Source of the DNA: Dickeya solani IPO 2222
GTDB taxonomy: Bacteria; Pseudomonadota; Gammaproteobacteria; Enterobacterales; Enterobacteriaceae
Reading direction: 5' to 3'
Assembly: GCF_001644705.1 (NCBI RefSeq)
Contig: NZ_CP015137.1
Span: 4,020,001-4,052,000 of the forward strand
Length of the DNA stretch: 32,000 nt
Shown here piece after piece: positions 1-32,000 of this stretch. A program made the translations under genes and the position numbers. The notes under the pieces were generated by a model that saw only the letters and a list, made by a program, of their open reading frames with translations, made no database searches and had not been told where the DNA came from. The first letter of the stretch is position 1. Every line of letters begins with the position of its first letter.

Positions 1-495
1 CAGAATATCAGTGGTTTTTCCACCATGCTTTGCACGCTGGTTATCTATGAAAGCGCATACATCGCCGAGATCGTCCGCGGCGGCATTCAGGCGTTGCCGC
101 ACGGCCAGTATGAAGCCTCGCGGGCACTGGGGATGAGTTACCTGAAAACCCTGCGATTGGTCGTTTTACCGCAGGCTTTGTTCAATTCTCTGCCAAGCCT
201 GGTGAGCCAACTGGTGTCGATCATCAAAGACAGTACGCTTGGCTACGTCATCAACGTGCCGGAACTGACTTATGCCGCCAATCAGGTTAGCAATCAGCTG
301 TTGACCAAACCATTTCAGGTGTTTGCGATTGTCGCCCTGAGTTATTACATCATCTGTTTTAGTCTGACATGGCTGGCGAATAAGCTTGAAAGCTATATTG
401 CCAACAAACGGCGCAACGAGCGGCCACCACAGGGAGAAGGGCAGAACAGCCCCTTTTTTTTAGCTAACCGCAATCTGAATAAGGAAGCATCATGA
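1..495 (+). CDS. Amino-acid ABC transporter permease, C-terminal part (5' end cut by window edge)
   Basis: The frame of ORF 25..495 stays open back to nt 1 ([13 protein letters not shown]...). It contains a permease EAA-type loop ([23 protein letters not shown]) followed by a hydrophobic helix. Its stop overlaps the next gene's start (ATGA at 492-495). Confidence 0.85.
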
Positions 496-1226
496 TCCCG
501 ATGATTTTGTTTAATCAGGTTAACAAATGGTATGGAGACTACCAGGCGCTGACTGACCTTAGCGCCGAAGTCAACATGGGGGAAGTGGTGGTGGTTTGCG
601 GCCCATCCGGCTCAGGTAAGTCCACACTGATTCGTACGGTCAACCGCCTTGAGCCTATTGAGCAAGGACAGATTCTGTTTGATGGCATGGATATTCACGG
701 CAGCAGTACGCGATTGAATCAGCTACGCACACGGATTGGTTTTGTTTTCCAGAACTTCAATCTGTTCCCGCATGTATCGGTGATGGACAACATCATGATG
801 TCTCCAGTGAAAGTGCTGGGGATCAAGCGTTCCGAAGCACGTAAACATGCCGGTGAATTGCTGGAGCGCGTCGGATTGTCGCACAAAGCCAACGCCTATC
901 CGGCACAGCTTTCAGGCGGCCAGCAACAGCGAGTCGCTATTGCTCGTGCGTTGGCGATGAAGCCGCCGGTCATGTTGTTTGATGAGCCCACATCGGCGCT
1001 GGATCCTGAAATGGTGGGCGAGGTGTTAAACGTGATGCGTTCGCTGGCACAGGAAGGCATGACCATGATGTGTGTTACGCATGAGATGCATTTTGCCCGC
1101 GATGTGGCCGATACCATCTGGTTTATGGATCAAGGGGAAATTCTCGAAAAGGCCAAGCCGGAACAGTTCTTTAGCGCACCGCAGCACCCTCGCGCGCAGC
1201 GTTTCCTGAGTGATTTATTGAATTGA
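492..1226 (+). CDS. Polar amino-acid ABC transporter ATP-binding protein (GlnQ/HisP-like)
   Basis: Walker [13 protein letters not shown] signature LSGGQQQR, Walker [13 protein letters not shown]-loop VTHEM. The 244-aa length is typical, and the gene is translationally coupled to the permease. Confidence 0.95.
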
Positions 1227-1272
1227 TGACAAGACCATCAGTCCGTTTCCACCAGGGTAATCCTGGTGGCGA

Positions 1273-1575
1273 TTATGTCAGAGCAGAGTACCCAACGATG
1301 GGGTGGTAGCATCGTGCACTGTCAATTATCGTGCCGCCATCAGGGGTGAGGATGGACAGTTCTTCTGCCTGCTCTGCCAGTTGACGCTTAAGGCGGGCGT
1401 TTTCAGCCACAAGCTCGTTTTCGCGCTCAGACCAGGTCAGTTGCTGCAGTTGCTTGCTGCGCCAGGCATAAAGCTGGGATTCATACAGGCTGAGTTCACG
1501 GGCAGCAGCAGCGACACCAATACACTCAGCCAGTTTCAGGGCTTCATCGCTCAACTCGGACTGAGTTCCCTTCAA
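1273..1575 (-). pseudogene. IS3-family transposase orfA remnant (internal fragment only)
   Basis: The translation contains SDEALKLAECIGVAAAARELSLYESQLYAWRSKQ...ENARLKRQLAEQAEELSIL. From memory this closely matches IS3 InsE/orfA (SEALKLAERIGVTAAARELSLYESQLYNWRSKQ...ARLKRQLAERDEELAIL). The N-terminus is missing, there is no ATG start, and the sequence diverges after ELSIL. No orfB and no terminal inverted repeats are visible. Confidence 0.75.
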
Positions 1576-1758
1576 GTGATCTACTATTTGGCGAAATTAT
1601 TTAGAGTAGACATCTCTTTCTCTTTTCCTTCCCTCTCACTGTGACTGGTGTGCTTTCGTCACCTTCCCAACTTCGCTCGGTTTAATCCCTCTGGATGTTG
1701 AAATCCGGTAACACATGATGTTGCCAAATTGTATGGATTGTCCGTTTTGTGATCCATA

Positions 1759-1790
1759 TTGTAGTACATATAATATAAATGGTACTACAA
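1759..1790. promoter_or_regulatory. dgo promoter -10 element flanked by two inverted GntR/FadR-type operator half-sites (putative DgoR operator)
   Basis: TTGTAGTACA (1759-1768) and TGGTACTACAA (1780-1790) are inverted copies of each other. They bracket TATAAT (1769-1774), about 115-130 bp upstream of dgoR. FadR/GntR operators follow the T.GT...AC.A pattern, and DgoR is reported to bind inverted repeats overlapping its own promoter. Confidence 0.6.
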
Positions 1791-1902
1791 TAAAGCCAGG
1801 AAAAGAGAGACGGGTACGGTTATTGTGCAACAGTTCGACGACGCCAGACGGCACGGCAGGTAAAGTAAGTGCAGTGATATCAATCCGTTTTGTCTCGTTG
1901 AG

Positions 1903-2607
1903 GTGATGATGAATAAGCAGGAATTAAGCAAAACCGACCGCATCATTCTGGATATTGGCCAACAAATCGTTGGTGGGAAATACGCTCCAGGCACGCCGTT
2001 ACCCGCAGAAGCTGAGTTGTGTGAAGAGTTTCAGACCTCGCGCAACATCATTCGCGAAGTGTTCAGAGCGCTGATGGCGAAAAGGCTGGTGGAAGTGAAA
2101 CGGTATCGCGGCGCGTTTGTGGCCCCACGGAATCAGTGGAATTACCTGGATACCGATGTTCTGCAATGGGTTCTGGCAAGTGACTACGACCCGCGTCTGA
2201 TCAGCGCGATGAGCGAGGTTCGTAATCTGGTGGAGCCGACGATTGCCCGCTGGGCCGCCGAACGCGCAACCTCAAGCGAACTGGCGGTGATTGAAGCGGC
2301 GCTGAACGACATGATTTCCAACCATCAGAATCGTGACGCATTTAATGAAGCGGATATTCGCTTCCATGAGGCGGTATTGGCGGCGGTGCACAACCCAGTA
2401 TTACAGCAGTTGAGCGTCGCGATCAGCTCGTTGCAGCGTGCGGTGTTTGAGCGCACCTATATGCCGGACGAAGACAACATGCCACGGACATTGCGTGAGC
2501 ATCAGGATCTCTACGATGCCATTCGGCATCAGGATATTGAAGCAGCAGAGCGGGCGGCGTTGACCATGATCGCCAGCTCGACCAAACGGTTAAAGGACAT
2601 TACATGA
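1903..2607 (+). CDS. dgoR: D-galactonate operon repressor DgoR (GntR/FadR family)
   Basis: Near-collinear match, from memory, to E. coli DgoR (..PLPAEAELCEEF.TSRNIIREVFR.LMAKRL.E.KRYRGAFVAPRNQWNYLDTDVLQWVL..). It is the first gene of the dgoRKADT order. The start is ambiguous: GTG 1903, ATG 1906 or ATG 1909. ATG 1909 has the best spacing to GAGG at 1900-1903. Confidence 0.93.
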   Translation: MMMNKQELSKTDRIILDIGQQIVGGKYAPGTPLPAEAELCEEFQTSRNIIREVFRALMAKRLVEVKRYRGAFVAPRNQWNYLDTDVLQWVLASDYDPRLISAMSEVRNLVEPTIARWAAERATSSELAVIEAALNDMISNHQNRDAFNEADIRFHEAVLAAVHNPVLQQLSVAISSLQRAVFERTYMPDEDNMPRTLREHQDLYDAIRHQDIEAAERAALTMIASSTKRLKDIT

Positions 2608-3500
2608 GTGAAAGCTATATCGCCGTTGACTGGGGTTCGACCAACCTGCGGGCGTGGCTGTATCTGGACGGCGTCTGTATCGACAGCGTGAAATCTGAAG
2701 CGGGCGTCACGCGTTTGAACGGTCATACGCCGCAGCAGGTTTTTCAGCAGATCGTTGCGCCGTGGCGGCAGCACAACGTGCCTGTCGTAATGGCTGGCAT
2801 GATTGGCAGCAATGCCGGCTGGCTTTCCGTGCCTTATTTGTCATGCCCAACTCGCCTGACGGATGTCGCCCATCGCCTGACGCGCGTGGAGGAAGCCCAG
2901 CCGCTGGCCGTCTGGATCGTGCCGGGGTTGAGTATTGCGCAGGACGATAACTGCAATGTGATTCGCGGTGAAGAAACCCAGCTGATTGGCGCGTATAGCG
3001 AATGTCCTTCCTCTCTTTATTTGATGCCGGGAACCCACTCGAAATGGGTGCGGGCCGATGACAGCACCGTGCTGGATTTCCGCACGGTGATGACCGGTGA
3101 ACTGCACCACCTGCTGATGACGCAGTCGTTAATTGGCGTGGGACTGACCGAACAGCAGCCGTCTCCCGATGCTTTCCAGCAAGGACTGGAGCTAGGCTTT
3201 GCCGACGACAACATTATCCGCTGCCTGTTTGAAACCCGCGCGGCGCATGTGCTGGGGCGTTTGGAGAAAAATGCGGTTAGCGACTGGCTGTCCGGGTTGC
3301 TGATTGGCAACGAAGTCTCACAAATGCAGCGTCATTATCAGGTAGCGGCGGGAGACACCATCACATTAATCGGCTCCCCTGCGCTGACGGCGCGCTACGA
3401 AAAAGCATTACAACAAGCTGGATTGCGCTTGCAGCAGCTGGATGGCGATCGGGCTTTTCAGGCAGGAATAAGGAGCATTGTTAATGAGCTGGAATACTAA
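2604..3500 (+). CDS. dgoK: 2-dehydro-3-deoxygalactonokinase
   Basis: Its position between dgoR and dgoA, and an ATGA start/stop overlap with dgoR. The N-terminal IAVDWGSTNLRAW is an ASKHA/sugar-kinase phosphate-1 motif, and the 298-aa length is typical of DgoK. Confidence 0.9.
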   Translation: MSESYIAVDWGSTNLRAWLYLDGVCIDSVKSEAGVTRLNGHTPQQVFQQIVAPWRQHNVPVVMAGMIGSNAGWLSVPYLSCPTRLTDVAHRLTRVEEAQPLAVWIVPGLSIAQDDNCNVIRGEETQLIGAYSECPSSLYLMPGTHSKWVRADDSTVLDFRTVMTGELHHLLMTQSLIGVGLTEQQPSPDAFQQGLELGFADDNIIRCLFETRAAHVLGRLEKNAVSDWLSGLLIGNEVSQMQRHYQVAAGDTITLIGSPALTARYEKALQQAGLRLQQLDGDRAFQAGIRSIVNELEY

Positions 3501-4101
3501 TCTTCCCTTGATTGCGATTCTGCGCGGTATCACGCCGGATGAGGTGCTGGAACATGTCGCGGCGCTACTGGAAGCAGGATTTGATGCGGTGGAGATCCCG
3601 CTGAATTCGCCGAACCCGTATGAAAGTATTCAACTGGCGGTGGAACATTTTGGCGATCGCGCCCTAATTGGTGCAGGTACGGTATTGAAAGCCGAGTATG
3701 TCGACAAATTACAGGAAATTGGCAATAAGTTAGTAGTCACTCCTAACATTTCACCCGAGGTGATTCGCCGGGCGGTGGGATACGGCATGATGGTGTGCCC
3801 AGGCTGCGCTACCGCGACGGAAGCCTTTACGGCGCTGGATGCGGGAGCGCAATCTCTGAAGATTTTCCCGTCATCCACGTTTGGGCCGGGCTACATCAGG
3901 TCGCTGAAAGCGGTATTGCCAAAAGACGTTCCCGTCTTTGCCGTCGGTGGCATCACGCCAGAAAACCTGAAGGATTACCTTAGTGCGGGCTGCATCGGTG
4001 CCGGATTAGGCAGCGATCTGTATCGAGCCGGTCAGTCGATTGACGTTACCGCGCAAAAAGCACATGCATTTGTTAACGCCTATAAGGACGCTGTTCAATG
4101 A
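3484..4101 (+). CDS. dgoA: 2-dehydro-3-deoxy-6-phosphogalactonate aldolase
   Basis: [20 protein letters not shown]...GAGTVLK...VTPN...[24 protein letters not shown] matches E. coli DgoA (KDPG/KHG aldolase family) from memory. ATG 3484 lies 8 nt after AGGAG (3471-3475). The ORF-track start at 3478 is a TTG. Confidence 0.92.
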
Positions 4102-5246
4102 AAATTACCAAAATCACAACGTACCGGCTGCCGCCACGCTGGATGTTCCTGAAGATTGAAACCGATGAAGGCATTGTCGGCTGGGGCGAACCGGTTATTG
4201 AAGGCCGTGCACGTACTGTTGAAGCCGCCGTTCATGAGTTGTCTGATTATTTAATCGGGCAAGACCCGGCACGTATCAATGATATCTGGCAGGTGCTTTA
4301 CCGCGCGGGCTTCTACCGCGGCGGCCCGATCCTGATGAGCGCTATCGCCGGTATCGATCAGGCGTTGTGGGACATCAAAGGCAAGGTGCTGGGTGTACCG
4401 GTTTATCAGTTACTGGGTGGGCTGGTGCGCGATAAGATCAAGGCCTACAGCTGGGTTGGCGGCGATCGTCCTTCCGAAGTGATCGCGGGCATCAAGAAGT
4501 TGACCGACATTGGCTTCGATACCTTCAAGCTGAACGGCTGTGAAGAGATGGGCATCATTGATAACTCGCGCAAAGTGGATGCGGCGGTGGCCGTGGTCGC
4601 GGAAATCCGTGAAGCCTTTGGTAACAGCATCGAATTCGGTCTGGATTTCCACGGTCGTGTGGATGCGCCGATGGCGAAAATCCTGATCAAAGAGCTGGAG
4701 CCGTACCGTCCGCTGTTTATTGAAGAGCCGGTGCTGGCTGAACAGGCGGAATACTATCCTCGTCTGGCGGCGCAAACCCATCTGCCGATTGCGGCGGGCG
4801 AGCGTATGTTCTCACGCTTTGATTTTAAACGCGTACTGGCCGACGGTGGACTGGCAATTATTCAGCCTGACCTGTCTCACGCGGGCGGTATTACCGAGTG
4901 CTTTAAAATTGCTGCAATGGCTGAATCCTATGATGTCGCGCTGGCACCGCACTGCCCATTAGGCCCAATTGCACTGGCCTCCTGTTTGCATCTCGACTTT
5001 GTGGCGCGTAATGCCGTATTCCAGGAGCAAAGTATGGGCATCCATTATAATAAAGGTGCCGAGTTGTTGGATTATGTCGTCAATAAAAAAGACTTTGCCA
5101 TGACTGACGGCCATTTCTATCCGTTGAATAAACCTGGTCTCGGTGTTGAAATTAATGAAGAGTTAGTCATCGAACGTAGTAAAAATGCGCCAGACTGGCG
5201 TAACCCGGTGTGGCGTTATCCTGACGGTGCCGTCGCTGAGTGGTAA
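4098..5246 (+). CDS. dgoD: D-galactonate dehydratase (enolase superfamily)
   Basis: [47 protein letters not shown] is nearly identical to E. coli DgoD as I remember it. The protein is 382 aa, and ATGA overlaps dgoA. Confidence 0.96.
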
Positions 5247-5599
5247 TGATTTTACTAAATACAATTTGTTAGTTGTTAAATAACAGGTAATACATAACGT
5301 ATTTCCCCAGCTCGATGGAATAAGATAATCATGGATTATCACGAAATACATTGTTTCGTGAGAGATTGCTGTTTTATTTTGTTTGAAGTGGGGAAATAAA
5401 TTTTTCACTTATCATGAGTACGCCAACACCAGGATTATTAAAAATCAAACGCCATTATCAACATGAGAATATATTGAATTTTTGCGGTTGTTTATTTTGT
5501 CAGGAAAAATAAAACATACCCACCACTGGTATTGTTGAACGTTCGAAAATAGCGGGCGATAAGTATTGTTGTCCGTTTAATAAATAACAGGAACATAAG

Positions 5600-6889
5600 A
5601 TGGATATGACACTAACTACCCGTCCTACGAAACGGCGTTATTTCACCTTGTTGATGATTTTTATTACTGTCGTGATCTGTTATGTGGATCGGGCCAACCT
5701 GGCTGTGGCGTCGGCACATATTCAGAAAGAGTTCGGCATTACAAAAACACAAATGGGCTACATCTTTTCCGCGTTTGCCTGGACCTATACGCTATGCCAA
5801 ATACCCGGCGGCTGGTTTCTTGACCGCGTCGGCTCAAAGGTCACCTATTTTATCGCCATCATGGGATGGTCGATTGCCACGTTACTGCAAGGTTTCGCCA
5901 CGGGGCTGGCGTCGTTGATTGGTTTGCGCGCTGTGACCGGGTTGTTTGAAGCGCCTGCGTTTCCGACGAATAACCGTATGGTGACCAGTTGGTTCCCTGA
6001 GCAAGAACGTGCTTCCGCCGTTGGATTTTATACGTCAGGACAGTTTGTTGGTCTGGCATTCCTTACGCCATTGCTCATCTGGCTGCAGGAAATCCTGAGC
6101 TGGCACTGGGTATTCATTGTCACCGGCGGCATCGGTATTGTCTGGGCAATTATCTGGCACTTTGTTTATCAGCCACCGAAGAAAAGTAAAGGGATCAATC
6201 AGGCCGAGCTGAATTACATTGCTGAAGGCGGCGGTATCGTCGATGGTGATGCGCCGATCGAGAAGAAAGCGCGTACGCCGTTGACGGCAGCCGATTGGAA
6301 ACTGGTGTTTAACCGCAAGCTGGTGGGCGTGTATATCGGGCAGTTTGCCGTAACCTCTACGCTGTGGTTCTTTCTGACGTGGTTCCCTAACTACCTGACA
6401 CAGGAAAAGCATATTAGCACACTGACGGCAGGCTTTATGACGACGGTGCCTTTCCTGGCGGCGTTCGTTGGCGTCTTGCTGTCCGGGTTTGTGGCGGACC
6501 GTCTGGTGCGCAGCGGAAAATCGATCGGTCTGGCGCGTAAAACGCCGATTATCTGTGGCCTGTTGATTTCAACCTGCATCATGGGGGCGAACTACACCAA
6601 CGATCCGGTGTGGATTATGGCGTTGATGGCGCTGGCGTTCTTTGGCAATGGCTTTGCCTCCATCACCTGGTCACTGGTGTCGTCGCTGGCGCCGATTCGC
6701 CTGATTGGTCTGACGGGCGGGGTATTCAACTTTGTCGGTGGTCTGGGGGGTATCACGGTGCCATTGATAATTGGCTATCTGGCGCAGGATTACGGTTTTG
6801 CCCCGGCTCTGACCTACATTGCTTGCGTGGCGCTGGTTGGCGCGTTGTCTTACATCTTACTGGTAGGTGAAGTGAAGCGTGTAGGGTAA
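5600..6889 (+). CDS. dgoT: D-galactonate:H+ symporter (MFS, anion:cation symporter family)
   Basis: [35 protein letters not shown] and the whole length are collinear with E. coli DgoT from memory. The protein is 429 aa and hydrophobic throughout. Confidence 0.94.
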
Positions 6890-6935
6890 CTCTCGTACTC
6901 TCGCGTACGGTAGGGTTTCGGCAAAAGCCATAAAA

Positions 6936-6971
6936 AAACGGACTTTGCTCTCGAGTGAGAAAAGTCCGTTT
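6936..6971. terminator. Bidirectional rho-independent terminator between convergent dgoT and the LysR gene
   Basis: AAACGGACTTT (6936-6946) pairs with AAAGTCCGTTT (6961-6971). A-runs precede the hairpin and T-runs follow it, so it has a U-tract in either orientation. Confidence 0.7.
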
Positions 6972-7024
6972 AATTATCAGCCCTAAAATTTACTAATGAT
7001 TCAGATATATTCGCTATCTCAGGC

Positions 7025-7927
7025 TCATTTCATTGAGTTGTAAACTTTGAATGCGGGATTTTTTTCAAAAATTTCAGCAACAAAATCCATGAACACAATC
7101 GCCCGTTTTGGTAAAAGTCGATTAGCAACATAAACGGCTTGAATGGGAACGGGCGGTGCAGTGTAATCAGTCAGCAATAATTGTAAGTTGCCATTTTCCA
7201 GTCCCTCCTCGAACAGCCATTCTGGGCCCTGTGCGATCCCAACCCCTGCATTGACAAATTTCTGTACTGCTTCTGGTGAATTGACCCTGAGCCGACCAGA
7301 AATAGGAACATTGATATCCTGAAATCTCCAGGTAGCTCCTGTTGTTAGCAAGGTATAGATCAAACAATCATGTTTTTTTAAATCCTCTGGGGTATTAGGG
7401 GTTCCGTGTTTAGCTAAGTACTTGTTACTGGCAACACAGACTCGCTCATACATGCCAAGTCTGCGGGCACGCATAGCACTGTCCTCCAGGTGTCCAATGC
7501 GGATTGCCAGCTCAGCCCCTTCATCAACGAGATTGATATAGCGGTCATTAATCTGTAGCTCGAGTGTTAACTCAGGGTAGCGTTCTAAAAAATCTGGGAT
7601 GTACGGGACTAAGAATGTGTGAGCCAATGCTGTGGGGCAAGCAACGCGTAATAGCCCTGTGGGTGTAACATTTTCTCTGAAAGAAGACTCTGACTCTTCG
7701 ACGGCTTCCAGAATACGCCTTGCTTCCAAATAATAACGTTCTCCTTCAGGAGTTAGGGAAAGCTTGCGGGTTGATCTGTGGAGTAATCTGGTCTGCAAAT
7801 GCTCTTCGAGGGTTGCAACATGACGACTCACGTTCGGTTGCCCTAAGCCTAAATCCCTACCGGCTGCTGAAAAGCTGCCTGTTTCAGCGGTACGGACAAA
7901 GCATGTCATCAAAAGTAATCTATCCAT
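7025..7927 (-). CDS. LysR-family transcriptional regulator
   Basis: N-terminal wHTH (MDRLLLMTCFVRTAETGSFSAAGRDLGLGQPNVSRHVATLEEHLQTRLLHRSTRKLSLTPEG) and a ~300-aa length. It is divergent from the SDR gene. The alternative ATG at 7939 adds 4 codons. Confidence 0.9.
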   Translation of the reverse strand: MDRLLLMTCFVRTAETGSFSAAGRDLGLGQPNVSRHVATLEEHLQTRLLHRSTRKLSLTPEGERYYLEARRILEAVEESESSFRENVTPTGLLRVACPTALAHTFLVPYIPDFLERYPELTLELQINDRYINLVDEGAELAIRIGHLEDSAMRARRLGMYERVCVASNKYLAKHGTPNTPEDLKKHDCLIYTLLTTGATWRFQDINVPISGRLRVNSPEAVQKFVNAGVGIAQGPEWLFEEGLENGNLQLLLTDYTAPPVPIQAVYVANRLLPKRAIVFMDFVAEIFEKNPAFKVYNSMK

Positions 7928-8064
7928 CCTAAAATCCATTCATGCTTTTAATGCATGGAACATATTTAAAAACACAATCTTATCACCATGTGAGCATGAA
8001 ATTATAGTGACTATCAAATCGGTCATTCGCCGATTAGTTGTTAAAACTAACAGGAGATTTTTAC

Positions 8065-8811
8065 ATGTCTAGATTACAAGGTAAACGCGCACTGATTACG
8101 GGTGGAACAAGTGGTATTGGTCTTGAAACAGCGAAGCTGTTTGTTGCAGAAGGTGCACGCGTAATTGTTACTGGTGTTAACCCTGATTCTATCGCAAAGG
8201 CGAAAGTAGAACTTGGTAATGATGTGTTAGTCGTGAGCGCTGATTCCGCTGATGTGAATGCACAGAAAGCTCTGGCTCAAACGGTTAAGGAACACTTTGG
8301 TGAACTGGATATCGCTTTCCTGAATGCTGGTATATCAATGTATATGCCAATCGAGGTATGGACAGAAGAGATGTTCGACCGTATTTATGATATCAACGTT
8401 AAAGGTCCTTACTTCCTAATGCAGGCACTGCTGCCAGTGTTCGCAAGCTCTGCATCAGTGGTCTTTAATACATCTATAAATGCTCACACCGGACCTGAGA
8501 ACTCTTCCGTTTATGGCTCAACCAAAGCGGCATTGCTGAACATGTCAAAAACACTTTCTAACGAGTTACTTTCTCGTGGAATTCGTATCAACGCAGTGAG
8601 CCCAGGCCCAGTTGACACACCGCTTTACGATAAGGCGGGGATTCCAGTGGAATATCATGATCAAGTGATGAAAGATATCGTTGCAACCATCCCTGCAGGT
8701 CGTTTTGGTAAGCCTCAAGAAGTAGCGCAAGCGGTACTTTACTTCGCATCTGATGAGTCTGCCTGGACCGTGGGTTCAGAAATCATCATCGACGGCGGCG
8801 TTTCAATCTAA
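8065..8811 (+). CDS. Short-chain dehydrogenase/reductase (classical SDR)
   Basis: TGGTSGIG cofactor motif, NAG, and catalytic YGSTK (YxxxK). ATG 8065 is preceded by CAGGAGA. The ORF-track start at 8038 is a TTG. Confidence 0.9.
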   Translation: MSRLQGKRALITGGTSGIGLETAKLFVAEGARVIVTGVNPDSIAKAKVELGNDVLVVSADSADVNAQKALAQTVKEHFGELDIAFLNAGISMYMPIEVWTEEMFDRIYDINVKGPYFLMQALLPVFASSASVVFNTSINAHTGPENSSVYGSTKAALLNMSKTLSNELLSRGIRINAVSPGPVDTPLYDKAGIPVEYHDQVMKDIVATIPAGRFGKPQEVAQAVLYFASDESAWTVGSEIIIDGGVSI

Positions 8812-8840
8812 TCCACCAAAATAAGATTTACTGTTCATCA

Positions 8841-8868
8841 AGCCCGCCACCTTTTATGGCGGCGGGCT
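8841..8868 (+). terminator. Rho-independent terminator after the SDR gene
   Basis: AGCCCGCCACC / GGCGGCGGGCT stem with one mismatch and a TTTTAT loop, followed by the T-rich ATCATTTTAT. Confidence 0.6.
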
Positions 8869-8890
8869 ATCATTTTATCTGGAGTTTGAG

Positions 8891-9565
8891 ATGTCTATCC
8901 ATGACCTAACACTTATTAGCCACCCACTATGTCCCTTTGTGCAGCGTTCAGCGATCGTTCTTCTCGAAAAAAATGTGCCATTTGAACGCGTAAATGTAGA
9001 CCTATCGGCGAAGCCTGATTGGTTTCTTGCTCTGTCACCCACTGGCAAGGTGCCGCTACTTAAAGTGCGTCAGGCAAACGGCGAAGATGCCATTATTTTC
9101 GAGAGCATGGTGATCTGCGAGTACCTTAATGAAACGCAAGACGGTGATTCGATGTATGCTGACGATGCATTAGTAAGAGCCAGACAGCGCGCATGGATCG
9201 AGTTCTCTACATCAATGCTTGGAAATGCATGGCAATTTTTAAATGCGACTGATCAGGCCATTGCAGACAGCAAACGCGCGGTGTTCCGTGAACAACTTGA
9301 ACGTATTGAATCTGAATTGAGCTTAGGGCCTTATTTCTCTGGTGCCGAATTCACTATGGTTGATGCGGCCTACGCGCCTATTTTCCGTTACTTCTCCATC
9401 ATCGACGCATCAGTATCTGAGGCGATTTTTGAGGGATTTCCGCGTGCTTCCGCATGGAACGCTGCACTTGCGGAAAGGGAAAGCGTAAAAGCCGCTGTAT
9501 CATCAGATTATGCAGAACTTTTCCAAAATCATCTTCGTCAGCATTCTGCAATTCTCGCTGCTTGA
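8891..9565 (+). CDS. Glutathione S-transferase family protein
   Basis: N-terminal thioredoxin-like GST fold with a Cys-type active site (ISHPLCPFVQRSAIVLLEKNVPFE...GKVPLL...ESMVICEYL). An all-helical C-terminal domain follows. GGAG lies 7 nt upstream of the ATG. Confidence 0.85.
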   Translation: MSIHDLTLISHPLCPFVQRSAIVLLEKNVPFERVNVDLSAKPDWFLALSPTGKVPLLKVRQANGEDAIIFESMVICEYLNETQDGDSMYADDALVRARQRAWIEFSTSMLGNAWQFLNATDQAIADSKRAVFREQLERIESELSLGPYFSGAEFTMVDAAYAPIFRYFSIIDASVSEAIFEGFPRASAWNAALAERESVKAAVSSDYAELFQNHLRQHSAILAA

Positions 9566-9703
9566 AGATATTAACTGGGCAACCGCTGTGTACATATAAA
9601 TTCGGCAAGTTGCCCAAACGCATTTTTCAGTTGGAGATTAATCATTAGCAACCAAACCGCCGAAAATAGTACCAAGAATGCTTTAATACTCATTGAATAT
9701 TAA

Positions 9704-9856
9704 AATGACTGGCTTTCCCCCACTGGCGGAATCAATCCGACGTTTCAAGATCGTGAACAACTATCAACTGCCGTGGAAAACTCCCGCAAGGTGCTGGCAG
9801 AAGCTCGTCAGCGCGGCGTCGAAGTGATTCACGGCACTATGGTGTGTACTAAATAG
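9704..9856 (+). pseudogene. Short fragment resembling an isochorismatase/cysteine-hydrolase family gene
   Basis: This is a 50-codon open frame without a start codon (NDWLSPTGGINPTFQDREQLSTAVENSRKVLAEARQRGVEVIHGTMVCTK*). The ...LL..AR..GV.VIH segment resembles the beta2/alpha2 region of isochorismatase-family proteins. The rest of the gene is absent. Confidence 0.3.
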
Positions 9857-9976
9857 CTATTTAGCAAAACCCTGAAAAAATTATGCCCAGGTGATAGTCC
9901 GCCATGCCGGGAGATATCCGCAGGGTGCGGTTTTTAATGTTGTCAGGATAGTATTTCCCCCGCTAATTTATTCCTT

Positions 9977-10747
9977 TTAAAGGTGATACATCATCCGGGA
10001 TATCGAGGCTGCCAGCCCATCCGGATTATCGTAAGCCAGCATGTGACCACAGTTAGGCACTAACTCAACCAGACATCCAGCTCGTGTGTATCGTTCAATG
10101 TCATCCGGAGAAGCGCTATCGGGCAGAATAACGCCTTTGGCGATCGGCAGACGGGACAATATTTCCAGCCAATTCTTTTGATTATCATCCAGAGTCGACT
10201 CAGCCCATTGATAAATAGCCAGAGGAGAGCTGACCTGAAATGGACCAAGCCAGACATCATTTCCGCCTTCATTTTTAAGCTGCATCACCAGTTGATTAAA
10301 TCCTGTTGCGATAAATTCGCTTTCGCTCATCGCCGTGATGCTTTCAAGCAACGCAATACCATAATCATTCACACCGGGGGTACATAAAATCAGTCGCTCT
10401 GGTTGCGGGGACATGGTTGTGGCCATTTTTAACGCGATAAATGCGCCGGCACTGTGGCCGAACAGGCTGATAGTGGATACCCCTGTACTGGTGATCCAGG
10501 TTTGCAACATGGTTGACAGACTGCCTGAATCATATCGCGCAGTCACAGGCTTATCACTGAACCCTGAACCAGGAAGATCAACCAGCCAGGAGCGGGTACC
10601 GGAATAGTGGGGTGATGTGACTACCGGCAGGTAGTCACTACTGGATGCACAACCGAGGCCATGAATGTAAACAAGAGGAGACGCGCCGGGATGGCAGTCC
10701 AGCCAGCGCAGGAGATTACTCTTTTCATCAAAAGGCCACGTTTCCAT
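9977..10747 (-). CDS. Alpha/beta-fold hydrolase
   Basis: Oxyanion region LVYIHGLG, nucleophile elbow GHSAG, and a C-terminal CGHMLAYDNP (catalytic His). I place the start at ATG 10747 (METWPFDEK...). The 351-aa ORF-track version would overlap the upstream gene by about 265 nt. Confidence 0.85.
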   Translation of the reverse strand: METWPFDEKSNLLRWLDCHPGASPLVYIHGLGCASSSDYLPVVTSPHYSGTRSWLVDLPGSGFSDKPVTARYDSGSLSTMLQTWITSTGVSTISLFGHSAGAFIALKMATTMSPQPERLILCTPGVNDYGIALLESITAMSESEFIATGFNQLVMQLKNEGGNDVWLGPFQVSSPLAIYQWAESTLDDNQKNWLEILSRLPIAKGVILPDSASPDDIERYTRAGCLVELVPNCGHMLAYDNPDGLAASISRMMYHL

Positions 10748-10766
10748 AAATTTTCTTAAACGAACA

Positions 10767-11984
10767 CTATGGAGCGACTGAGACAGTGGATGCCTGTTGA
10801 TGCTCAGGTTTCCCGGCGGGCATTCCGGCGACAACCTGATTACCGATGGCATACACGGCGCACCCGGCGGCGCCTGGGCGCTGCTGGCAGTTTTTAAGTG
10901 CCTGTTTAGCGGCTTCCCGCATAGTTCGCATACCGTATGCCGCGCCCCAGTTACCCTTCGAGTCAGTCGCAAACGCTTTCTCGTAACGCTGACTGACGTC
11001 GTAATAGCTGAAATTCTCACGTCCGGCGGCATTCAGGTGGGCAGGATATGGCAGATGCGTTTCGGGAAGCGCGACAATTTCTTTGAACGGAAGATGCTGC
11101 TGCTCCAGAAACCCGGCTACTTGCTGCCACCAGAAACTTTCCGGTGCACTTTCTATAAACGTGTGCCCGTTTTCTTCGAAAGCAGGCATCAGAATGAATT
11201 CTGCGTTGCCTCCACCACGTTGATACGCATTCAACATCTCTCTGGCCATGTCAGGGGGAAAGAGATGGTCATTCTGGGTGTAAAGCCAGAGCGTAGGAAT
11301 ACGTGCCGCCCGTCCGTACAATTCGAACGCCTTTAATAGCCCTGCTTTATCACAAAATGATTTTCCATCAATCGCGCCTCTTCCCCCGTCAAAACTAATA
11401 ATAGCCTGTACACCTGCCGGATTCACCGCGCTGGTCGCTATGACAGCAAACCCTCCCGCAGACATTCCGGTAAGGATTGCCTTGTCTTGTGATGCCCAGG
11501 GCTGGCGACGGATCGCAGCAAGCGCAGCCGTGATATTATTTTTATCTATTGTTCCTGCTCGCATGTGCCGGGGCTCATTGCAGGAACTCCCTTCACCCTC
11601 CGTCGTTCCGCTTGATTGCCCGTATCCTTGGCGAAGAACGGTGACAGCAGCGTAGCCGTGCCGTGCAAACGCAATAGCTGCAGACGAGAACTGGGTTGGC
11701 GTTGCCATCATGCGGTTAAATACTGGGGAAGAGCTGCCATTTGTTATCAGCACTACGGGCAGTCGACCGGTACTGACGGGACGGGTAACGAATGCATCCA
11801 GCGTTGCTGGTTGACCGTTATCCAGCGTCACTTGCAGTGAAAGGGGTTCCCTTATCAGGCCGGCAAGTTGTTGCCGACTGTCCGATGAAGCGGCTGTCGG
11901 CGCGGCATTTGTCGACGCTGTGAAAACAAGAAAAATGAAAGATAGCGATATTATTCTGAGACAAGCCATGAAGATCTGTTGCAT
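10767..11984 (-). CDS. Exported dienelactone-hydrolase-like alpha/beta hydrolase with an extra Cys-containing C-terminal module
   Basis: Signal peptide (MACLRIISLSFIFLVFTASTNA/AP) and nucleophile elbow GMSAGG. The C-terminal ~90 aa (..KGNWGAAYGMRTMREAAKQALKNCQQRPGAAGCAVYAIGNQVV) resembles, from memory, the DUF4189 type of secreted-protein module. Confidence 0.8.
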   Translation of the reverse strand: MQQIFMACLRIISLSFIFLVFTASTNAAPTAASSDSRQQLAGLIREPLSLQVTLDNGQPATLDAFVTRPVSTGRLPVVLITNGSSSPVFNRMMATPTQFSSAAIAFARHGYAAVTVLRQGYGQSSGTTEGEGSSCNEPRHMRAGTIDKNNITAALAAIRRQPWASQDKAILTGMSAGGFAVIATSAVNPAGVQAIISFDGGRGAIDGKSFCDKAGLLKAFELYGRAARIPTLWLYTQNDHLFPPDMAREMLNAYQRGGGNAEFILMPAFEENGHTFIESAPESFWWQQVAGFLEQQHLPFKEIVALPETHLPYPAHLNAAGRENFSYYDVSQRYEKAFATDSKGNWGAAYGMRTMREAAKQALKNCQQRPGAAGCAVYAIGNQVVAGMPAGKPEHQQASTVSVAP

Positions 11985-12385
11985 CAGTGCTAATCCTTAT
12001 TGGTGAATGTGTAGTGTACAAGTGTTCAAAAAAAAGACTTTTGTGGCTGACTAGTGTTACTAACATAACGAAATGCATCAGGTGCTTAGATACGGCTTCG
12101 TTGAAGTCTGTTGATGATCTCCATGTTCAGATCGCTCGACACAAAAACGAATTTATTGAACGATAAAGTCATAATCGAAAAAGATAAAATCTATTACGCC
12201 AGAATTGGTACCTGCCGATATATCATTTTATAATTGAATTAGGTTTTCGCCTGAGTGATTACTTTTAACGGTGGAGATTGTTGCTAATTATTACCCTCGA
12301 AAAGAAATGCATTCAGGGGGAATTTATGAATGTGGCCTCATCTCTAAAAAATTGAAAAGATACCTATGAATTACAGCACTGAGGG

Positions 12386-12673
12386 TCATCCTCTGTGTGC
12401 ATGGCGATGATGAGCAGGATTGCATTCTTGATTCGTTCCTGGCAGATAATATTTTCCATCGGAAGAGGGCGTTGTTCCTCCAGGGCAACCGTTCATGCCG
12501 GGTTTCCCATTTTTACCGCCCGGAAGTCCAGCCCCTCCGGCCTGACTAACAGAAACCAACAAAGTGCCTTTTGTTTCACCTCTATTTTGGCTGACGATAT
12601 CGTCGTGAGCAGCATAGGTCATAGAGGAAAATCCGCAGGTAACTAAATAAATAAAAACCATTGTTTTATTCAT
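12386..12673 (-). CDS. Small exported Gly/Pro-rich hypothetical protein
   Basis: A 95-aa ORF with a clear signal peptide (MNKTMVFIYLVTCGFSSMTYA/AH) followed by GGAGLPGGKNGKPGMNGCPGG. I recognise no homolog. Confidence 0.5.
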   Translation of the reverse strand: MNKTMVFIYLVTCGFSSMTYAAHDDIVSQNRGETKGTLLVSVSQAGGAGLPGGKNGKPGMNGCPGGTTPSSDGKYYLPGTNQECNPAHHRHAHRG

Positions 12674-13069
12674 ATCCTACCTTTTACGTTTTCGACGTCA
12701 TCGACGGATAGTTATTAAGTCTAGCTACAGTTCAATAATTTTCATCTCTCTTCACTGACAAGTGATTCTTGGATCGTCATCTTTCTTTCACATTATTTTA
12801 CTATCAGGTACCTGAGTATAAGATGAATCACTGCCGTGCTGCTGATAAGCATCTGAACATAGAGTCGGGCAGATATCATTACATTCATTATTTCAAAATA
12901 TTATCTTTATTGACAAATAACCTACAAGCACAACCTTCTGACTATCGCCATGAAAATCTGGAGTACCTTATTTAATATAATAGAATAGAGGGAATGATAA
13001 AATAAAATTATCATTCCCGGTGCGAACGTTAGCATATTTAATTAATGAAATATCAATTTAGTACCTAAT

Positions 13070-13442
13070 GTCTTGGGGCACCAGGTAAGTGTCAAGATAG
13101 TTGGCACCTCCCGGTTGATTAGGCAGCTCACTTTTCTCGTTCTGGATCCAGCATTACCGCGCCTTCCGGTTGCCAGTTTCTTATTTTTCCCGACCAACGT
13201 GCTGGCCGTTCTGTTTTTACCTTTCTGTACGCTTCATTGTTACGCCCCCATTGGTCATTAGCATTTTTGATGGGTGGTAACAACTATCCTGACAGAGGGG
13301 CTTTTCAGTTGATACGATATTTAAGATATCATAGACGTCAACTGCCCGGATTAACCAACAGGTACAGACCTTGGGAATCTGAAAATTTGAAGGGCTTTGC
13401 AGATGGTTTTAAGTTGCGGATTTTTGAGTCGTTAAGAGACAT
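13070..13442 (-). pseudogene. P4-type (DUF4102-containing) tyrosine integrase, degraded N-terminal remnant
   Basis: The minus strand from ATG 13442 reads MSLNDSKIRNLKPSAKPFKFSDSQGLYLLVNPGS*, which is the hallmark N-terminus of P4-like island integrases. After the stop, similarity continues in another frame (..YRIN*KAPLSG*LLPPIKNANDQW..) with further stops. No catalytic domain follows. The left limit is approximate. Confidence 0.75.
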
Positions 13443-13560
13443 TTGGGGGTCACTCCGTCATCGAACCAGCCTGACTCCAAATCTGACCACCAAATTCTCC
13501 CGATGCAGAGGGAAACTGAAAATGCATCGGGAAGGGTTTTCACACTATCATGTTAGATAT

Positions 13561-13597
13561 AAAAGCAAAAAGCAGATGCCTTTCGACATCTGCTTTT
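13561..13597 (-). terminator. Rho-independent terminator immediately 3' of the tRNA-Asn-derived repeat (probably the native tRNA terminator)
   Basis: AGCAGATG (13571-13578) pairs with CATCTGCT (13587-13594) around an 8-nt loop. On the minus strand it is followed by TTTTTGCTTTT, and a T-run also follows on the plus strand. Confidence 0.7.
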
Positions 13598-13604
13598 CTG
13601 AATC

Positions 13605-13620
13605 TGGCTCCTCTGACTGG
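13605..13620 (-). repeat. 16-nt copy of the 3' end of tRNA-Asn (att-type direct repeat marking the distal ICE boundary)
   Basis: The minus strand reads CCAGTCAGAGGAGCCA, identical to the last 16 nt of enterobacterial tRNA-Asn (...GGTTCGAGTCCAGTCAGAGGAGCCA) as I remember it. The adjacent 60 nt do not encode the rest of a tRNA, so this is a repeat and not a gene. Confidence 0.75.
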
Positions 13621-14123
13621 GATCGCCTTTGCCAATAATTGGCTAATAAGTAAGCTAAATCAGAATCCACTTCCTGTCAAGACCACCAGAATGACCACCA
13701 TTTGATTGAATGTCGAATGAGATCTAATTATCTTAACAAGGTAACCCTTTGATTTATGGATTGGGAATTCCGAAAAACAAAGAGGGTGTTTTAATAAAAA
13801 CTTGATAAATAATGGTTTTTTTTGATTTCACAAAGAGATCTTAGGTAAATACTTCACTAAACGAGCATTTTATTGATAGCAACTATTTGAAATAGTTTGG
13901 GGCTTAGAAACAGCGGAGGCTCTCTGTGTAACACAAGATACCCGCCAGATGAACAGCTATTGTTTTTAATTGCATGTTTTTTAAATGATTTTCTCGCCAT
14001 GTGACATCCTCAGGTTCGATCATAAAGTTTGGTCTAAATGATTTTCTTGAGTAGAATAAGAAGAACTATTCTTGTCAACTTTATGTCATTGAATAACAAT
14101 TAGTTAGGTTGTGTATGTGACGA

Positions 14124-15200
14124 ATGGATACTAAATTGATTGCAATAGATTTCTTTTGTGGATGTGGGGGAGCTAGCGAAGGGCTACGTCAGGCCGGTTT
14201 TGACATTGTTCTTGGCATTGATGTAGATCAGCAGGCCTCAGAAACATACAAAGCTAACTTCCCTGATGCTGATTTCATCTTCGATGATATCAGAAATGTA
14301 ACTGTTGAAAGGGTTGCGAACTCTATAGCATTCAAAAGTGCAGATGGTTTGCTTTTAAGTGCCTGCGCCCCTTGCCAGCCTTTCTCACAGCAAAACAAAT
14401 ATAAAAACAAAGATGATGAAAGGATTTGTCTACTAGACGAAACTCACCGCTTCGTTTCAAGACTTTTACCAGAATATATTTTATTAGAAAATGTTCCAGG
14501 TATACAGAAAATTGATGGCAGTAAAGAAAGTCCTTTCACAAGATTTATTTCTTTGCTTGATAAGCTAAACTATCACTATGTGTATTTTGTGGCAAATGCT
14601 GAAAAATATGGCGTACCGCAAAGAAGAAAACGGTTTGTTCTTCTGGCCAGTCTGCTAGGACCAATATCAATACCAGAGCCAACTCATGATATAGAAAATT
14701 CACCTGTAAAAACAGTTAGAGAATTTATTGGTGAATATCCAAAACTTGCATCGGGAGAAGTCGATAAAAATGATGAACTACATCGTTCGGCGATCCTAAC
14801 TGAGTTGAATTTAGAGAGAATAAAAAATACCCCAGAAGGAGGGGATCGCAGGGACTGGCCGACCAATTTAATCAACACTTGTCACAAAGATTATACTGGC
14901 CATACAGATACCTATGGCAGAATGTCATGGGATAAACCTGCTCCGACTTTGACAACAAAGTGCAATAGTTATTCGAATGGACGCTTTGGTCACCCAGATA
15001 TAACACAAAATCGAGCTATAAGTATTAGAGAAGCTTCTCGACTACAAACATTTCCAAAAAAATATATATTTAAAGGTTCTTTTAATTCGATGGCGAAACA
15101 AATTGGAAATGCTGTCCCTTGTGAGTTAGCTCGACAATTTGGTCTGCACTTCATTGAGCATAATGAGGCTTCAAAGAGAGATAATCATGGCAAATTTTAA
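14124..15200 (+). CDS. DNA (cytosine-5)-methyltransferase
   Basis: All key C5-MTase motifs are present in order: I FFCGCGGASEG, IV SACAPCQPFS (catalytic Cys), VI LLENVPG, VIII QRRKRFVLLAS, and X GNAVP. A variable target-recognition region lies between VIII and X. Confidence 0.93.
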   Translation: MDTKLIAIDFFCGCGGASEGLRQAGFDIVLGIDVDQQASETYKANFPDADFIFDDIRNVTVERVANSIAFKSADGLLLSACAPCQPFSQQNKYKNKDDERICLLDETHRFVSRLLPEYILLENVPGIQKIDGSKESPFTRFISLLDKLNYHYVYFVANAEKYGVPQRRKRFVLLASLLGPISIPEPTHDIENSPVKTVREFIGEYPKLASGEVDKNDELHRSAILTELNLERIKNTPEGGDRRDWPTNLINTCHKDYTGHTDTYGRMSWDKPAPTLTTKCNSYSNGRFGHPDITQNRAISIREASRLQTFPKKYIFKGSFNSMAKQIGNAVPCELARQFGLHFIEHNEASKRDNHGKF

Positions 15201-18162
15201 GACAAGAGCTAGAACCTTAGACTTATTAGGCCGACAACAGATTGCGGGCATCCCTACGGCCATAAATGAGCTATTAAAAAATGCTCATGATGCTTATGCT
15301 GATCATGTTGATATAGATTATTTCCGTAGGAAAAGCCTTTTTATTATCAGAGATGATGGCGTAGGTATGTCAAGAACTGACTTTGAAAATAGATGGCTTA
15401 CATTAGGTACTGAGTCGAAAGTTCAACATACAAACGCATCTCTTCCCCCAGTAGATGAATCTAAAAAATTTAGACATCAGATGGGGGAGAAAGGTATAGG
15501 TCGCCTCGCTATAGCCTCAATAGGTAAACAGGTATTAATAATAACCAAGGCTAAAAACACTAATGAGATAACGGCTGCATTTATTAATTGGCAAATATTT
15601 GAACTTCCTGGGTTGAATTTAGATGATATCGTTGTTCCGACCAAAACATTTAAACAAATTCCAGATGTCGATCAAGTAAACTCTATGAAGTCTGAGTTGC
15701 TAGATTCAGTCGATATTTTATTCAGTAAAGATTCTTTAAGTGAAAAAAAATACTTAGAAATAAAAGAAACTATAACATCCTTTTCTATTTGCCCAAAAAC
15801 GCTGAGCAAAAAATTAATTCGGTTTAGCTCCTTTGATAGTAATGATTCAGGAGGTACGATCTTTATCATTTCTCCCGTTGATGAAATTCTGAATTCAGAT
15901 ATCGATGGTGATGGTAATGATAAAGAGGCTACAAAAATAGAAAAAATGTTGATGGGTTTTCATAATACAATGACGATATGTCATCCTGAACCTTTGTTAG
16001 ATATCGTATTCAGAGATTATAGAAGTAATGATGATACTTATATTGATATTATTGACAAAGAGCACTTTTTCACTAGTGAGGATTTTGAACAAGCAGATCA
16101 TCATTTTCATGGGTTTTTTGACGAATATGGGCAGTTTAAAGGTAACATAAGAATTTATCATGATAAAAACTTTGAACATATAGTCAATTGGACTGGGAAT
16201 AACCTAAATCTTACCAGTTGTGGTCCATTTGAAATAAACCTTGCTTATGTTCAGGGTGATAGAAAACATTCAATAATGGCTAATGAAGATTATGCCCGAG
16301 TTACATCCAAATCAGATAAATTTGGTGGTTTATATATTTATAAAGATAATATTAGAATTTTACCTTATGGTGATTCTGATTATGATTATCTGGAAATTGA
16401 AAAAAGACGATCTAAACATGCTGGTTCTGCTTTCTTTTCGTATAGGAGGATGTTTGGAGTTATAAGTCTTTCGCAAAATGAAAATTTTAGATTAAAAGAA
16501 AAAGCTGGGCGTGAAGGGTTTATTGAAGATCAAGCATACAAACATCTCAGAGATATTCTTAAGAACTTCTTTATCCAACTGGCTGCTGATTTTTTCCGAG
16601 ATGATATAAAAGCGGGCCCAAAAGCAGAAATTTGGGCGACAAAAAGAAATGAGTTAGTGTCTTCTCACAAAGCATTAGAGAAACGAGAAAAGCAAGCTAA
16701 GCTAAAAAAAGCTAAATTTGAATCTGCTCTTAGCTATTTCTTTGAACATCATTCAAATGGATTAATTGAACAAGATATAAATAATATTCTGACAGAAAGT
16801 GAGCATAAATTTCACAGCGTATACTCAATTAAGGACCCTGACATAGCTAGTCAGAAAATAATTGATGTTGAATCTCAGACTAGAGAAGAGATTAATGCAT
16901 ATAAACGCTCTATTATTGTTCCCACCCCTAGGGGATTTTTAATTAGAGGAGAGCTGAAAGAAGATTATAATACATATCTAACGACCTTGCAGGAGTTAGA
17001 GAGTACATGTTTTCAGCCAGCCATCGACAAAATAGATCAATTGGTTGATAAAGCAATTAATGATTATCAAATAAAAATAAGCAAACGTAAGCGTCTAGAA
17101 CAGGCGGTTGATTTTATTTCTATTGAAGCTAGAAAAGTTAACGCTGAAAAAAGAAAAAGCACGGAACAAGTTGTTCTGGATATAAACAAAAGAGTTAAAG
17201 AGTTAACATCAGATTTAATGATTGATCTTGATAATCAAATTCGCATTGTAAAAGACAAATTTAAACACATATCTATAGAAAGTGAATCTGATATTGACTT
17301 GGTCGCTAAACGAAATGAATTAGCAGCAGAAATTACTAATGTTAGCGAAAGGAATACAAGCATTTTAGATACTATAATCAGACAACTAGAGGGGGTTTAC
17401 TGGGAGAAAGATGAAGATAATAATTATATAACCAGTGAACAAATAACCGAAGTGCTTGGTGAAGAAGTTGATGCTTTGAGAGAAAAAATTCATGCTGATG
17501 TTGAGTTGAGTCAGCTTGGTTTAGCTGTAAGTATCATTCATCATGAATTCAATAGTACTGTTAGATCGATAAGAACTAGTCTTAAAGATTTGAAGGCCTG
17601 GAGCGATGTCAATGAAGATCTTGAAGGTGTCTATAAAAACATTAAGATTAACTTCGAACATTTAGACGGTTATCTCAATCTCTTTACCCCGTTAAATAGA
17701 AGATTACAGAGGAAAAGAGAAGAAATTAAACTTCTTGAAATCAAATCATTCTTAATCGATTTGTTTAAAAATAGAATGGATAGGCATAATATATCATTCA
17801 AACATACAAATGGATATTCAAAGGGGAAACTTTATGGTTTCCGTTCATCCTTTTATCCAGTTTTCGTAAACGTAATCGATAATGCAATATATTGGCTCAA
17901 TGAAAGTAATAGTAGCGACAAAACTATAAGATTACACGCCGATGATAACGGCAATGTCTATATATCTAATAATGGACCTATCGTCGATCATCGTGATAAA
18001 GACAGAATATTTAGCCTAGGCTTTTCAAGAAAATATAATGGTCGAGGAATGGGGTTGCATATCAGCAATGAAGTTCTGGAATCTATAGGTTATAAATTGA
18101 CGCTAGATGAACCAAGAGAGGGTTCAACTGTTACATTTAAAATTTCCATGGTGGAAAAATAA
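15187..18162 (+). CDS. 991-aa dual-module ATPase: N-terminal MORC/Hsp90/MutL-like GHKL ATPase, a K/E-rich helical linker, and a C-terminal histidine-kinase-like module
   Basis: N-terminal Bergerat motifs: E28-x3-N32-x2-D35 (NELLKNAHDA), D56-x-G58-x-G60 (DDGVGM) and G100-EK-G103-I-G105 (GEKGIGRL). The C-terminal part has an H-box-like IIH785-H786-EFNSTVRSI, an N-box VNVIDNAIYW, a degenerate G1 (ISNNGP) and a G2 box G952-R-G-M-G-L. ATG 15187 follows GAGAG and overlaps the MTase stop by 14 nt. The ORF-track start at 15139 is less likely. Confidence 0.85.
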   Translation: MANFKTRARTLDLLGRQQIAGIPTAINELLKNAHDAYADHVDIDYFRRKSLFIIRDDGVGMSRTDFENRWLTLGTESKVQHTNASLPPVDESKKFRHQMGEKGIGRLAIASIGKQVLIITKAKNTNEITAAFINWQIFELPGLNLDDIVVPTKTFKQIPDVDQVNSMKSELLDSVDILFSKDSLSEKKYLEIKETITSFSICPKTLSKKLIRFSSFDSNDSGGTIFIISPVDEILNSDIDGDGNDKEATKIEKMLMGFHNTMTICHPEPLLDIVFRDYRSNDDTYIDIIDKEHFFTSEDFEQADHHFHGFFDEYGQFKGNIRIYHDKNFEHIVNWTGNNLNLTSCGPFEINLAYVQGDRKHSIMANEDYARVTSKSDKFGGLYIYKDNIRILPYGDSDYDYLEIEKRRSKHAGSAFFSYRRMFGVISLSQNENFRLKEKAGREGFIEDQAYKHLRDILKNFFIQLAADFFRDDIKAGPKAEIWATKRNELVSSHKALEKREKQAKLKKAKFESALSYFFEHHSNGLIEQDINNILTESEHKFHSVYSIKDPDIASQKIIDVESQTREEINAYKRSIIVPTPRGFLIRGELKEDYNTYLTTLQELESTCFQPAIDKIDQLVDKAINDYQIKISKRKRLEQAVDFISIEARKVNAEKRKSTEQVVLDINKRVKELTSDLMIDLDNQIRIVKDKFKHISIESESDIDLVAKRNELAAEITNVSERNTSILDTIIRQLEGVYWEKDEDNNYITSEQITEVLGEEVDALREKIHADVELSQLGLAVSIIHHEFNSTVRSIRTSLKDLKAWSDVNEDLEGVYKNIKINFEHLDGYLNLFTPLNRRLQRKREEIKLLEIKSFLIDLFKNRMDRHNISFKHTNGYSKGKLYGFRSSFYPVFVNVIDNAIYWLNESNSSDKTIRLHADDNGNVYISNNGPIVDHRDKDRIFSLGFSRKYNGRGMGLHISNEVLESIGYKLTLDEPREGSTVTFKISMVEK

Positions 18163-18163
18163 A

Positions 18164-19813
18164 ATGAAAACATTCAATGAATTTTCAACAGCAGTTACAG
18201 ATCATTTTATTCAGAATGTTATCTTCATTGATGATAAAGCATATAATAAAAATGGTCCAAAAGATCAGCACGAATTTGATGCACAAGAAGTCACAAAAAT
18301 ATTTTCTAAGAAGGGAAAAATTTGTGCTGTCTATAAGCCTCAGTTAGTTAGTGATCTAGAATACTTAACTTCAATTGCGAACAAGTCTGATGTAACAATA
18401 CTTGATTGGCAAATAGTGCTTGATGAGGAACCAGCTGAAGGTGGTTCACAAAATGATGAGGAAGATGCTGAGGAGGATGATGTAAGAGGTGTGTACACGA
18501 AGAAAATTATCACATCTCTTCTTGGTGATATTGATAATCAACACTGTATAAAATTGATCCTCATTTATACTGGTGAGGTCGATCTCCCTAAAATTGCATC
18601 AGAAATTAATTCGGCATTGACTGAAAAGAACATTTCTGGTTTCAGTATTAATCAAGATGATCCATGCACTGTTATGTCTAACAATTGTAAAATCATGGTC
18701 ATATCAAAAGCGAATGGAGGAGTCGGCCGAGCCCAACATTTACCACAATTGGCTAATAAAACAAAAAGTTATGAAGAATTACCTGATTTCATATCATTAC
18801 AATTTACGGAAATGACAAGTGGGTTATTGTCTAATTTCGCAATGGAATCTCTTGCAGAAATTAGAAAGAACTTTCATCATATTTTGACTCTCTTTTCTAA
18901 GGAGTTAGATGCAGCTTATTTAGCACATCAAACTTTGTTACCTAACACTTTTGATGCAAATGAACTGTTAGTCCAGCTGTTGAGCGATACCTTTTCATCA
19001 ATTATTAGATACAAGAATCTAAATCAATTTTTAAATGAGGACAAAGTTAAATTATGGCTTGATCATAATATTGAAGATGGAGTAAAACCATTCTATAAGG
19101 ACGATGGTACTCAAGACAATGTTTTTTACCAAAGAAACGCGGATATATTATTGAGATTATTACGTTCTGATTCTGATGTTAATAACAAATTTACTAGTTC
19201 TTTAATTAGCAGTGATGGGCAACAACTATCAACAAAAAAAATCGGTATTCTAATAAAAAAATATGCCACAACCTTGTTTGCAGAATTTGATAAGACAGAG
19301 GAAATTAATAAAAATTTTGCAAAGTTATGCTACCACCGAAGTGCAATTTTTTCGCCTCACCACCTCCCATTTTTATCACTAGGTACGGTTGTTAAAAGTA
19401 CTCTCGATAATGGGGGTTACTATATTTGCATTCAACAAAGATGTGATTCCGTCAGAATTCAAGAGGGAGAGATGCGTCGTTTTCTTTTTATTTCATTAGA
19501 AGAGGTTAATGATGGTGGTTTTAACTTTTTAACCCCTAATGGTATTAAACTTAAAATTGATAAGTCTACATATTCTCTACGAACAGTTAAGTTCTCGGGA
19601 ACTAATGGTTTCGCTCTTGCAACAAAATGTGAAATTGATAGCAAAAAATATTTTGAACCATCTTATTACTCCAAGGGAAAAGAACATTCCGAGAGGTTTG
19701 AGTTTATTATTGAGCTGAAAGAACTATACGCTCAGCGCATAGTTGAGGAATATAGCTCAAGTCTATCTCGTGTAGGTTTAGATGAACCTGAATGGGTTAG
19801 ACGGTTGAACTAG
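18164..19813 (+). CDS. 549-aa protein: receiver (REC)-like N-terminal domain plus an unassigned C-terminal domain
   Basis: ATG 18164 lies 1 nt after the upstream stop. Alternating beta/alpha propensity carries REC-like landmark residues in the canonical order: VIFID23-D24, DVTILD81W, LILIYT136G and MVISK182. An acidic insert (EEPAEGGSQNDEEDAEEDD) follows D81. I recognise no motif in the C-terminal ~350 aa. Confidence 0.8.
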   Translation: MKTFNEFSTAVTDHFIQNVIFIDDKAYNKNGPKDQHEFDAQEVTKIFSKKGKICAVYKPQLVSDLEYLTSIANKSDVTILDWQIVLDEEPAEGGSQNDEEDAEEDDVRGVYTKKIITSLLGDIDNQHCIKLILIYTGEVDLPKIASEINSALTEKNISGFSINQDDPCTVMSNNCKIMVISKANGGVGRAQHLPQLANKTKSYEELPDFISLQFTEMTSGLLSNFAMESLAEIRKNFHHILTLFSKELDAAYLAHQTLLPNTFDANELLVQLLSDTFSSIIRYKNLNQFLNEDKVKLWLDHNIEDGVKPFYKDDGTQDNVFYQRNADILLRLLRSDSDVNNKFTSSLISSDGQQLSTKKIGILIKKYATTLFAEFDKTEEINKNFAKLCYHRSAIFSPHHLPFLSLGTVVKSTLDNGGYYICIQQRCDSVRIQEGEMRRFLFISLEEVNDGGFNFLTPNGIKLKIDKSTYSLRTVKFSGTNGFALATKCEIDSKKYFEPSYYSKGKEHSERFEFIIELKELYAQRIVEEYSSSLSRVGLDEPEWVRRLN

Positions 19814-19851
19814 ATATTTAGTACATAAATGTATAATTTTTTAGATATTGT

Positions 19852-19889
19852 CTGACAGTTTCCGGTAAGCAATAAAAGGTAGCTGTCAG
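19852..19889 (+). terminator. Possible weak terminator after the three-gene operon
   Basis: CTGACAG (19852-19858) pairs with CTGTCAG (19883-19889), followed by TATTATTTT. The loop is long (24 nt), so this is a weak call. Confidence 0.3.
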
Positions 19890-20173
19890 TATTATTTTCA
19901 TATATTATTATTTTTGGCGAAAAATATGTTTCTGGCATAAGGTGATTAAGAAACATTCTGGTTTAATCCATAGCTGTTATTATGACTATGACTATATGAA
20001 AAACAGTATTTAATAGAATATACATCATTGTTTATGAAATTTATTTTCTCTTTGTGGACTTTTCTCTCCCAGTGTGACTGGAAGAGTTAAGTAGAAATCA
20101 AAAAATTAAAATATTGGCCATGTTATCTTAACGTAAAAAGGACCACTTACTTTTAGTCCTGATAAACATAAGG

Positions 20174-20932
20174 TCAATCTTTATCTTCAATCTTTCCCAT
20201 GATTGCACTGATAAATGCGGTGTGCGGTTGCATATTTAATTCTGATGACATTAAATCCGCCATACGATCAATCAATCCATCATGAGTCGGATGTTTGAAT
20301 GGAAAGATGTCGCCATCTTGGAAAAATTTCCCAGCAGCTATACGCTTAATGGTAGCCGTATCGACCGCTTCGATATCTTTACTTAAAATCCTTAATTTCT
20401 CTGCATCAGGTATATCTACAACATCAATGTATCCATCAGGTAATCCAAGCGCTCTGGTTACATCATCCCAATTATATCCTAAGGAAGTTTTTCCTTCGAT
20501 TGTAAAAGCTTGGGCTGGGAAAGACGCGAATGGGAAGGCTTCTTGGCATTTCAATAATAAAGTTGCTAATTTCATTAATTGCTCTGAATAGCATTCACGA
20601 ATATCCCTTTCTTTCAGTTCAGGGGGAACTTTTTGTGATTAACCAACAAAACGATATGTACATAAAGCATTTGGCAGAAACCCGCCAAAATAAGATACAG
20701 GTCCCTCTTTTTGCGTTAAATTTCTTAATTCCACAAAAAAATGCATACTCAGATCAGATTTCATTTCTGATTGTTGAAGTCCATACCACGTTGAAAACCC
20801 ATCTACCCCTGACATAGCCTTTTGGAGGACAAACGTCACACTACGGCTAGCAGAAAGAAAAGCATTTAGTACAAACTGGAATTCTAAACCATCTAAGTTT
20901 ATTGAACGCTTAAAGAAATATTCCGCTTCCAT
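20174..20932 (-). pseudogene. Hypothetical ~252-codon gene interrupted by a single in-frame TAA
   Basis: ORFs 20639..20932 and 20174..20575 are in the same frame. The only interruption is TAA at 20639-20641 (..TYRFVG*SQKVPPELKERDIRECYSEQLMKLATLL..). The region is AT-rich like the neighbouring operon. I recognise no homolog. Confidence 0.55.
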
Positions 20933-21322
20933 AAGCTTTTCAACAGGATGACGTAAACTCGTGAAAATATGTGCTATTTTGTATCTCTACGATCTGAAGG
21001 TAATAATAAGATATATGACATATGAATATTTTATCATAGCTCATTACAAAAACAGAGTTCACATTATTACGTAGTAAGTAATTGAAACCCAATTTCACCA
21101 CTGCAAAGTAAGGGGCGCTACATCCCGTTATGCAGGGTCAGTTTTTTCTCCCACGTGCTTTCCGTTCCTCGTATCTCTTCCGGTTAATCGTTTCCCAACA
21201 CAACCCGTCTCGCAAGGGTAAATGGCACGCATTCTGCGCCCTTGCGCGCCGGAACGATGCCGGGAAAGCGAACCGTCAGGCGATACGAAGACGAAAATCA
21301 CACCACTGACGGAGAAAAAACC

Positions 21323-22267
21323 ATGACGATTTCCCTGCATACCCAGACTAGCGCCCCTAACACCGCAGCGGCGACCAGCGTATCCCCGCTGGACCCGTCA
21401 GGCTCCTCAAAAACGAAATTTTCCAAAACCAAAACCGATATCTACCAGACTGTCACCGACAGCATCATCACCGCGTTGGAGGCCGGCGTGAAGCCCTGGA
21501 CGTGTCCGTGGCAGCGTGTGCCGGGCATGTCCGGTTTACCTTCCAACTTCGCAACCGGCATCGCGTATAGCGGAATGAATATCATGCTGTTGTGGTGCAG
21601 TGCATCAGAGCAGGGCTTCGGTGATTCACGCTGGATGACCTACAAACAGGCGCAGGCAGTAGGCGGGCAGGTTCGCAAAGGCGAGCACGGCACGACCGCC
21701 ATTTTTTATACAACCCTGGAAAAAGAAAACGAAGACGGCGAAGTCGACCAGATCCCGATGCTGAAAACGTTCACCGTGTTCAATGTTGAACAAATTGACG
21801 GCCTTCCCCTGAATACCGAAGCTGTCAGCCCCGCTGAGACGTTCGAGCCGTTACCACAGGCTGAAAACCTGTTGCGCCGCAGTGGTGCCCGCATCGTAGA
21901 GAAAGGTCAAAATGCCTTCTTCAAACCGTCAACTGATGAAATCTGGTTGCCGGAGCGCCATCTTTTTTCCGATGCCGCTAATTTCTACGCTACCGGTCTG
22001 CATGAACTGGTTCACTGGAGCGGAGCAAAAACACGTCTTAACCGTGTAATGAAAGGGAAGTTTGGTAGTGAAGGTTACGCCTTTGAAGAGTTGATCGCTG
22101 AGTTGGGAAGCGCGTTCTTGATGGCGGATCTGGGGATCGTTGGCGAGGTTCAGCATGAAAGCTATATCGCTTCCTGGCTGAAAGCATTGAAGAACGACAA
22201 GCGCTATATTTTCAAAGCGGCCAGTGCAGCATCGAAAGCGCACCGTTATCTAATGGATAAGGTTTGA
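21323..22267 (+). CDS. ardC: ArdC-type antirestriction protein (N-terminal ssDNA-binding domain plus C-terminal zincin metalloprotease)
   Basis: N-terminal ArdC/DUF1738 pattern (VKPWTCPW...PSNFATGIAYSGMNIMLLW...RWMTYKQAQAVGGQVRKGEHGTTAIFY). C-terminal HExxH (LHELVHWSG) with FGSEGYAFEELIAELGSAFL. ATG 21323 lies 8 nt after GGAG. The ORF-track start at 21242 is a TTG. Confidence 0.88.
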   Translation: MTISLHTQTSAPNTAAATSVSPLDPSGSSKTKFSKTKTDIYQTVTDSIITALEAGVKPWTCPWQRVPGMSGLPSNFATGIAYSGMNIMLLWCSASEQGFGDSRWMTYKQAQAVGGQVRKGEHGTTAIFYTTLEKENEDGEVDQIPMLKTFTVFNVEQIDGLPLNTEAVSPAETFEPLPQAENLLRRSGARIVEKGQNAFFKPSTDEIWLPERHLFSDAANFYATGLHELVHWSGAKTRLNRVMKGKFGSEGYAFEELIAELGSAFLMADLGIVGEVQHESYIASWLKALKNDKRYIFKAASAASKAHRYLMDKV

Positions 22268-22346
22268 GTTGAAGCACAAGACGCCGCAAAGGAAGGCGGC
22301 GTTAACCTGATATCGGAGCAGACAGTGTGACGGCGTTTTCAATTTC

Positions 22347-22389
22347 CCTGAGAATGTTCCGGGCATTCAATGCCCGGAACATTCTCAGG
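22347..22389. repeat. 43-bp perfect palindrome (21-bp arms around a single central base)
   Basis: CCTGAGAATGTTCCGGGCATT-c-AATGCCCGGAACATTCTCAGG. It lies in the ardC-ccdA intergenic region. No U-tract follows on either strand. Confidence 0.9.
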
Positions 22390-22587
22390 CTGCGAGTGCG
22401 GGCGGCAAAGAGCCCGCGCATCCCGCAAACGGCGTTTTTACACCGCTGATTGCTGTAACCGACGGCTCAGGTATGGCGGCTGACTGTGACGTTTGCAGGA
22501 CTGCAACGGTAGCCGGGCCTGTTCTTGGTGTTATGATAAGTGTATTGTGCCGTGTAATGCACACGTATCTCATACAGGAGAGCAATC

Positions 22588-22824
22588 ATGACCGCGAAAC
22601 AACGCAACACGCAAAGCGTGACCATGACGGTGGAGCGTGCCTTACTGGTCCGGGCGCGTGAAGCGGGCATTAACCTGAGTGCCATCCTGACAACCGCCCT
22701 GGATGCAGAGCTTCGCCACCATGAAGCAAAAAAATGGCAGGAAGAGAACAGGGAAGCCATCGACGCATTAAACCGTTTTCATGATGAAAATGGCTGTTTC
22801 AGTGATGAATACAGGACGTTTTAA
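22588..22824 (+). CDS. ccdA: CcdA-family antitoxin
   Basis: A 78-aa protein. The C-terminal half (..AELRHHEAKKWQEENREAIDALNRFHDENGCFSDEYRTF) parallels F-plasmid CcdA (..RRLRAERWQAENQEGMAEVARFIEMNGSFADENRDW) from memory. It sits directly upstream of ccdB. Confidence 0.88.
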   Translation: MTAKQRNTQSVTMTVERALLVRAREAGINLSAILTTALDAELRHHEAKKWQEENREAIDALNRFHDENGCFSDEYRTF

Positions 22825-22826
22825 CC

Positions 22827-23141
22827 ATGCAATTCACCGTATACGGTAATACCGGGAAAAGCGCTGTTTACCCGCTGTTGCTCGATGTCACAAGCGATAT
22901 TATTGGGCAGTTGAATCGCCGGATAGTGATCCCGTTGCTCCCTGTTGAAAAGTATCCGGCAGGCCGCCGACCAGATCGTCTTGTCCCCGTCGTCAGGCTG
23001 ACGGACGGCAAAGAGTACGCCGTAATGACGCACGAGCTGGCAAGTATCCCTGTGCAGGCACTGGGGGCGGTGTTTTGTGATGCGTCTCAGTATCGTACTC
23101 AGGTAAAGGCCGCAATAGATTTCCTCATCGACGGCATTTAG
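22827..23141 (+). CDS. ccdB: CcdB-family gyrase-poisoning toxin
   Basis: MQFTVY....LLLDVTSDII....RRIVIPLL........P.V......Y.VMTHELASIPV..LG......IDFLIDGI is collinear with F-plasmid CcdB (MQFKVY..LFVDVQSDIID..RRMVIPL...MTTDMASVPV...INLMFWGI) from memory. The protein is 104 aa and starts 2 nt after ccdA. Confidence 0.9.
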   Translation: MQFTVYGNTGKSAVYPLLLDVTSDIIGQLNRRIVIPLLPVEKYPAGRRPDRLVPVVRLTDGKEYAVMTHELASIPVQALGAVFCDASQYRTQVKAAIDFLIDGI

Positions 23142-23395
23142 CCGTGGCTGTCGGGAGCCTGTTCCAGTTCGTCTATCGTGCGGAACAGAAACATCTCCCG
23201 GTTTTGGGCGTCAAACGGAACCGGAAGACCGTTCCTTGCCCACGTTCTGATACTGTCAAACAGCCTAACCAGACCGTTGCTGTTAGCATCCAGAAAATTA
23301 GCCCACCATTGCAGCATCAGACGACGCTGTTCAAGGTATTTGGAGATCTTACTCTCTGCCCGCTCCGTGCCAGAGGCGGACATTGCTAACTTCAT
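23138..23395 (-). pseudogene. C-terminal scar of a P4-type integrase gene
   Basis: The translation contains SKYLEQRRLMLQWWANFLDA, the conserved extreme C-terminus of P4-like integrases (..AEYLEERR.MMQWWADYLD..). No catalytic R-H-R-Y region precedes it, and the rest of the 85-aa ORF is unrelated. Confidence 0.5.
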
Positions 23396-23570
23396 CTGAG
23401 GTTAGATATGGCGCCCCGTGTGTCGTGTATCCACCGTGAACGAAGACAGGGATGAAGCCGAGGATAAACATCGGAAGGCAGAACCGATTCCTGCATCGTA
23501 TACATTACAAAAAATACGCAAAAAAGCCCAATATGTAACGTTTACGATACAATTATATGCCGTGTATACA

Positions 23571-24881
23571 TCACCAATTTATCCTGAGTGATTCCCATAC
23601 ACTATCAATCAGTGTTTTTGGTACTCCCTCATCTTCAGCATATTCTCGCCAGCCAGACACAATTTTTATGGTTTCATTAATAATGTTTTTCGCTTTACTT
23701 GGGCGAAGGCTGGTTATCTGGGTTGCGACGGAAAGAAGGTCATTGATCTGAAAATTATCTCGTTTTCCAGCTAACGTAAGTTGATGAGCATTAACCCATG
23801 GAGAATCGGCCTTGTAACTCCATGCTACATCGAACGCAGGGGCTAGTGTCCACTTATATTCATCGTTAACCATGAACGACCAGTTCTTAGTATGATCATC
23901 ATGATTGCGCGCAACGACATTGAATACCATGCGACGATATATTTGTTCTTGCTCTTTATTGGACAATCCTAACTGCCGACACACTGCGAGTAGCTCCTCA
24001 TAGCTGAAGGCACCAGGCTTCCTGAAATCAGCATGAGCTATACCGCACAAACTTAGAACATGGTATTTCTGGTTATTAACTCGGTCAAAACGCCTCGTCA
24101 TAAAATGAGCTCTATCGGAGTTCCTCTCGCGTAATAATTCGCACTCTGACATTACAATACCCGCATCCCTAGCCATAAGGTAATACACGTATTCCATTAC
24201 ACCATACCCTTTAGGGTCACCGAACGTCTCCTTATCCGATTTATGCTCTTGTACTCCATCAAACTTGAGAAGGTAATGCTCAAAACCATCAGGGGCGTCA
24301 ACCTGCCCAGAACGTATCTCTGATCTGTCAGCATTAACGGCCACAACAGCTTTCGCCCTTGCCCCGCCGGCAGAAGTACCTATCTGAAGCAACTTAGCCA
24401 TGGATGATTCTTCATAATCATTAAGCTGAAGTTTATCTCGAGAATCTAAGACTTTCTGAGCCATTGTTACAAGCTCACCGATTAAAATTGGTTGGCTATC
24501 AACTTCCTGGTTGTTGTTAGTCGGCTGATATTCAAGCGCACCCATTCCGCGTGATCCAGTATAGAGCAAACGATCCAACGCTAAAAATTGTGATTTATCC
24601 TGACCGCTCCTTGCTAACCAAGCATTGATTAATGAGTTACCGAAATCGTCAGGCAGTGAATCGGCAAAAACTGCAGGCAATCCCTTATACGTCTCGAAAG
24701 CCAGAGCAGAGAAAGTAAACGTTTGATTACTTAATGGTAAATAGATTGGCGAAAGACTAAACCCTTCAGACTGCCATTCTTCCGTATATTCGAAAGTAGC
24801 AAAACCGCTATCATCGAGATATGCCAAATACCCAACTGGAATACTATCAAAGAGAACGTTGCAAGCTCTAGTTATCATCAT
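23571..24881 (-). CDS. hipA: HipA-family Ser/Thr kinase toxin
   Basis: Full-length at 436 aa. N-terminal HipA coupling domain (GYLAY..., LPDDFGN), and catalytic region NHDDHTKNWSF followed by LAPAFDV. The 4-nt overlap (ATGA) with the upstream HTH gene is as in hipBA. Confidence 0.92.
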   Translation of the reverse strand: MMITRACNVLFDSIPVGYLAYLDDSGFATFEYTEEWQSEGFSLSPIYLPLSNQTFTFSALAFETYKGLPAVFADSLPDDFGNSLINAWLARSGQDKSQFLALDRLLYTGSRGMGALEYQPTNNNQEVDSQPILIGELVTMAQKVLDSRDKLQLNDYEESSMAKLLQIGTSAGGARAKAVVAVNADRSEIRSGQVDAPDGFEHYLLKFDGVQEHKSDKETFGDPKGYGVMEYVYYLMARDAGIVMSECELLRERNSDRAHFMTRRFDRVNNQKYHVLSLCGIAHADFRKPGAFSYEELLAVCRQLGLSNKEQEQIYRRMVFNVVARNHDDHTKNWSFMVNDEYKWTLAPAFDVAWSYKADSPWVNAHQLTLAGKRDNFQINDLLSVATQITSLRPSKAKNIINETIKIVSGWREYAEDEGVPKTLIDSVWESLRINW

Positions 24882-25285
24882 TCAACCTTAAATTTTTTCC
24901 GGTTCGCGAGCATGGCTCTAACACCATTCTGAGAAAATGTTTTTGCATTTGAAGAATTTGTTACTCGGTAATGTGCATTACCGGCAACTCCGCTGCTATG
25001 TCGAACCTTTCTTTTTGAATTGTACGCGATAATGTCTGACGGTCGCATTGTTGGCTCAGGCACTAAGGCATCAAGCCCCTCAAGCAAATTTAGCTGTCGA
25101 AGCACCGCTATAAAGGTGCTGAAGCTACACGTTCCTTTTTCTAGCCTTGCATATGTCGGCCTGCTTATGCCGAGACTATCCACCAGTGCCTCCTGTGAAA
25201 TGCCCCTGGCTTGTCGATATACTTCAAGCCGTCTAAACAACTCTTTATTGATGGCAAAATCAGTCATTGTTTTGGTTATTTTCAT
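24878..25285 (-). CDS. hipB: HipB-like XRE-family antitoxin/repressor with a long C-terminal extension
   Basis: HTH segment (LEVYRQARGISQEALVDSLGISRPTYARLEKG) directly upstream of hipA and coupled to it. It is 135 aa from ATG 25285, which is preceded by GGGGGT. The C-terminal ~60 aa have no obvious counterpart in the 88-aa E. coli HipB. Confidence 0.85.
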   Translation of the reverse strand: MKITKTMTDFAINKELFRRLEVYRQARGISQEALVDSLGISRPTYARLEKGTCSFSTFIAVLRQLNLLEGLDALVPEPTMRPSDIIAYNSKRKVRHSSGVAGNAHYRVTNSSNAKTFSQNGVRAMLANRKKFKVE

Positions 25286-25297
25286 AGGTACCCCCAA

Positions 25298-25356
25298 TTG
25301 TAACGTATACGTGCTATTTTAGCATGAAATCGTCAGATTTGTAACGTATACGATAC
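25298..25356. promoter_or_regulatory. Two direct copies of TTGTAACGTATACG in the hipBA leader/promoter (putative HipB operator)
   Basis: Identical 14-mers at 25298-25311 and 25339-25352, with starts 41 bp apart. Each contains the palindrome CGTATACG. They lie immediately upstream of the hipB start. Confidence 0.6.
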
Positions 25357-25667
25357 GGAAAGCATGTTGACATTTATGTACGTTATTGCGGGTCTGTCAC
25401 GTTAGTAGTTTGCACATAATTCCGTGTAATCTTGCACGCTGGTACAGCGACAAAATGGAAGATGTAAGCGCGGGTGTAAGTCTCCCTATAAACCGGACCT
25501 GAGTCGCCATTATTTTGGTAGCCATCCTGTCGCTGGCTAATCTGACCAGATTCCATATTGATTAATAAATCATGGTATTCACTGGTTTTTTTCACCTGAG
25601 AAAACAATTACGAACTTCCGTTCCTCGCTCTTAACCGACCATGAGATTTGGCAACGCCAGATCCAGC

Positions 25668-26414
25668 TTATGAATATTGCCCCAGCTCCAGTTGTTGCAA
25701 TTCGGCAAGCGTATAAATACGAAAAACATTCCGATGTCGTACTTCCAGCGGGATAGGTTGATGGTTAACGATAACGTGTTTGATGCTGGCGAACAGTAGT
25801 TCAAGAGCACGTTTTTTCTGCGGGTCCGGCACGATATAGAAAACGTACATCCAGTGTTTGTGAGTACGGGCCAACAGGTGGCTGGCGATAATCGACTGGT
25901 AGCGGGCTTTGGTTTTCAGGCGGCGCTCGGTTTCTACCGCAATGACCTGTCCGCCAGGGAGGGTGATGAGTCCATCCGGGCGGTGTTTGACCTGATATTG
26001 GCTGAGGAAGGTTGAGCGATCACCGTTTATCCAGCCGGTAGCGCCTTTTTTCTCCAGAATAAGCCGGGCTGCCTGATTATCGAGATGATGCTCTAACGTC
26101 CAGCCGGTAATTCTGGACGGTTCAAACCGTGCCGGGAAAATATCGTCATTGGGTTTTACTACCAGCGCTAACCCGTCACTGGTGATCCCCCACAAAGAAA
26201 TTTTCCCCGTGCGGGTATCAAATTCATGTTTTTGTACCCATCCCATTTTGATGGCTTTGGCAAGCAACAGATAAAGAGGTTTGTGATTTTTAAAATCAAA
26301 AAGCAGCATCAGTGTTTTAAAGTCACTGTAGGTTTCTTCTTTCAGGAAATTCAGCAGTATCTTTATTTTCTCGTTATTACGCCTGTGGCGCTCACGATAT
26401 GTTGATATCAACAT
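25668..26414 (-). CDS. Replication-relaxation-family-like protein (position of MobC in ICEKp-type elements): winged-helix N-terminus plus a nuclease-like core
   Basis: A 248-aa protein directly downstream of the coupling-protein gene. The N-terminal region (KPLYLLLAKAIKMGWVQK) looks like a wHTH. The C-terminal HRPDGLITLPGGQVIAVETERRLK resembles the PD...E.E..K core seen in replication-relaxation proteins (from memory). Confidence 0.6.
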   Translation of the reverse strand: MLISTYRERHRRNNEKIKILLNFLKEETYSDFKTLMLLFDFKNHKPLYLLLAKAIKMGWVQKHEFDTRTGKISLWGITSDGLALVVKPNDDIFPARFEPSRITGWTLEHHLDNQAARLILEKKGATGWINGDRSTFLSQYQVKHRPDGLITLPGGQVIAVETERRLKTKARYQSIIASHLLARTHKHWMYVFYIVPDPQKKRALELLFASIKHVIVNHQPIPLEVRHRNVFRIYTLAELQQLELGQYS

Positions 26415-26422
26415 GTCTTCTC

Positions 26423-28147
26423 CTAAAAATCGATCTGAGGCACATTTTCTTCTTCGCTGAAATCCAGCGCTCGTTTTACCGGTGCCGCTGATGCAGCGAT
26501 ATCAGGCGAAACGGTGAACGTTTCCAGCTCACGTTTTTGCACTTTGATGGGGGAAATCAGCGAGGCGGAGGGAAGTGTTTTCGTGGTGAAGATAAAACTG
26601 ACGAAATCAGGCAGGTTCAGGATCATATTGCTGTCTATAAAGAAACGCTCGGCCTGTCTGATAGTACGTTCACCGTCGATGGTTTCCGTCAGTACGGCAT
26701 CAGTTTTGGCTTTGCGGATTTCATCATCCACTAAGATGGTGCCAGACATTCTCGCTACCCATTCCGCTGTATCCGGGTCCATAACGCGGTATGCCAGCTT
26801 GAATTTAGCGTTTTCAACGACTGCACCGACAACTGCATCGCCTTTTAAATCCGCTGGGCAGTCTTTTAAATCGGCAATGGACTGATGGGCCATGATGATA
26901 TGTACGCCTTTATCCCGTGCTGCGCCTAACCCCTCCAGTGCTGGTTTTGATAAGTGGTATTTCAGTTCGTCGAGAAAGATGGCTATGGGGCGGGGCGTTT
27001 CTTTTACCCGGTCGCGCCTTTCTGCTAATTGGTAAAGTCGTACCAGCAGCATTCGCTGGGCGGTGATAATCTTGCTATTGCGCATTGAGCCGATGACATA
27101 GCAGCAGCCACCTTCATCAAAAACCGATTGGAGTGAAAATCCTGTCGGCGCGTTGATGGCATTGAGCAACGCCAGCTCTTCAATCTTGCCGAAAAAGGCT
27201 TTGATATCCTCCGCGATACCTTGAACATATTCGCCGTTATAAATATCGCGGATAGTCGAAGAGGGATGACTGCTGACAAATTGTGCCGCCATACGTGCCG
27301 CTTTTCGGTCGTCGATACGATAAAAATCGGATTCCTGACCTTTTTCCGCCAAGCTGAATCCCGCAACAAACAATTCTTCTAGTTCGTCAGGCGTAATATT
27401 TTCAATCAGATTTAGTTGGTATTGCGGTTTTCGCAGGTCAATTAAGGCAAAGGGTTTGCCTGCATCCTCGCAGGCCTTGCGATAAAGATGTGTCGCCCAT
27501 TCATCATCCTTTGGGTCCATAATAAATACCCCTTCACCCGCCAGGATGCTTTGATAAAGCAATATCCCGGCGGCCACCCCTTTTCCAGCCCCGGTGGTGC
27601 CGATAATATCCGCATGTTGTCTTTGCCAGTCTTTTAACGGGAGATACATCGGCTGTTGCTCTCTGTCCATCCCGATAAAAATACCCTTATTTAGGTTGAT
27701 ATAATCCAGCGGATTATAATGCAGCGTTTCCGGCAGTAGGGATTTTACCGTGCGTACATCGGTGCGTAATTCCCGTTCAAGACTGGTCTTTTTGATGAGT
27801 TGTTTTTTTATTTTATCCACTTCAGGCGTTAATACTCGGCGCAGACTAATATGGAGAATAAGCCCTGCCACGGTAAATGTAATTAATATTGACCAGTCCA
27901 GAATGGGAATGCGGGTAAGTATCCGATCGTTATAAAGCCACCTAAAAACGCTAATAAGTAAGGGGCCCACTGTGCTAAACAGGAAACACAGCAGGGAAAA
28001 AGTGATAATCAGCTTTTTCCATAATGGGGCTTTCTGCCGATCATCGCTTTTCATTGAAGCGAAAAACGGCAGGGTCAGGCCCGATAATAGCGCCATCATC
28101 AATTGATGCTGTTGCATAACATCAATAAAGGCCAGAGCACCATTCAC
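26423..28147 (-). CDS. Type IV coupling protein (VirD4/TraD/TraG family; MobB in ICEKp/ICEEc1 nomenclature)
   Basis: Two N-terminal TM helices, Walker A GTTGAGKGV and Walker B IFLDELKY. The 574-aa protein has the acidic C-terminal tail (DFSEEENVPQIDF) typical of TraD-like proteins. The start is a GTG at 28147, and ATG 28117 is an alternative. Confidence 0.9.
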   Translation of the reverse strand: MNGALAFIDVMQQHQLMMALLSGLTLPFFASMKSDDRQKAPLWKKLIITFSLLCFLFSTVGPLLISVFRWLYNDRILTRIPILDWSILITFTVAGLILHISLRRVLTPEVDKIKKQLIKKTSLERELRTDVRTVKSLLPETLHYNPLDYINLNKGIFIGMDREQQPMYLPLKDWQRQHADIIGTTGAGKGVAAGILLYQSILAGEGVFIMDPKDDEWATHLYRKACEDAGKPFALIDLRKPQYQLNLIENITPDELEELFVAGFSLAEKGQESDFYRIDDRKAARMAAQFVSSHPSSTIRDIYNGEYVQGIAEDIKAFFGKIEELALLNAINAPTGFSLQSVFDEGGCCYVIGSMRNSKIITAQRMLLVRLYQLAERRDRVKETPRPIAIFLDELKYHLSKPALEGLGAARDKGVHIIMAHQSIADLKDCPADLKGDAVVGAVVENAKFKLAYRVMDPDTAEWVARMSGTILVDDEIRKAKTDAVLTETIDGERTIRQAERFFIDSNMILNLPDFVSFIFTTKTLPSASLISPIKVQKRELETFTVSPDIAASAAPVKRALDFSEEENVPQIDF

Positions 28148-28207
28148 TATCGGCGACAGTGAAACGGCAAGCTTATTTTAAATCATGATGCCTCCTTCGT
28201 CAGAGAC

Positions 28208-28280
28208 TCGCCCCAACGCATCGCCCCATCAATTCGCCCCACGGTGTTGGGCGAAAAGGCGGGGCGAACGTCTGGGGCGA
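28208..28280. repeat. Six 8-bp sites at exact 13-bp phasing: three TCGCCCCA followed by three inverted (T)GGGGCGA
   Basis: TCGCCCCA at 28208, 28221 and 28234. Inverted copies are TTGGGCGA at 28247, CGGGGCGA at 28260 and TGGGGCGA at 28273. The array lies 60-130 bp upstream of the coupling-protein start. Confidence 0.85.
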
Positions 28281-28627
28281 AGAAGGTGACCGCTCTGCGG
28301 TCATGTGTCGGAAAGCATGCTTCCTGACACGAAACAGCGTGCGCCAGTTCATGCGGGCTGGACGCTCTCACTGCATGTCACATGGGGGTAATGTCGTGGC
28401 TGGACGCCGCGCCAAAACCCCCAGGGTCAAAGGCGGCACACCGTCGCCCGCTACGCGCGACCACCCCCGTTGAGACGCCGTTTTTCGCCTATTTTTTCTG
28501 TTGTCCGTTCCGGCCAAGCGAAAAAATGGGAAAACGCCTTCAAAGTGGGTGGTCGCGCCACGCTACCGGCTTTGGGCCGGAGACTTAGCCGCGACGGTGT
28601 GCGGGGCACGCCCCCCACAAAAACCGG

Positions 28628-28843
28628 CGCGTGGGCGCGCCTATTTGCTCGCTGGGGCGGCAAATTTTTTGCGGCTCCCCCCGGCCGACAAAAGCCGCGT
28701 GGGCGCGGCTGTTTGCCGGTGAGGCGCGGTGCCTGAAATATTTTCGCGTCGTAATCCGCGAAAATATTTCTGTCCGCTGCCTCATTTTTACGGCCCGGTA
28801 TTTTTCGTGCCTTAACTCGCGAAAAATGGGCGGGCCGTAAAAA
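28628..28843. other. Candidate oriT core: direct repeats plus two large inverted repeats in a GC-rich non-coding region
   Basis: CGCGTGGGCGCG occurs at 28628-28639 and 28696-28707, each followed by (C/G)CT(A/G)TTTGC. There is a perfect 14-bp IR GAAATATTTTCGCG/CGCGAAAATATTTC (28735-28748 and 28757-28770) and a perfect 13-bp IR TTTTTACGGCCCG/CGGGCCGTAAAAA (28785-28797 and 28831-28843). The region sits between the T4SS and coupling-protein genes, where oriT maps in ICEKp1/ICEEc1 (from memory). Confidence 0.55.
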
Positions 28844-28882
28844 CCTGAAAACCGTCACGCCTTTGCGCCCGGTTCGTCAGTA

Positions 28883-29185
28883 TTAGCCACGAACGCGGCC
28901 AAATTTGCTAATTATCTGGTCGATAATTTCCGGGTCAGCCGAATCACATTCGTTTAAAAAGGATTGTCTGGCATCGGCAGTCTGGCCGGGGAGAAAACCG
29001 TGCCGGTTCTTTTTCACAATAGAAAAGAAGGCGCGTTCAGCTGACTGACAGGTATGTCCACCGCTGTTTCCGGTGGTTTTACCGTACAGACATAAAACAG
29101 CTTCACAGGCATCAGCGGCTATCACTGAGGCCGGAAATAATACATTCATGCCGAGAAGAAAGGCGGTGAGTATGACGAGTTTCAT
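28883..29185 (-). CDS. Small exported Cys-containing conjugation-associated protein (TrbM-like)
   Basis: Signal peptide (MKLVILTAFLLGMNVLFPASVIA/AD) followed by DACEAVLCLYGKTTGNSGGHTCQSAERAFFSIV. From memory this resembles the TrbM family pattern. It is adjacent to virB11. Confidence 0.6.
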   Translation of the reverse strand: MKLVILTAFLLGMNVLFPASVIAADACEAVLCLYGKTTGNSGGHTCQSAERAFFSIVKKNRHGFLPGQTADARQSFLNECDSADPEIIDQIISKFGRVRG

Positions 29186-29225
29186 ATCGAATACCTTTAT
29201 TGGGTGGCAGGGGGCAATGGTTCGT

Positions 29226-30242
29226 CTATCTGAATATTTCCTTCATGTGATGAAGGTGTACCGGTTTAAAATAAATATCGCTCATCCGGCGGACGTCGCC
29301 ATGAATATCAATACTGACGATCACATCAATGCTTTTTAGCACCTTGCGTAACAGCACATCGAACGGGATATTGTGGCAGTCCAGGTTTTCATAGCAGCGG
29401 TCGATGAGTCCCTCAATACACTCTTCCGGGCTGCCCGCGTGCAGGGAGGTAATAAGCCCTTCATGGCCGGAGCCGATAATTTTCAGTGCGTCCCAGGCTT
29501 CCCGCCCGCGAATTTCCGCCAGCAGAATTCGGTCCGGGTTCATTCGATAATTCGCCCGTATCAGCCTGCCGGGGGTGACAATTGCCTCGTCGGTGGCCTC
29601 TGCCGGGTAAAACAGATGCACATAATTAGCGTGGTGGTAAAACCGGATTTCAGGGTTGTCTTCAATCGTCGTCAGCCTGAGATGCGACGGAATATAGTGC
29701 AGCAACGTCTTCATGTAGGTGGTTTTACCCGAGCCGGTTTCCCCCACAATAAAGAGCGTTTTGCCGTACTCGACAGCTTTTTCAATAAAGCGGGGGGTGT
29801 CCCCGTTGTTGTAATATCGGGTCAGTTCCTCGTCCTTGTTTTCAGCCAGCTCCTGACCGGTTACGCGGTGATAAAATCCCGCCTCAATCCACGACTGGTG
29901 CGTTTTCTGCGCATATGACGGTTTGCGCAGCGTAATAGACACGGTATTCCGCTCGCAGGCCGGGGGAATAATGGCCTGAATGCGTTCGCCGGACTCCAGC
30001 GTGGCGGACAGAATCGGCGACGTGTCATCAATATTATCGTCATGCCATGAGGCCAGCGCGTTGGCAAAGGCATGGCACTGACGCAACGTAACTAGCGACT
30101 CATGTCTCTGCCATCGACCGTTTATTTTGGTGTGGATCTCGCCGGGGCGGTTGATGGCGATTTCCGTCAGGCCTGCCAGTGGCAGAAATTCACCAAATAG
30201 CTGATGTTTCATAAAATCAAGCGACAGGTTTTCAGCGCTCAT
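29226..30242 (-). CDS. virB11: VirB11-family type IV secretion ATPase
   Basis: Walker A GETGSGKTT, Walker B-like ILLAEIRG, and the His-box region GHEGLITSLHAGS. The protein is 338 aa and its start overlaps the virB10 3' end by 11 nt. Confidence 0.93.
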   Translation of the reverse strand: MSAENLSLDFMKHQLFGEFLPLAGLTEIAINRPGEIHTKINGRWQRHESLVTLRQCHAFANALASWHDDNIDDTSPILSATLESGERIQAIIPPACERNTVSITLRKPSYAQKTHQSWIEAGFYHRVTGQELAENKDEELTRYYNNGDTPRFIEKAVEYGKTLFIVGETGSGKTTYMKTLLHYIPSHLRLTTIEDNPEIRFYHHANYVHLFYPAEATDEAIVTPGRLIRANYRMNPDRILLAEIRGREAWDALKIIGSGHEGLITSLHAGSPEECIEGLIDRCYENLDCHNIPFDVLLRKVLKSIDVIVSIDIHGDVRRMSDIYFKPVHLHHMKEIFR

Positions 30243-31440
30243 ACCACCTCGGTTTCAGACGCAGTTGATAAACGGAAGAGAAATCGATATCCGTGCCGGT
30301 CATGATGCCGATCACCTCCCCCTGATTGAGGTACATCGTGGGCGGGATATTGATGCTGTTTTCCAGGGCCGTTTTTGCCATCTCCGAGGCGGCAGCACGC
30401 GTATTCTCGGTGTAGTCGGTATTACGGTCTTTCCCCGGCGCTGTATTCGCCGCCGCTGCGGCGACGTCCTGTACCGTACTCAGCATTAACGCGTTGCCGA
30501 ACCGCTCCCAGAAATGGGTATCGATCCTGCCGCTAATCCCGGCTTCTCCCAACGGGCCGGTGGCCTAGGTATCGGTCAGCGGAATGTGCAGGCTACCGGG
30601 CTCTGGTGTGCGTAACTCCGTCCAGATGACAAACATCCGGCTCCGGCCCTGTTGCAGTGCGCCGGTGCGGTAGATGCCACGGGCGATGGTGCCTGCCGGG
30701 AGCAGCTTCACGTGATGACTGGCACTGTAGACATCCTCACTGATAAGGCAGGAAATCCGCCCGCCGACATCGGAAACAAAGCGCTGCATCATCGAGCAGG
30801 GAATGTAGCTATCAACCGGCAGGTAGAGGTCGGGATCGAGACCGAGCCGTCGGACGTGGGTGACTGTTACCACGCCGGGAGCGGTGTTTTTTATCTCCAG
30901 GTCAGGCGCGGTAGTGGGCTTTTGCTTGTCAGTACCGGAGGCGGTGACGTGGGAAGCCGATGCGGTATCTGACGCCTGACTTAACCCGTCGGCCAGGGCG
31001 GCGGCCTTGTTTAACGCGGGCGGTGCTGGCGGTGGCGGGGCAGCCTGCGTCTGGCGATGATCCGTTGTGGTTTCCGGTCTGTTTTGCTCGAACAGACCGA
31101 ACGGATGACGGTCCATACCGAGGTTTTTACGCGCAGGCGGTATTGCGCCGGTCGGCGGTAGCGGCTGGGTCTCCGTCGCCTGGTCATCGCTGTGTTTGAC
31201 TGCGCCAAAAAAGCGATCCCCACTCCATGCCAGCAACATCAGCACCGCCAGACTGAGCAGGCTGACCCGCCGCGTTCGGCGACTGGCGGGTTTTTTAAAG
31301 CGGGTGACGTCCGGCTGACCGGGCGGTGAGTTGTGCGCTTGTGTCTGGCTTTCTCTCGCGGCTCTGGCGCGTTCACGGGCTTCGGCTTCCCGTTCAGCCA
31401 CGGTTTTTTCCGCTGTATCCGGGATGGGATGGTCTGTCAT
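30232..31440 (-). pseudogene. virB10: VirB10/TrbI-family T4SS protein interrupted by one in-frame TAG
   Basis: The N-terminal cytoplasmic region, TM helix (VSLLSLAVLMLLAW), Pro-rich region (PPPPAPP) and the start of the beta-barrel domain are in ORF 30565..31440. The rest of the barrel (GEAGISGRIDTHFWERFGNALMLS...) is in ORF 30232..30552 in the same frame. The junction reads PLTDT-TAG-ATGPLGEAG, with the stop at 30565-30567. Confidence 0.85.
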
Positions 31441-32000
31441 TTGGTCTCCAGCGTGACGGCGGGCGAAACGGTGTCACCAGCGCTGACGGCGACGTTGCCG
31501 AATGCGGTATTCTCAATGCCGACCACGGCGCGGCCATAACGCAACGCCAGATGCGGCGACATGGCCCGCACGACCATCACGGTGTAGTTCCCGTGTTTGG
31601 TGATTAGGGGCGTGACGGTCTGCTCCTGCTGGTTAACGACCCGAAACAGTGACGGCAGGATTTTAGTGGGCGAAAAACCGAGGGTGATAAAGCGGCCATC
31701 ATCGTAGGCAAAATCCGGTGCAATCGCCGCCGAGTCCGCTGCGACTCGCTTGGTATAGCGCCAGTTTCGCGGTGTGGTGGCCTGTTCGAAGGCGGCCGCA
31801 ATCTGTTGCTTTTCCTGTGCCTCACGCAGGCGTTGCAGGTGGGTGGCATCGGCCGCCGCTGATTGCCTGCGTGCCTCATCGGGATAGTGAAAACGGATAA
31901 TGAAGGCCTGCGAGGGCGAGTCGTTATCCAGCACGTTAAGCTCCAGGCTGTACTCGCGTTTGGATGTCACCACAAACAGGTTGGTTTTCCACTCTTTGGC
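31437..32000 (-). CDS. virB9: VirB9/TrbG-family T4SS outer-membrane core protein (5' end beyond window)
   Basis: The frame is open to nt 32000 (AKEWKTNLFVVTSKREYSLEL...). Family landmarks are NWRYTKR..IAPDFAYDDGRFITLGF...LALRYGRAVVGIEN. ATGA overlaps virB10. Confidence 0.88.
   Translation of the reverse strand, partial: AKEWKTNLFVVTSKREYSLELNVLDNDSPSQAFIIRFHYPDEARRQSAAADATHLQRLREAQEKQQIAAAFEQATTPRNWRYTKRVAADSAAIAPDFAYDDGRFITLGFSPTKILPSLFRVVNQQEQTVTPLITKHGNYTVMVVRAMSPHLALRYGRAVVGIENTAFGNVAVSAGDTVSPAVTLETK

Follow-up and report, generated by a model that had tools for sequence, protein, structure and literature searches.

The closest described relative of the locus reported here is a cassette from which Bellieny-Rabelo, Pretorius and Moleleki defined the Pfam families PF19191 (HEF_HK) and PF19192 (Response_reg_2) in 2021 (PMC8011034). 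Its kinase and receiver genes showed a linkage of 91.6%, and a C5 methylase gene lay upstream. The same paper noted a neighbourhood of Vsr, HNH_2 and restriction-modification (R-M) genes as well as a relationship to paraMORC proteins, and Dickeya solani was part of its genome set. The cassette genes of Pectobacterium were induced in planta, and control of R-M systems was proposed (PMC8011034). The literature found on the cassette consists of this bioinformatic paper and incidental citations; no experimental follow-up was found.

Two other groups of systems are close in part. The C-termini of paraMORC1-5 are RE-fold, TIR or unknown, and their partners are helicases or nucleases (Iyer, Abhiman and Aravind 2008, PMC2292703). 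Detocs is composed of the kinase DtcA, the buffer receiver DtcB and the receiver-PNP effector DtcC. Its kinase-to-receiver relay drives a defence effector, and mutants of the His and the Asp abolish defence (Rousset et al., bioRxiv 10.1101/2023.01.24.525353).

In this study, an operon of D. solani IPO 2222 was analysed within a window of 32,000 nucleotides, the whole stretch of DNA under study. To the published description we add a strict three-gene census, a universal core without a nuclease domain, and an output module that has no family or fold and carries a conserved set of residues. The absence of co-variation with the target-recognition domain (TRD) of the methylase and a natural methylase swap are also added.

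Results

Operon and island setting

The operon and its surroundings are composed of the following features.

14124..15200, + strand: gene 1, C5 cytosine DNA methyltransferase, 358 aa (ORF, Pfam)
15187..18162, + strand: gene 2, paraMORC-coiled coil-histidine kinase fusion, 991 aa (ORF, Pfam, AF2, Foldseek)
18164..19813, + strand: gene 3, receiver-domain protein with an uncharacterised output module, 549 aa (ORF, Pfam, AF2)
11985..21100, strand not applicable: AT-rich island around the operon (composition profile)
13338..13442, - strand: N-terminal remnant of a tyrosine integrase of the P4 type, ~680 nt upstream of gene 1 (ORF and DNA identity)

The ORF analysis agreed with the preliminary description that three same-strand genes are tightly packed: genes 1 and 2 overlap by 14 nt, and 1 nt separates gene 2 from gene 3. 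Gene 2 starts with the ATG at 15187 (MANFK...), a position with which the starts of its homologues agree, and gene 3 runs from the ATG at 18164 to its end at 19813. The high AT content that had been noticed by eye was also evident in the composition profile: GC is 0.31-0.38 over approximately 12000-21000 and 0.50-0.56 on either side. The remnant ORF translates as MSLNDSKIRNLKP..., and at the DNA level 13301-13699 shares 76-88% identity with E. coli integrase genes at their 5' ends.

The left flank holds chromosomal genes (the dgo operon, LysR, SDR, GST and hydrolases). The right flank holds ArdC, CcdAB, HipAB, a coupling protein and a VirB11-like gene, which represent a conjugation module. Because of these flanks, a position of the operon at the border of an integrative and conjugative element (ICE) is plausible. 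The operon had been placed at the very tip of the ICE cargo, next to an att repeat. The border position is plausible on the evidence of the flanks, but some 2.1 kb of the AT-rich block precede the operon, which is thus not at its edge, and the integrase remnant lies in between. The att repeat was not borne out, as no tRNA was found and no convincing direct repeat in 11000-22000.

Gene 1 encodes an orthodox C5 methylase

Gene 1 was matched by Pfam DNA_methylase (9e-60, positions 4-317 of the 324 in the profile) and by TIGR00675 (dcm; 1e-47). Its translation carries FxGxG, PCQ, ENV, QRRKR, RExxRLQxFP and GNAVP (motifs I, IV, VI, VIII, IX and X), and this near-full-length match with its visible motifs upholds the earlier statement that every canonical C5 motif is present. 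The closest solved homologue by sequence is the catalytic domain of DNMT1 (2e-27). Judged by its sequence, gene 1 encodes a complete C5 DNA methyltransferase.

Gene 2 fuses a MORC-like ATPase to a histidine kinase

Gene 2 was divided into four parts.

15187..16596, + strand: residues 1-470, GHKL (Bergerat) ATPase with transducer/S5-like domain, a MORC/SMCHD1-like module (HATPase_c_3, Foldseek)
16618..17496, + strand: residues ~478-770, long coiled-coil linker (AF2 secondary structure)
17512..17712, + strand: residues 776-842, DHp/H-box domain, HEF_HK (PF19191)
17854..18147, + strand: residues 890-987, kinase catalytic ATP-binding (CA) domain (HATPase_c)

The Pfam families HATPase_c_3 (residues 24-136, 2e-17), HEF_HK (PF19191; residues 776-842, 7.4e-29) and HATPase_c (residues 890-987, 2e-17) were found in the expected order, each above its cut-off. 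The N-terminal module aligned with the SMCHD1 ATPase module 6mw7 over 495 columns (Foldseek, E 3.5e-7). In the homologue alignment, its GHKL residues E28, N32, D35, D56, G58, G60 and G100-G105 are invariant. The N-terminus thus holds, as had been described, a MORC/Hsp90/MutL-type Bergerat ATPase. MORC/paraMORC proteins are defined by a GHKL domain whose motifs I-IV are intact and by an S5/transducer domain after it, as in gene 2, and the locus further resembles the MORC/paraMORC ATPases of R-M operons in its neighbouring cytosine methylase and, often, Vsr or HNH (PMC2292703). None of the descriptions of paraMORC1-5 includes a histidine-kinase core with a receiver partner, which sets gene 2 apart from them (PMC2292703).

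The linker, about 300 aa long, is predicted as continuous helices (478-523, 526-547, 551-576, 589-627, 633-693 and 705-737 in the AF2 model). It is the least conserved stretch of gene 2, with a mean identity of 0.49. Gene 2 as a whole is the most conserved component of the cassette (mean identity 0.61; GHKL 0.75); its homologues retain about 60% identity even in Bacteroidota, and every one is 990-999 aa long.

The C-terminal DHp and CA domains matched ZraS, HK853 and CpxA in Foldseek with E of about 1e-8, and the CA domain matched ThkA 3a0t by profile (6e-10). In the CA domain, N895, D898, N899, F942, G945 and G952-x-G954-x-G956 are invariant, as is the HHEF motif (H785, H786, E787, F788), with H786-E787 in 30 homologues. 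These matches, together with PF19191 and HATPase_c, indicate that the C-terminal part is a true histidine-kinase fold, in accordance with the H-box, N-box and G2-box module proposed earlier. The phospho-acceptor is likely to be H786 in the HHEF motif. The residues previously named for point mutation in gene 2 (N32, D56, H785 and H786) vary little or not at all among diverse homologues.

Two enzyme assignments were tried for gene 2 and rejected. The profile NF050001 (BbrUII/HgiDII) represents restriction enzymes with a similar N-terminal GHKL segment and a C5 methylase partner. It matched only residues 9-127 (E 1.7e-20), at 73 bits against a curated cut-off of 550, and beyond the first ~120 residues gene 2 is coiled coil and kinase, unlike the enzyme body of BbrUII/HgiDII. 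The MZA ATPase MzaB (NF041932) scored 15.9 bits (E 0.003) against a curated cut-off of 850.

Gene 3 carries a receiver and a conserved output module

Gene 3 contains the following parts.

18206..18718, + strand: residues 15-185, receiver (REC) domain; an acidic insert follows the acceptor D81 (PF19192)
18779..19363, + strand: residues 206-400, helical domain (AF2 secondary structure)
19364..19813, + strand: residues 401-549, beta-rich domain with conserved C-terminal tail, candidate output/effector (conservation, AF2)
19234..19241, + strand: A8 homopolymer (assembly comparison)

Residues 15-185 matched Response_reg_2 (PF19192) at 1.5e-35 with 123 bits against a cut-off of 27. Conservation was calculated from 123 diverse homologues that are 25-46% identical to the protein of the window. 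The receiver landmarks D23 (0.99), D24 (0.89), D81 (1.00), T136 (0.91) and K182 (0.98) are conserved and placed in the AF2 model at the ends of beta1 (D23/D24), beta3, beta4 and beta5. The similarity of this domain to known structures was weak to moderate in Foldseek (3hdv, TM 0.54, E 0.08; RcsB weakly). The family match and the five residues agree with the DD/D/T/K order reported in the preliminary description, and D81, which had been named for mutation, is the fully conserved one.

In the helical domain G220, R234, D249 and H255 are conserved, and residues 291-400 are hypervariable, with a mean pairwise identity of 0.23 versus 0.44-0.48 in the adjoining parts. Residues 401-549 are modelled as seven strands and a C-terminal helix, and G407, C422, Q424, C427, D428, R431, R536, G538, E543 and R546 are conserved at 0.98-1.00 in the same 123 homologues. 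This domain, like the 350-aa C-terminal module as a whole, gave no Pfam match up to E=10, no PDB sequence match and no significant Foldseek match, and nuclease, protease, NADase and membrane motifs were not recognisable in it. A profile of residues 196-549 collected 1557 cluster representatives, and the best 150 of the 1557 all share the architecture of gene 3; among these, the module always goes with this receiver domain. As the module has no such motif and no structural match, an effector role is an assumption. Its predicted seven strands and helix could equally form a binding domain. In another D. solani assembly (GCA_000400795.1), A8 is A7 and gene 3 is split to 362 and 113 aa.

The cassette is conserved, mobile and located among defence genes

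The locus belongs to the published C5-methylase/HEF_HK kinase/Response_reg_2 cassette and is not a new discovery, because its PF19191 and PF19192 matches are far above the cut-offs and the same cassette is described in PMC8011034. The Pfam pair, the 'group 1' kinase (HATPase_c_3, HEF_HK and HATPase_c), the adjacency and the upstream DNA_methylase are the same, no structural difference was found, and the genus is shared. Under the published definition, both genes lie no further than three genes apart and have a C5 DNA_methylase upstream; here the gap is 1 nt and the overlap 14 nt. Therefore, the candidacy as a new system that had been put forward is withdrawn, since the cassette was published in 2021 with D. 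solani included.

Of 73 usable loci, 70 carry the order methylase, kinase, receiver on one strand; they come from Gamma-, Alpha- and Deltaproteobacteria, Bacteroidota, Patescibacteria, Spirochaetales and Kiritimatiellota. The survey of homologues that had been proposed thus found conserved three-gene synteny in several phyla. The identities of the kinase and the receiver protein co-vary (Spearman 0.74). That the three genes form one conserved functional unit is supported by these observations.

The methylase behaves differently from its partners in two comparisons. Partial correlations between its target-recognition region and the regions of genes 2 and 3 were at most 0.16, and this lack of co-variation was counted against the mechanism discussed below. 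Between the loci L009 and L007, the methylases are 31% identical versus 97% for the kinases and 95% for the receiver proteins. L009 represents a natural methylase swap relative to L007 and L008, with kinase and receiver protein unchanged. Such a swap is awkward for sequence-matched restriction, unless the two methylases have a common target or the system reads its specificity by way of the methylase.

Four loci (L018, L070, L077 and L032) have a broken receiver or kinase gene together with an intact methylase. The methylase alone is broken in one (L062), where a second C5 methylase lies directly upstream. This decay pattern was counted as an R-M-like asymmetry. The cassette is a horizontally mobile, self-contained three-gene module. 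It was found on 1 of 72,556 sequenced plasmids and was absent from phage records; both observations were counted against the mechanism.

Vsr was the commonest neighbour (31 of 73 loci) and was missing from more than half. Because of this association, the methylases of the cassette are predicted to be active in vivo. Other neighbours were an OLD/ABC-type ATPase (HEC-04/AriA/PtuA-like), HNH type II REase-like proteins, a McrBC-like pair, a second C5 methylase, type I R-M and PDC-S11, and the cassette of E. coli NN5 sits in a tRNA-Leu integrase island. That such genes (type I R-M, McrBC-like, OLD/ABC-ATPase, HNH and Vsr) are often neighbours is consistent with the enrichment in defence islands that was to be looked for among homologues.

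Pfam and NCBIfam searches of the three proteins found no PD-(D/E)xK, HNH, PLD, Mrr or Vsr family, and Foldseek gave no nuclease match for gene 2 or gene 3. In PADLOC-DB v2.0.0 only the methylase was matched, and no model matched gene 2 or gene 3; PADLOC would probably report an orphan or type II methylase only at this locus. The earlier observation that the operon lacks a classical nuclease motif was thus reproduced with Pfam, NCBIfam and PADLOC. The missing PADLOC models and the output module without enzyme motif or structural match were also counted against the mechanism.

Discussion

The cassette resembles a classical type II R-M system in its orthodox C5 methylase, its mobility, its defence-island context and its tolerance of decay outside the methylase. 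However, no recognisable endonuclease is present, an ATP/phosphorelay apparatus is found instead, and genes 2 and 3 show no sign of tracking the recognition domain of the methylase. A classical type II system was rejected, as no cognate endonuclease with a recognised nuclease fold was found in gene 2 or gene 3.

The likeness to Detocs lies in the three-gene operon and in a soluble kinase thought to sense infection, which phosphorylates a receiver fused to a non-DNA-binding output. The sensor of Detocs is formed by TPRs, whereas that of the present cassette is a paraMORC GHKL ATPase. Detocs has a stand-alone buffer receiver and a PNP ATP nucleosidase output, neither of which is present here; the present operon includes a DNA methylase, and the DHp and REC families differ too. 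Identity with Detocs was rejected because there is no second receiver gene, no PNP or other known effector domain in gene 3 and no PADLOC match for genes 2 and 3.

The preliminary description had the methylase mark DNA, the GHKL module sense it and a His-to-Asp transfer activate gene 3. This is a reasonable reading, and Detocs offers an experimental precedent for defence driven by a phosphorelay. The sequences carry the DHp histidine with an acidic residue, the N, G1, F and G2 boxes and the receiver landmarks, and the residues for ATP binding, His autophosphorylation and Asp phospho-acceptance are all conserved in the homologue alignments. In the proposed mechanism, the methylase would mark resident DNA. 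The gene 2 protein would dimerise via its GHKL head and coiled coil, as compared with MORC, MutL and SMCHD1, and would use ATP to engage DNA. Contact with unmarked DNA would switch on the C-terminal kinase and lead to autophosphorylation of H786, from which the phosphate would pass to D81 of the gene 3 receiver. Phosphorylation of D81 may then free the C-terminal module to act against the invader or the cell. We infer that unmethylated DNA would be the signal, that phosphotransfer would take place, that gene 3 would be the executor and that defence would be the outcome. The chances seem about even that the cassette is a methylation-linked self/non-self module in which the phosphorelay gates gene 3, acting as restriction-like immunity and as an addiction system. 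A more specific form is put forward tentatively: a nuclease-free, restriction-like immunity in which the MORC-type clamp reads methylation and the relay licenses a gene 3 output of unseen fold, either an effector or a partner driving MORC-mediated DNA entrapment.

The kinase-regulator architecture would also suit a regulatory two-component system, in line with the suggestion of the 2021 paper (PMC8011034). A soluble kinase would sense an intracellular cue such as the nucleotide pool or the state of DNA, and the receiver would control the methylase, a nearby R-M system or other genes. The induction in planta in Pectobacterium with the proposed R-M control (PMC8011034) and the gene 3 output, which has no enzyme signature and possibly the topology of a binding domain, point in this direction. 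Nevertheless, no HTH, winged-helix or other DNA-binding family was found in gene 3 with Pfam, and a restriction gene to regulate is missing from most loci, including this window. The module is mobile, AT-rich and located among defence genes, unlike housekeeping regulators, and the invariant C422, C427, D428 and R431 are more suggestive of an active site or a metal site. A purely regulatory role is rather unlikely.

Silencing or compaction by a paraMORC clamp that is itself the executor on unmethylated DNA, with the kinase-receiver pair tuning or amplifying its action, is a less probable explanation. The universal three-gene core without a nuclease, the alignment of the first 470 residues of gene 2 to the SMCHD1 ATPase module followed by the long coiled coil, and the position of gene 2 as the best-conserved component would be consistent with it; the indifference of gene 2 to the particular methylase fits a generic reader. 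However, the argument is one of pure analogy, and we know of no bacterial MORC for which DNA silencing has been demonstrated. The strong conservation and constant presence of the gene 3 C-terminal module would also be left unexplained.

Methylation-coupled DNA repair or maintenance is improbable. A MutL-like ATPase with Vsr would handle the T:G mismatches that arise from 5mC deamination, and the relay would signal damage. Vsr is indeed the most frequent neighbour, GHKL plus S5 proteins are related to MutL, and their recruitment to repair was discussed by Iyer et al. 2008 (PMC2292703). But this window has no Vsr, nor do more than half of the loci, and many C5 methylases have Vsr whatever their partner. 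The NCBIfam MutL matches were negligible (E 0.002-0.014), and a mobile, AT-rich defence-island site is atypical for repair genes. Finally, the idea that an orphan methylase came to lie beside an unrelated two-component pair by chance is refuted because the synteny is conserved across phyla, with order and overlapping or abutting frames kept in 70 of 73 loci and a kinase-receiver linkage of 91.6% (PMC8011034).

This is a large family that spans many phyla; its gene 3 module by itself makes up about 1,500 clusters at 50% identity. If the proposed mechanism holds, the cassette would bring together three subjects so far treated apart from one another (the self mark of DNA methylation, MORC-type GHKL clamps and two-component phosphotransfer) and would be a tractable bacterial model of how a MORC-like ATPase responds to methylation. 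The tentative nuclease-free form of immunity, if true, would give prokaryotes an equivalent of the link between MORC and DNA methylation in eukaryotes and would be the first case of a two-component relay inside an R-M-type system.

Operon layout and genomic setting

The operon consists of three open reading frames on one strand.

14124-15200, + strand: gene 1, C5 methyltransferase
15187-18162, + strand: gene 2, paraMORC-histidine kinase fusion with a predicted coiled coil (ATG 15187)
18164-19813, + strand: gene 3, receiver protein with an uncharacterised output module (ATG 18164)

Although the ORF list opens gene 2 at a TTG (15139), all homologues start at the ATG at 15187 (MANFKTRA...), and M1, A2 and F4 are invariant in the homologue alignment. 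Therefore, gene 2 overlaps the stop of gene 1 by 14 nt. Gene 3 has the same start as its homologues (MKTFNEF...) and is separated from gene 2 by 1 nt. The frames, the overlap and the gap were found in the window ORFs as they had been reported in the preliminary description, which was made from the sequence alone.

The composition profile gave a GC content of 0.31-0.38 over about 12000-21000 and of 0.50-0.56 on both flanks. The left flank is made of ordinary chromosomal genes (dgo operon, LysR, SDR, GST and hydrolases), and the right flank carries ArdC, CcdAB, HipAB, a type IV coupling protein and a VirB11-like ATPase. Therefore, a position of the operon at an ICE border is plausible. Directly to the right (21242-25297), the ArdC anti-restriction protein (ArdcN plus metallopeptidase) stands with the toxin-antitoxin pairs CcdA/CcdB and HipA/HipB; genes for conjugative transfer come next. 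The att repeat formerly placed beside the operon was not confirmed: no tRNA was found in the window and no direct repeat in 11000-22000 exceeded chance. The following features surround the operon.

12386-12673, - strand: 95-aa ORF with a signal-peptide-like start, in AT-rich upstream DNA
13338-13442, - strand: N-terminal remnant (34 codons) of a P4-type tyrosine integrase
13567-13598, - strand: strong terminator-like hairpin, upstream of the operon
20174-20575, - strand: small ORF with no match, between the operon and ardC
20639-20932, - strand: small ORF, Phage_lambda_Ea47-like in public annotation, matching phrog_19262 (1.7e-5), between the operon and ardC

On the minus strand, 13301-13699 shares 76-88% identity with the 5' ends of integrase genes from E. 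coli islands; nothing further of the integrase gene is present. Because this remnant lies between the island edge and the operon, the AT-rich block is a mosaic and not clean ICE cargo. Upstream of the operon, approximately 2.1 kb of AT-rich sequence (12000-14120) contains short ORFs that match no family, and none of them makes a convincing gene. Rfam returned zero RNA families in the window. The promoter scan gave 22 promoter-like sites against 29.4 in shuffles, thus no excess, and its two plus-strand sites at 14001-14028 and 14072-14100 are both weak.

Proteins of the operon

Gene 1 matched Pfam DNA_methylase over its full length (9e-60) and TIGR00675 (1e-47), and the full set of C5 methyltransferase motifs is visible in its translation. 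Judged by sequence, it is an orthodox C5 methyltransferase, in agreement with its first assignment. Its closest solved structures by sequence are the catalytic domains of eukaryotic DNMT1 (E 2e-27), ranking above bacterial M.HaeIII (1e-19) and M.HhaI (3e-15). A DNMT1-like methylase beside a MORC-like ATPase echoes a eukaryotic pairing.

Gene 2 encodes 991 aa with three Pfam domains.

Residues 24-136: HATPase_c_3
Residues 776-842: HEF_HK (PF19191)
Residues 890-987: HATPase_c

In Foldseek, its AF2 model (pLDDT 70) matched the histidine-kinase DHp and CA structures of ZraS, HK853 and CpxA (E ~1e-8) and was aligned with the GHKL and transducer module of SMCHD1 over 495 columns (E 3.5e-7). The domains and the structural matches bear out the N-terminal GHKL and C-terminal histidine-kinase modules recognised at first. 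Long helices of the model predict a coiled coil at residues ~478-770. The ATP-binding residues of both GHKL domains and the HHEF H-box are invariant in 30 homologues with identity down to 58%. Among phage protein families, phrog_8137, whose function is unknown, matches residues 383-982 (3.5e-102), and phrog_6203 matches residues 7-126.

Gene 3 encodes 549 aa, with Response_reg_2 (PF19192) at residues 15-185 (Pfam). The proposed receiver landmarks DD/D/T/K stand: D23, D24, D81, T136 and K182 are conserved at 0.89-1.00 in 123 homologues only 25-46% identical to gene 3, and the AF2 model (pLDDT 82) places them at the predicted ends of strands beta1, beta3, beta4 and beta5. A strongly acidic loop, DEEPAEGGSQNDEEDAEEDD, is inserted right behind the predicted phospho-acceptor Asp (window 18410-18490, gene 3 residues ~83-109); its model confidence is low and its character is kept across the family.

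The 350 residues beyond the receiver domain are divided into a helical domain (206-400), of which residues 291-400 are hypervariable, and a beta-rich domain of seven strands and a C-terminal helix. Fourteen residues of this part (G220, R234, D249, H255, G407, C422, Q424, C427, D428, R431, R536, G538, E543 and R546) are conserved at 0.96-1.00 in the 123 diverse homologues. No family matched residues 196-549 or 401-549 in Pfam up to E=10, and no match to the C-terminal module came from the profile search of PDB sequences. Foldseek with the full-length model against PDB and BFVD gave no meaningful match for the module, only insignificant matches or weak ones of receiver, flavodoxin or caspase-type fold, which most likely stem from the N-terminal receiver domain. 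The profile of residues 196-549 against 1.84 billion representatives (clusters at 50% identity) found 1557 matches. The best 150 of them all have the same receiver-plus-module architecture, and no remote homologue with another architecture is among these. Therefore, there is no effector swap from which a function could be borrowed. A PD-(D/E)xK reading was rejected as unsupported: some 90 residues and four strands separate D428 from (E/D)517-x-K519, and E510 is poorly conserved in the diverse set. A HEPN reading was rejected as well, R234-x3-H238 not being conserved.

Conservation and neighbourhood of the cassette

The gene 3 alignment was used as the query in one genome per species, and 76 loci were obtained, 73 of them with enough DNA. 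Of the latter, 70 have the methylase, kinase and receiver genes in this order on a single strand, and their frames abut or overlap. The loci are spread over Gamma-, Alpha- and Deltaproteobacteria, Bacteroidota, Patescibacteria, Spirochaetales and Kiritimatiellota, so that the synteny is conserved across phyla. Clustering of the flanking ORFs of the 73 loci revealed no fourth universal gene.

Genes neighbouring the cassette in 73 loci
Vsr: 31
OLD/ABC-type ATPase (HEC-04/AriA/PtuA-like): 13
Second C5 methylase: 11
HNH_2 endonuclease: 10
McrBC-like pair: 4-7

In E. coli NN5 (L078; NZ_CP126348.1, 5789-24631, a tRNA-Leu/integrase island), where the cassette DNA is 75% identical, the cassette comes after a tRNA-Leu integrase and is followed by HNH, a PDC-S11 nuclease, a PtuA-like ATPase and type I R-M. 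With defence genes as neighbours and no universal fourth gene, the trio is therefore the core and a defence island its usual setting. At L078, the methylase is truncated by ISSen4, the receiver gene is interrupted by IS903B and the kinase gene is intact. Only 1 of 72,556 plasmid records contains the cassette. Gene 3 had no tblastn match in 50,697 phage records, though gene 2 matches phrog_8137.

Pairwise identity averages 0.61 in the kinase protein (GHKL 0.75, DHp/CA 0.71), against 0.49 in the methylase and 0.40 in the receiver protein, where residues 291-400 reach just 0.23. The target-recognition region (TRD) of the methylase and its catalytic core are equally well conserved (0.48 and 0.49), which suggests that most cassettes probably share a target. 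A mirror-tree test for an element of gene 2 or gene 3 that tracks the TRD gave no signal; partial correlations of their regions with the TRD were <=0.16 when overall divergence was controlled. A natural methylase swap was also found. Between locus L009 and loci L007 and L008, methylase identity is just 31% (recognition region 28%), whereas the kinases are 97% and the receiver proteins 95% identical. A ~300-nt gap stands in place of the usual overlap, and the alternative methylase type occurs also in L002-L004. The swap and the missing co-variation argue that genes 2 and 3 contain no recognition element tailored to each methylase. This leaves three readings: a target fixed in the family, specificity that comes from the methylase itself, or a generic reader.

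The operon of D. solani assembly GCA_000400795.1 matches that of the window except for one base.

19234-19241, + strand: A8 homopolymer in gene 3, sole operon difference from GCA_000400795.1 (counterpart L077, 10001-11649)

One A fewer in that run splits gene 3 into 362 and 113 aa. A split receiver gene was also met in Pectobacterium brasiliense 1692 (PMC8011034). The difference could be either a sequencing error in the homopolymer or an off switch subject to phase variation. The integrity census counted 65 intact loci among 78. When loci truncated by a contig end are set aside, four (L018, L070, L077 and L032) have a broken receiver or kinase gene as their only defect, and one (L062) has only its methylase broken; in the last, a second C5 methylase lies directly upstream. 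This direction of decay, seen in small numbers with MAGs included, is what an R-M-like or addiction logic predicts.

Discussion

The cassette is real and coherent, and its gene neighbourhood and own Pfam families were already published. Bellieny-Rabelo, Pretorius and Moleleki (Genome Biol Evol 2021; PMC8011034) began from the same genes in Pectobacterium, defined PF19191 and PF19192, and reported 91.6% linkage of kinase and receiver genes over 644 regions, with a C5 methylase upstream and enrichment of Vsr, HNH_2 and type I/II R-M downstream. Their group 1 kinase architecture is HATPase_c_3, HEF_HK and HATPase_c, and their genome list includes Dickeya solani. Therefore, the structural dissection in the preliminary description was correct, but its claim of a new system was not. 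The literature search found no later experimental study of the cassette. Iyer et al. 2008 (PMC2292703) described the paraMORCs of R-M operons and not the kinase-fused form. The Vibrio cholerae WASA paper deals with other systems than this one, namely WonAB, GrwAB and a GHKL-Shedu system. PADLOC-DB models cover the methylase only, with none for gene 2 or gene 3.

The analysis shows which parts make up the cassette, that they are coupled and that their chemistry is conserved. The signal sensed, the phosphotransfer, the executing protein and the final outcome are inferred as follows. The methylase would mark self DNA, the paraMORC-kinase fusion would sense DNA without it, and phosphate relayed from H786 to D81 would release the C-terminal module of gene 3. 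This is the reading we prefer, with about even confidence. Detocs (10.1101/2023.01.24.525353) is an experimental precedent in which a kinase-to-receiver relay drives a defence effector. On the other hand, the 2021 authors proposed a paraMORC origin and a cytoplasmic two-component system regulating R-M (PMC8011034); such a purely regulatory role is the strongest competitor, though unlikely. Searches of Pfam and NCBIfam found no nuclease family in the three operon proteins, in line with the absence of nuclease motifs noted at first. With no nuclease in the universal core, the outcome could also be nuclease-free, by MORC-type DNA entrapment; this has a rather low probability. A repair role together with Vsr, the most frequent neighbour, is less likely and seems improbable. 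Chance adjacency of the three genes is excluded.

To the published description, the present analysis adds the uneven conservation, the TRD results, the methylase swap, the integrity census, the module clusters and the scarcity on plasmids and in phages. The interest of the cassette thus lies in its biology and not in its discovery.

Follow-up and report, generated by a model that had tools for sequence, protein, structure and literature searches.

A MORC/MutL-class ATPase fused to a histidine-kinase core in a mobile methylase-kinase-receiver triad of Dickeya solani

Which role could be played by a long polypeptide that carries two different Bergerat-fold ATPase modules and is encoded directly behind a cytosine methylase gene? 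The question is raised by a 32,000-nt stretch of the Dickeya solani IPO 2222 genome (hereafter, the window), where the frame at 15187-18162 (+) is a real ORF with a product of 991 aa. The longest frame of this ORF opens at a TTG (15139); the ATG at 15187 was preferred as the start because the homologues begin with MAxFKTRAR. The operon comprises the following parts:

14124..15200, + strand: gene opening the operon, for a C-5 cytosine DNA methyltransferase (DNA_methylase of Pfam, E 9e-60; TIGR00675 dcm)
15187..15606, + strand: MORC/MutL-class GHKL ATPase domain with conserved N-terminal arm, kinase aa 1-140 (HATPase_c_3)
15607..16620, + strand: conserved alpha/beta region, kinase aa 141-478 (AF2 secondary structure; Foldseek to MORC2/SMCHD1)
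16621..17421, + strand: K/E-rich helical linker with six long helices, kinase aa 479-745 (AF2 secondary structure, composition, periodicity)
17422..17712, + strand: DHp helical hairpin, kinase aa 746-842 (Pfam HEF_HK over aa 776-842)
17713..18162, + strand: catalytic ATP-binding (CA) domain and stop codon, kinase aa 843-991 (HATPase_c, E 2e-17)
18164..18763, + strand: divergent REC-like domain, receiver protein aa 1-200 (Response_reg_2, E 1.5e-35)
18764..19813, + strand: orphan output region, receiver protein aa 201-549 (helical domain, beta-rich domain, conserved tail)

The kinase family is already known, its domain fusion and its partnership with methylase and receiver genes having been published in 2021. 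The combination HATPase_c_3+HEF_HK+HATPase_c constitutes "group 1", the commonest architecture, with 174 of the 222 HEF_HK proteins (Bellieny-Rabelo, Pretorius and Moleleki, 2021, Genome Biol Evol; PMC8011034), and both diagnostic domains, HEF_HK as well as Response_reg_2, are in Pfam (PF19191 and PF19192); the initial annotation, made from the DNA letters, had not recognized it as a standard architecture. Dickeya solani was included in that dataset, and the kinase and receiver protein of the window are 100% identical to Dickeya solani proteins. The same study described the linkage of the triad and its association with restriction-modification (R-M) genes (91.6% of 644 regions), and proposed control of R-M systems and NTP sensing; it is purely computational, names no effector, and treats the receiver protein as lacking any further domain. 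Our locus shows no difference in kind from that system, with the same architecture, a C5 methylase gene before and a Response_reg_2 gene after, and a soluble kinase (PMC8011034).

Pfam profile searches placed HATPase_c_3 at kinase aa 24-136 (E 2.3e-17), HEF_HK at aa 776-842 (E 7.4e-29) and HATPase_c at aa 890-987 (E 2e-17), all well over the curated cut-offs. Foldseek searches with the AF2 model of the kinase matched the DHp-CA cores of HK853, ZraS and ThkA (probability 1.00) and, separately, the ATPase modules of MORC2 (9cdj) and SMCHD1 (6mw7) over ~500 columns. Profile and structure searches agree on two different GHKL (Bergerat) folds on one polypeptide, an N-terminal one of MORC/MutL/Hsp90 type and a C-terminal one resembling sensor kinases, as the initial annotation had read them. 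Its view that any input is cytoplasmic was likewise borne out: no transmembrane segment was found, the top 19-aa Kyte-Doolittle window reaching 1.14, and the kinase is thus soluble and any input must be cytoplasmic. Judged by its residues, whose conservation was scored over 71 diverse loci with divergence reaching 40% identity, the kinase combines an intact MORC/MutL-class GHKL plus S5-like module, a helical linker and a full HisKA-type core. Since the AF2 monomer model is of low confidence (pLDDT 65, pTM 0.37), how these domains are arranged and whether they clamp DNA is something that we infer only.

The N-terminal domain (aa 1-140) is the best-conserved region of the kinase, with a mean pairwise identity of 0.70. 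All of the expected ATP-binding motifs were located, namely ExxxNxxD (E28/N32/D35), DxGxG (D56/G58/G60) and GxxGxG (G100/G103/G105), and each of these nine residues is kept in 71/71 loci. Weak PDB sequence matches of this domain were MORC2, PMS2 and MutL. The top NCBIfam score of the first 120 aa was to the BbrUII/HgiDII restriction-enzyme model; membership in that family was rejected because the score of 73 bits is far under its cut-off of 550. The following ~340 aa (aa 141-478) are mixed alpha/beta with 14% K+E, and probably correspond, according to the model, to the S5/transducer-like half of a MORC-type ATPase module with extra conserved charged sites (D304, H305, K375, R390, D400, E405, R408, R420, E438, K439, R442 and E443, 71/71 each). 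The MORC-specific S5 motif GhXhhpXXRhl is inexact here, GLYIYKDNIRIL being one residue longer. An N-terminal GHKL with full ATP-binding motifs and an S5-type region behind it is shared with the paraMORC GHKL-S5 ATPases of R-M systems (Iyer, Abhiman and Aravind, 2008), and prokaryotic MORC/paraMORC proteins and the triad are alike in being laterally mobile and in having cytosine methylase, Vsr and HNH genes as linked neighbours. However, none of paraMORC1-5 as described there has a histidine-kinase core; they possess nuclease, TIR or uncharacterized C-terminal domains, or helicase partners.

Between the two modules, a K/E-rich coiled coil of ~400 aa had been proposed, which is an overstatement, the linker not being a single long coiled coil. 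K/E-rich helices occupy aa 479-745 (~265 aa; K+E 22% vs 12-15% elsewhere), the region of lowest conservation (mean identity 0.34), whereas aa 141-478 are alpha/beta. Hydrophobic periodicity of 3.5 residues, compared with 500 shuffles, was clearest in helices 705-737 and 750-808 (shuffles as good in 0/500 and 7/500, respectively) and weaker in helices 526-547 and 810-830 (~15-17/500); in the remaining four helices of aa 479-693 it did not exceed the shuffles.

In the C-terminal half, H786 (codon 17542-17544) is predicted to accept the phosphoryl group, and it aligned with the ThkA and YycG phospho-His; the surrounding H-box IIHHEFNS lies at nt 17533-17556, one codon upstream of the 17536-17559 first assigned to it. 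H786, E787 and F788 are each present in 71/71 loci, while position 785 varies among H (41 of the 71), N (24) and Q (6), so that one of the two adjacent histidines, but not both, is universally conserved. The profile match of the core to ThkA had an E of 5e-10, and the two CA domains superposed with a target-normalized TM of 0.74. The N-box VIDNAIYW (aa 896-903) and the G2 box GRGMGL (aa 952-957) were found as annotated, and N895, D898, N899, G930, G952, G954 and G956 are each kept in 71/71 loci. HisKA-class kinases (Thermotoga HK853, ThkA/TM1359 and YycG/WalK) share the His-then-Glu of the DHp, the N-box, the G2 box and the CA fold; in contrast, the Dickeya kinase has a second GHKL ATPase in place of membrane, PAS, HAMP or GAF input, its DHp forms a Pfam family of its own (HEF_HK), and G1 in this family mostly reads NxG instead of DxGxG.

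This G1 box (NNGP, aa 928-931) had been described as degenerate, leaving room for a pseudokinase or dimerization scaffold, in which the N-terminal ATPase alone would be active and the receiver would be an unphosphorylated structural partner. The sequence N928-N-G-P-I, without the Asp and second Gly of DxGxG, fits such a role, as does the divergence of the receiver domain, with its long loop insertions. Nevertheless, position 928 alternates between Asn (54/71 loci) and the canonical Asp (17/71), and the catalytic domain of ThkA, the best PDB relative of the kinase, has Asn at the matching position and was crystallized with ADP-Mg (3a0t). Purifying selection at every catalytic position of the core would be unexpected in a scaffold, and the acceptor-site residues of the receiver are maintained as well; we therefore regard a pseudokinase or scaffold role as very improbable.

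The receiver domain adopts a (beta-alpha)5 fold in its AF2 model, with D23/D24 after beta1, D81 after beta3, T136 after beta4 and K182 after beta5, residues kept in 69-71 of 71 loci; all predicted phospho-acceptor-site residues are thus intact by sequence, and an orphan output region of 350 aa is fused to them. The best 150 of 1570 representative relatives all had this layout of REC plus output region. For the output region, Pfam and PDB-sequence searches gave no match and Foldseek none of significance, and these searches revealed no nuclease or toxin fold. It contains D249, C422, C427 and D428 in 71/71 loci each, E/D at position 517 in 66/71 and K519 in 67/71, and its C-terminus bears the conserved tail SRVGLDExEWxRR.

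Translational coupling joins the three genes, which travel on mobile elements and are inherited together in archaea and across bacterial phyla. The methylase 3' end overlaps the kinase start by 14 nt, and a 1-nt gap separates the kinase stop from the receiver gene; the methylase-kinase-receiver order is kept in 76/80 species-level loci, archaea among them, and the receiver protein was found in 79/80. Identity matrices of kinase and receiver protein correlate with a rho of 0.84 (DHp vs REC partial correlation 0.47, controlling for the CA domain), the methylase being less tightly co-inherited (rho 0.56). Neither kinase nor receiver regions co-varied with the target-recognition region of the methylase beyond phylogeny (partial correlations <=0.23), and therefore a reader of DNA sequence or methylation is not indicated. 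The Dickeya operon is low-GC (32-38%) cargo, neighboured by ArdC, CcdB and type IV secretion genes; the triad lies inside an integrase island in V. cholerae; in P. gingivalis it is carried by a conjugative transposon that also has AbiE, in E. coli NN5 by a tRNA-Leu island containing type I R-M genes, and in Yersinia by a P4-like island with adjacent hsdR. These mobile and defence contexts were counted toward the reading of the triad as a defence module. Counted against it were PADLOC, which yielded no model of any system matching the kinase or the receiver protein, the looser co-inheritance of the methylase, the target-recognition region showing no co-variation beyond phylogeny, and the output region in which no nuclease or toxin fold was revealed.

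At some loci, accessory nucleases (HNH_2, NOV_C) and AAA_15/21 ATPases adjoin the triad. These could be regulated effectors of a purely regulatory two-component system, in which the kinase would sense a cytoplasmic signal, for instance nucleotide pools or the state of DNA, and the receiver would be a DNA-binding regulator adjusting the level or timing at which the methylase and unlinked restriction genes are expressed, similar to a controller (C) protein. Such a system is near the R-M control and NTP sensing proposed in PMC8011034, and agrees with an output region showing no recognizable enzyme fold. However, domain searches detected no helix-turn-helix or other DNA-binding domain in the receiver protein, its conserved Cys, Asp and Lys residues fit a catalytic site better, and an ATPase-kinase of 991 aa would be a heavy cost for controlling a single methylase. 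Moreover, Vsr, HNH_2 and AAA genes were all absent by the probes used in 28/80 loci, ~17 of them with >=4 kb on both flanks, so that a separate nuclease is not obligatory; this self-contained triad moves among unrelated mobile elements. We consider the regulatory explanation unlikely.

Vsr genes, in turn, flank the triad in 44/80 loci. Together with the weak likeness of the N-terminal domain to MutL and PMS2, and with the MutL-Vsr interplay established in E. coli (as cited in PMC2292703), this could point to 5-methylcytosine repair, with the MutL-like module and Vsr acting on T:G deamination mismatches at methylase sites and the kinase-receiver pair signalling for or coordinating repair rather than immunity. 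Yet Vsr accompanies C5 methylases generally, is absent from the Dickeya window and from 36/80 loci, and occurs on either side of the triad, thus being uncoupled from any particular gene of it; the mobile-element and defence-island contexts would also be left unexplained, and we find the repair explanation quite improbable.

On balance, and with some reserve, we favour the kinase as the sensor of a three-gene mobile module (C5 methylase, kinase and receiver-effector), an R-M or defence/addiction-like system whose "restriction" arm would be gated by a His-Asp phosphorelay. The N-terminal ATPase would take the sensor position; the analogy of MutL, MORC and GyrB suggests that its input would be ATP-driven N-terminal dimerization, which probably takes place around or along DNA. 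This signal would cross the linker, the last helix of which (705-737) shows a heptad periodicity resembling that of DHp helix 1, and would control H786 autophosphorylation; from H786 the phosphoryl group would pass to receiver D81, releasing the output domain. Self DNA would carry the mark of the methylase, so that the relay would respond only to incoming DNA lacking it or to the module being lost.

Such an organization has parallels in proteins acting against foreign DNA. For the GHKL-nuclease fusion VcSduA (GHKL-Shedu, paraMORC3), a role in defence has been proven by experiment and requires both its ATPase Glu and its nuclease Lys (PMC12137116). Like the Dickeya kinase, VcSduA and the BbrUII/HgiDII enzymes bear an N-terminal MORC-like GHKL ATPase, but their nuclease lies in the same chain, at a place filled in the Dickeya protein by the kinase core, and the receiver protein would be its presumed, separate effector. 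The proposed principle of a kinase addressing a receiver-fused effector is shared with Detocs, in which infection is reportedly sensed by a cytoplasmic kinase and the fused effector is switched on when the phosphoryl group reaches the receiver domain. Detocs is said to have its own sensor type, different from that of the Dickeya kinase, an extra phosphotransfer "buffer" protein and a nucleoside phosphorylase effector, and no methylase, which the triad does possess.

Beyond the 2021 description, our analysis adds to this family the S5-like middle region of the kinase, the Asn/Asp alternation in G1, the identity of the universal histidine as H786 and not H785, archaeal members, conserved Cys/Asp/Lys residues of the output region, and a minimal self-contained triad.

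The ORF at 15187-18162 (+) is a real gene encoding a 991-aa protein (the kinase), and it is the middle gene of a tight three-gene operon (the triad):

Genes of the triad
14124-15200 (+): C5 methylase (PF00145, E 9e-60)
15187-18162 (+): kinase, its start overlapping the methylase 3' end by 14 nt
18164-19813 (+): receiver protein, 549 aa, ATG 1 nt past the kinase stop (Response_reg_2, PF19192, 123 bits)

The mechanical call placed the start of the receiver-protein ORF at 18107, which makes it too long, and ATG 18164 was preferred. Since promoter-like sites were fewer than in shuffles, the promoter and terminator scan of the operon was uninformative.

The kinase was analyzed with Pfam profiles and with an AlphaFold2 model that took 18 homologues as input, in which the secondary-structure layout is clear at a modest overall confidence (pLDDT 65); DHp refers to the helical hairpin carrying the phospho-His, and CA to the catalytic ATP-binding domain.

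Domains and regions of the kinase
aa 24-136: HATPase_c_3, 63.7 bits, cut-off 25 (Pfam)
aa 776-842: HEF_HK (PF19191), 100.5 bits, cut-off 24.1, all 67 model positions covered (Pfam)
aa 890-987: HATPase_c, 64 bits, cut-off 26.4 (Pfam)
aa 1-135: GHKL domain (model)
aa 150-470: mixed alpha/beta region (model)
aa 479-737: six long helices (model)
aa 750-830: DHp hairpin (model)
aa 845-988: CA domain (model)

Thus, an N-terminal HATPase_c_3 and a C-terminal HATPase_c, each over its Pfam cut-off, share one chain. A Foldseek search of the model against the PDB returned two separate sets of matches, each with probability 1.00: histidine-kinase cores (HK853, ZraS, CpxA and, at TM 0.74 of target, the CA domain of ThkA) and, over ~500 columns, MORC2 (9cdj) and SMCHD1 (6mw7) ATPase modules, a set aligned at TM 0.33 of target in a part of the model with pLDDT 40-80. 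Because the profiles and the two Foldseek sets agree, the initial annotation was correct, far beyond chance, in describing two different Bergerat-fold modules on a single polypeptide. All the motifs it listed are present in the protein, with the H-box IIHHEFNS one codon before its stated place, at nt 17533-17556, and the absence of a transmembrane segment was borne out (highest 19-aa Kyte-Doolittle mean, 1.14).

That the fusion had no recognised counterpart proved wrong, since the family has been published and catalogued, and our locus is a typical member. Bellieny-Rabelo, Pretorius & Moleleki (2021) defined HEF_HK (PF19191) and Response_reg_2 (PF19192) in a purely computational study, with both genes side by side in 91.6% of 644 regions, a C5 methylase upstream, enrichment of R-M domains and absence of membrane segments (PMC8011034). 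The HATPase_c_3+HEF_HK+HATPase_c arrangement was the predominant one, named group 1 (174/222), and the family was linked to ATPases of the paraMORC type (Iyer et al. 2008, PMC2292703) (PMC8011034). The features of group 1 are all found here, namely HEF_HK, both HATPase domains, an adjacent Response_reg_2 gene and a soluble protein; furthermore, D. solani was part of that dataset (PMC8011034), and the kinase and receiver protein of the window match Dickeya solani entries at 100% identity. Literature searches on HEF_HK, Response_reg_2 and paraMORC retrieved no experimental study of the family.

Residue conservation was counted in 71 related triad loci, archaea included, with identities down to 40%. 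In helix 1 of the DHp, a conserved His is followed by an acidic residue (H786-E787), as in HisKA-type kinases. H786, E787 and F788 are each present in 71/71 loci, while position 785 is His in just 41/71, so that the HHEF pair is conserved at its second histidine and variable at its first; this pattern designates H786, the residue that aligns with the ThkA and YycG phospho-His, as the predicted phospho-acceptor. In the N-box and G2, N895, N899, G952, G954 and G956 are each universal (71/71). The G1 box reads N928-N-G930-P-I, versus the canonical DxGxG. The NNGP reported initially is therefore there, but "degenerate" describes it poorly, as position 928 alternates across the family between Asn (54 loci) and the canonical Asp (17), with G930 in 71/71 and the second Gly in just 19/71. 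The catalytic domain of ThkA, the closest solved relative, carries N-S-G-P-P at G1 with its Asn aligned to N928, and its crystal (3a0t) contains ADP-Mg. The remaining nucleotide-binding residues of both ATPase modules occur in 71/71 loci, except for the second G1 Gly and for position 120 (T/S). The unusual G1 raises the alternative that the kinase half is a pseudokinase serving as a scaffold; the Asn/Asp alternation, the ADP-Mg bound by ThkA and the invariant catalytic residues argue against it, and on this comparison of sequences we regard it as highly improbable.

In the N-terminal ATPase, the four GHKL ATP-binding motifs are preserved, with E28/N32/D35, D56/G58/G60 and G100/G103/G105 in 71/71 loci and T or S at position 120, and the first 30 residues of the protein are 95% conserved. 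The MORC-specific S5 motif GhXhhpXXRhl (Iyer et al. 2008) is absent; in G381-LYIYKDNI-R390-IL, the stretch that comes closest, three residues separate the Arg from the polar position, versus two in the motif. From this mismatch the kinase is predicted to be a paraMORC-like protein, outside MORC proper. Its N-terminal domain also resembles the N-terminus of the BbrUII/HgiDII restriction enzymes, of which BbrUII belongs to a functioning R-M system of Bifidobacterium breve (PMC5829577); the match to the corresponding model (NCBIfam NF050001) reached 73 bits versus a cut-off of 550, and just positions 8-121 of 659 were matched. A precedent for the GHKL half in defence is VcSduA, a single-chain GHKL-nuclease protein in which the residues of the ATPase and of the nuclease are both required (PMC12137116).

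The region between the two modules, initially described as a K/E-rich coiled coil of ~400 aa, corresponds to that description in part: K/E-enriched helices are found at aa 479-745, but aa 141-478 are not K/E-rich. The latter stretch (K+E 14%) is strongly conserved, with invariant charged residues in the 71 loci (D304, H305, K375, R390, D400, E405, R408, R420, E438, K439, R442 and E443), and in the model it would form an S5/transducer-like part of the N-terminal ATPase module. ADHH and PYGDSDYD, both in the middle region, look similar to motifs of nucleases or Toprim domains, a resemblance on which we make no claim. Residues 479-745 are helical (K+E 22%) and less conserved than any other part of the protein. 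A hydrophobic periodicity of 3.5 residues above that of shuffles is clearest in helices 705-737 and 750-808, and weaker in 526-547 and 810-830; given the periodicity of helix 705-737, the last linker helix looks like a signalling helix leading to the DHp, and the other linker helices look like a helical bundle.

The model of the receiver protein displays a (beta-alpha)5 receiver fold (REC) in aa 1-200, with D23/D24, D81, T136 and K182 at the canonical strand ends, conserved in 69-71 of the 71 loci. Directly after D81 comes an inserted loop, WQIVLDEEPAEGGSQNDEEDAEEDDVRG, which is highly acidic and of low model confidence (window 18407-18490, aa 82-109); its residues E99, D101, D106, R108 and G109 are conserved among closer relatives, and the loop is shorter in distant ones. 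The output region (last 350 aa) consists of two domains, one helical and one beta-rich, and of a C-terminal tail that is invariant. No significant match to it was obtained with Pfam at E up to 10 on two sub-fragments, with Pfam on 39 diverse members, with a PDB profile search, or with Foldseek against the PDB and BFVD. Foldseek matches to caspase, flavodoxin and SDR folds were discounted because they reflect the receiver half, whose three-layer fold is generic. An exhaustive profile search recovered 1570 relatives (representatives at 50% identity clustering), and since the best 150 of these 1570 all share the REC-plus-output layout, no informative fusion was seen among them. A conserved polar set (D249, C422, C427, D428, R431, (E/D)517, K519, R536 and E543, in the 71 loci) hints at a candidate catalytic or metal site. 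A HEPN reading, raised by an R234-x3/4-H pattern and by one homologue labelled YutE/DUF86 (JGI), was rejected because the His is unconserved and none of the HEPN families was matched. A PD-(D/E)xK site was kept just as a candidate: D428 and (E/D)517-x-K519 are conserved, the two acidic positions lie 89 residues and five strands apart, a spacing atypical for D...(D/E)xK, and no restriction-endonuclease or nuclease fold was recovered for the output region.

In a survey with one genome per species, at least 521 carriers were found and the best 80 loci analyzed; identity between enterobacteria and Bacteroidota is 60%.

Composition of the 80 surveyed loci
Methylase-kinase-receiver order: 76/80
Receiver protein present: 79/80
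Vsr on either side of the triad: 44/80
AAA_15/21 ATPase: 11/80
HNH_2 nuclease: 7/80
Vsr, HNH_2 and AAA all absent by our probes: 28/80

According to these counts, the core unit is the triad, and a separate nuclease is dispensable. The Vsr neighbours bring up a role of the triad in 5mC repair signalling together with Vsr, found beside little more than half of the loci, and we consider this quite improbable. In some loci, the interval from the receiver gene to Vsr contains variable accessory genes, encoding a ~595-aa AAA_15/AAA_21 (OLD/ABC-like) ATPase (11 loci), a ~250-aa HNH_2 nuclease (7 loci), a NOV_C restriction-fold protein or a DUF6602 protein (examples at L017 10653-12437, L039, L048; L043 10819-11583, L033, L079, L072; L030 6409-7242; L026 10636-11469). 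Full-length triads also occur in Saccharibacteria/Patescibacteria (L020, L079) and in archaea (L046, L050, L052 and L062; Methanoperedens, Methanosarcina(ceae), Halobacteriota), whereas the published description mentions bacteria alone (PMC8011034). Co-evolution is tight between the kinase and the receiver protein (rho 0.84) and looser for the methylase (rho 0.56); in phylogeny-controlled comparisons of pairwise-identity matrices, the signal between the methylase target-recognition region and regions of the kinase or receiver protein was at most 0.23.

The triad has a GC content of 32-38% versus ~50% around it, and it adjoins genes of an integrative conjugative element:

Neighbouring genes of the conjugative element
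21242-22267 (+): ArdC anti-restriction protein (ArdcN + zincin peptidase)
22827-23141 (+): CcdB toxin
~23500-32000: type IV secretion, coupling-protein and MobC genes

Conjugative elements on E. coli chromosomes share ~81% identity with this stretch, and in an E. coli genome this element contains a 98%-identical copy of the triad. With these genes alongside, the triad is cargo beside the element's own anti-restriction gene. Other carriers include a V. cholerae integrase island, a P. gingivalis conjugative transposon and, in Yersinia, a P4-like island adjoining hsdR. Among complete E. coli genomes there is one 75% match, in a tRNA-Leu island of strain NN5 (L001 11935-13495), where IS903B splits the receiver gene and an IS3 element cuts the methylase region, so the system has decayed there. 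Within the window, GC drops from ~50% to 32-40% at 12000-21000, and 12000-14100, where none of the ORFs had a family match, may mark the border of the acquired DNA. Adjacent ORFs of 133 and 97 aa at 20174-20932 (-) are 94% and 96% identical to the halves of one 267-aa gene (Pfam Phage_lambda_Ea47) that is intact in this conjugative element as carried by an E. coli genome (L086 12006-12809), and thus look like a disrupted pseudogene. At 9977-11984 (-), alpha/beta-hydrolase ORFs of 351 and 405 aa, read in different frames, share ~265 nt; either these are two genes whose starts are mis-set, or a single gene is frameshifted. The dgoK, dgoA and dgoD-like galactonate genes at 1900-6900 are just ~75% identical to those of E. 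coli, which fits an enterobacterial chromosome other than that of E. coli.

Taken together, the locus joins an intact MORC/MutL-class ATPase module, a kinase core and an intact receiver domain, encoded alongside a methylase in an operon that is conserved, mobile and translationally coupled. We lean towards a restriction-like triad gated by a phosphorelay. The ATPase module would take the position of a sensor domain, and the input would be its ATP-driven N-terminal dimerisation on DNA, as in MutL, MORC and GyrB, with the highly conserved first 30 residues being consistent with a strap; the helical linker would relay the signal to the DHp, H786~P would pass its phosphoryl group to D81 of the receiver protein, phosphorylation of D81 would unleash the output domain, and methylation would be the self mark. 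This phosphorelay-gated model is weakened by the lack of a PADLOC match, of an identified effector chemistry and of covariation with the methylase specificity region: PADLOC-DB 2.0.0 has 0 families for the kinase or the receiver protein, with the methylase alone matching generic MTase models. Nor is the triad a classical type II R-M system, as a methylase was found but no nuclease domain was recognised in the kinase, the receiver protein and the neighbouring window ORFs. To take the triad for a purely regulatory two-component system, with its kinase core and receiver domain, seems to us rather unlikely.

The discovery value is small, as both fusion and operon were already published and in Pfam; the remaining interest lies in a widespread, strongly conserved and mobile MORC-kinase-receiver module and above all in its orphan output domain. 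The triad is well suited to ask how a MORC/MutL-type ATPase cycle couples to an output, a question relevant to eukaryotic MORCs, and whether a His-Asp phosphorelay can gate a restriction-like response, and the family, being large, mobile and conserved across phyla, remains an attractive target. As a tentative proposal, the triad might represent a new mechanistic class of restriction-like immunity, "two-component restriction", in which a MORC-type clamp signals by His-Asp phosphotransfer: the ATP-driven clamp, lacking a nuclease of its own, would detect unmethylated or incoming DNA, and a receiver-gated effector of new fold and chemistry (candidate site C422, C427, D428, (E/D)517 and K519) would respond. 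If true, two-component restriction would be common to many bacterial phyla and to archaea.

Follow-up and report, generated by a model that had tools for sequence, protein, structure and literature searches.

A Response_reg_2-family receiver fused to a predicted two-lobed module in a methylase-kinase-receiver cassette of Dickeya solani IPO 2222

Our in silico analysis of a 32,000-nucleotide window of the Dickeya solani IPO 2222 genome leads us to favor, with moderate confidence, the reading that gene 3 acts as response regulator to the kinase-like protein encoded by gene 2, and that the module of about 350 residues behind its receiver domain would serve as the phosphorylation-controlled output, most probably the effector, of a restriction-modification-like cassette. 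This three-gene cassette probably polices foreign DNA (Table 1). The N-terminal ~190 residues of gene 3 are a CheY-like Response_reg_2 receiver possessing a complete and conserved phospho-acceptor pocket, and in this respect the finding rediscovers a Pfam family that had already been published.

Table 1. Coordinates of the cassette genes and of the features discussed in the text, numbered within the window.
Feature	Position	Strand	Evidence or remark
Gene 1 (opens the cassette), C5 DNA cytosine methyltransferase, 358 aa	14124..15200	+	PF00145 E 9e-60; TIGR00675 dcm
Gene 2, soluble paraMORC-type GHKL ATPase, coiled coil, histidine-kinase core, 991 aa	15187..18162	+	Pfam; PDB alignment
HEF_HK phospho-acceptor (DHp-like) domain of gene 2, H786 in HHEF motif	17512..17712	+	PF19191
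Gene 3, 549 aa	18164..19813	+	Response_reg_2-family receiver and uncharacterised 350-aa module
Receiver domain, residues 15-185	18206..18718	+	PF19192, E 1.5e-35; residue conservation; model strands
D23-D24	18230-18235	+	
D81, predicted phospho-acceptor	18404-18406	+	
Acidic b3-a3 loop, residues 86-107, predicted disordered	18419..18484	+	12 D/E; low pLDDT
T136	18569-18571	+	
K182	18707-18709	+	
Helical lobe, residues ~200-400	18761..19363	+	models; conservation; dN/dS
Beta-rich lobe and C-terminal helices, residues 401-549	19364..19810	+	models; conservation
CIQQRCDSVR motif in beta-rich lobe	19427-19456	+	

Organization of the Cassette

Genes 1 to 3 are translationally coupled: the stop of gene 1 and the start of gene 2 overlap by 14 nt, and a gap of 1 nt separates the TAA of gene 2 from the ATG of gene 3. 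Translation of gene 3 from this ATG yields 549 codons and a stop, whereas its longest open reading frame opens at 18107 (568 aa). We prefer the ATG at 18164 as the start, since it lies immediately behind the upstream TAA, is preceded by GGTGGA ~9 nt upstream, agrees with the N-termini of homologous proteins, and gives the 549-aa form annotated by NCBI, whose protein name follows the published receiver family. The homolog of Pectobacterium versatile is 51% identical to gene 3.

The catalytic P83-C84 and E122-N123-V124 residues of the methylase encoded by gene 1 are invariant over 63 cassettes. In gene 2, Pfam recognizes HATPase_c_3 (residues 24-136), HEF_HK (PF19191, residues 776-842, E 7e-29), and HATPase_c (residues 890-987), with ~340 residues left outside any assigned domain, and solved histidine-kinase structures, 3a0r among them, can be aligned to residues 749-988. 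The N-terminal GHKL motifs, the residues H786, E787, and F788, and the N-box and G-box are each found in 63 of 63 cassettes; as judged from these motifs, gene 2 possesses an intact H-box (H786) and a catalytic ATP-binding domain.

With respect to the classical criteria of type II restriction-modification, the methylase is present, and only the N-terminal GHKL region of gene 2 resembles BbrUII/HgiDII (NF050001 against residues 9-127: E 1.7e-20). Searches of gene 2 with Pfam, NCBIfam, and PDB sequences revealed no nuclease signature, and the combination of Pfam, NCBIfam, PADLOC, PDB sequence search, and Foldseek disclosed no nuclease domain in either gene 2 or gene 3. PADLOC 2.0 holds no model that matches either of these two proteins. 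The operon consists of three genes, and the region 14124-19813 contains neither an HNH nor an XRE gene. The nearest XRE-type gene of the window is an HTH antitoxin gene located beside HipA (24878-25297).

The Receiver Domain of Gene 3

The initial annotation, made from the DNA letters, had read the N-terminal part of gene 3 as a CheY-like receiver and had located its landmark residues in the segments VIFIDD (D23, D24), VTILDW (D81), LILIYTG (T136), and IMVISK (K182). These residues are indeed found there, and in the AlphaFold2 model of gene 3 (pLDDT 82.8) they are positioned at the C-terminal ends of strands b1, b3, b4, and b5. The receiver reading itself is borne out by Pfam: PF19192 (Response_reg_2) matches residues 15-185 with an E value of 1.5e-35 and 123.4 bits (cutoff 27) along model positions 1-178 of 180, and the same domain is present in all 54 divergent homologs scanned with Pfam. 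All 53 homologs with 37-88% identity retain D23, D24, D81, T136, and K182. Among 54 further homologs (25-45% identity), D23 and D81 are found in every sequence and D24 in 52; position 136 is occupied by Thr in 48 and by Ser in six, and position 182 by Lys in 53 and by Arg in one. D23 and D81 are hence invariant over all 107 homologs of gene 3. Since the PF19192 match is of this strength and the residues are conserved in 107 homologs, the receiver assignment is far above chance.

The modeled receiver displays the element order of a flavodoxin-like (beta/alpha)5 fold, namely b1 18-22, a1 40-49, b2 53-57, a2 64-74, b3 77-80, a3 110-121, b4 130-136, a4 141-154, and b5 175-182. A Foldseek comparison of the full gene 3 model with the PDB returned receivers and flavodoxin-like domains only (RcsB, EvgA, 3hdv), all of them weak matches (probability <=0.99, E >= 0.012). 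The canonical receiver family PF00072 gave no match to gene 3 at E <= 1 and matched just three of 54 divergent family members, with E values of 0.07 or weaker.

Two insertions that had been noted from the sequence, an acidic one behind D81 and a second one ahead of the Lys, are both present. The former corresponds to the loop of residues 86-107 (LDEEPAEGGSQNDEEDAEEDDV), which contains 12 D/E and no K/R residues and drops to a pLDDT below 50 at residues 94-101 of the AlphaFold2 model; the latter appears in this model as an added strand (169-171). In the close subfamily, the acidic character of the loop is conserved (median 25 aa with 12 D/E), whereas distant members have b3-a3 loops of anywhere between 6 and 76 aa that contain 0-20 D/E. 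Since both length and acidity vary this widely, the acidic loop cannot be essential to the mechanism of the family. It appears to be a subfamily decoration beside the active site and not a core element, and the earlier suggestion that the poly-acidic stretch acts as a DNA mimic or an autoinhibitor is weakened accordingly.

The C-Terminal Module

A confident predicted structure divides the C-terminal module into a helical lobe and a beta-rich lobe. D249, G407, C422, C427, R431, R536, and G538 are invariant, R234 and H255 of the helical lobe nearly so, and the beta-rich lobe additionally bears a (D/E)-L-K triplet (517-519) as well as the tail LSRVGLDExEWxRR, which is highly conserved and poorly ordered in the model. 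Residues 301-400 form the least conserved, mosaic segment of gene 3. Values of dN/dS mostly between 0.04 and 0.4 in each domain of gene 3 show the module to be under purifying selection. We considered diversifying selection on residues 301-400 and dismissed it, as dN/dS values of 0.06-0.39 are those of a relaxed and not of a positively selected segment; the uneven dS in this region points to recombination.

A profile search with the C-terminal region recovered 1,563 representative proteins (clusters at 50% identity) from several phyla, the weakest ~190 of them with E values between 1e-10 and 1e-3. Among the 150 matches listed, the module is C-terminal, and nearly all full-length proteins of this set (~480-610 aa) carry ~180-250 residues N-terminal of it. 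In every relative examined, the receiver precedes the module.

The initial annotation had seen no HTH, nuclease, TIR, SIR2, or protease signature in the C-terminal ~350 residues. This observation holds, and no significant fold match was obtained either. The region finds no match in Pfam, NCBIfam, PADLOC, or PHROGs, and gene 3 as a whole has no meaningful one in PHROGs; no relative of gene 3 with a solved structure was retrieved by sequence at E <= 10; and Foldseek, run with the C-terminal model, yielded no PDB or BFVD match at E <= 0.001. Similarity to enzymes or nucleases was likewise absent in Pfam (including 54 family members), in the PDB sequence search, and in Foldseek against PDB and BFVD. 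These sequence and model comparisons support the view that the module is unconventional as a response-regulator output.

Several candidate identities were inspected individually. The top Foldseek match of the C-terminal model, to RhoGEF DH/PH domains, was discarded at a TM score of 0.14. For a PD-(D/E)xK nuclease, there is no family match in 54 members and no restriction-enzyme fold among the PDB matches; a (D/E)-L-(K/R) triplet is kept at 517-519, with Arg in place of Lys in seven of the 54 members, and the predicted beta lobe consists mostly of strands without an intervening helix, unlike the alpha-beta-beta-beta-alpha-beta core of these nucleases. A relationship of the module to the MrcB_N/HNH-type proteins encoded in the neighborhood of some cassettes was rejected (hhalign probability 0.9%). 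The best-superposing PDB matches of the beta-rich lobe are SH3-like barrel toxins of the MazF/CcdB type, which resemble it in having a C-terminal helix behind a small beta barrel (6kyt_E: target-normalized TM 0.64, rmsd 4.6 A, probability 0.85). Matches of this type have TM scores of 0.55-0.64, probabilities of 0.82-0.85, E values of 0.5-0.65, and 7-9% identity, and a profile comparison with Escherichia coli MazF (hhalign) gave a probability of 0.1. With an acceptable superposition, and with poor Foldseek E values and a poor profile comparison, we did not accept a MazF-like toxin identity for this lobe and keep it as a lead only.

By elimination, the C-terminal module is probably the effector, since about half of the cassettes lack any other recurrent candidate gene and since Pfam, NCBIfam, and PDB sequence searches detected no nuclease signature in gene 2.

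Distribution of the Cassette and Exchange of Its Methylase

All 67 complete loci encode methylase, kinase, and receiver in this order on one strand, among them representatives of the Gammaproteobacteria, Bacteroidota, Desulfobacterota, Patescibacteria, and others. Each of the 67 possesses a C5 methylase homologous to gene 1, and a gene 2 homolog is located directly upstream of the receiver gene wherever the upstream sequence suffices. Gene 2 is the most conserved cassette protein, with 55-70% identity across phyla. The cassette is mobile, and its carriers include Klebsiella, E. coli, and Dickeya. We rejected the idea that gene 3 came from a phage or a plasmid, as it occurs in none of 50,697 phage records and in a single plasmid record.

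In Alteromonas and Maribacter, the cassette is a bare insertion among housekeeping genes, and 32 of 63 non-redundant loci have, Vsr excepted, no recurrent neighbor at all. A gene of the MrcB_N/HNH type, a kind associated with methyl-dependent restriction, is positioned within 5 kb in 16 of the 63 non-redundant loci (19 of all loci, mostly downstream). By analogy with the Ambrosia defense system, the nuclease of these loci could be a separate protein.

Between the cassettes of Marinomonas (L015) and Neptunicella (L013), the methylase is swapped for a C5 methylase of merely 31% identity, while the kinase and the receiver protein are 97 and 95% identical, respectively. This exchange next to an unchanged kinase and receiver speaks against the idea that genes 2 or 3 themselves recognize unmethylated sites in a sequence-specific manner. 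It is also the opposite of a co-variation between methylase and gene 3, which we had considered as a sign of shared specificity and no longer entertain.

Proposed Mechanism and Alternative Readings

We infer phosphotransfer, DNA sensing, and an activity of the C-terminal module for this cassette. The GHKL and S5 head of gene 2 would sense the state of the DNA, most likely DNA without the 5-methylcytosine mark set by the cassette, either directly or via the methylase. The sensed state would alter autophosphorylation at H786, from which the phosphoryl group would pass to D81 of gene 3, and the phosphorylated receiver would turn the two-lobed C-terminal module on or off. This module would be the cassette's output, most probably also its effector, and might act on nucleic acid or otherwise stop the invader or the infected cell. 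A further-reaching version, which we put forward tentatively and regard as rather doubtful, is that the module has a fold of its own and represents a novel class of effectors gated by phosphorylation, which may be metal- or cysteine-dependent in view of D249/H255 and C422/C427/D428/R431. With a DNA-sensing paraMORC-histidine kinase and an exchangeable C5 methylase, it would make up a self-sufficient immune cassette, in which a His-Asp phosphorelay in place of a direct fusion would couple the recognition of unmarked DNA to the killing of the invader or the cell. If our reading is true, the cassette would be a widespread form of restriction-modification-like immunity in which a histidine-aspartate phosphorelay is placed between DNA sensing and an effector domain new to structural databases, and it would offer a tractable three-gene system for studying what bacterial MORC-like ATPases sense.

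The module could instead be a DNA-binding, transcriptional output that regulates the cassette or neighboring restriction genes. Such a role was proposed for the receiver protein AbrC by the authors of the Ambrosia study, who also observed infection-induced expression (bioRxiv 10.1101/2025.09.30.679545), and the MrcB_N/HNH genes found near a quarter of the non-redundant loci (16/63) could encode a regulated nuclease. The helical lobe contains a modeled helix (292-302) followed by a beta-hairpin (306-324) that is reminiscent of a recognition helix and wing, but this is just a helix and hairpin pattern in the least conserved part of the protein, and we did not accept it as a winged helix; neither Pfam, applied to 54 members, nor the 50 PDB fold matches listed include an HTH or winged-helix domain. 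The lobes are not basic (median pI ~6 for the helical and ~7 for the beta-rich lobe), in half of the cassettes there is nothing else present to regulate, and the cassette crosses phyla with differing promoter architectures. AbrC, a 209-aa canonical receiver, shows no similarity to gene 3. We therefore consider a regulatory output unlikely. Quite unlikely, in our estimate, is an arrangement in which the effector resides in the middle of gene 2 or is the methylase acting on invading DNA, with the module as an adaptor whose binding to the kinase, to the methylase, or to a phage protein would tune its partner. An effector domain could be hidden in residues ~140-480 of gene 2; the position of this protein as the most conserved one of the cassette and its ~340 residues outside assigned domains favor this, as does the match of the DefenseFinder Type II restriction-enzyme model to gene-2-like proteins reported in Table S1 of the Ambrosia preprint (bioRxiv 10.1101/2025.09.30.679545). 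Within the module, the conserved and poorly ordered tail resembles a docking motif, and residues 301-400, the mosaic segment, could provide an interaction surface that varies. Against this stand the lack of a nuclease signature in gene 2 (Pfam, NCBIfam, PDB sequence search) and the invariant Cys, Asp, and Arg residues of the module, which are more like an active or metal site than a docking surface.

It is very improbable that the N-terminal domain is a pseudo-receiver that never becomes phosphorylated, with genes 2 and 3 forming a static or ATP-hydrolysis-driven complex and the kinase-like parts being structural relics. The domain is too diverged for PF00072, both in gene 3 and in its relatives, and large loop insertions adjoin its active site; yet all five residues of the phosphoryl chemistry are conserved over 107 sequences, and relics would not be expected to keep the H-box His and the kinase ATP-binding motifs in 63 of 63 cassettes. 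In addition, the receiver mutation D60A abolishes defense in the related Ambrosia system (bioRxiv 10.1101/2025.09.30.679545). We accordingly retain the phosphorylation-controlled output as the preferred reading.

Comparison with Known Systems

Gene 3 is a member of the PF19192/PF19191 pairs. An earlier study already described their receiver domain with its conserved residues and expanded loops, reported that it is linked to C5 methylases and to a gene resembling histidine kinases, and arrived at a two-component reading (Bellieny-Rabelo, Pretorius and Moleleki, 2021; PMC8011034). The founding member stems from Pectobacterium, a genus related to Dickeya; it has in common with gene 3 the DD, D, T, and K residues and the loop expansions, and, as here, an adjacent gene encodes HATPase_c_3, HEF_HK, and HATPase_c domains with a DNA_methylase gene upstream. 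That study is silent on the ~350 residues behind the receiver. New in comparison are the fixed fusion, the predicted two-lobed structure and its lack of a fold match, the conserved C-terminal residues, the autonomy of the cassette, and the methylase exchange.

Ambrosia (AbrR-AbrA-AbrB-AbrC-AbrD), a validated anti-phage system of Pseudomonas, likewise combines a methylase, a kinase-like protein with HATPase_c_3 and HATPase_c domains, and a receiver protein, and its AbrB gene cluster includes HEF_HK carriers (bioRxiv 10.1101/2025.09.30.679545). Defense by Ambrosia depends on AbrB and on the receiver protein, and it is lost when the GHKL Asn or the receiver Asp is mutated. An AbrB fragment aligns with residues 334-447 of gene 2 (E 9e-10, 26% identity), and the domain content of the two proteins is equal. 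In contrast, AbrC belongs to the canonical PF00072 receivers and lacks the 350-aa module, and gene 3 was rejected as its homolog (BLASTP E 1.6; hhalign probability 0.1). Moreover, the Ambrosia methylase is an N6-adenine enzyme whereas gene 1 encodes a C5 enzyme, and Ambrosia depends on two further proteins, an XRE regulator and a separate HNH nuclease, both of which this cassette lacks. If our reading is true, the cassette would extend the architecture known from this one validated relative to a minimal form that carries a fused output.

The presumed governing of a fused, non-DNA-binding output domain by a receiver follows a logic common to response regulators with enzymatic outputs, whose output domains are unrelated to the gene 3 module in sequence and predicted fold. 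CheB, PleD/WspR, and RpfG are regulators of this kind. PorX, a REC-PglZ protein, is another (cited in PMC9757075).

The N-terminal GHKL ATPase of gene 2 belongs to the same broad radiation as those of paraMORC3/VcSduA and of BbrUII/HgiDII, the latter labeled a restriction-enzyme family by NCBIfam. ParaMORCs show linkage both to methylases and to genes of restriction-modification, and VcSduA (paraMORC3, type I-D Shedu), a GHKL head fused to a nuclease, is a validated defense protein. These GHKL-headed proteins carry their nuclease as a direct fusion to the ATPase. In the present cassette, the ATPase is instead joined to a histidine-kinase core, with the presumed output placed on a separate receiver protein, so that a phosphorelay step would have been inserted between the two.

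The receiver domain of gene 3

The open reading frame at 18164-19813 proposed in the initial annotation is real and translates into a protein of 549 amino acids. A longer reading of gene 3 is possible from position 18107; the ATG at 18164 is preferable, since it lies 1 base behind the stop codon of gene 2 (whose own start falls 14 nt inside gene 1), follows a GGTGGA motif ~9 nt upstream, matches the N-termini of homologs, and yields the 549-aa form of the NCBI annotation. All receiver residues named beforehand (D23, D24, D81, T136, and K182) were found in the translation, and an AlphaFold2 model of the protein (mean pLDDT 82.8, pTM 0.79) places them at the C-terminal ends of predicted strands (b1 18-22, b3 77-80, b4 130-136, b5 175-182) within the (beta/alpha)5 arrangement of a flavodoxin-like fold. 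The Pfam family Response_reg_2 (PF19192) matches residues 15-185 (E 1.5e-35). The five residues are invariant in 53 homologs (37-88% identity), and their conservation holds down to 25% identity in a second set of 54 distant homologs (25-45% identity), where we found D23 and D81 in 54/54, D24 in 52/54, T136 as T in 48 and S in 6, and K182 as K in 53 and R in one. The assignment of the gene 3 N-terminus to the receiver fold is right.

The acidic insert that had been pointed out is likewise present; it comprises residues 86-107 (12 D/E, no K/R) and corresponds in the model to the b3-a3 loop, which is predicted to be disordered. Within the close subfamily, the character of the loop is conserved (median 25 aa, 12 D/E); among the distant homologs, its length ranges from 6 to 76 aa and its acidic content from 0 to 20 D/E, which makes it a subfamily feature.

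Both this receiver and its genomic context had been published before and are represented in Pfam. PF19192 and its partner HEF_HK (PF19191) were defined from a Pectobacterium protein by Bellieny-Rabelo et al. (2021; PMC8011034), who described the conserved residues (acidic pair, phospho-acceptor Asp, Thr, and Lys), the tolerance of the domain for loop extensions, a 91.6% linkage to a GHKL/histidine-kinase-like gene, and the predominance of C5 DNA methylases on the upstream side. NCBI names the gene 3 protein 'response regulator receiver domain' in Klebsiella, Citrobacter, Cronobacter, Serratia, E. coli, and Dickeya. The remaining interest of gene 3 is moderate and lies in the role of its C-terminal module, which appears to be obligately fused to the receiver and for which no relative could be recognised.

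The C-terminal module

A profile of gene 3 residues 196-549 (E <= 1e-3) retrieved 1,563 representative proteins. Among the 150 matches listed, the module is located at the C-terminus, and ~180-250 N-terminal residues precede it in nearly all full-length proteins (~480-610 aa). PF19192 was detected in 54/54 divergent module carriers scanned, and the fusion of receiver and module therefore appears to be obligate; no other Pfam family occurred in more than three of these proteins, and only the canonical receiver PF00072 reached three.

Modelled alone, the module was again predicted with confidence (pLDDT 82.3) and divides into two lobes: residues ~200-400 are helical and include a hairpin (306-324), and residues 408-518 are rich in beta strands, with helices behind them (520-548). 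Foldseek searches of PDB and BFVD returned nothing at E <= 0.001, and no PDB relative was found by sequence profile. The best superpositions were MazF toxins (TM 0.64, probability 0.85, E 0.65); comparing profiles with E. coli MazF gave a negative result, and the likeness is therefore only a lead. D249, G407, C422, C427, and G538 are invariant over 107 sequences, in which R431 and R536 show one substitution each; H255, Q424, D428, R438, (D/E)517, K/R519, E543, W544, and R546 are nearly invariant. The module carries the motif CIQQ(R/K)CDSVR and the tail LSRVGLDExEWxRR.

Purifying selection acts on all domains of gene 3 (dN/dS mostly 0.04-0.4). In the least conserved segment, residues 301-400 (19064-19363), dN/dS stays below 0.4, identity falls to 52-73% between cassettes with kinases 94-100% identical, and dS is uneven between otherwise near-identical alleles. 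This pattern indicates that the segment probably consists of recombination mosaics rather than sites of positive selection.

The operon and its surroundings

The cassette of genes 1-3 has a G+C content of 32-39%, compared to ~50% for the genome. It is flanked on the left by housekeeping genes (a galactonate-utilisation cluster and others) and on the right by genes of the integrative-conjugative-element type; given the transfer genes at 26423-31973, it seems to sit on the border of an integrated conjugative element. The ~640 residues behind the GHKL head of gene 2 matched no Pfam domain, with sub-threshold matches only (such as BAR), and the distal part of this stretch is probably a coiled coil; the last 240 residues align with solved histidine kinases. 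The low-G+C stretch upstream of the cassette may be a decayed island junction, and the overlapping ORF pair at 9977-11984 may represent a frameshifted or fused hydrolase gene.

Features of the cassette and its surroundings
Feature	Position	Strand	Remarks
Two ORFs, 351 and 405 aa	9977-11984	-	Overlap 10767-11032; both match alpha/beta-hydrolase families
Low-G+C stretch	12000-14100		~2 kb, 38-40% G+C, no long ORF
95-aa ORF	12386-12673	-	Signal-peptide-like N-terminus, Gly/Pro-rich body
Hairpin	13567-13598	-	Strong, terminator-like, 14-bp stem
Gene 1, C5 DNA methylase	14124-15200	+	PF00145, E 9e-60
Gene 2, GHKL ATPase/histidine-kinase-like (kinase)	15187-18162	+	991 aa; HATPase_c_3, HEF_HK, HATPase_c
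Gene 2, HATPase_c_3 GHKL domain	residues 24-136		N-terminal
Gene 2, HEF_HK phospho-acceptor domain	residues 776-842		HHEF at 785-788
Gene 2, kinase-type HATPase_c	residues 890-987
Gene 3, receiver protein	18164-19813	+
Hairpin	20139-20160	-	Terminator-like, behind 133-aa ORF
Two small convergent ORFs, 133 and 97 aa	20174-20932	-	Directly downstream of gene 3; no Pfam match; 97-aa ORF weakly matches phrog_19262 (E 1.7e-5)
ArdC-like anti-restriction protein	21242-22267	+	Just downstream of cassette; zincin metallopeptidase domain (PF08401, PF18818)
78-aa ORF	22588-22824	+	Just upstream of CcdB gene; may be CcdA
CcdB toxin gene	22827-23141	+	PF01845, E 1e-31
HipA-type kinase toxin (436 aa) with HTH/XRE antitoxin (139 aa)	23571-25297	-	Antitoxin gene upstream, 4-nt overlap
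Conjugative transfer genes	26423-31973	-	Type IV coupling protein, VirB11-like ATPase, TrbI/VirB10-like protein

Conservation, neighbours, and methylase exchange

One genome per species was scanned, which yielded 76 loci. The order methylase, kinase, receiver on one strand was kept in 67 of the 67 loci that were sufficiently complete, which belong to Gammaproteobacteria, Bacteroidota, Desulfobacterota-like MAGs, Saccharibacteria/Patescibacteria, and others; compared with the proteins of the window, identities were mostly 55-70% (kinase), mostly 35-57% (receiver protein), and 32-65% (methylase). Every catalytic motif is invariant in 63 non-redundant cassettes: GHKL motifs I-III, H786-E787-F788, the N and G boxes of the kinase, and PC and ENV of the methylase. 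The cassettes of Alteromonas and Maribacter are bare insertions of the three genes amid housekeeping genes. Recurrent neighbours within 5 kb, counted over all loci, were Vsr (31 loci), genes sharing a domain with MrcB_N/HNH-type genes (19), an AAA_15 ATPase (13), a second C5 methylase (12), and DUF2357 + PD-(D/E)xK (7). Since 32/63 non-redundant loci have no recurrent neighbour other than Vsr, the three genes look self-sufficient.

The MrcB_N/HNH-type proteins (L018, L042, L045, L051, L054, L056-L059, L069, L075, and other loci) are mostly encoded downstream in the same orientation, and some are accompanied by DUF2357 + PD-(D/E)xK partners. Proteins of a type associated with methyl-dependent restriction beside a cassette that makes 5-methylcytosine pose an apparent paradox, as noted for the Ambrosia system.

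Between the loci of Neptunicella (L013:4960-10632) and Marinomonas (L015:4555-10632), the kinases are 97% and the receiver proteins 95% identical; the methylases, both PF00145, share 31% identity. The nucleotide homology (94.5%) starts 67 nt upstream of the kinase start, where a ~67-nt remnant of the original methylase 3' end is left, and ends with the receiver gene. Kinase and receiver thus form a conserved module with an exchangeable methylase, which in every complete locus is a homolog of the C5 enzyme of the window. Judged from these sequences, the exchange argues against a type-II-enzyme-like reading of a particular unmethylated sequence by genes 2 or 3; it would fit sensing by way of the methylase, or a general sensing of 5-methylcytosine status.

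Disrupted copies

In E. coli NN5 (NZ_CP126348.1 3986796-3994752; L001), an IS3-family element resides in the methylase gene and IS903B in the receiver gene, leaving only the kinase gene intact. This cassette adjoins tRNA-Leu and an integrase, and has as further neighbours an HNH endonuclease, a nuclease, an AAA ATPase, and a type I restriction-modification system. The gene 3 protein is annotated in pieces (113, 243, 260, and 362 aa) in Serratia odorifera and Dickeya solani, which suggests recurrent inactivation by frameshift, and several scanned loci contain truncated genes. Such recurrent disruption may point to a gene that is costly or toxic.

Proposed mechanism

The reading of genes 2-3 with the best support is a phosphorelay, in which the MORC-like ATPase head of gene 2 would sense a state of the DNA, H786 would be phosphorylated, the phosphate would move to D81 of gene 3, and the receiver would then switch the fused C-terminal module. 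A pseudo-receiver is unlikely, since every catalytic residue is conserved on both partners. By elimination, we infer that the module is the effector: no other recurrent gene is a candidate in half of the cassettes, the searches of gene 2 detected no sign of a nuclease, and the invariant residues of the module are enzyme-like. Alternatively, the module could act as an output for transcription or DNA binding, or it could be an adaptor, with the effector hidden in gene 2.

Comparison with known systems

A HATPase-REC system, which may be the gene 2-3 family, is listed by DefensePredictor among its predictions that await validation. An NCBIfam restriction-enzyme model (BbrUII/HgiDII) matches the GHKL head of gene 2, and in the validated defence proteins of the paraMORC3/VcSduA type GHKL heads are fused directly to nucleases. 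The validated five-gene Ambrosia system of Pseudomonas consists of an XRE regulator, an N6 methylase, the HATPase/kinase-like AbrB, the receiver AbrC, and an HNH nuclease (2025 preprint, 10.1101/2025.09.30.679545). A fragment of AbrB is homologous to gene 2 (E 9e-10), and the AbrB gene cluster includes HEF_HK carriers; in contrast, AbrC is a canonical receiver of 209 aa that is unrelated to gene 3 beyond the fold. Ambrosia defence is abolished by mutation of the GHKL Asn or the receiver Asp (10.1101/2025.09.30.679545).
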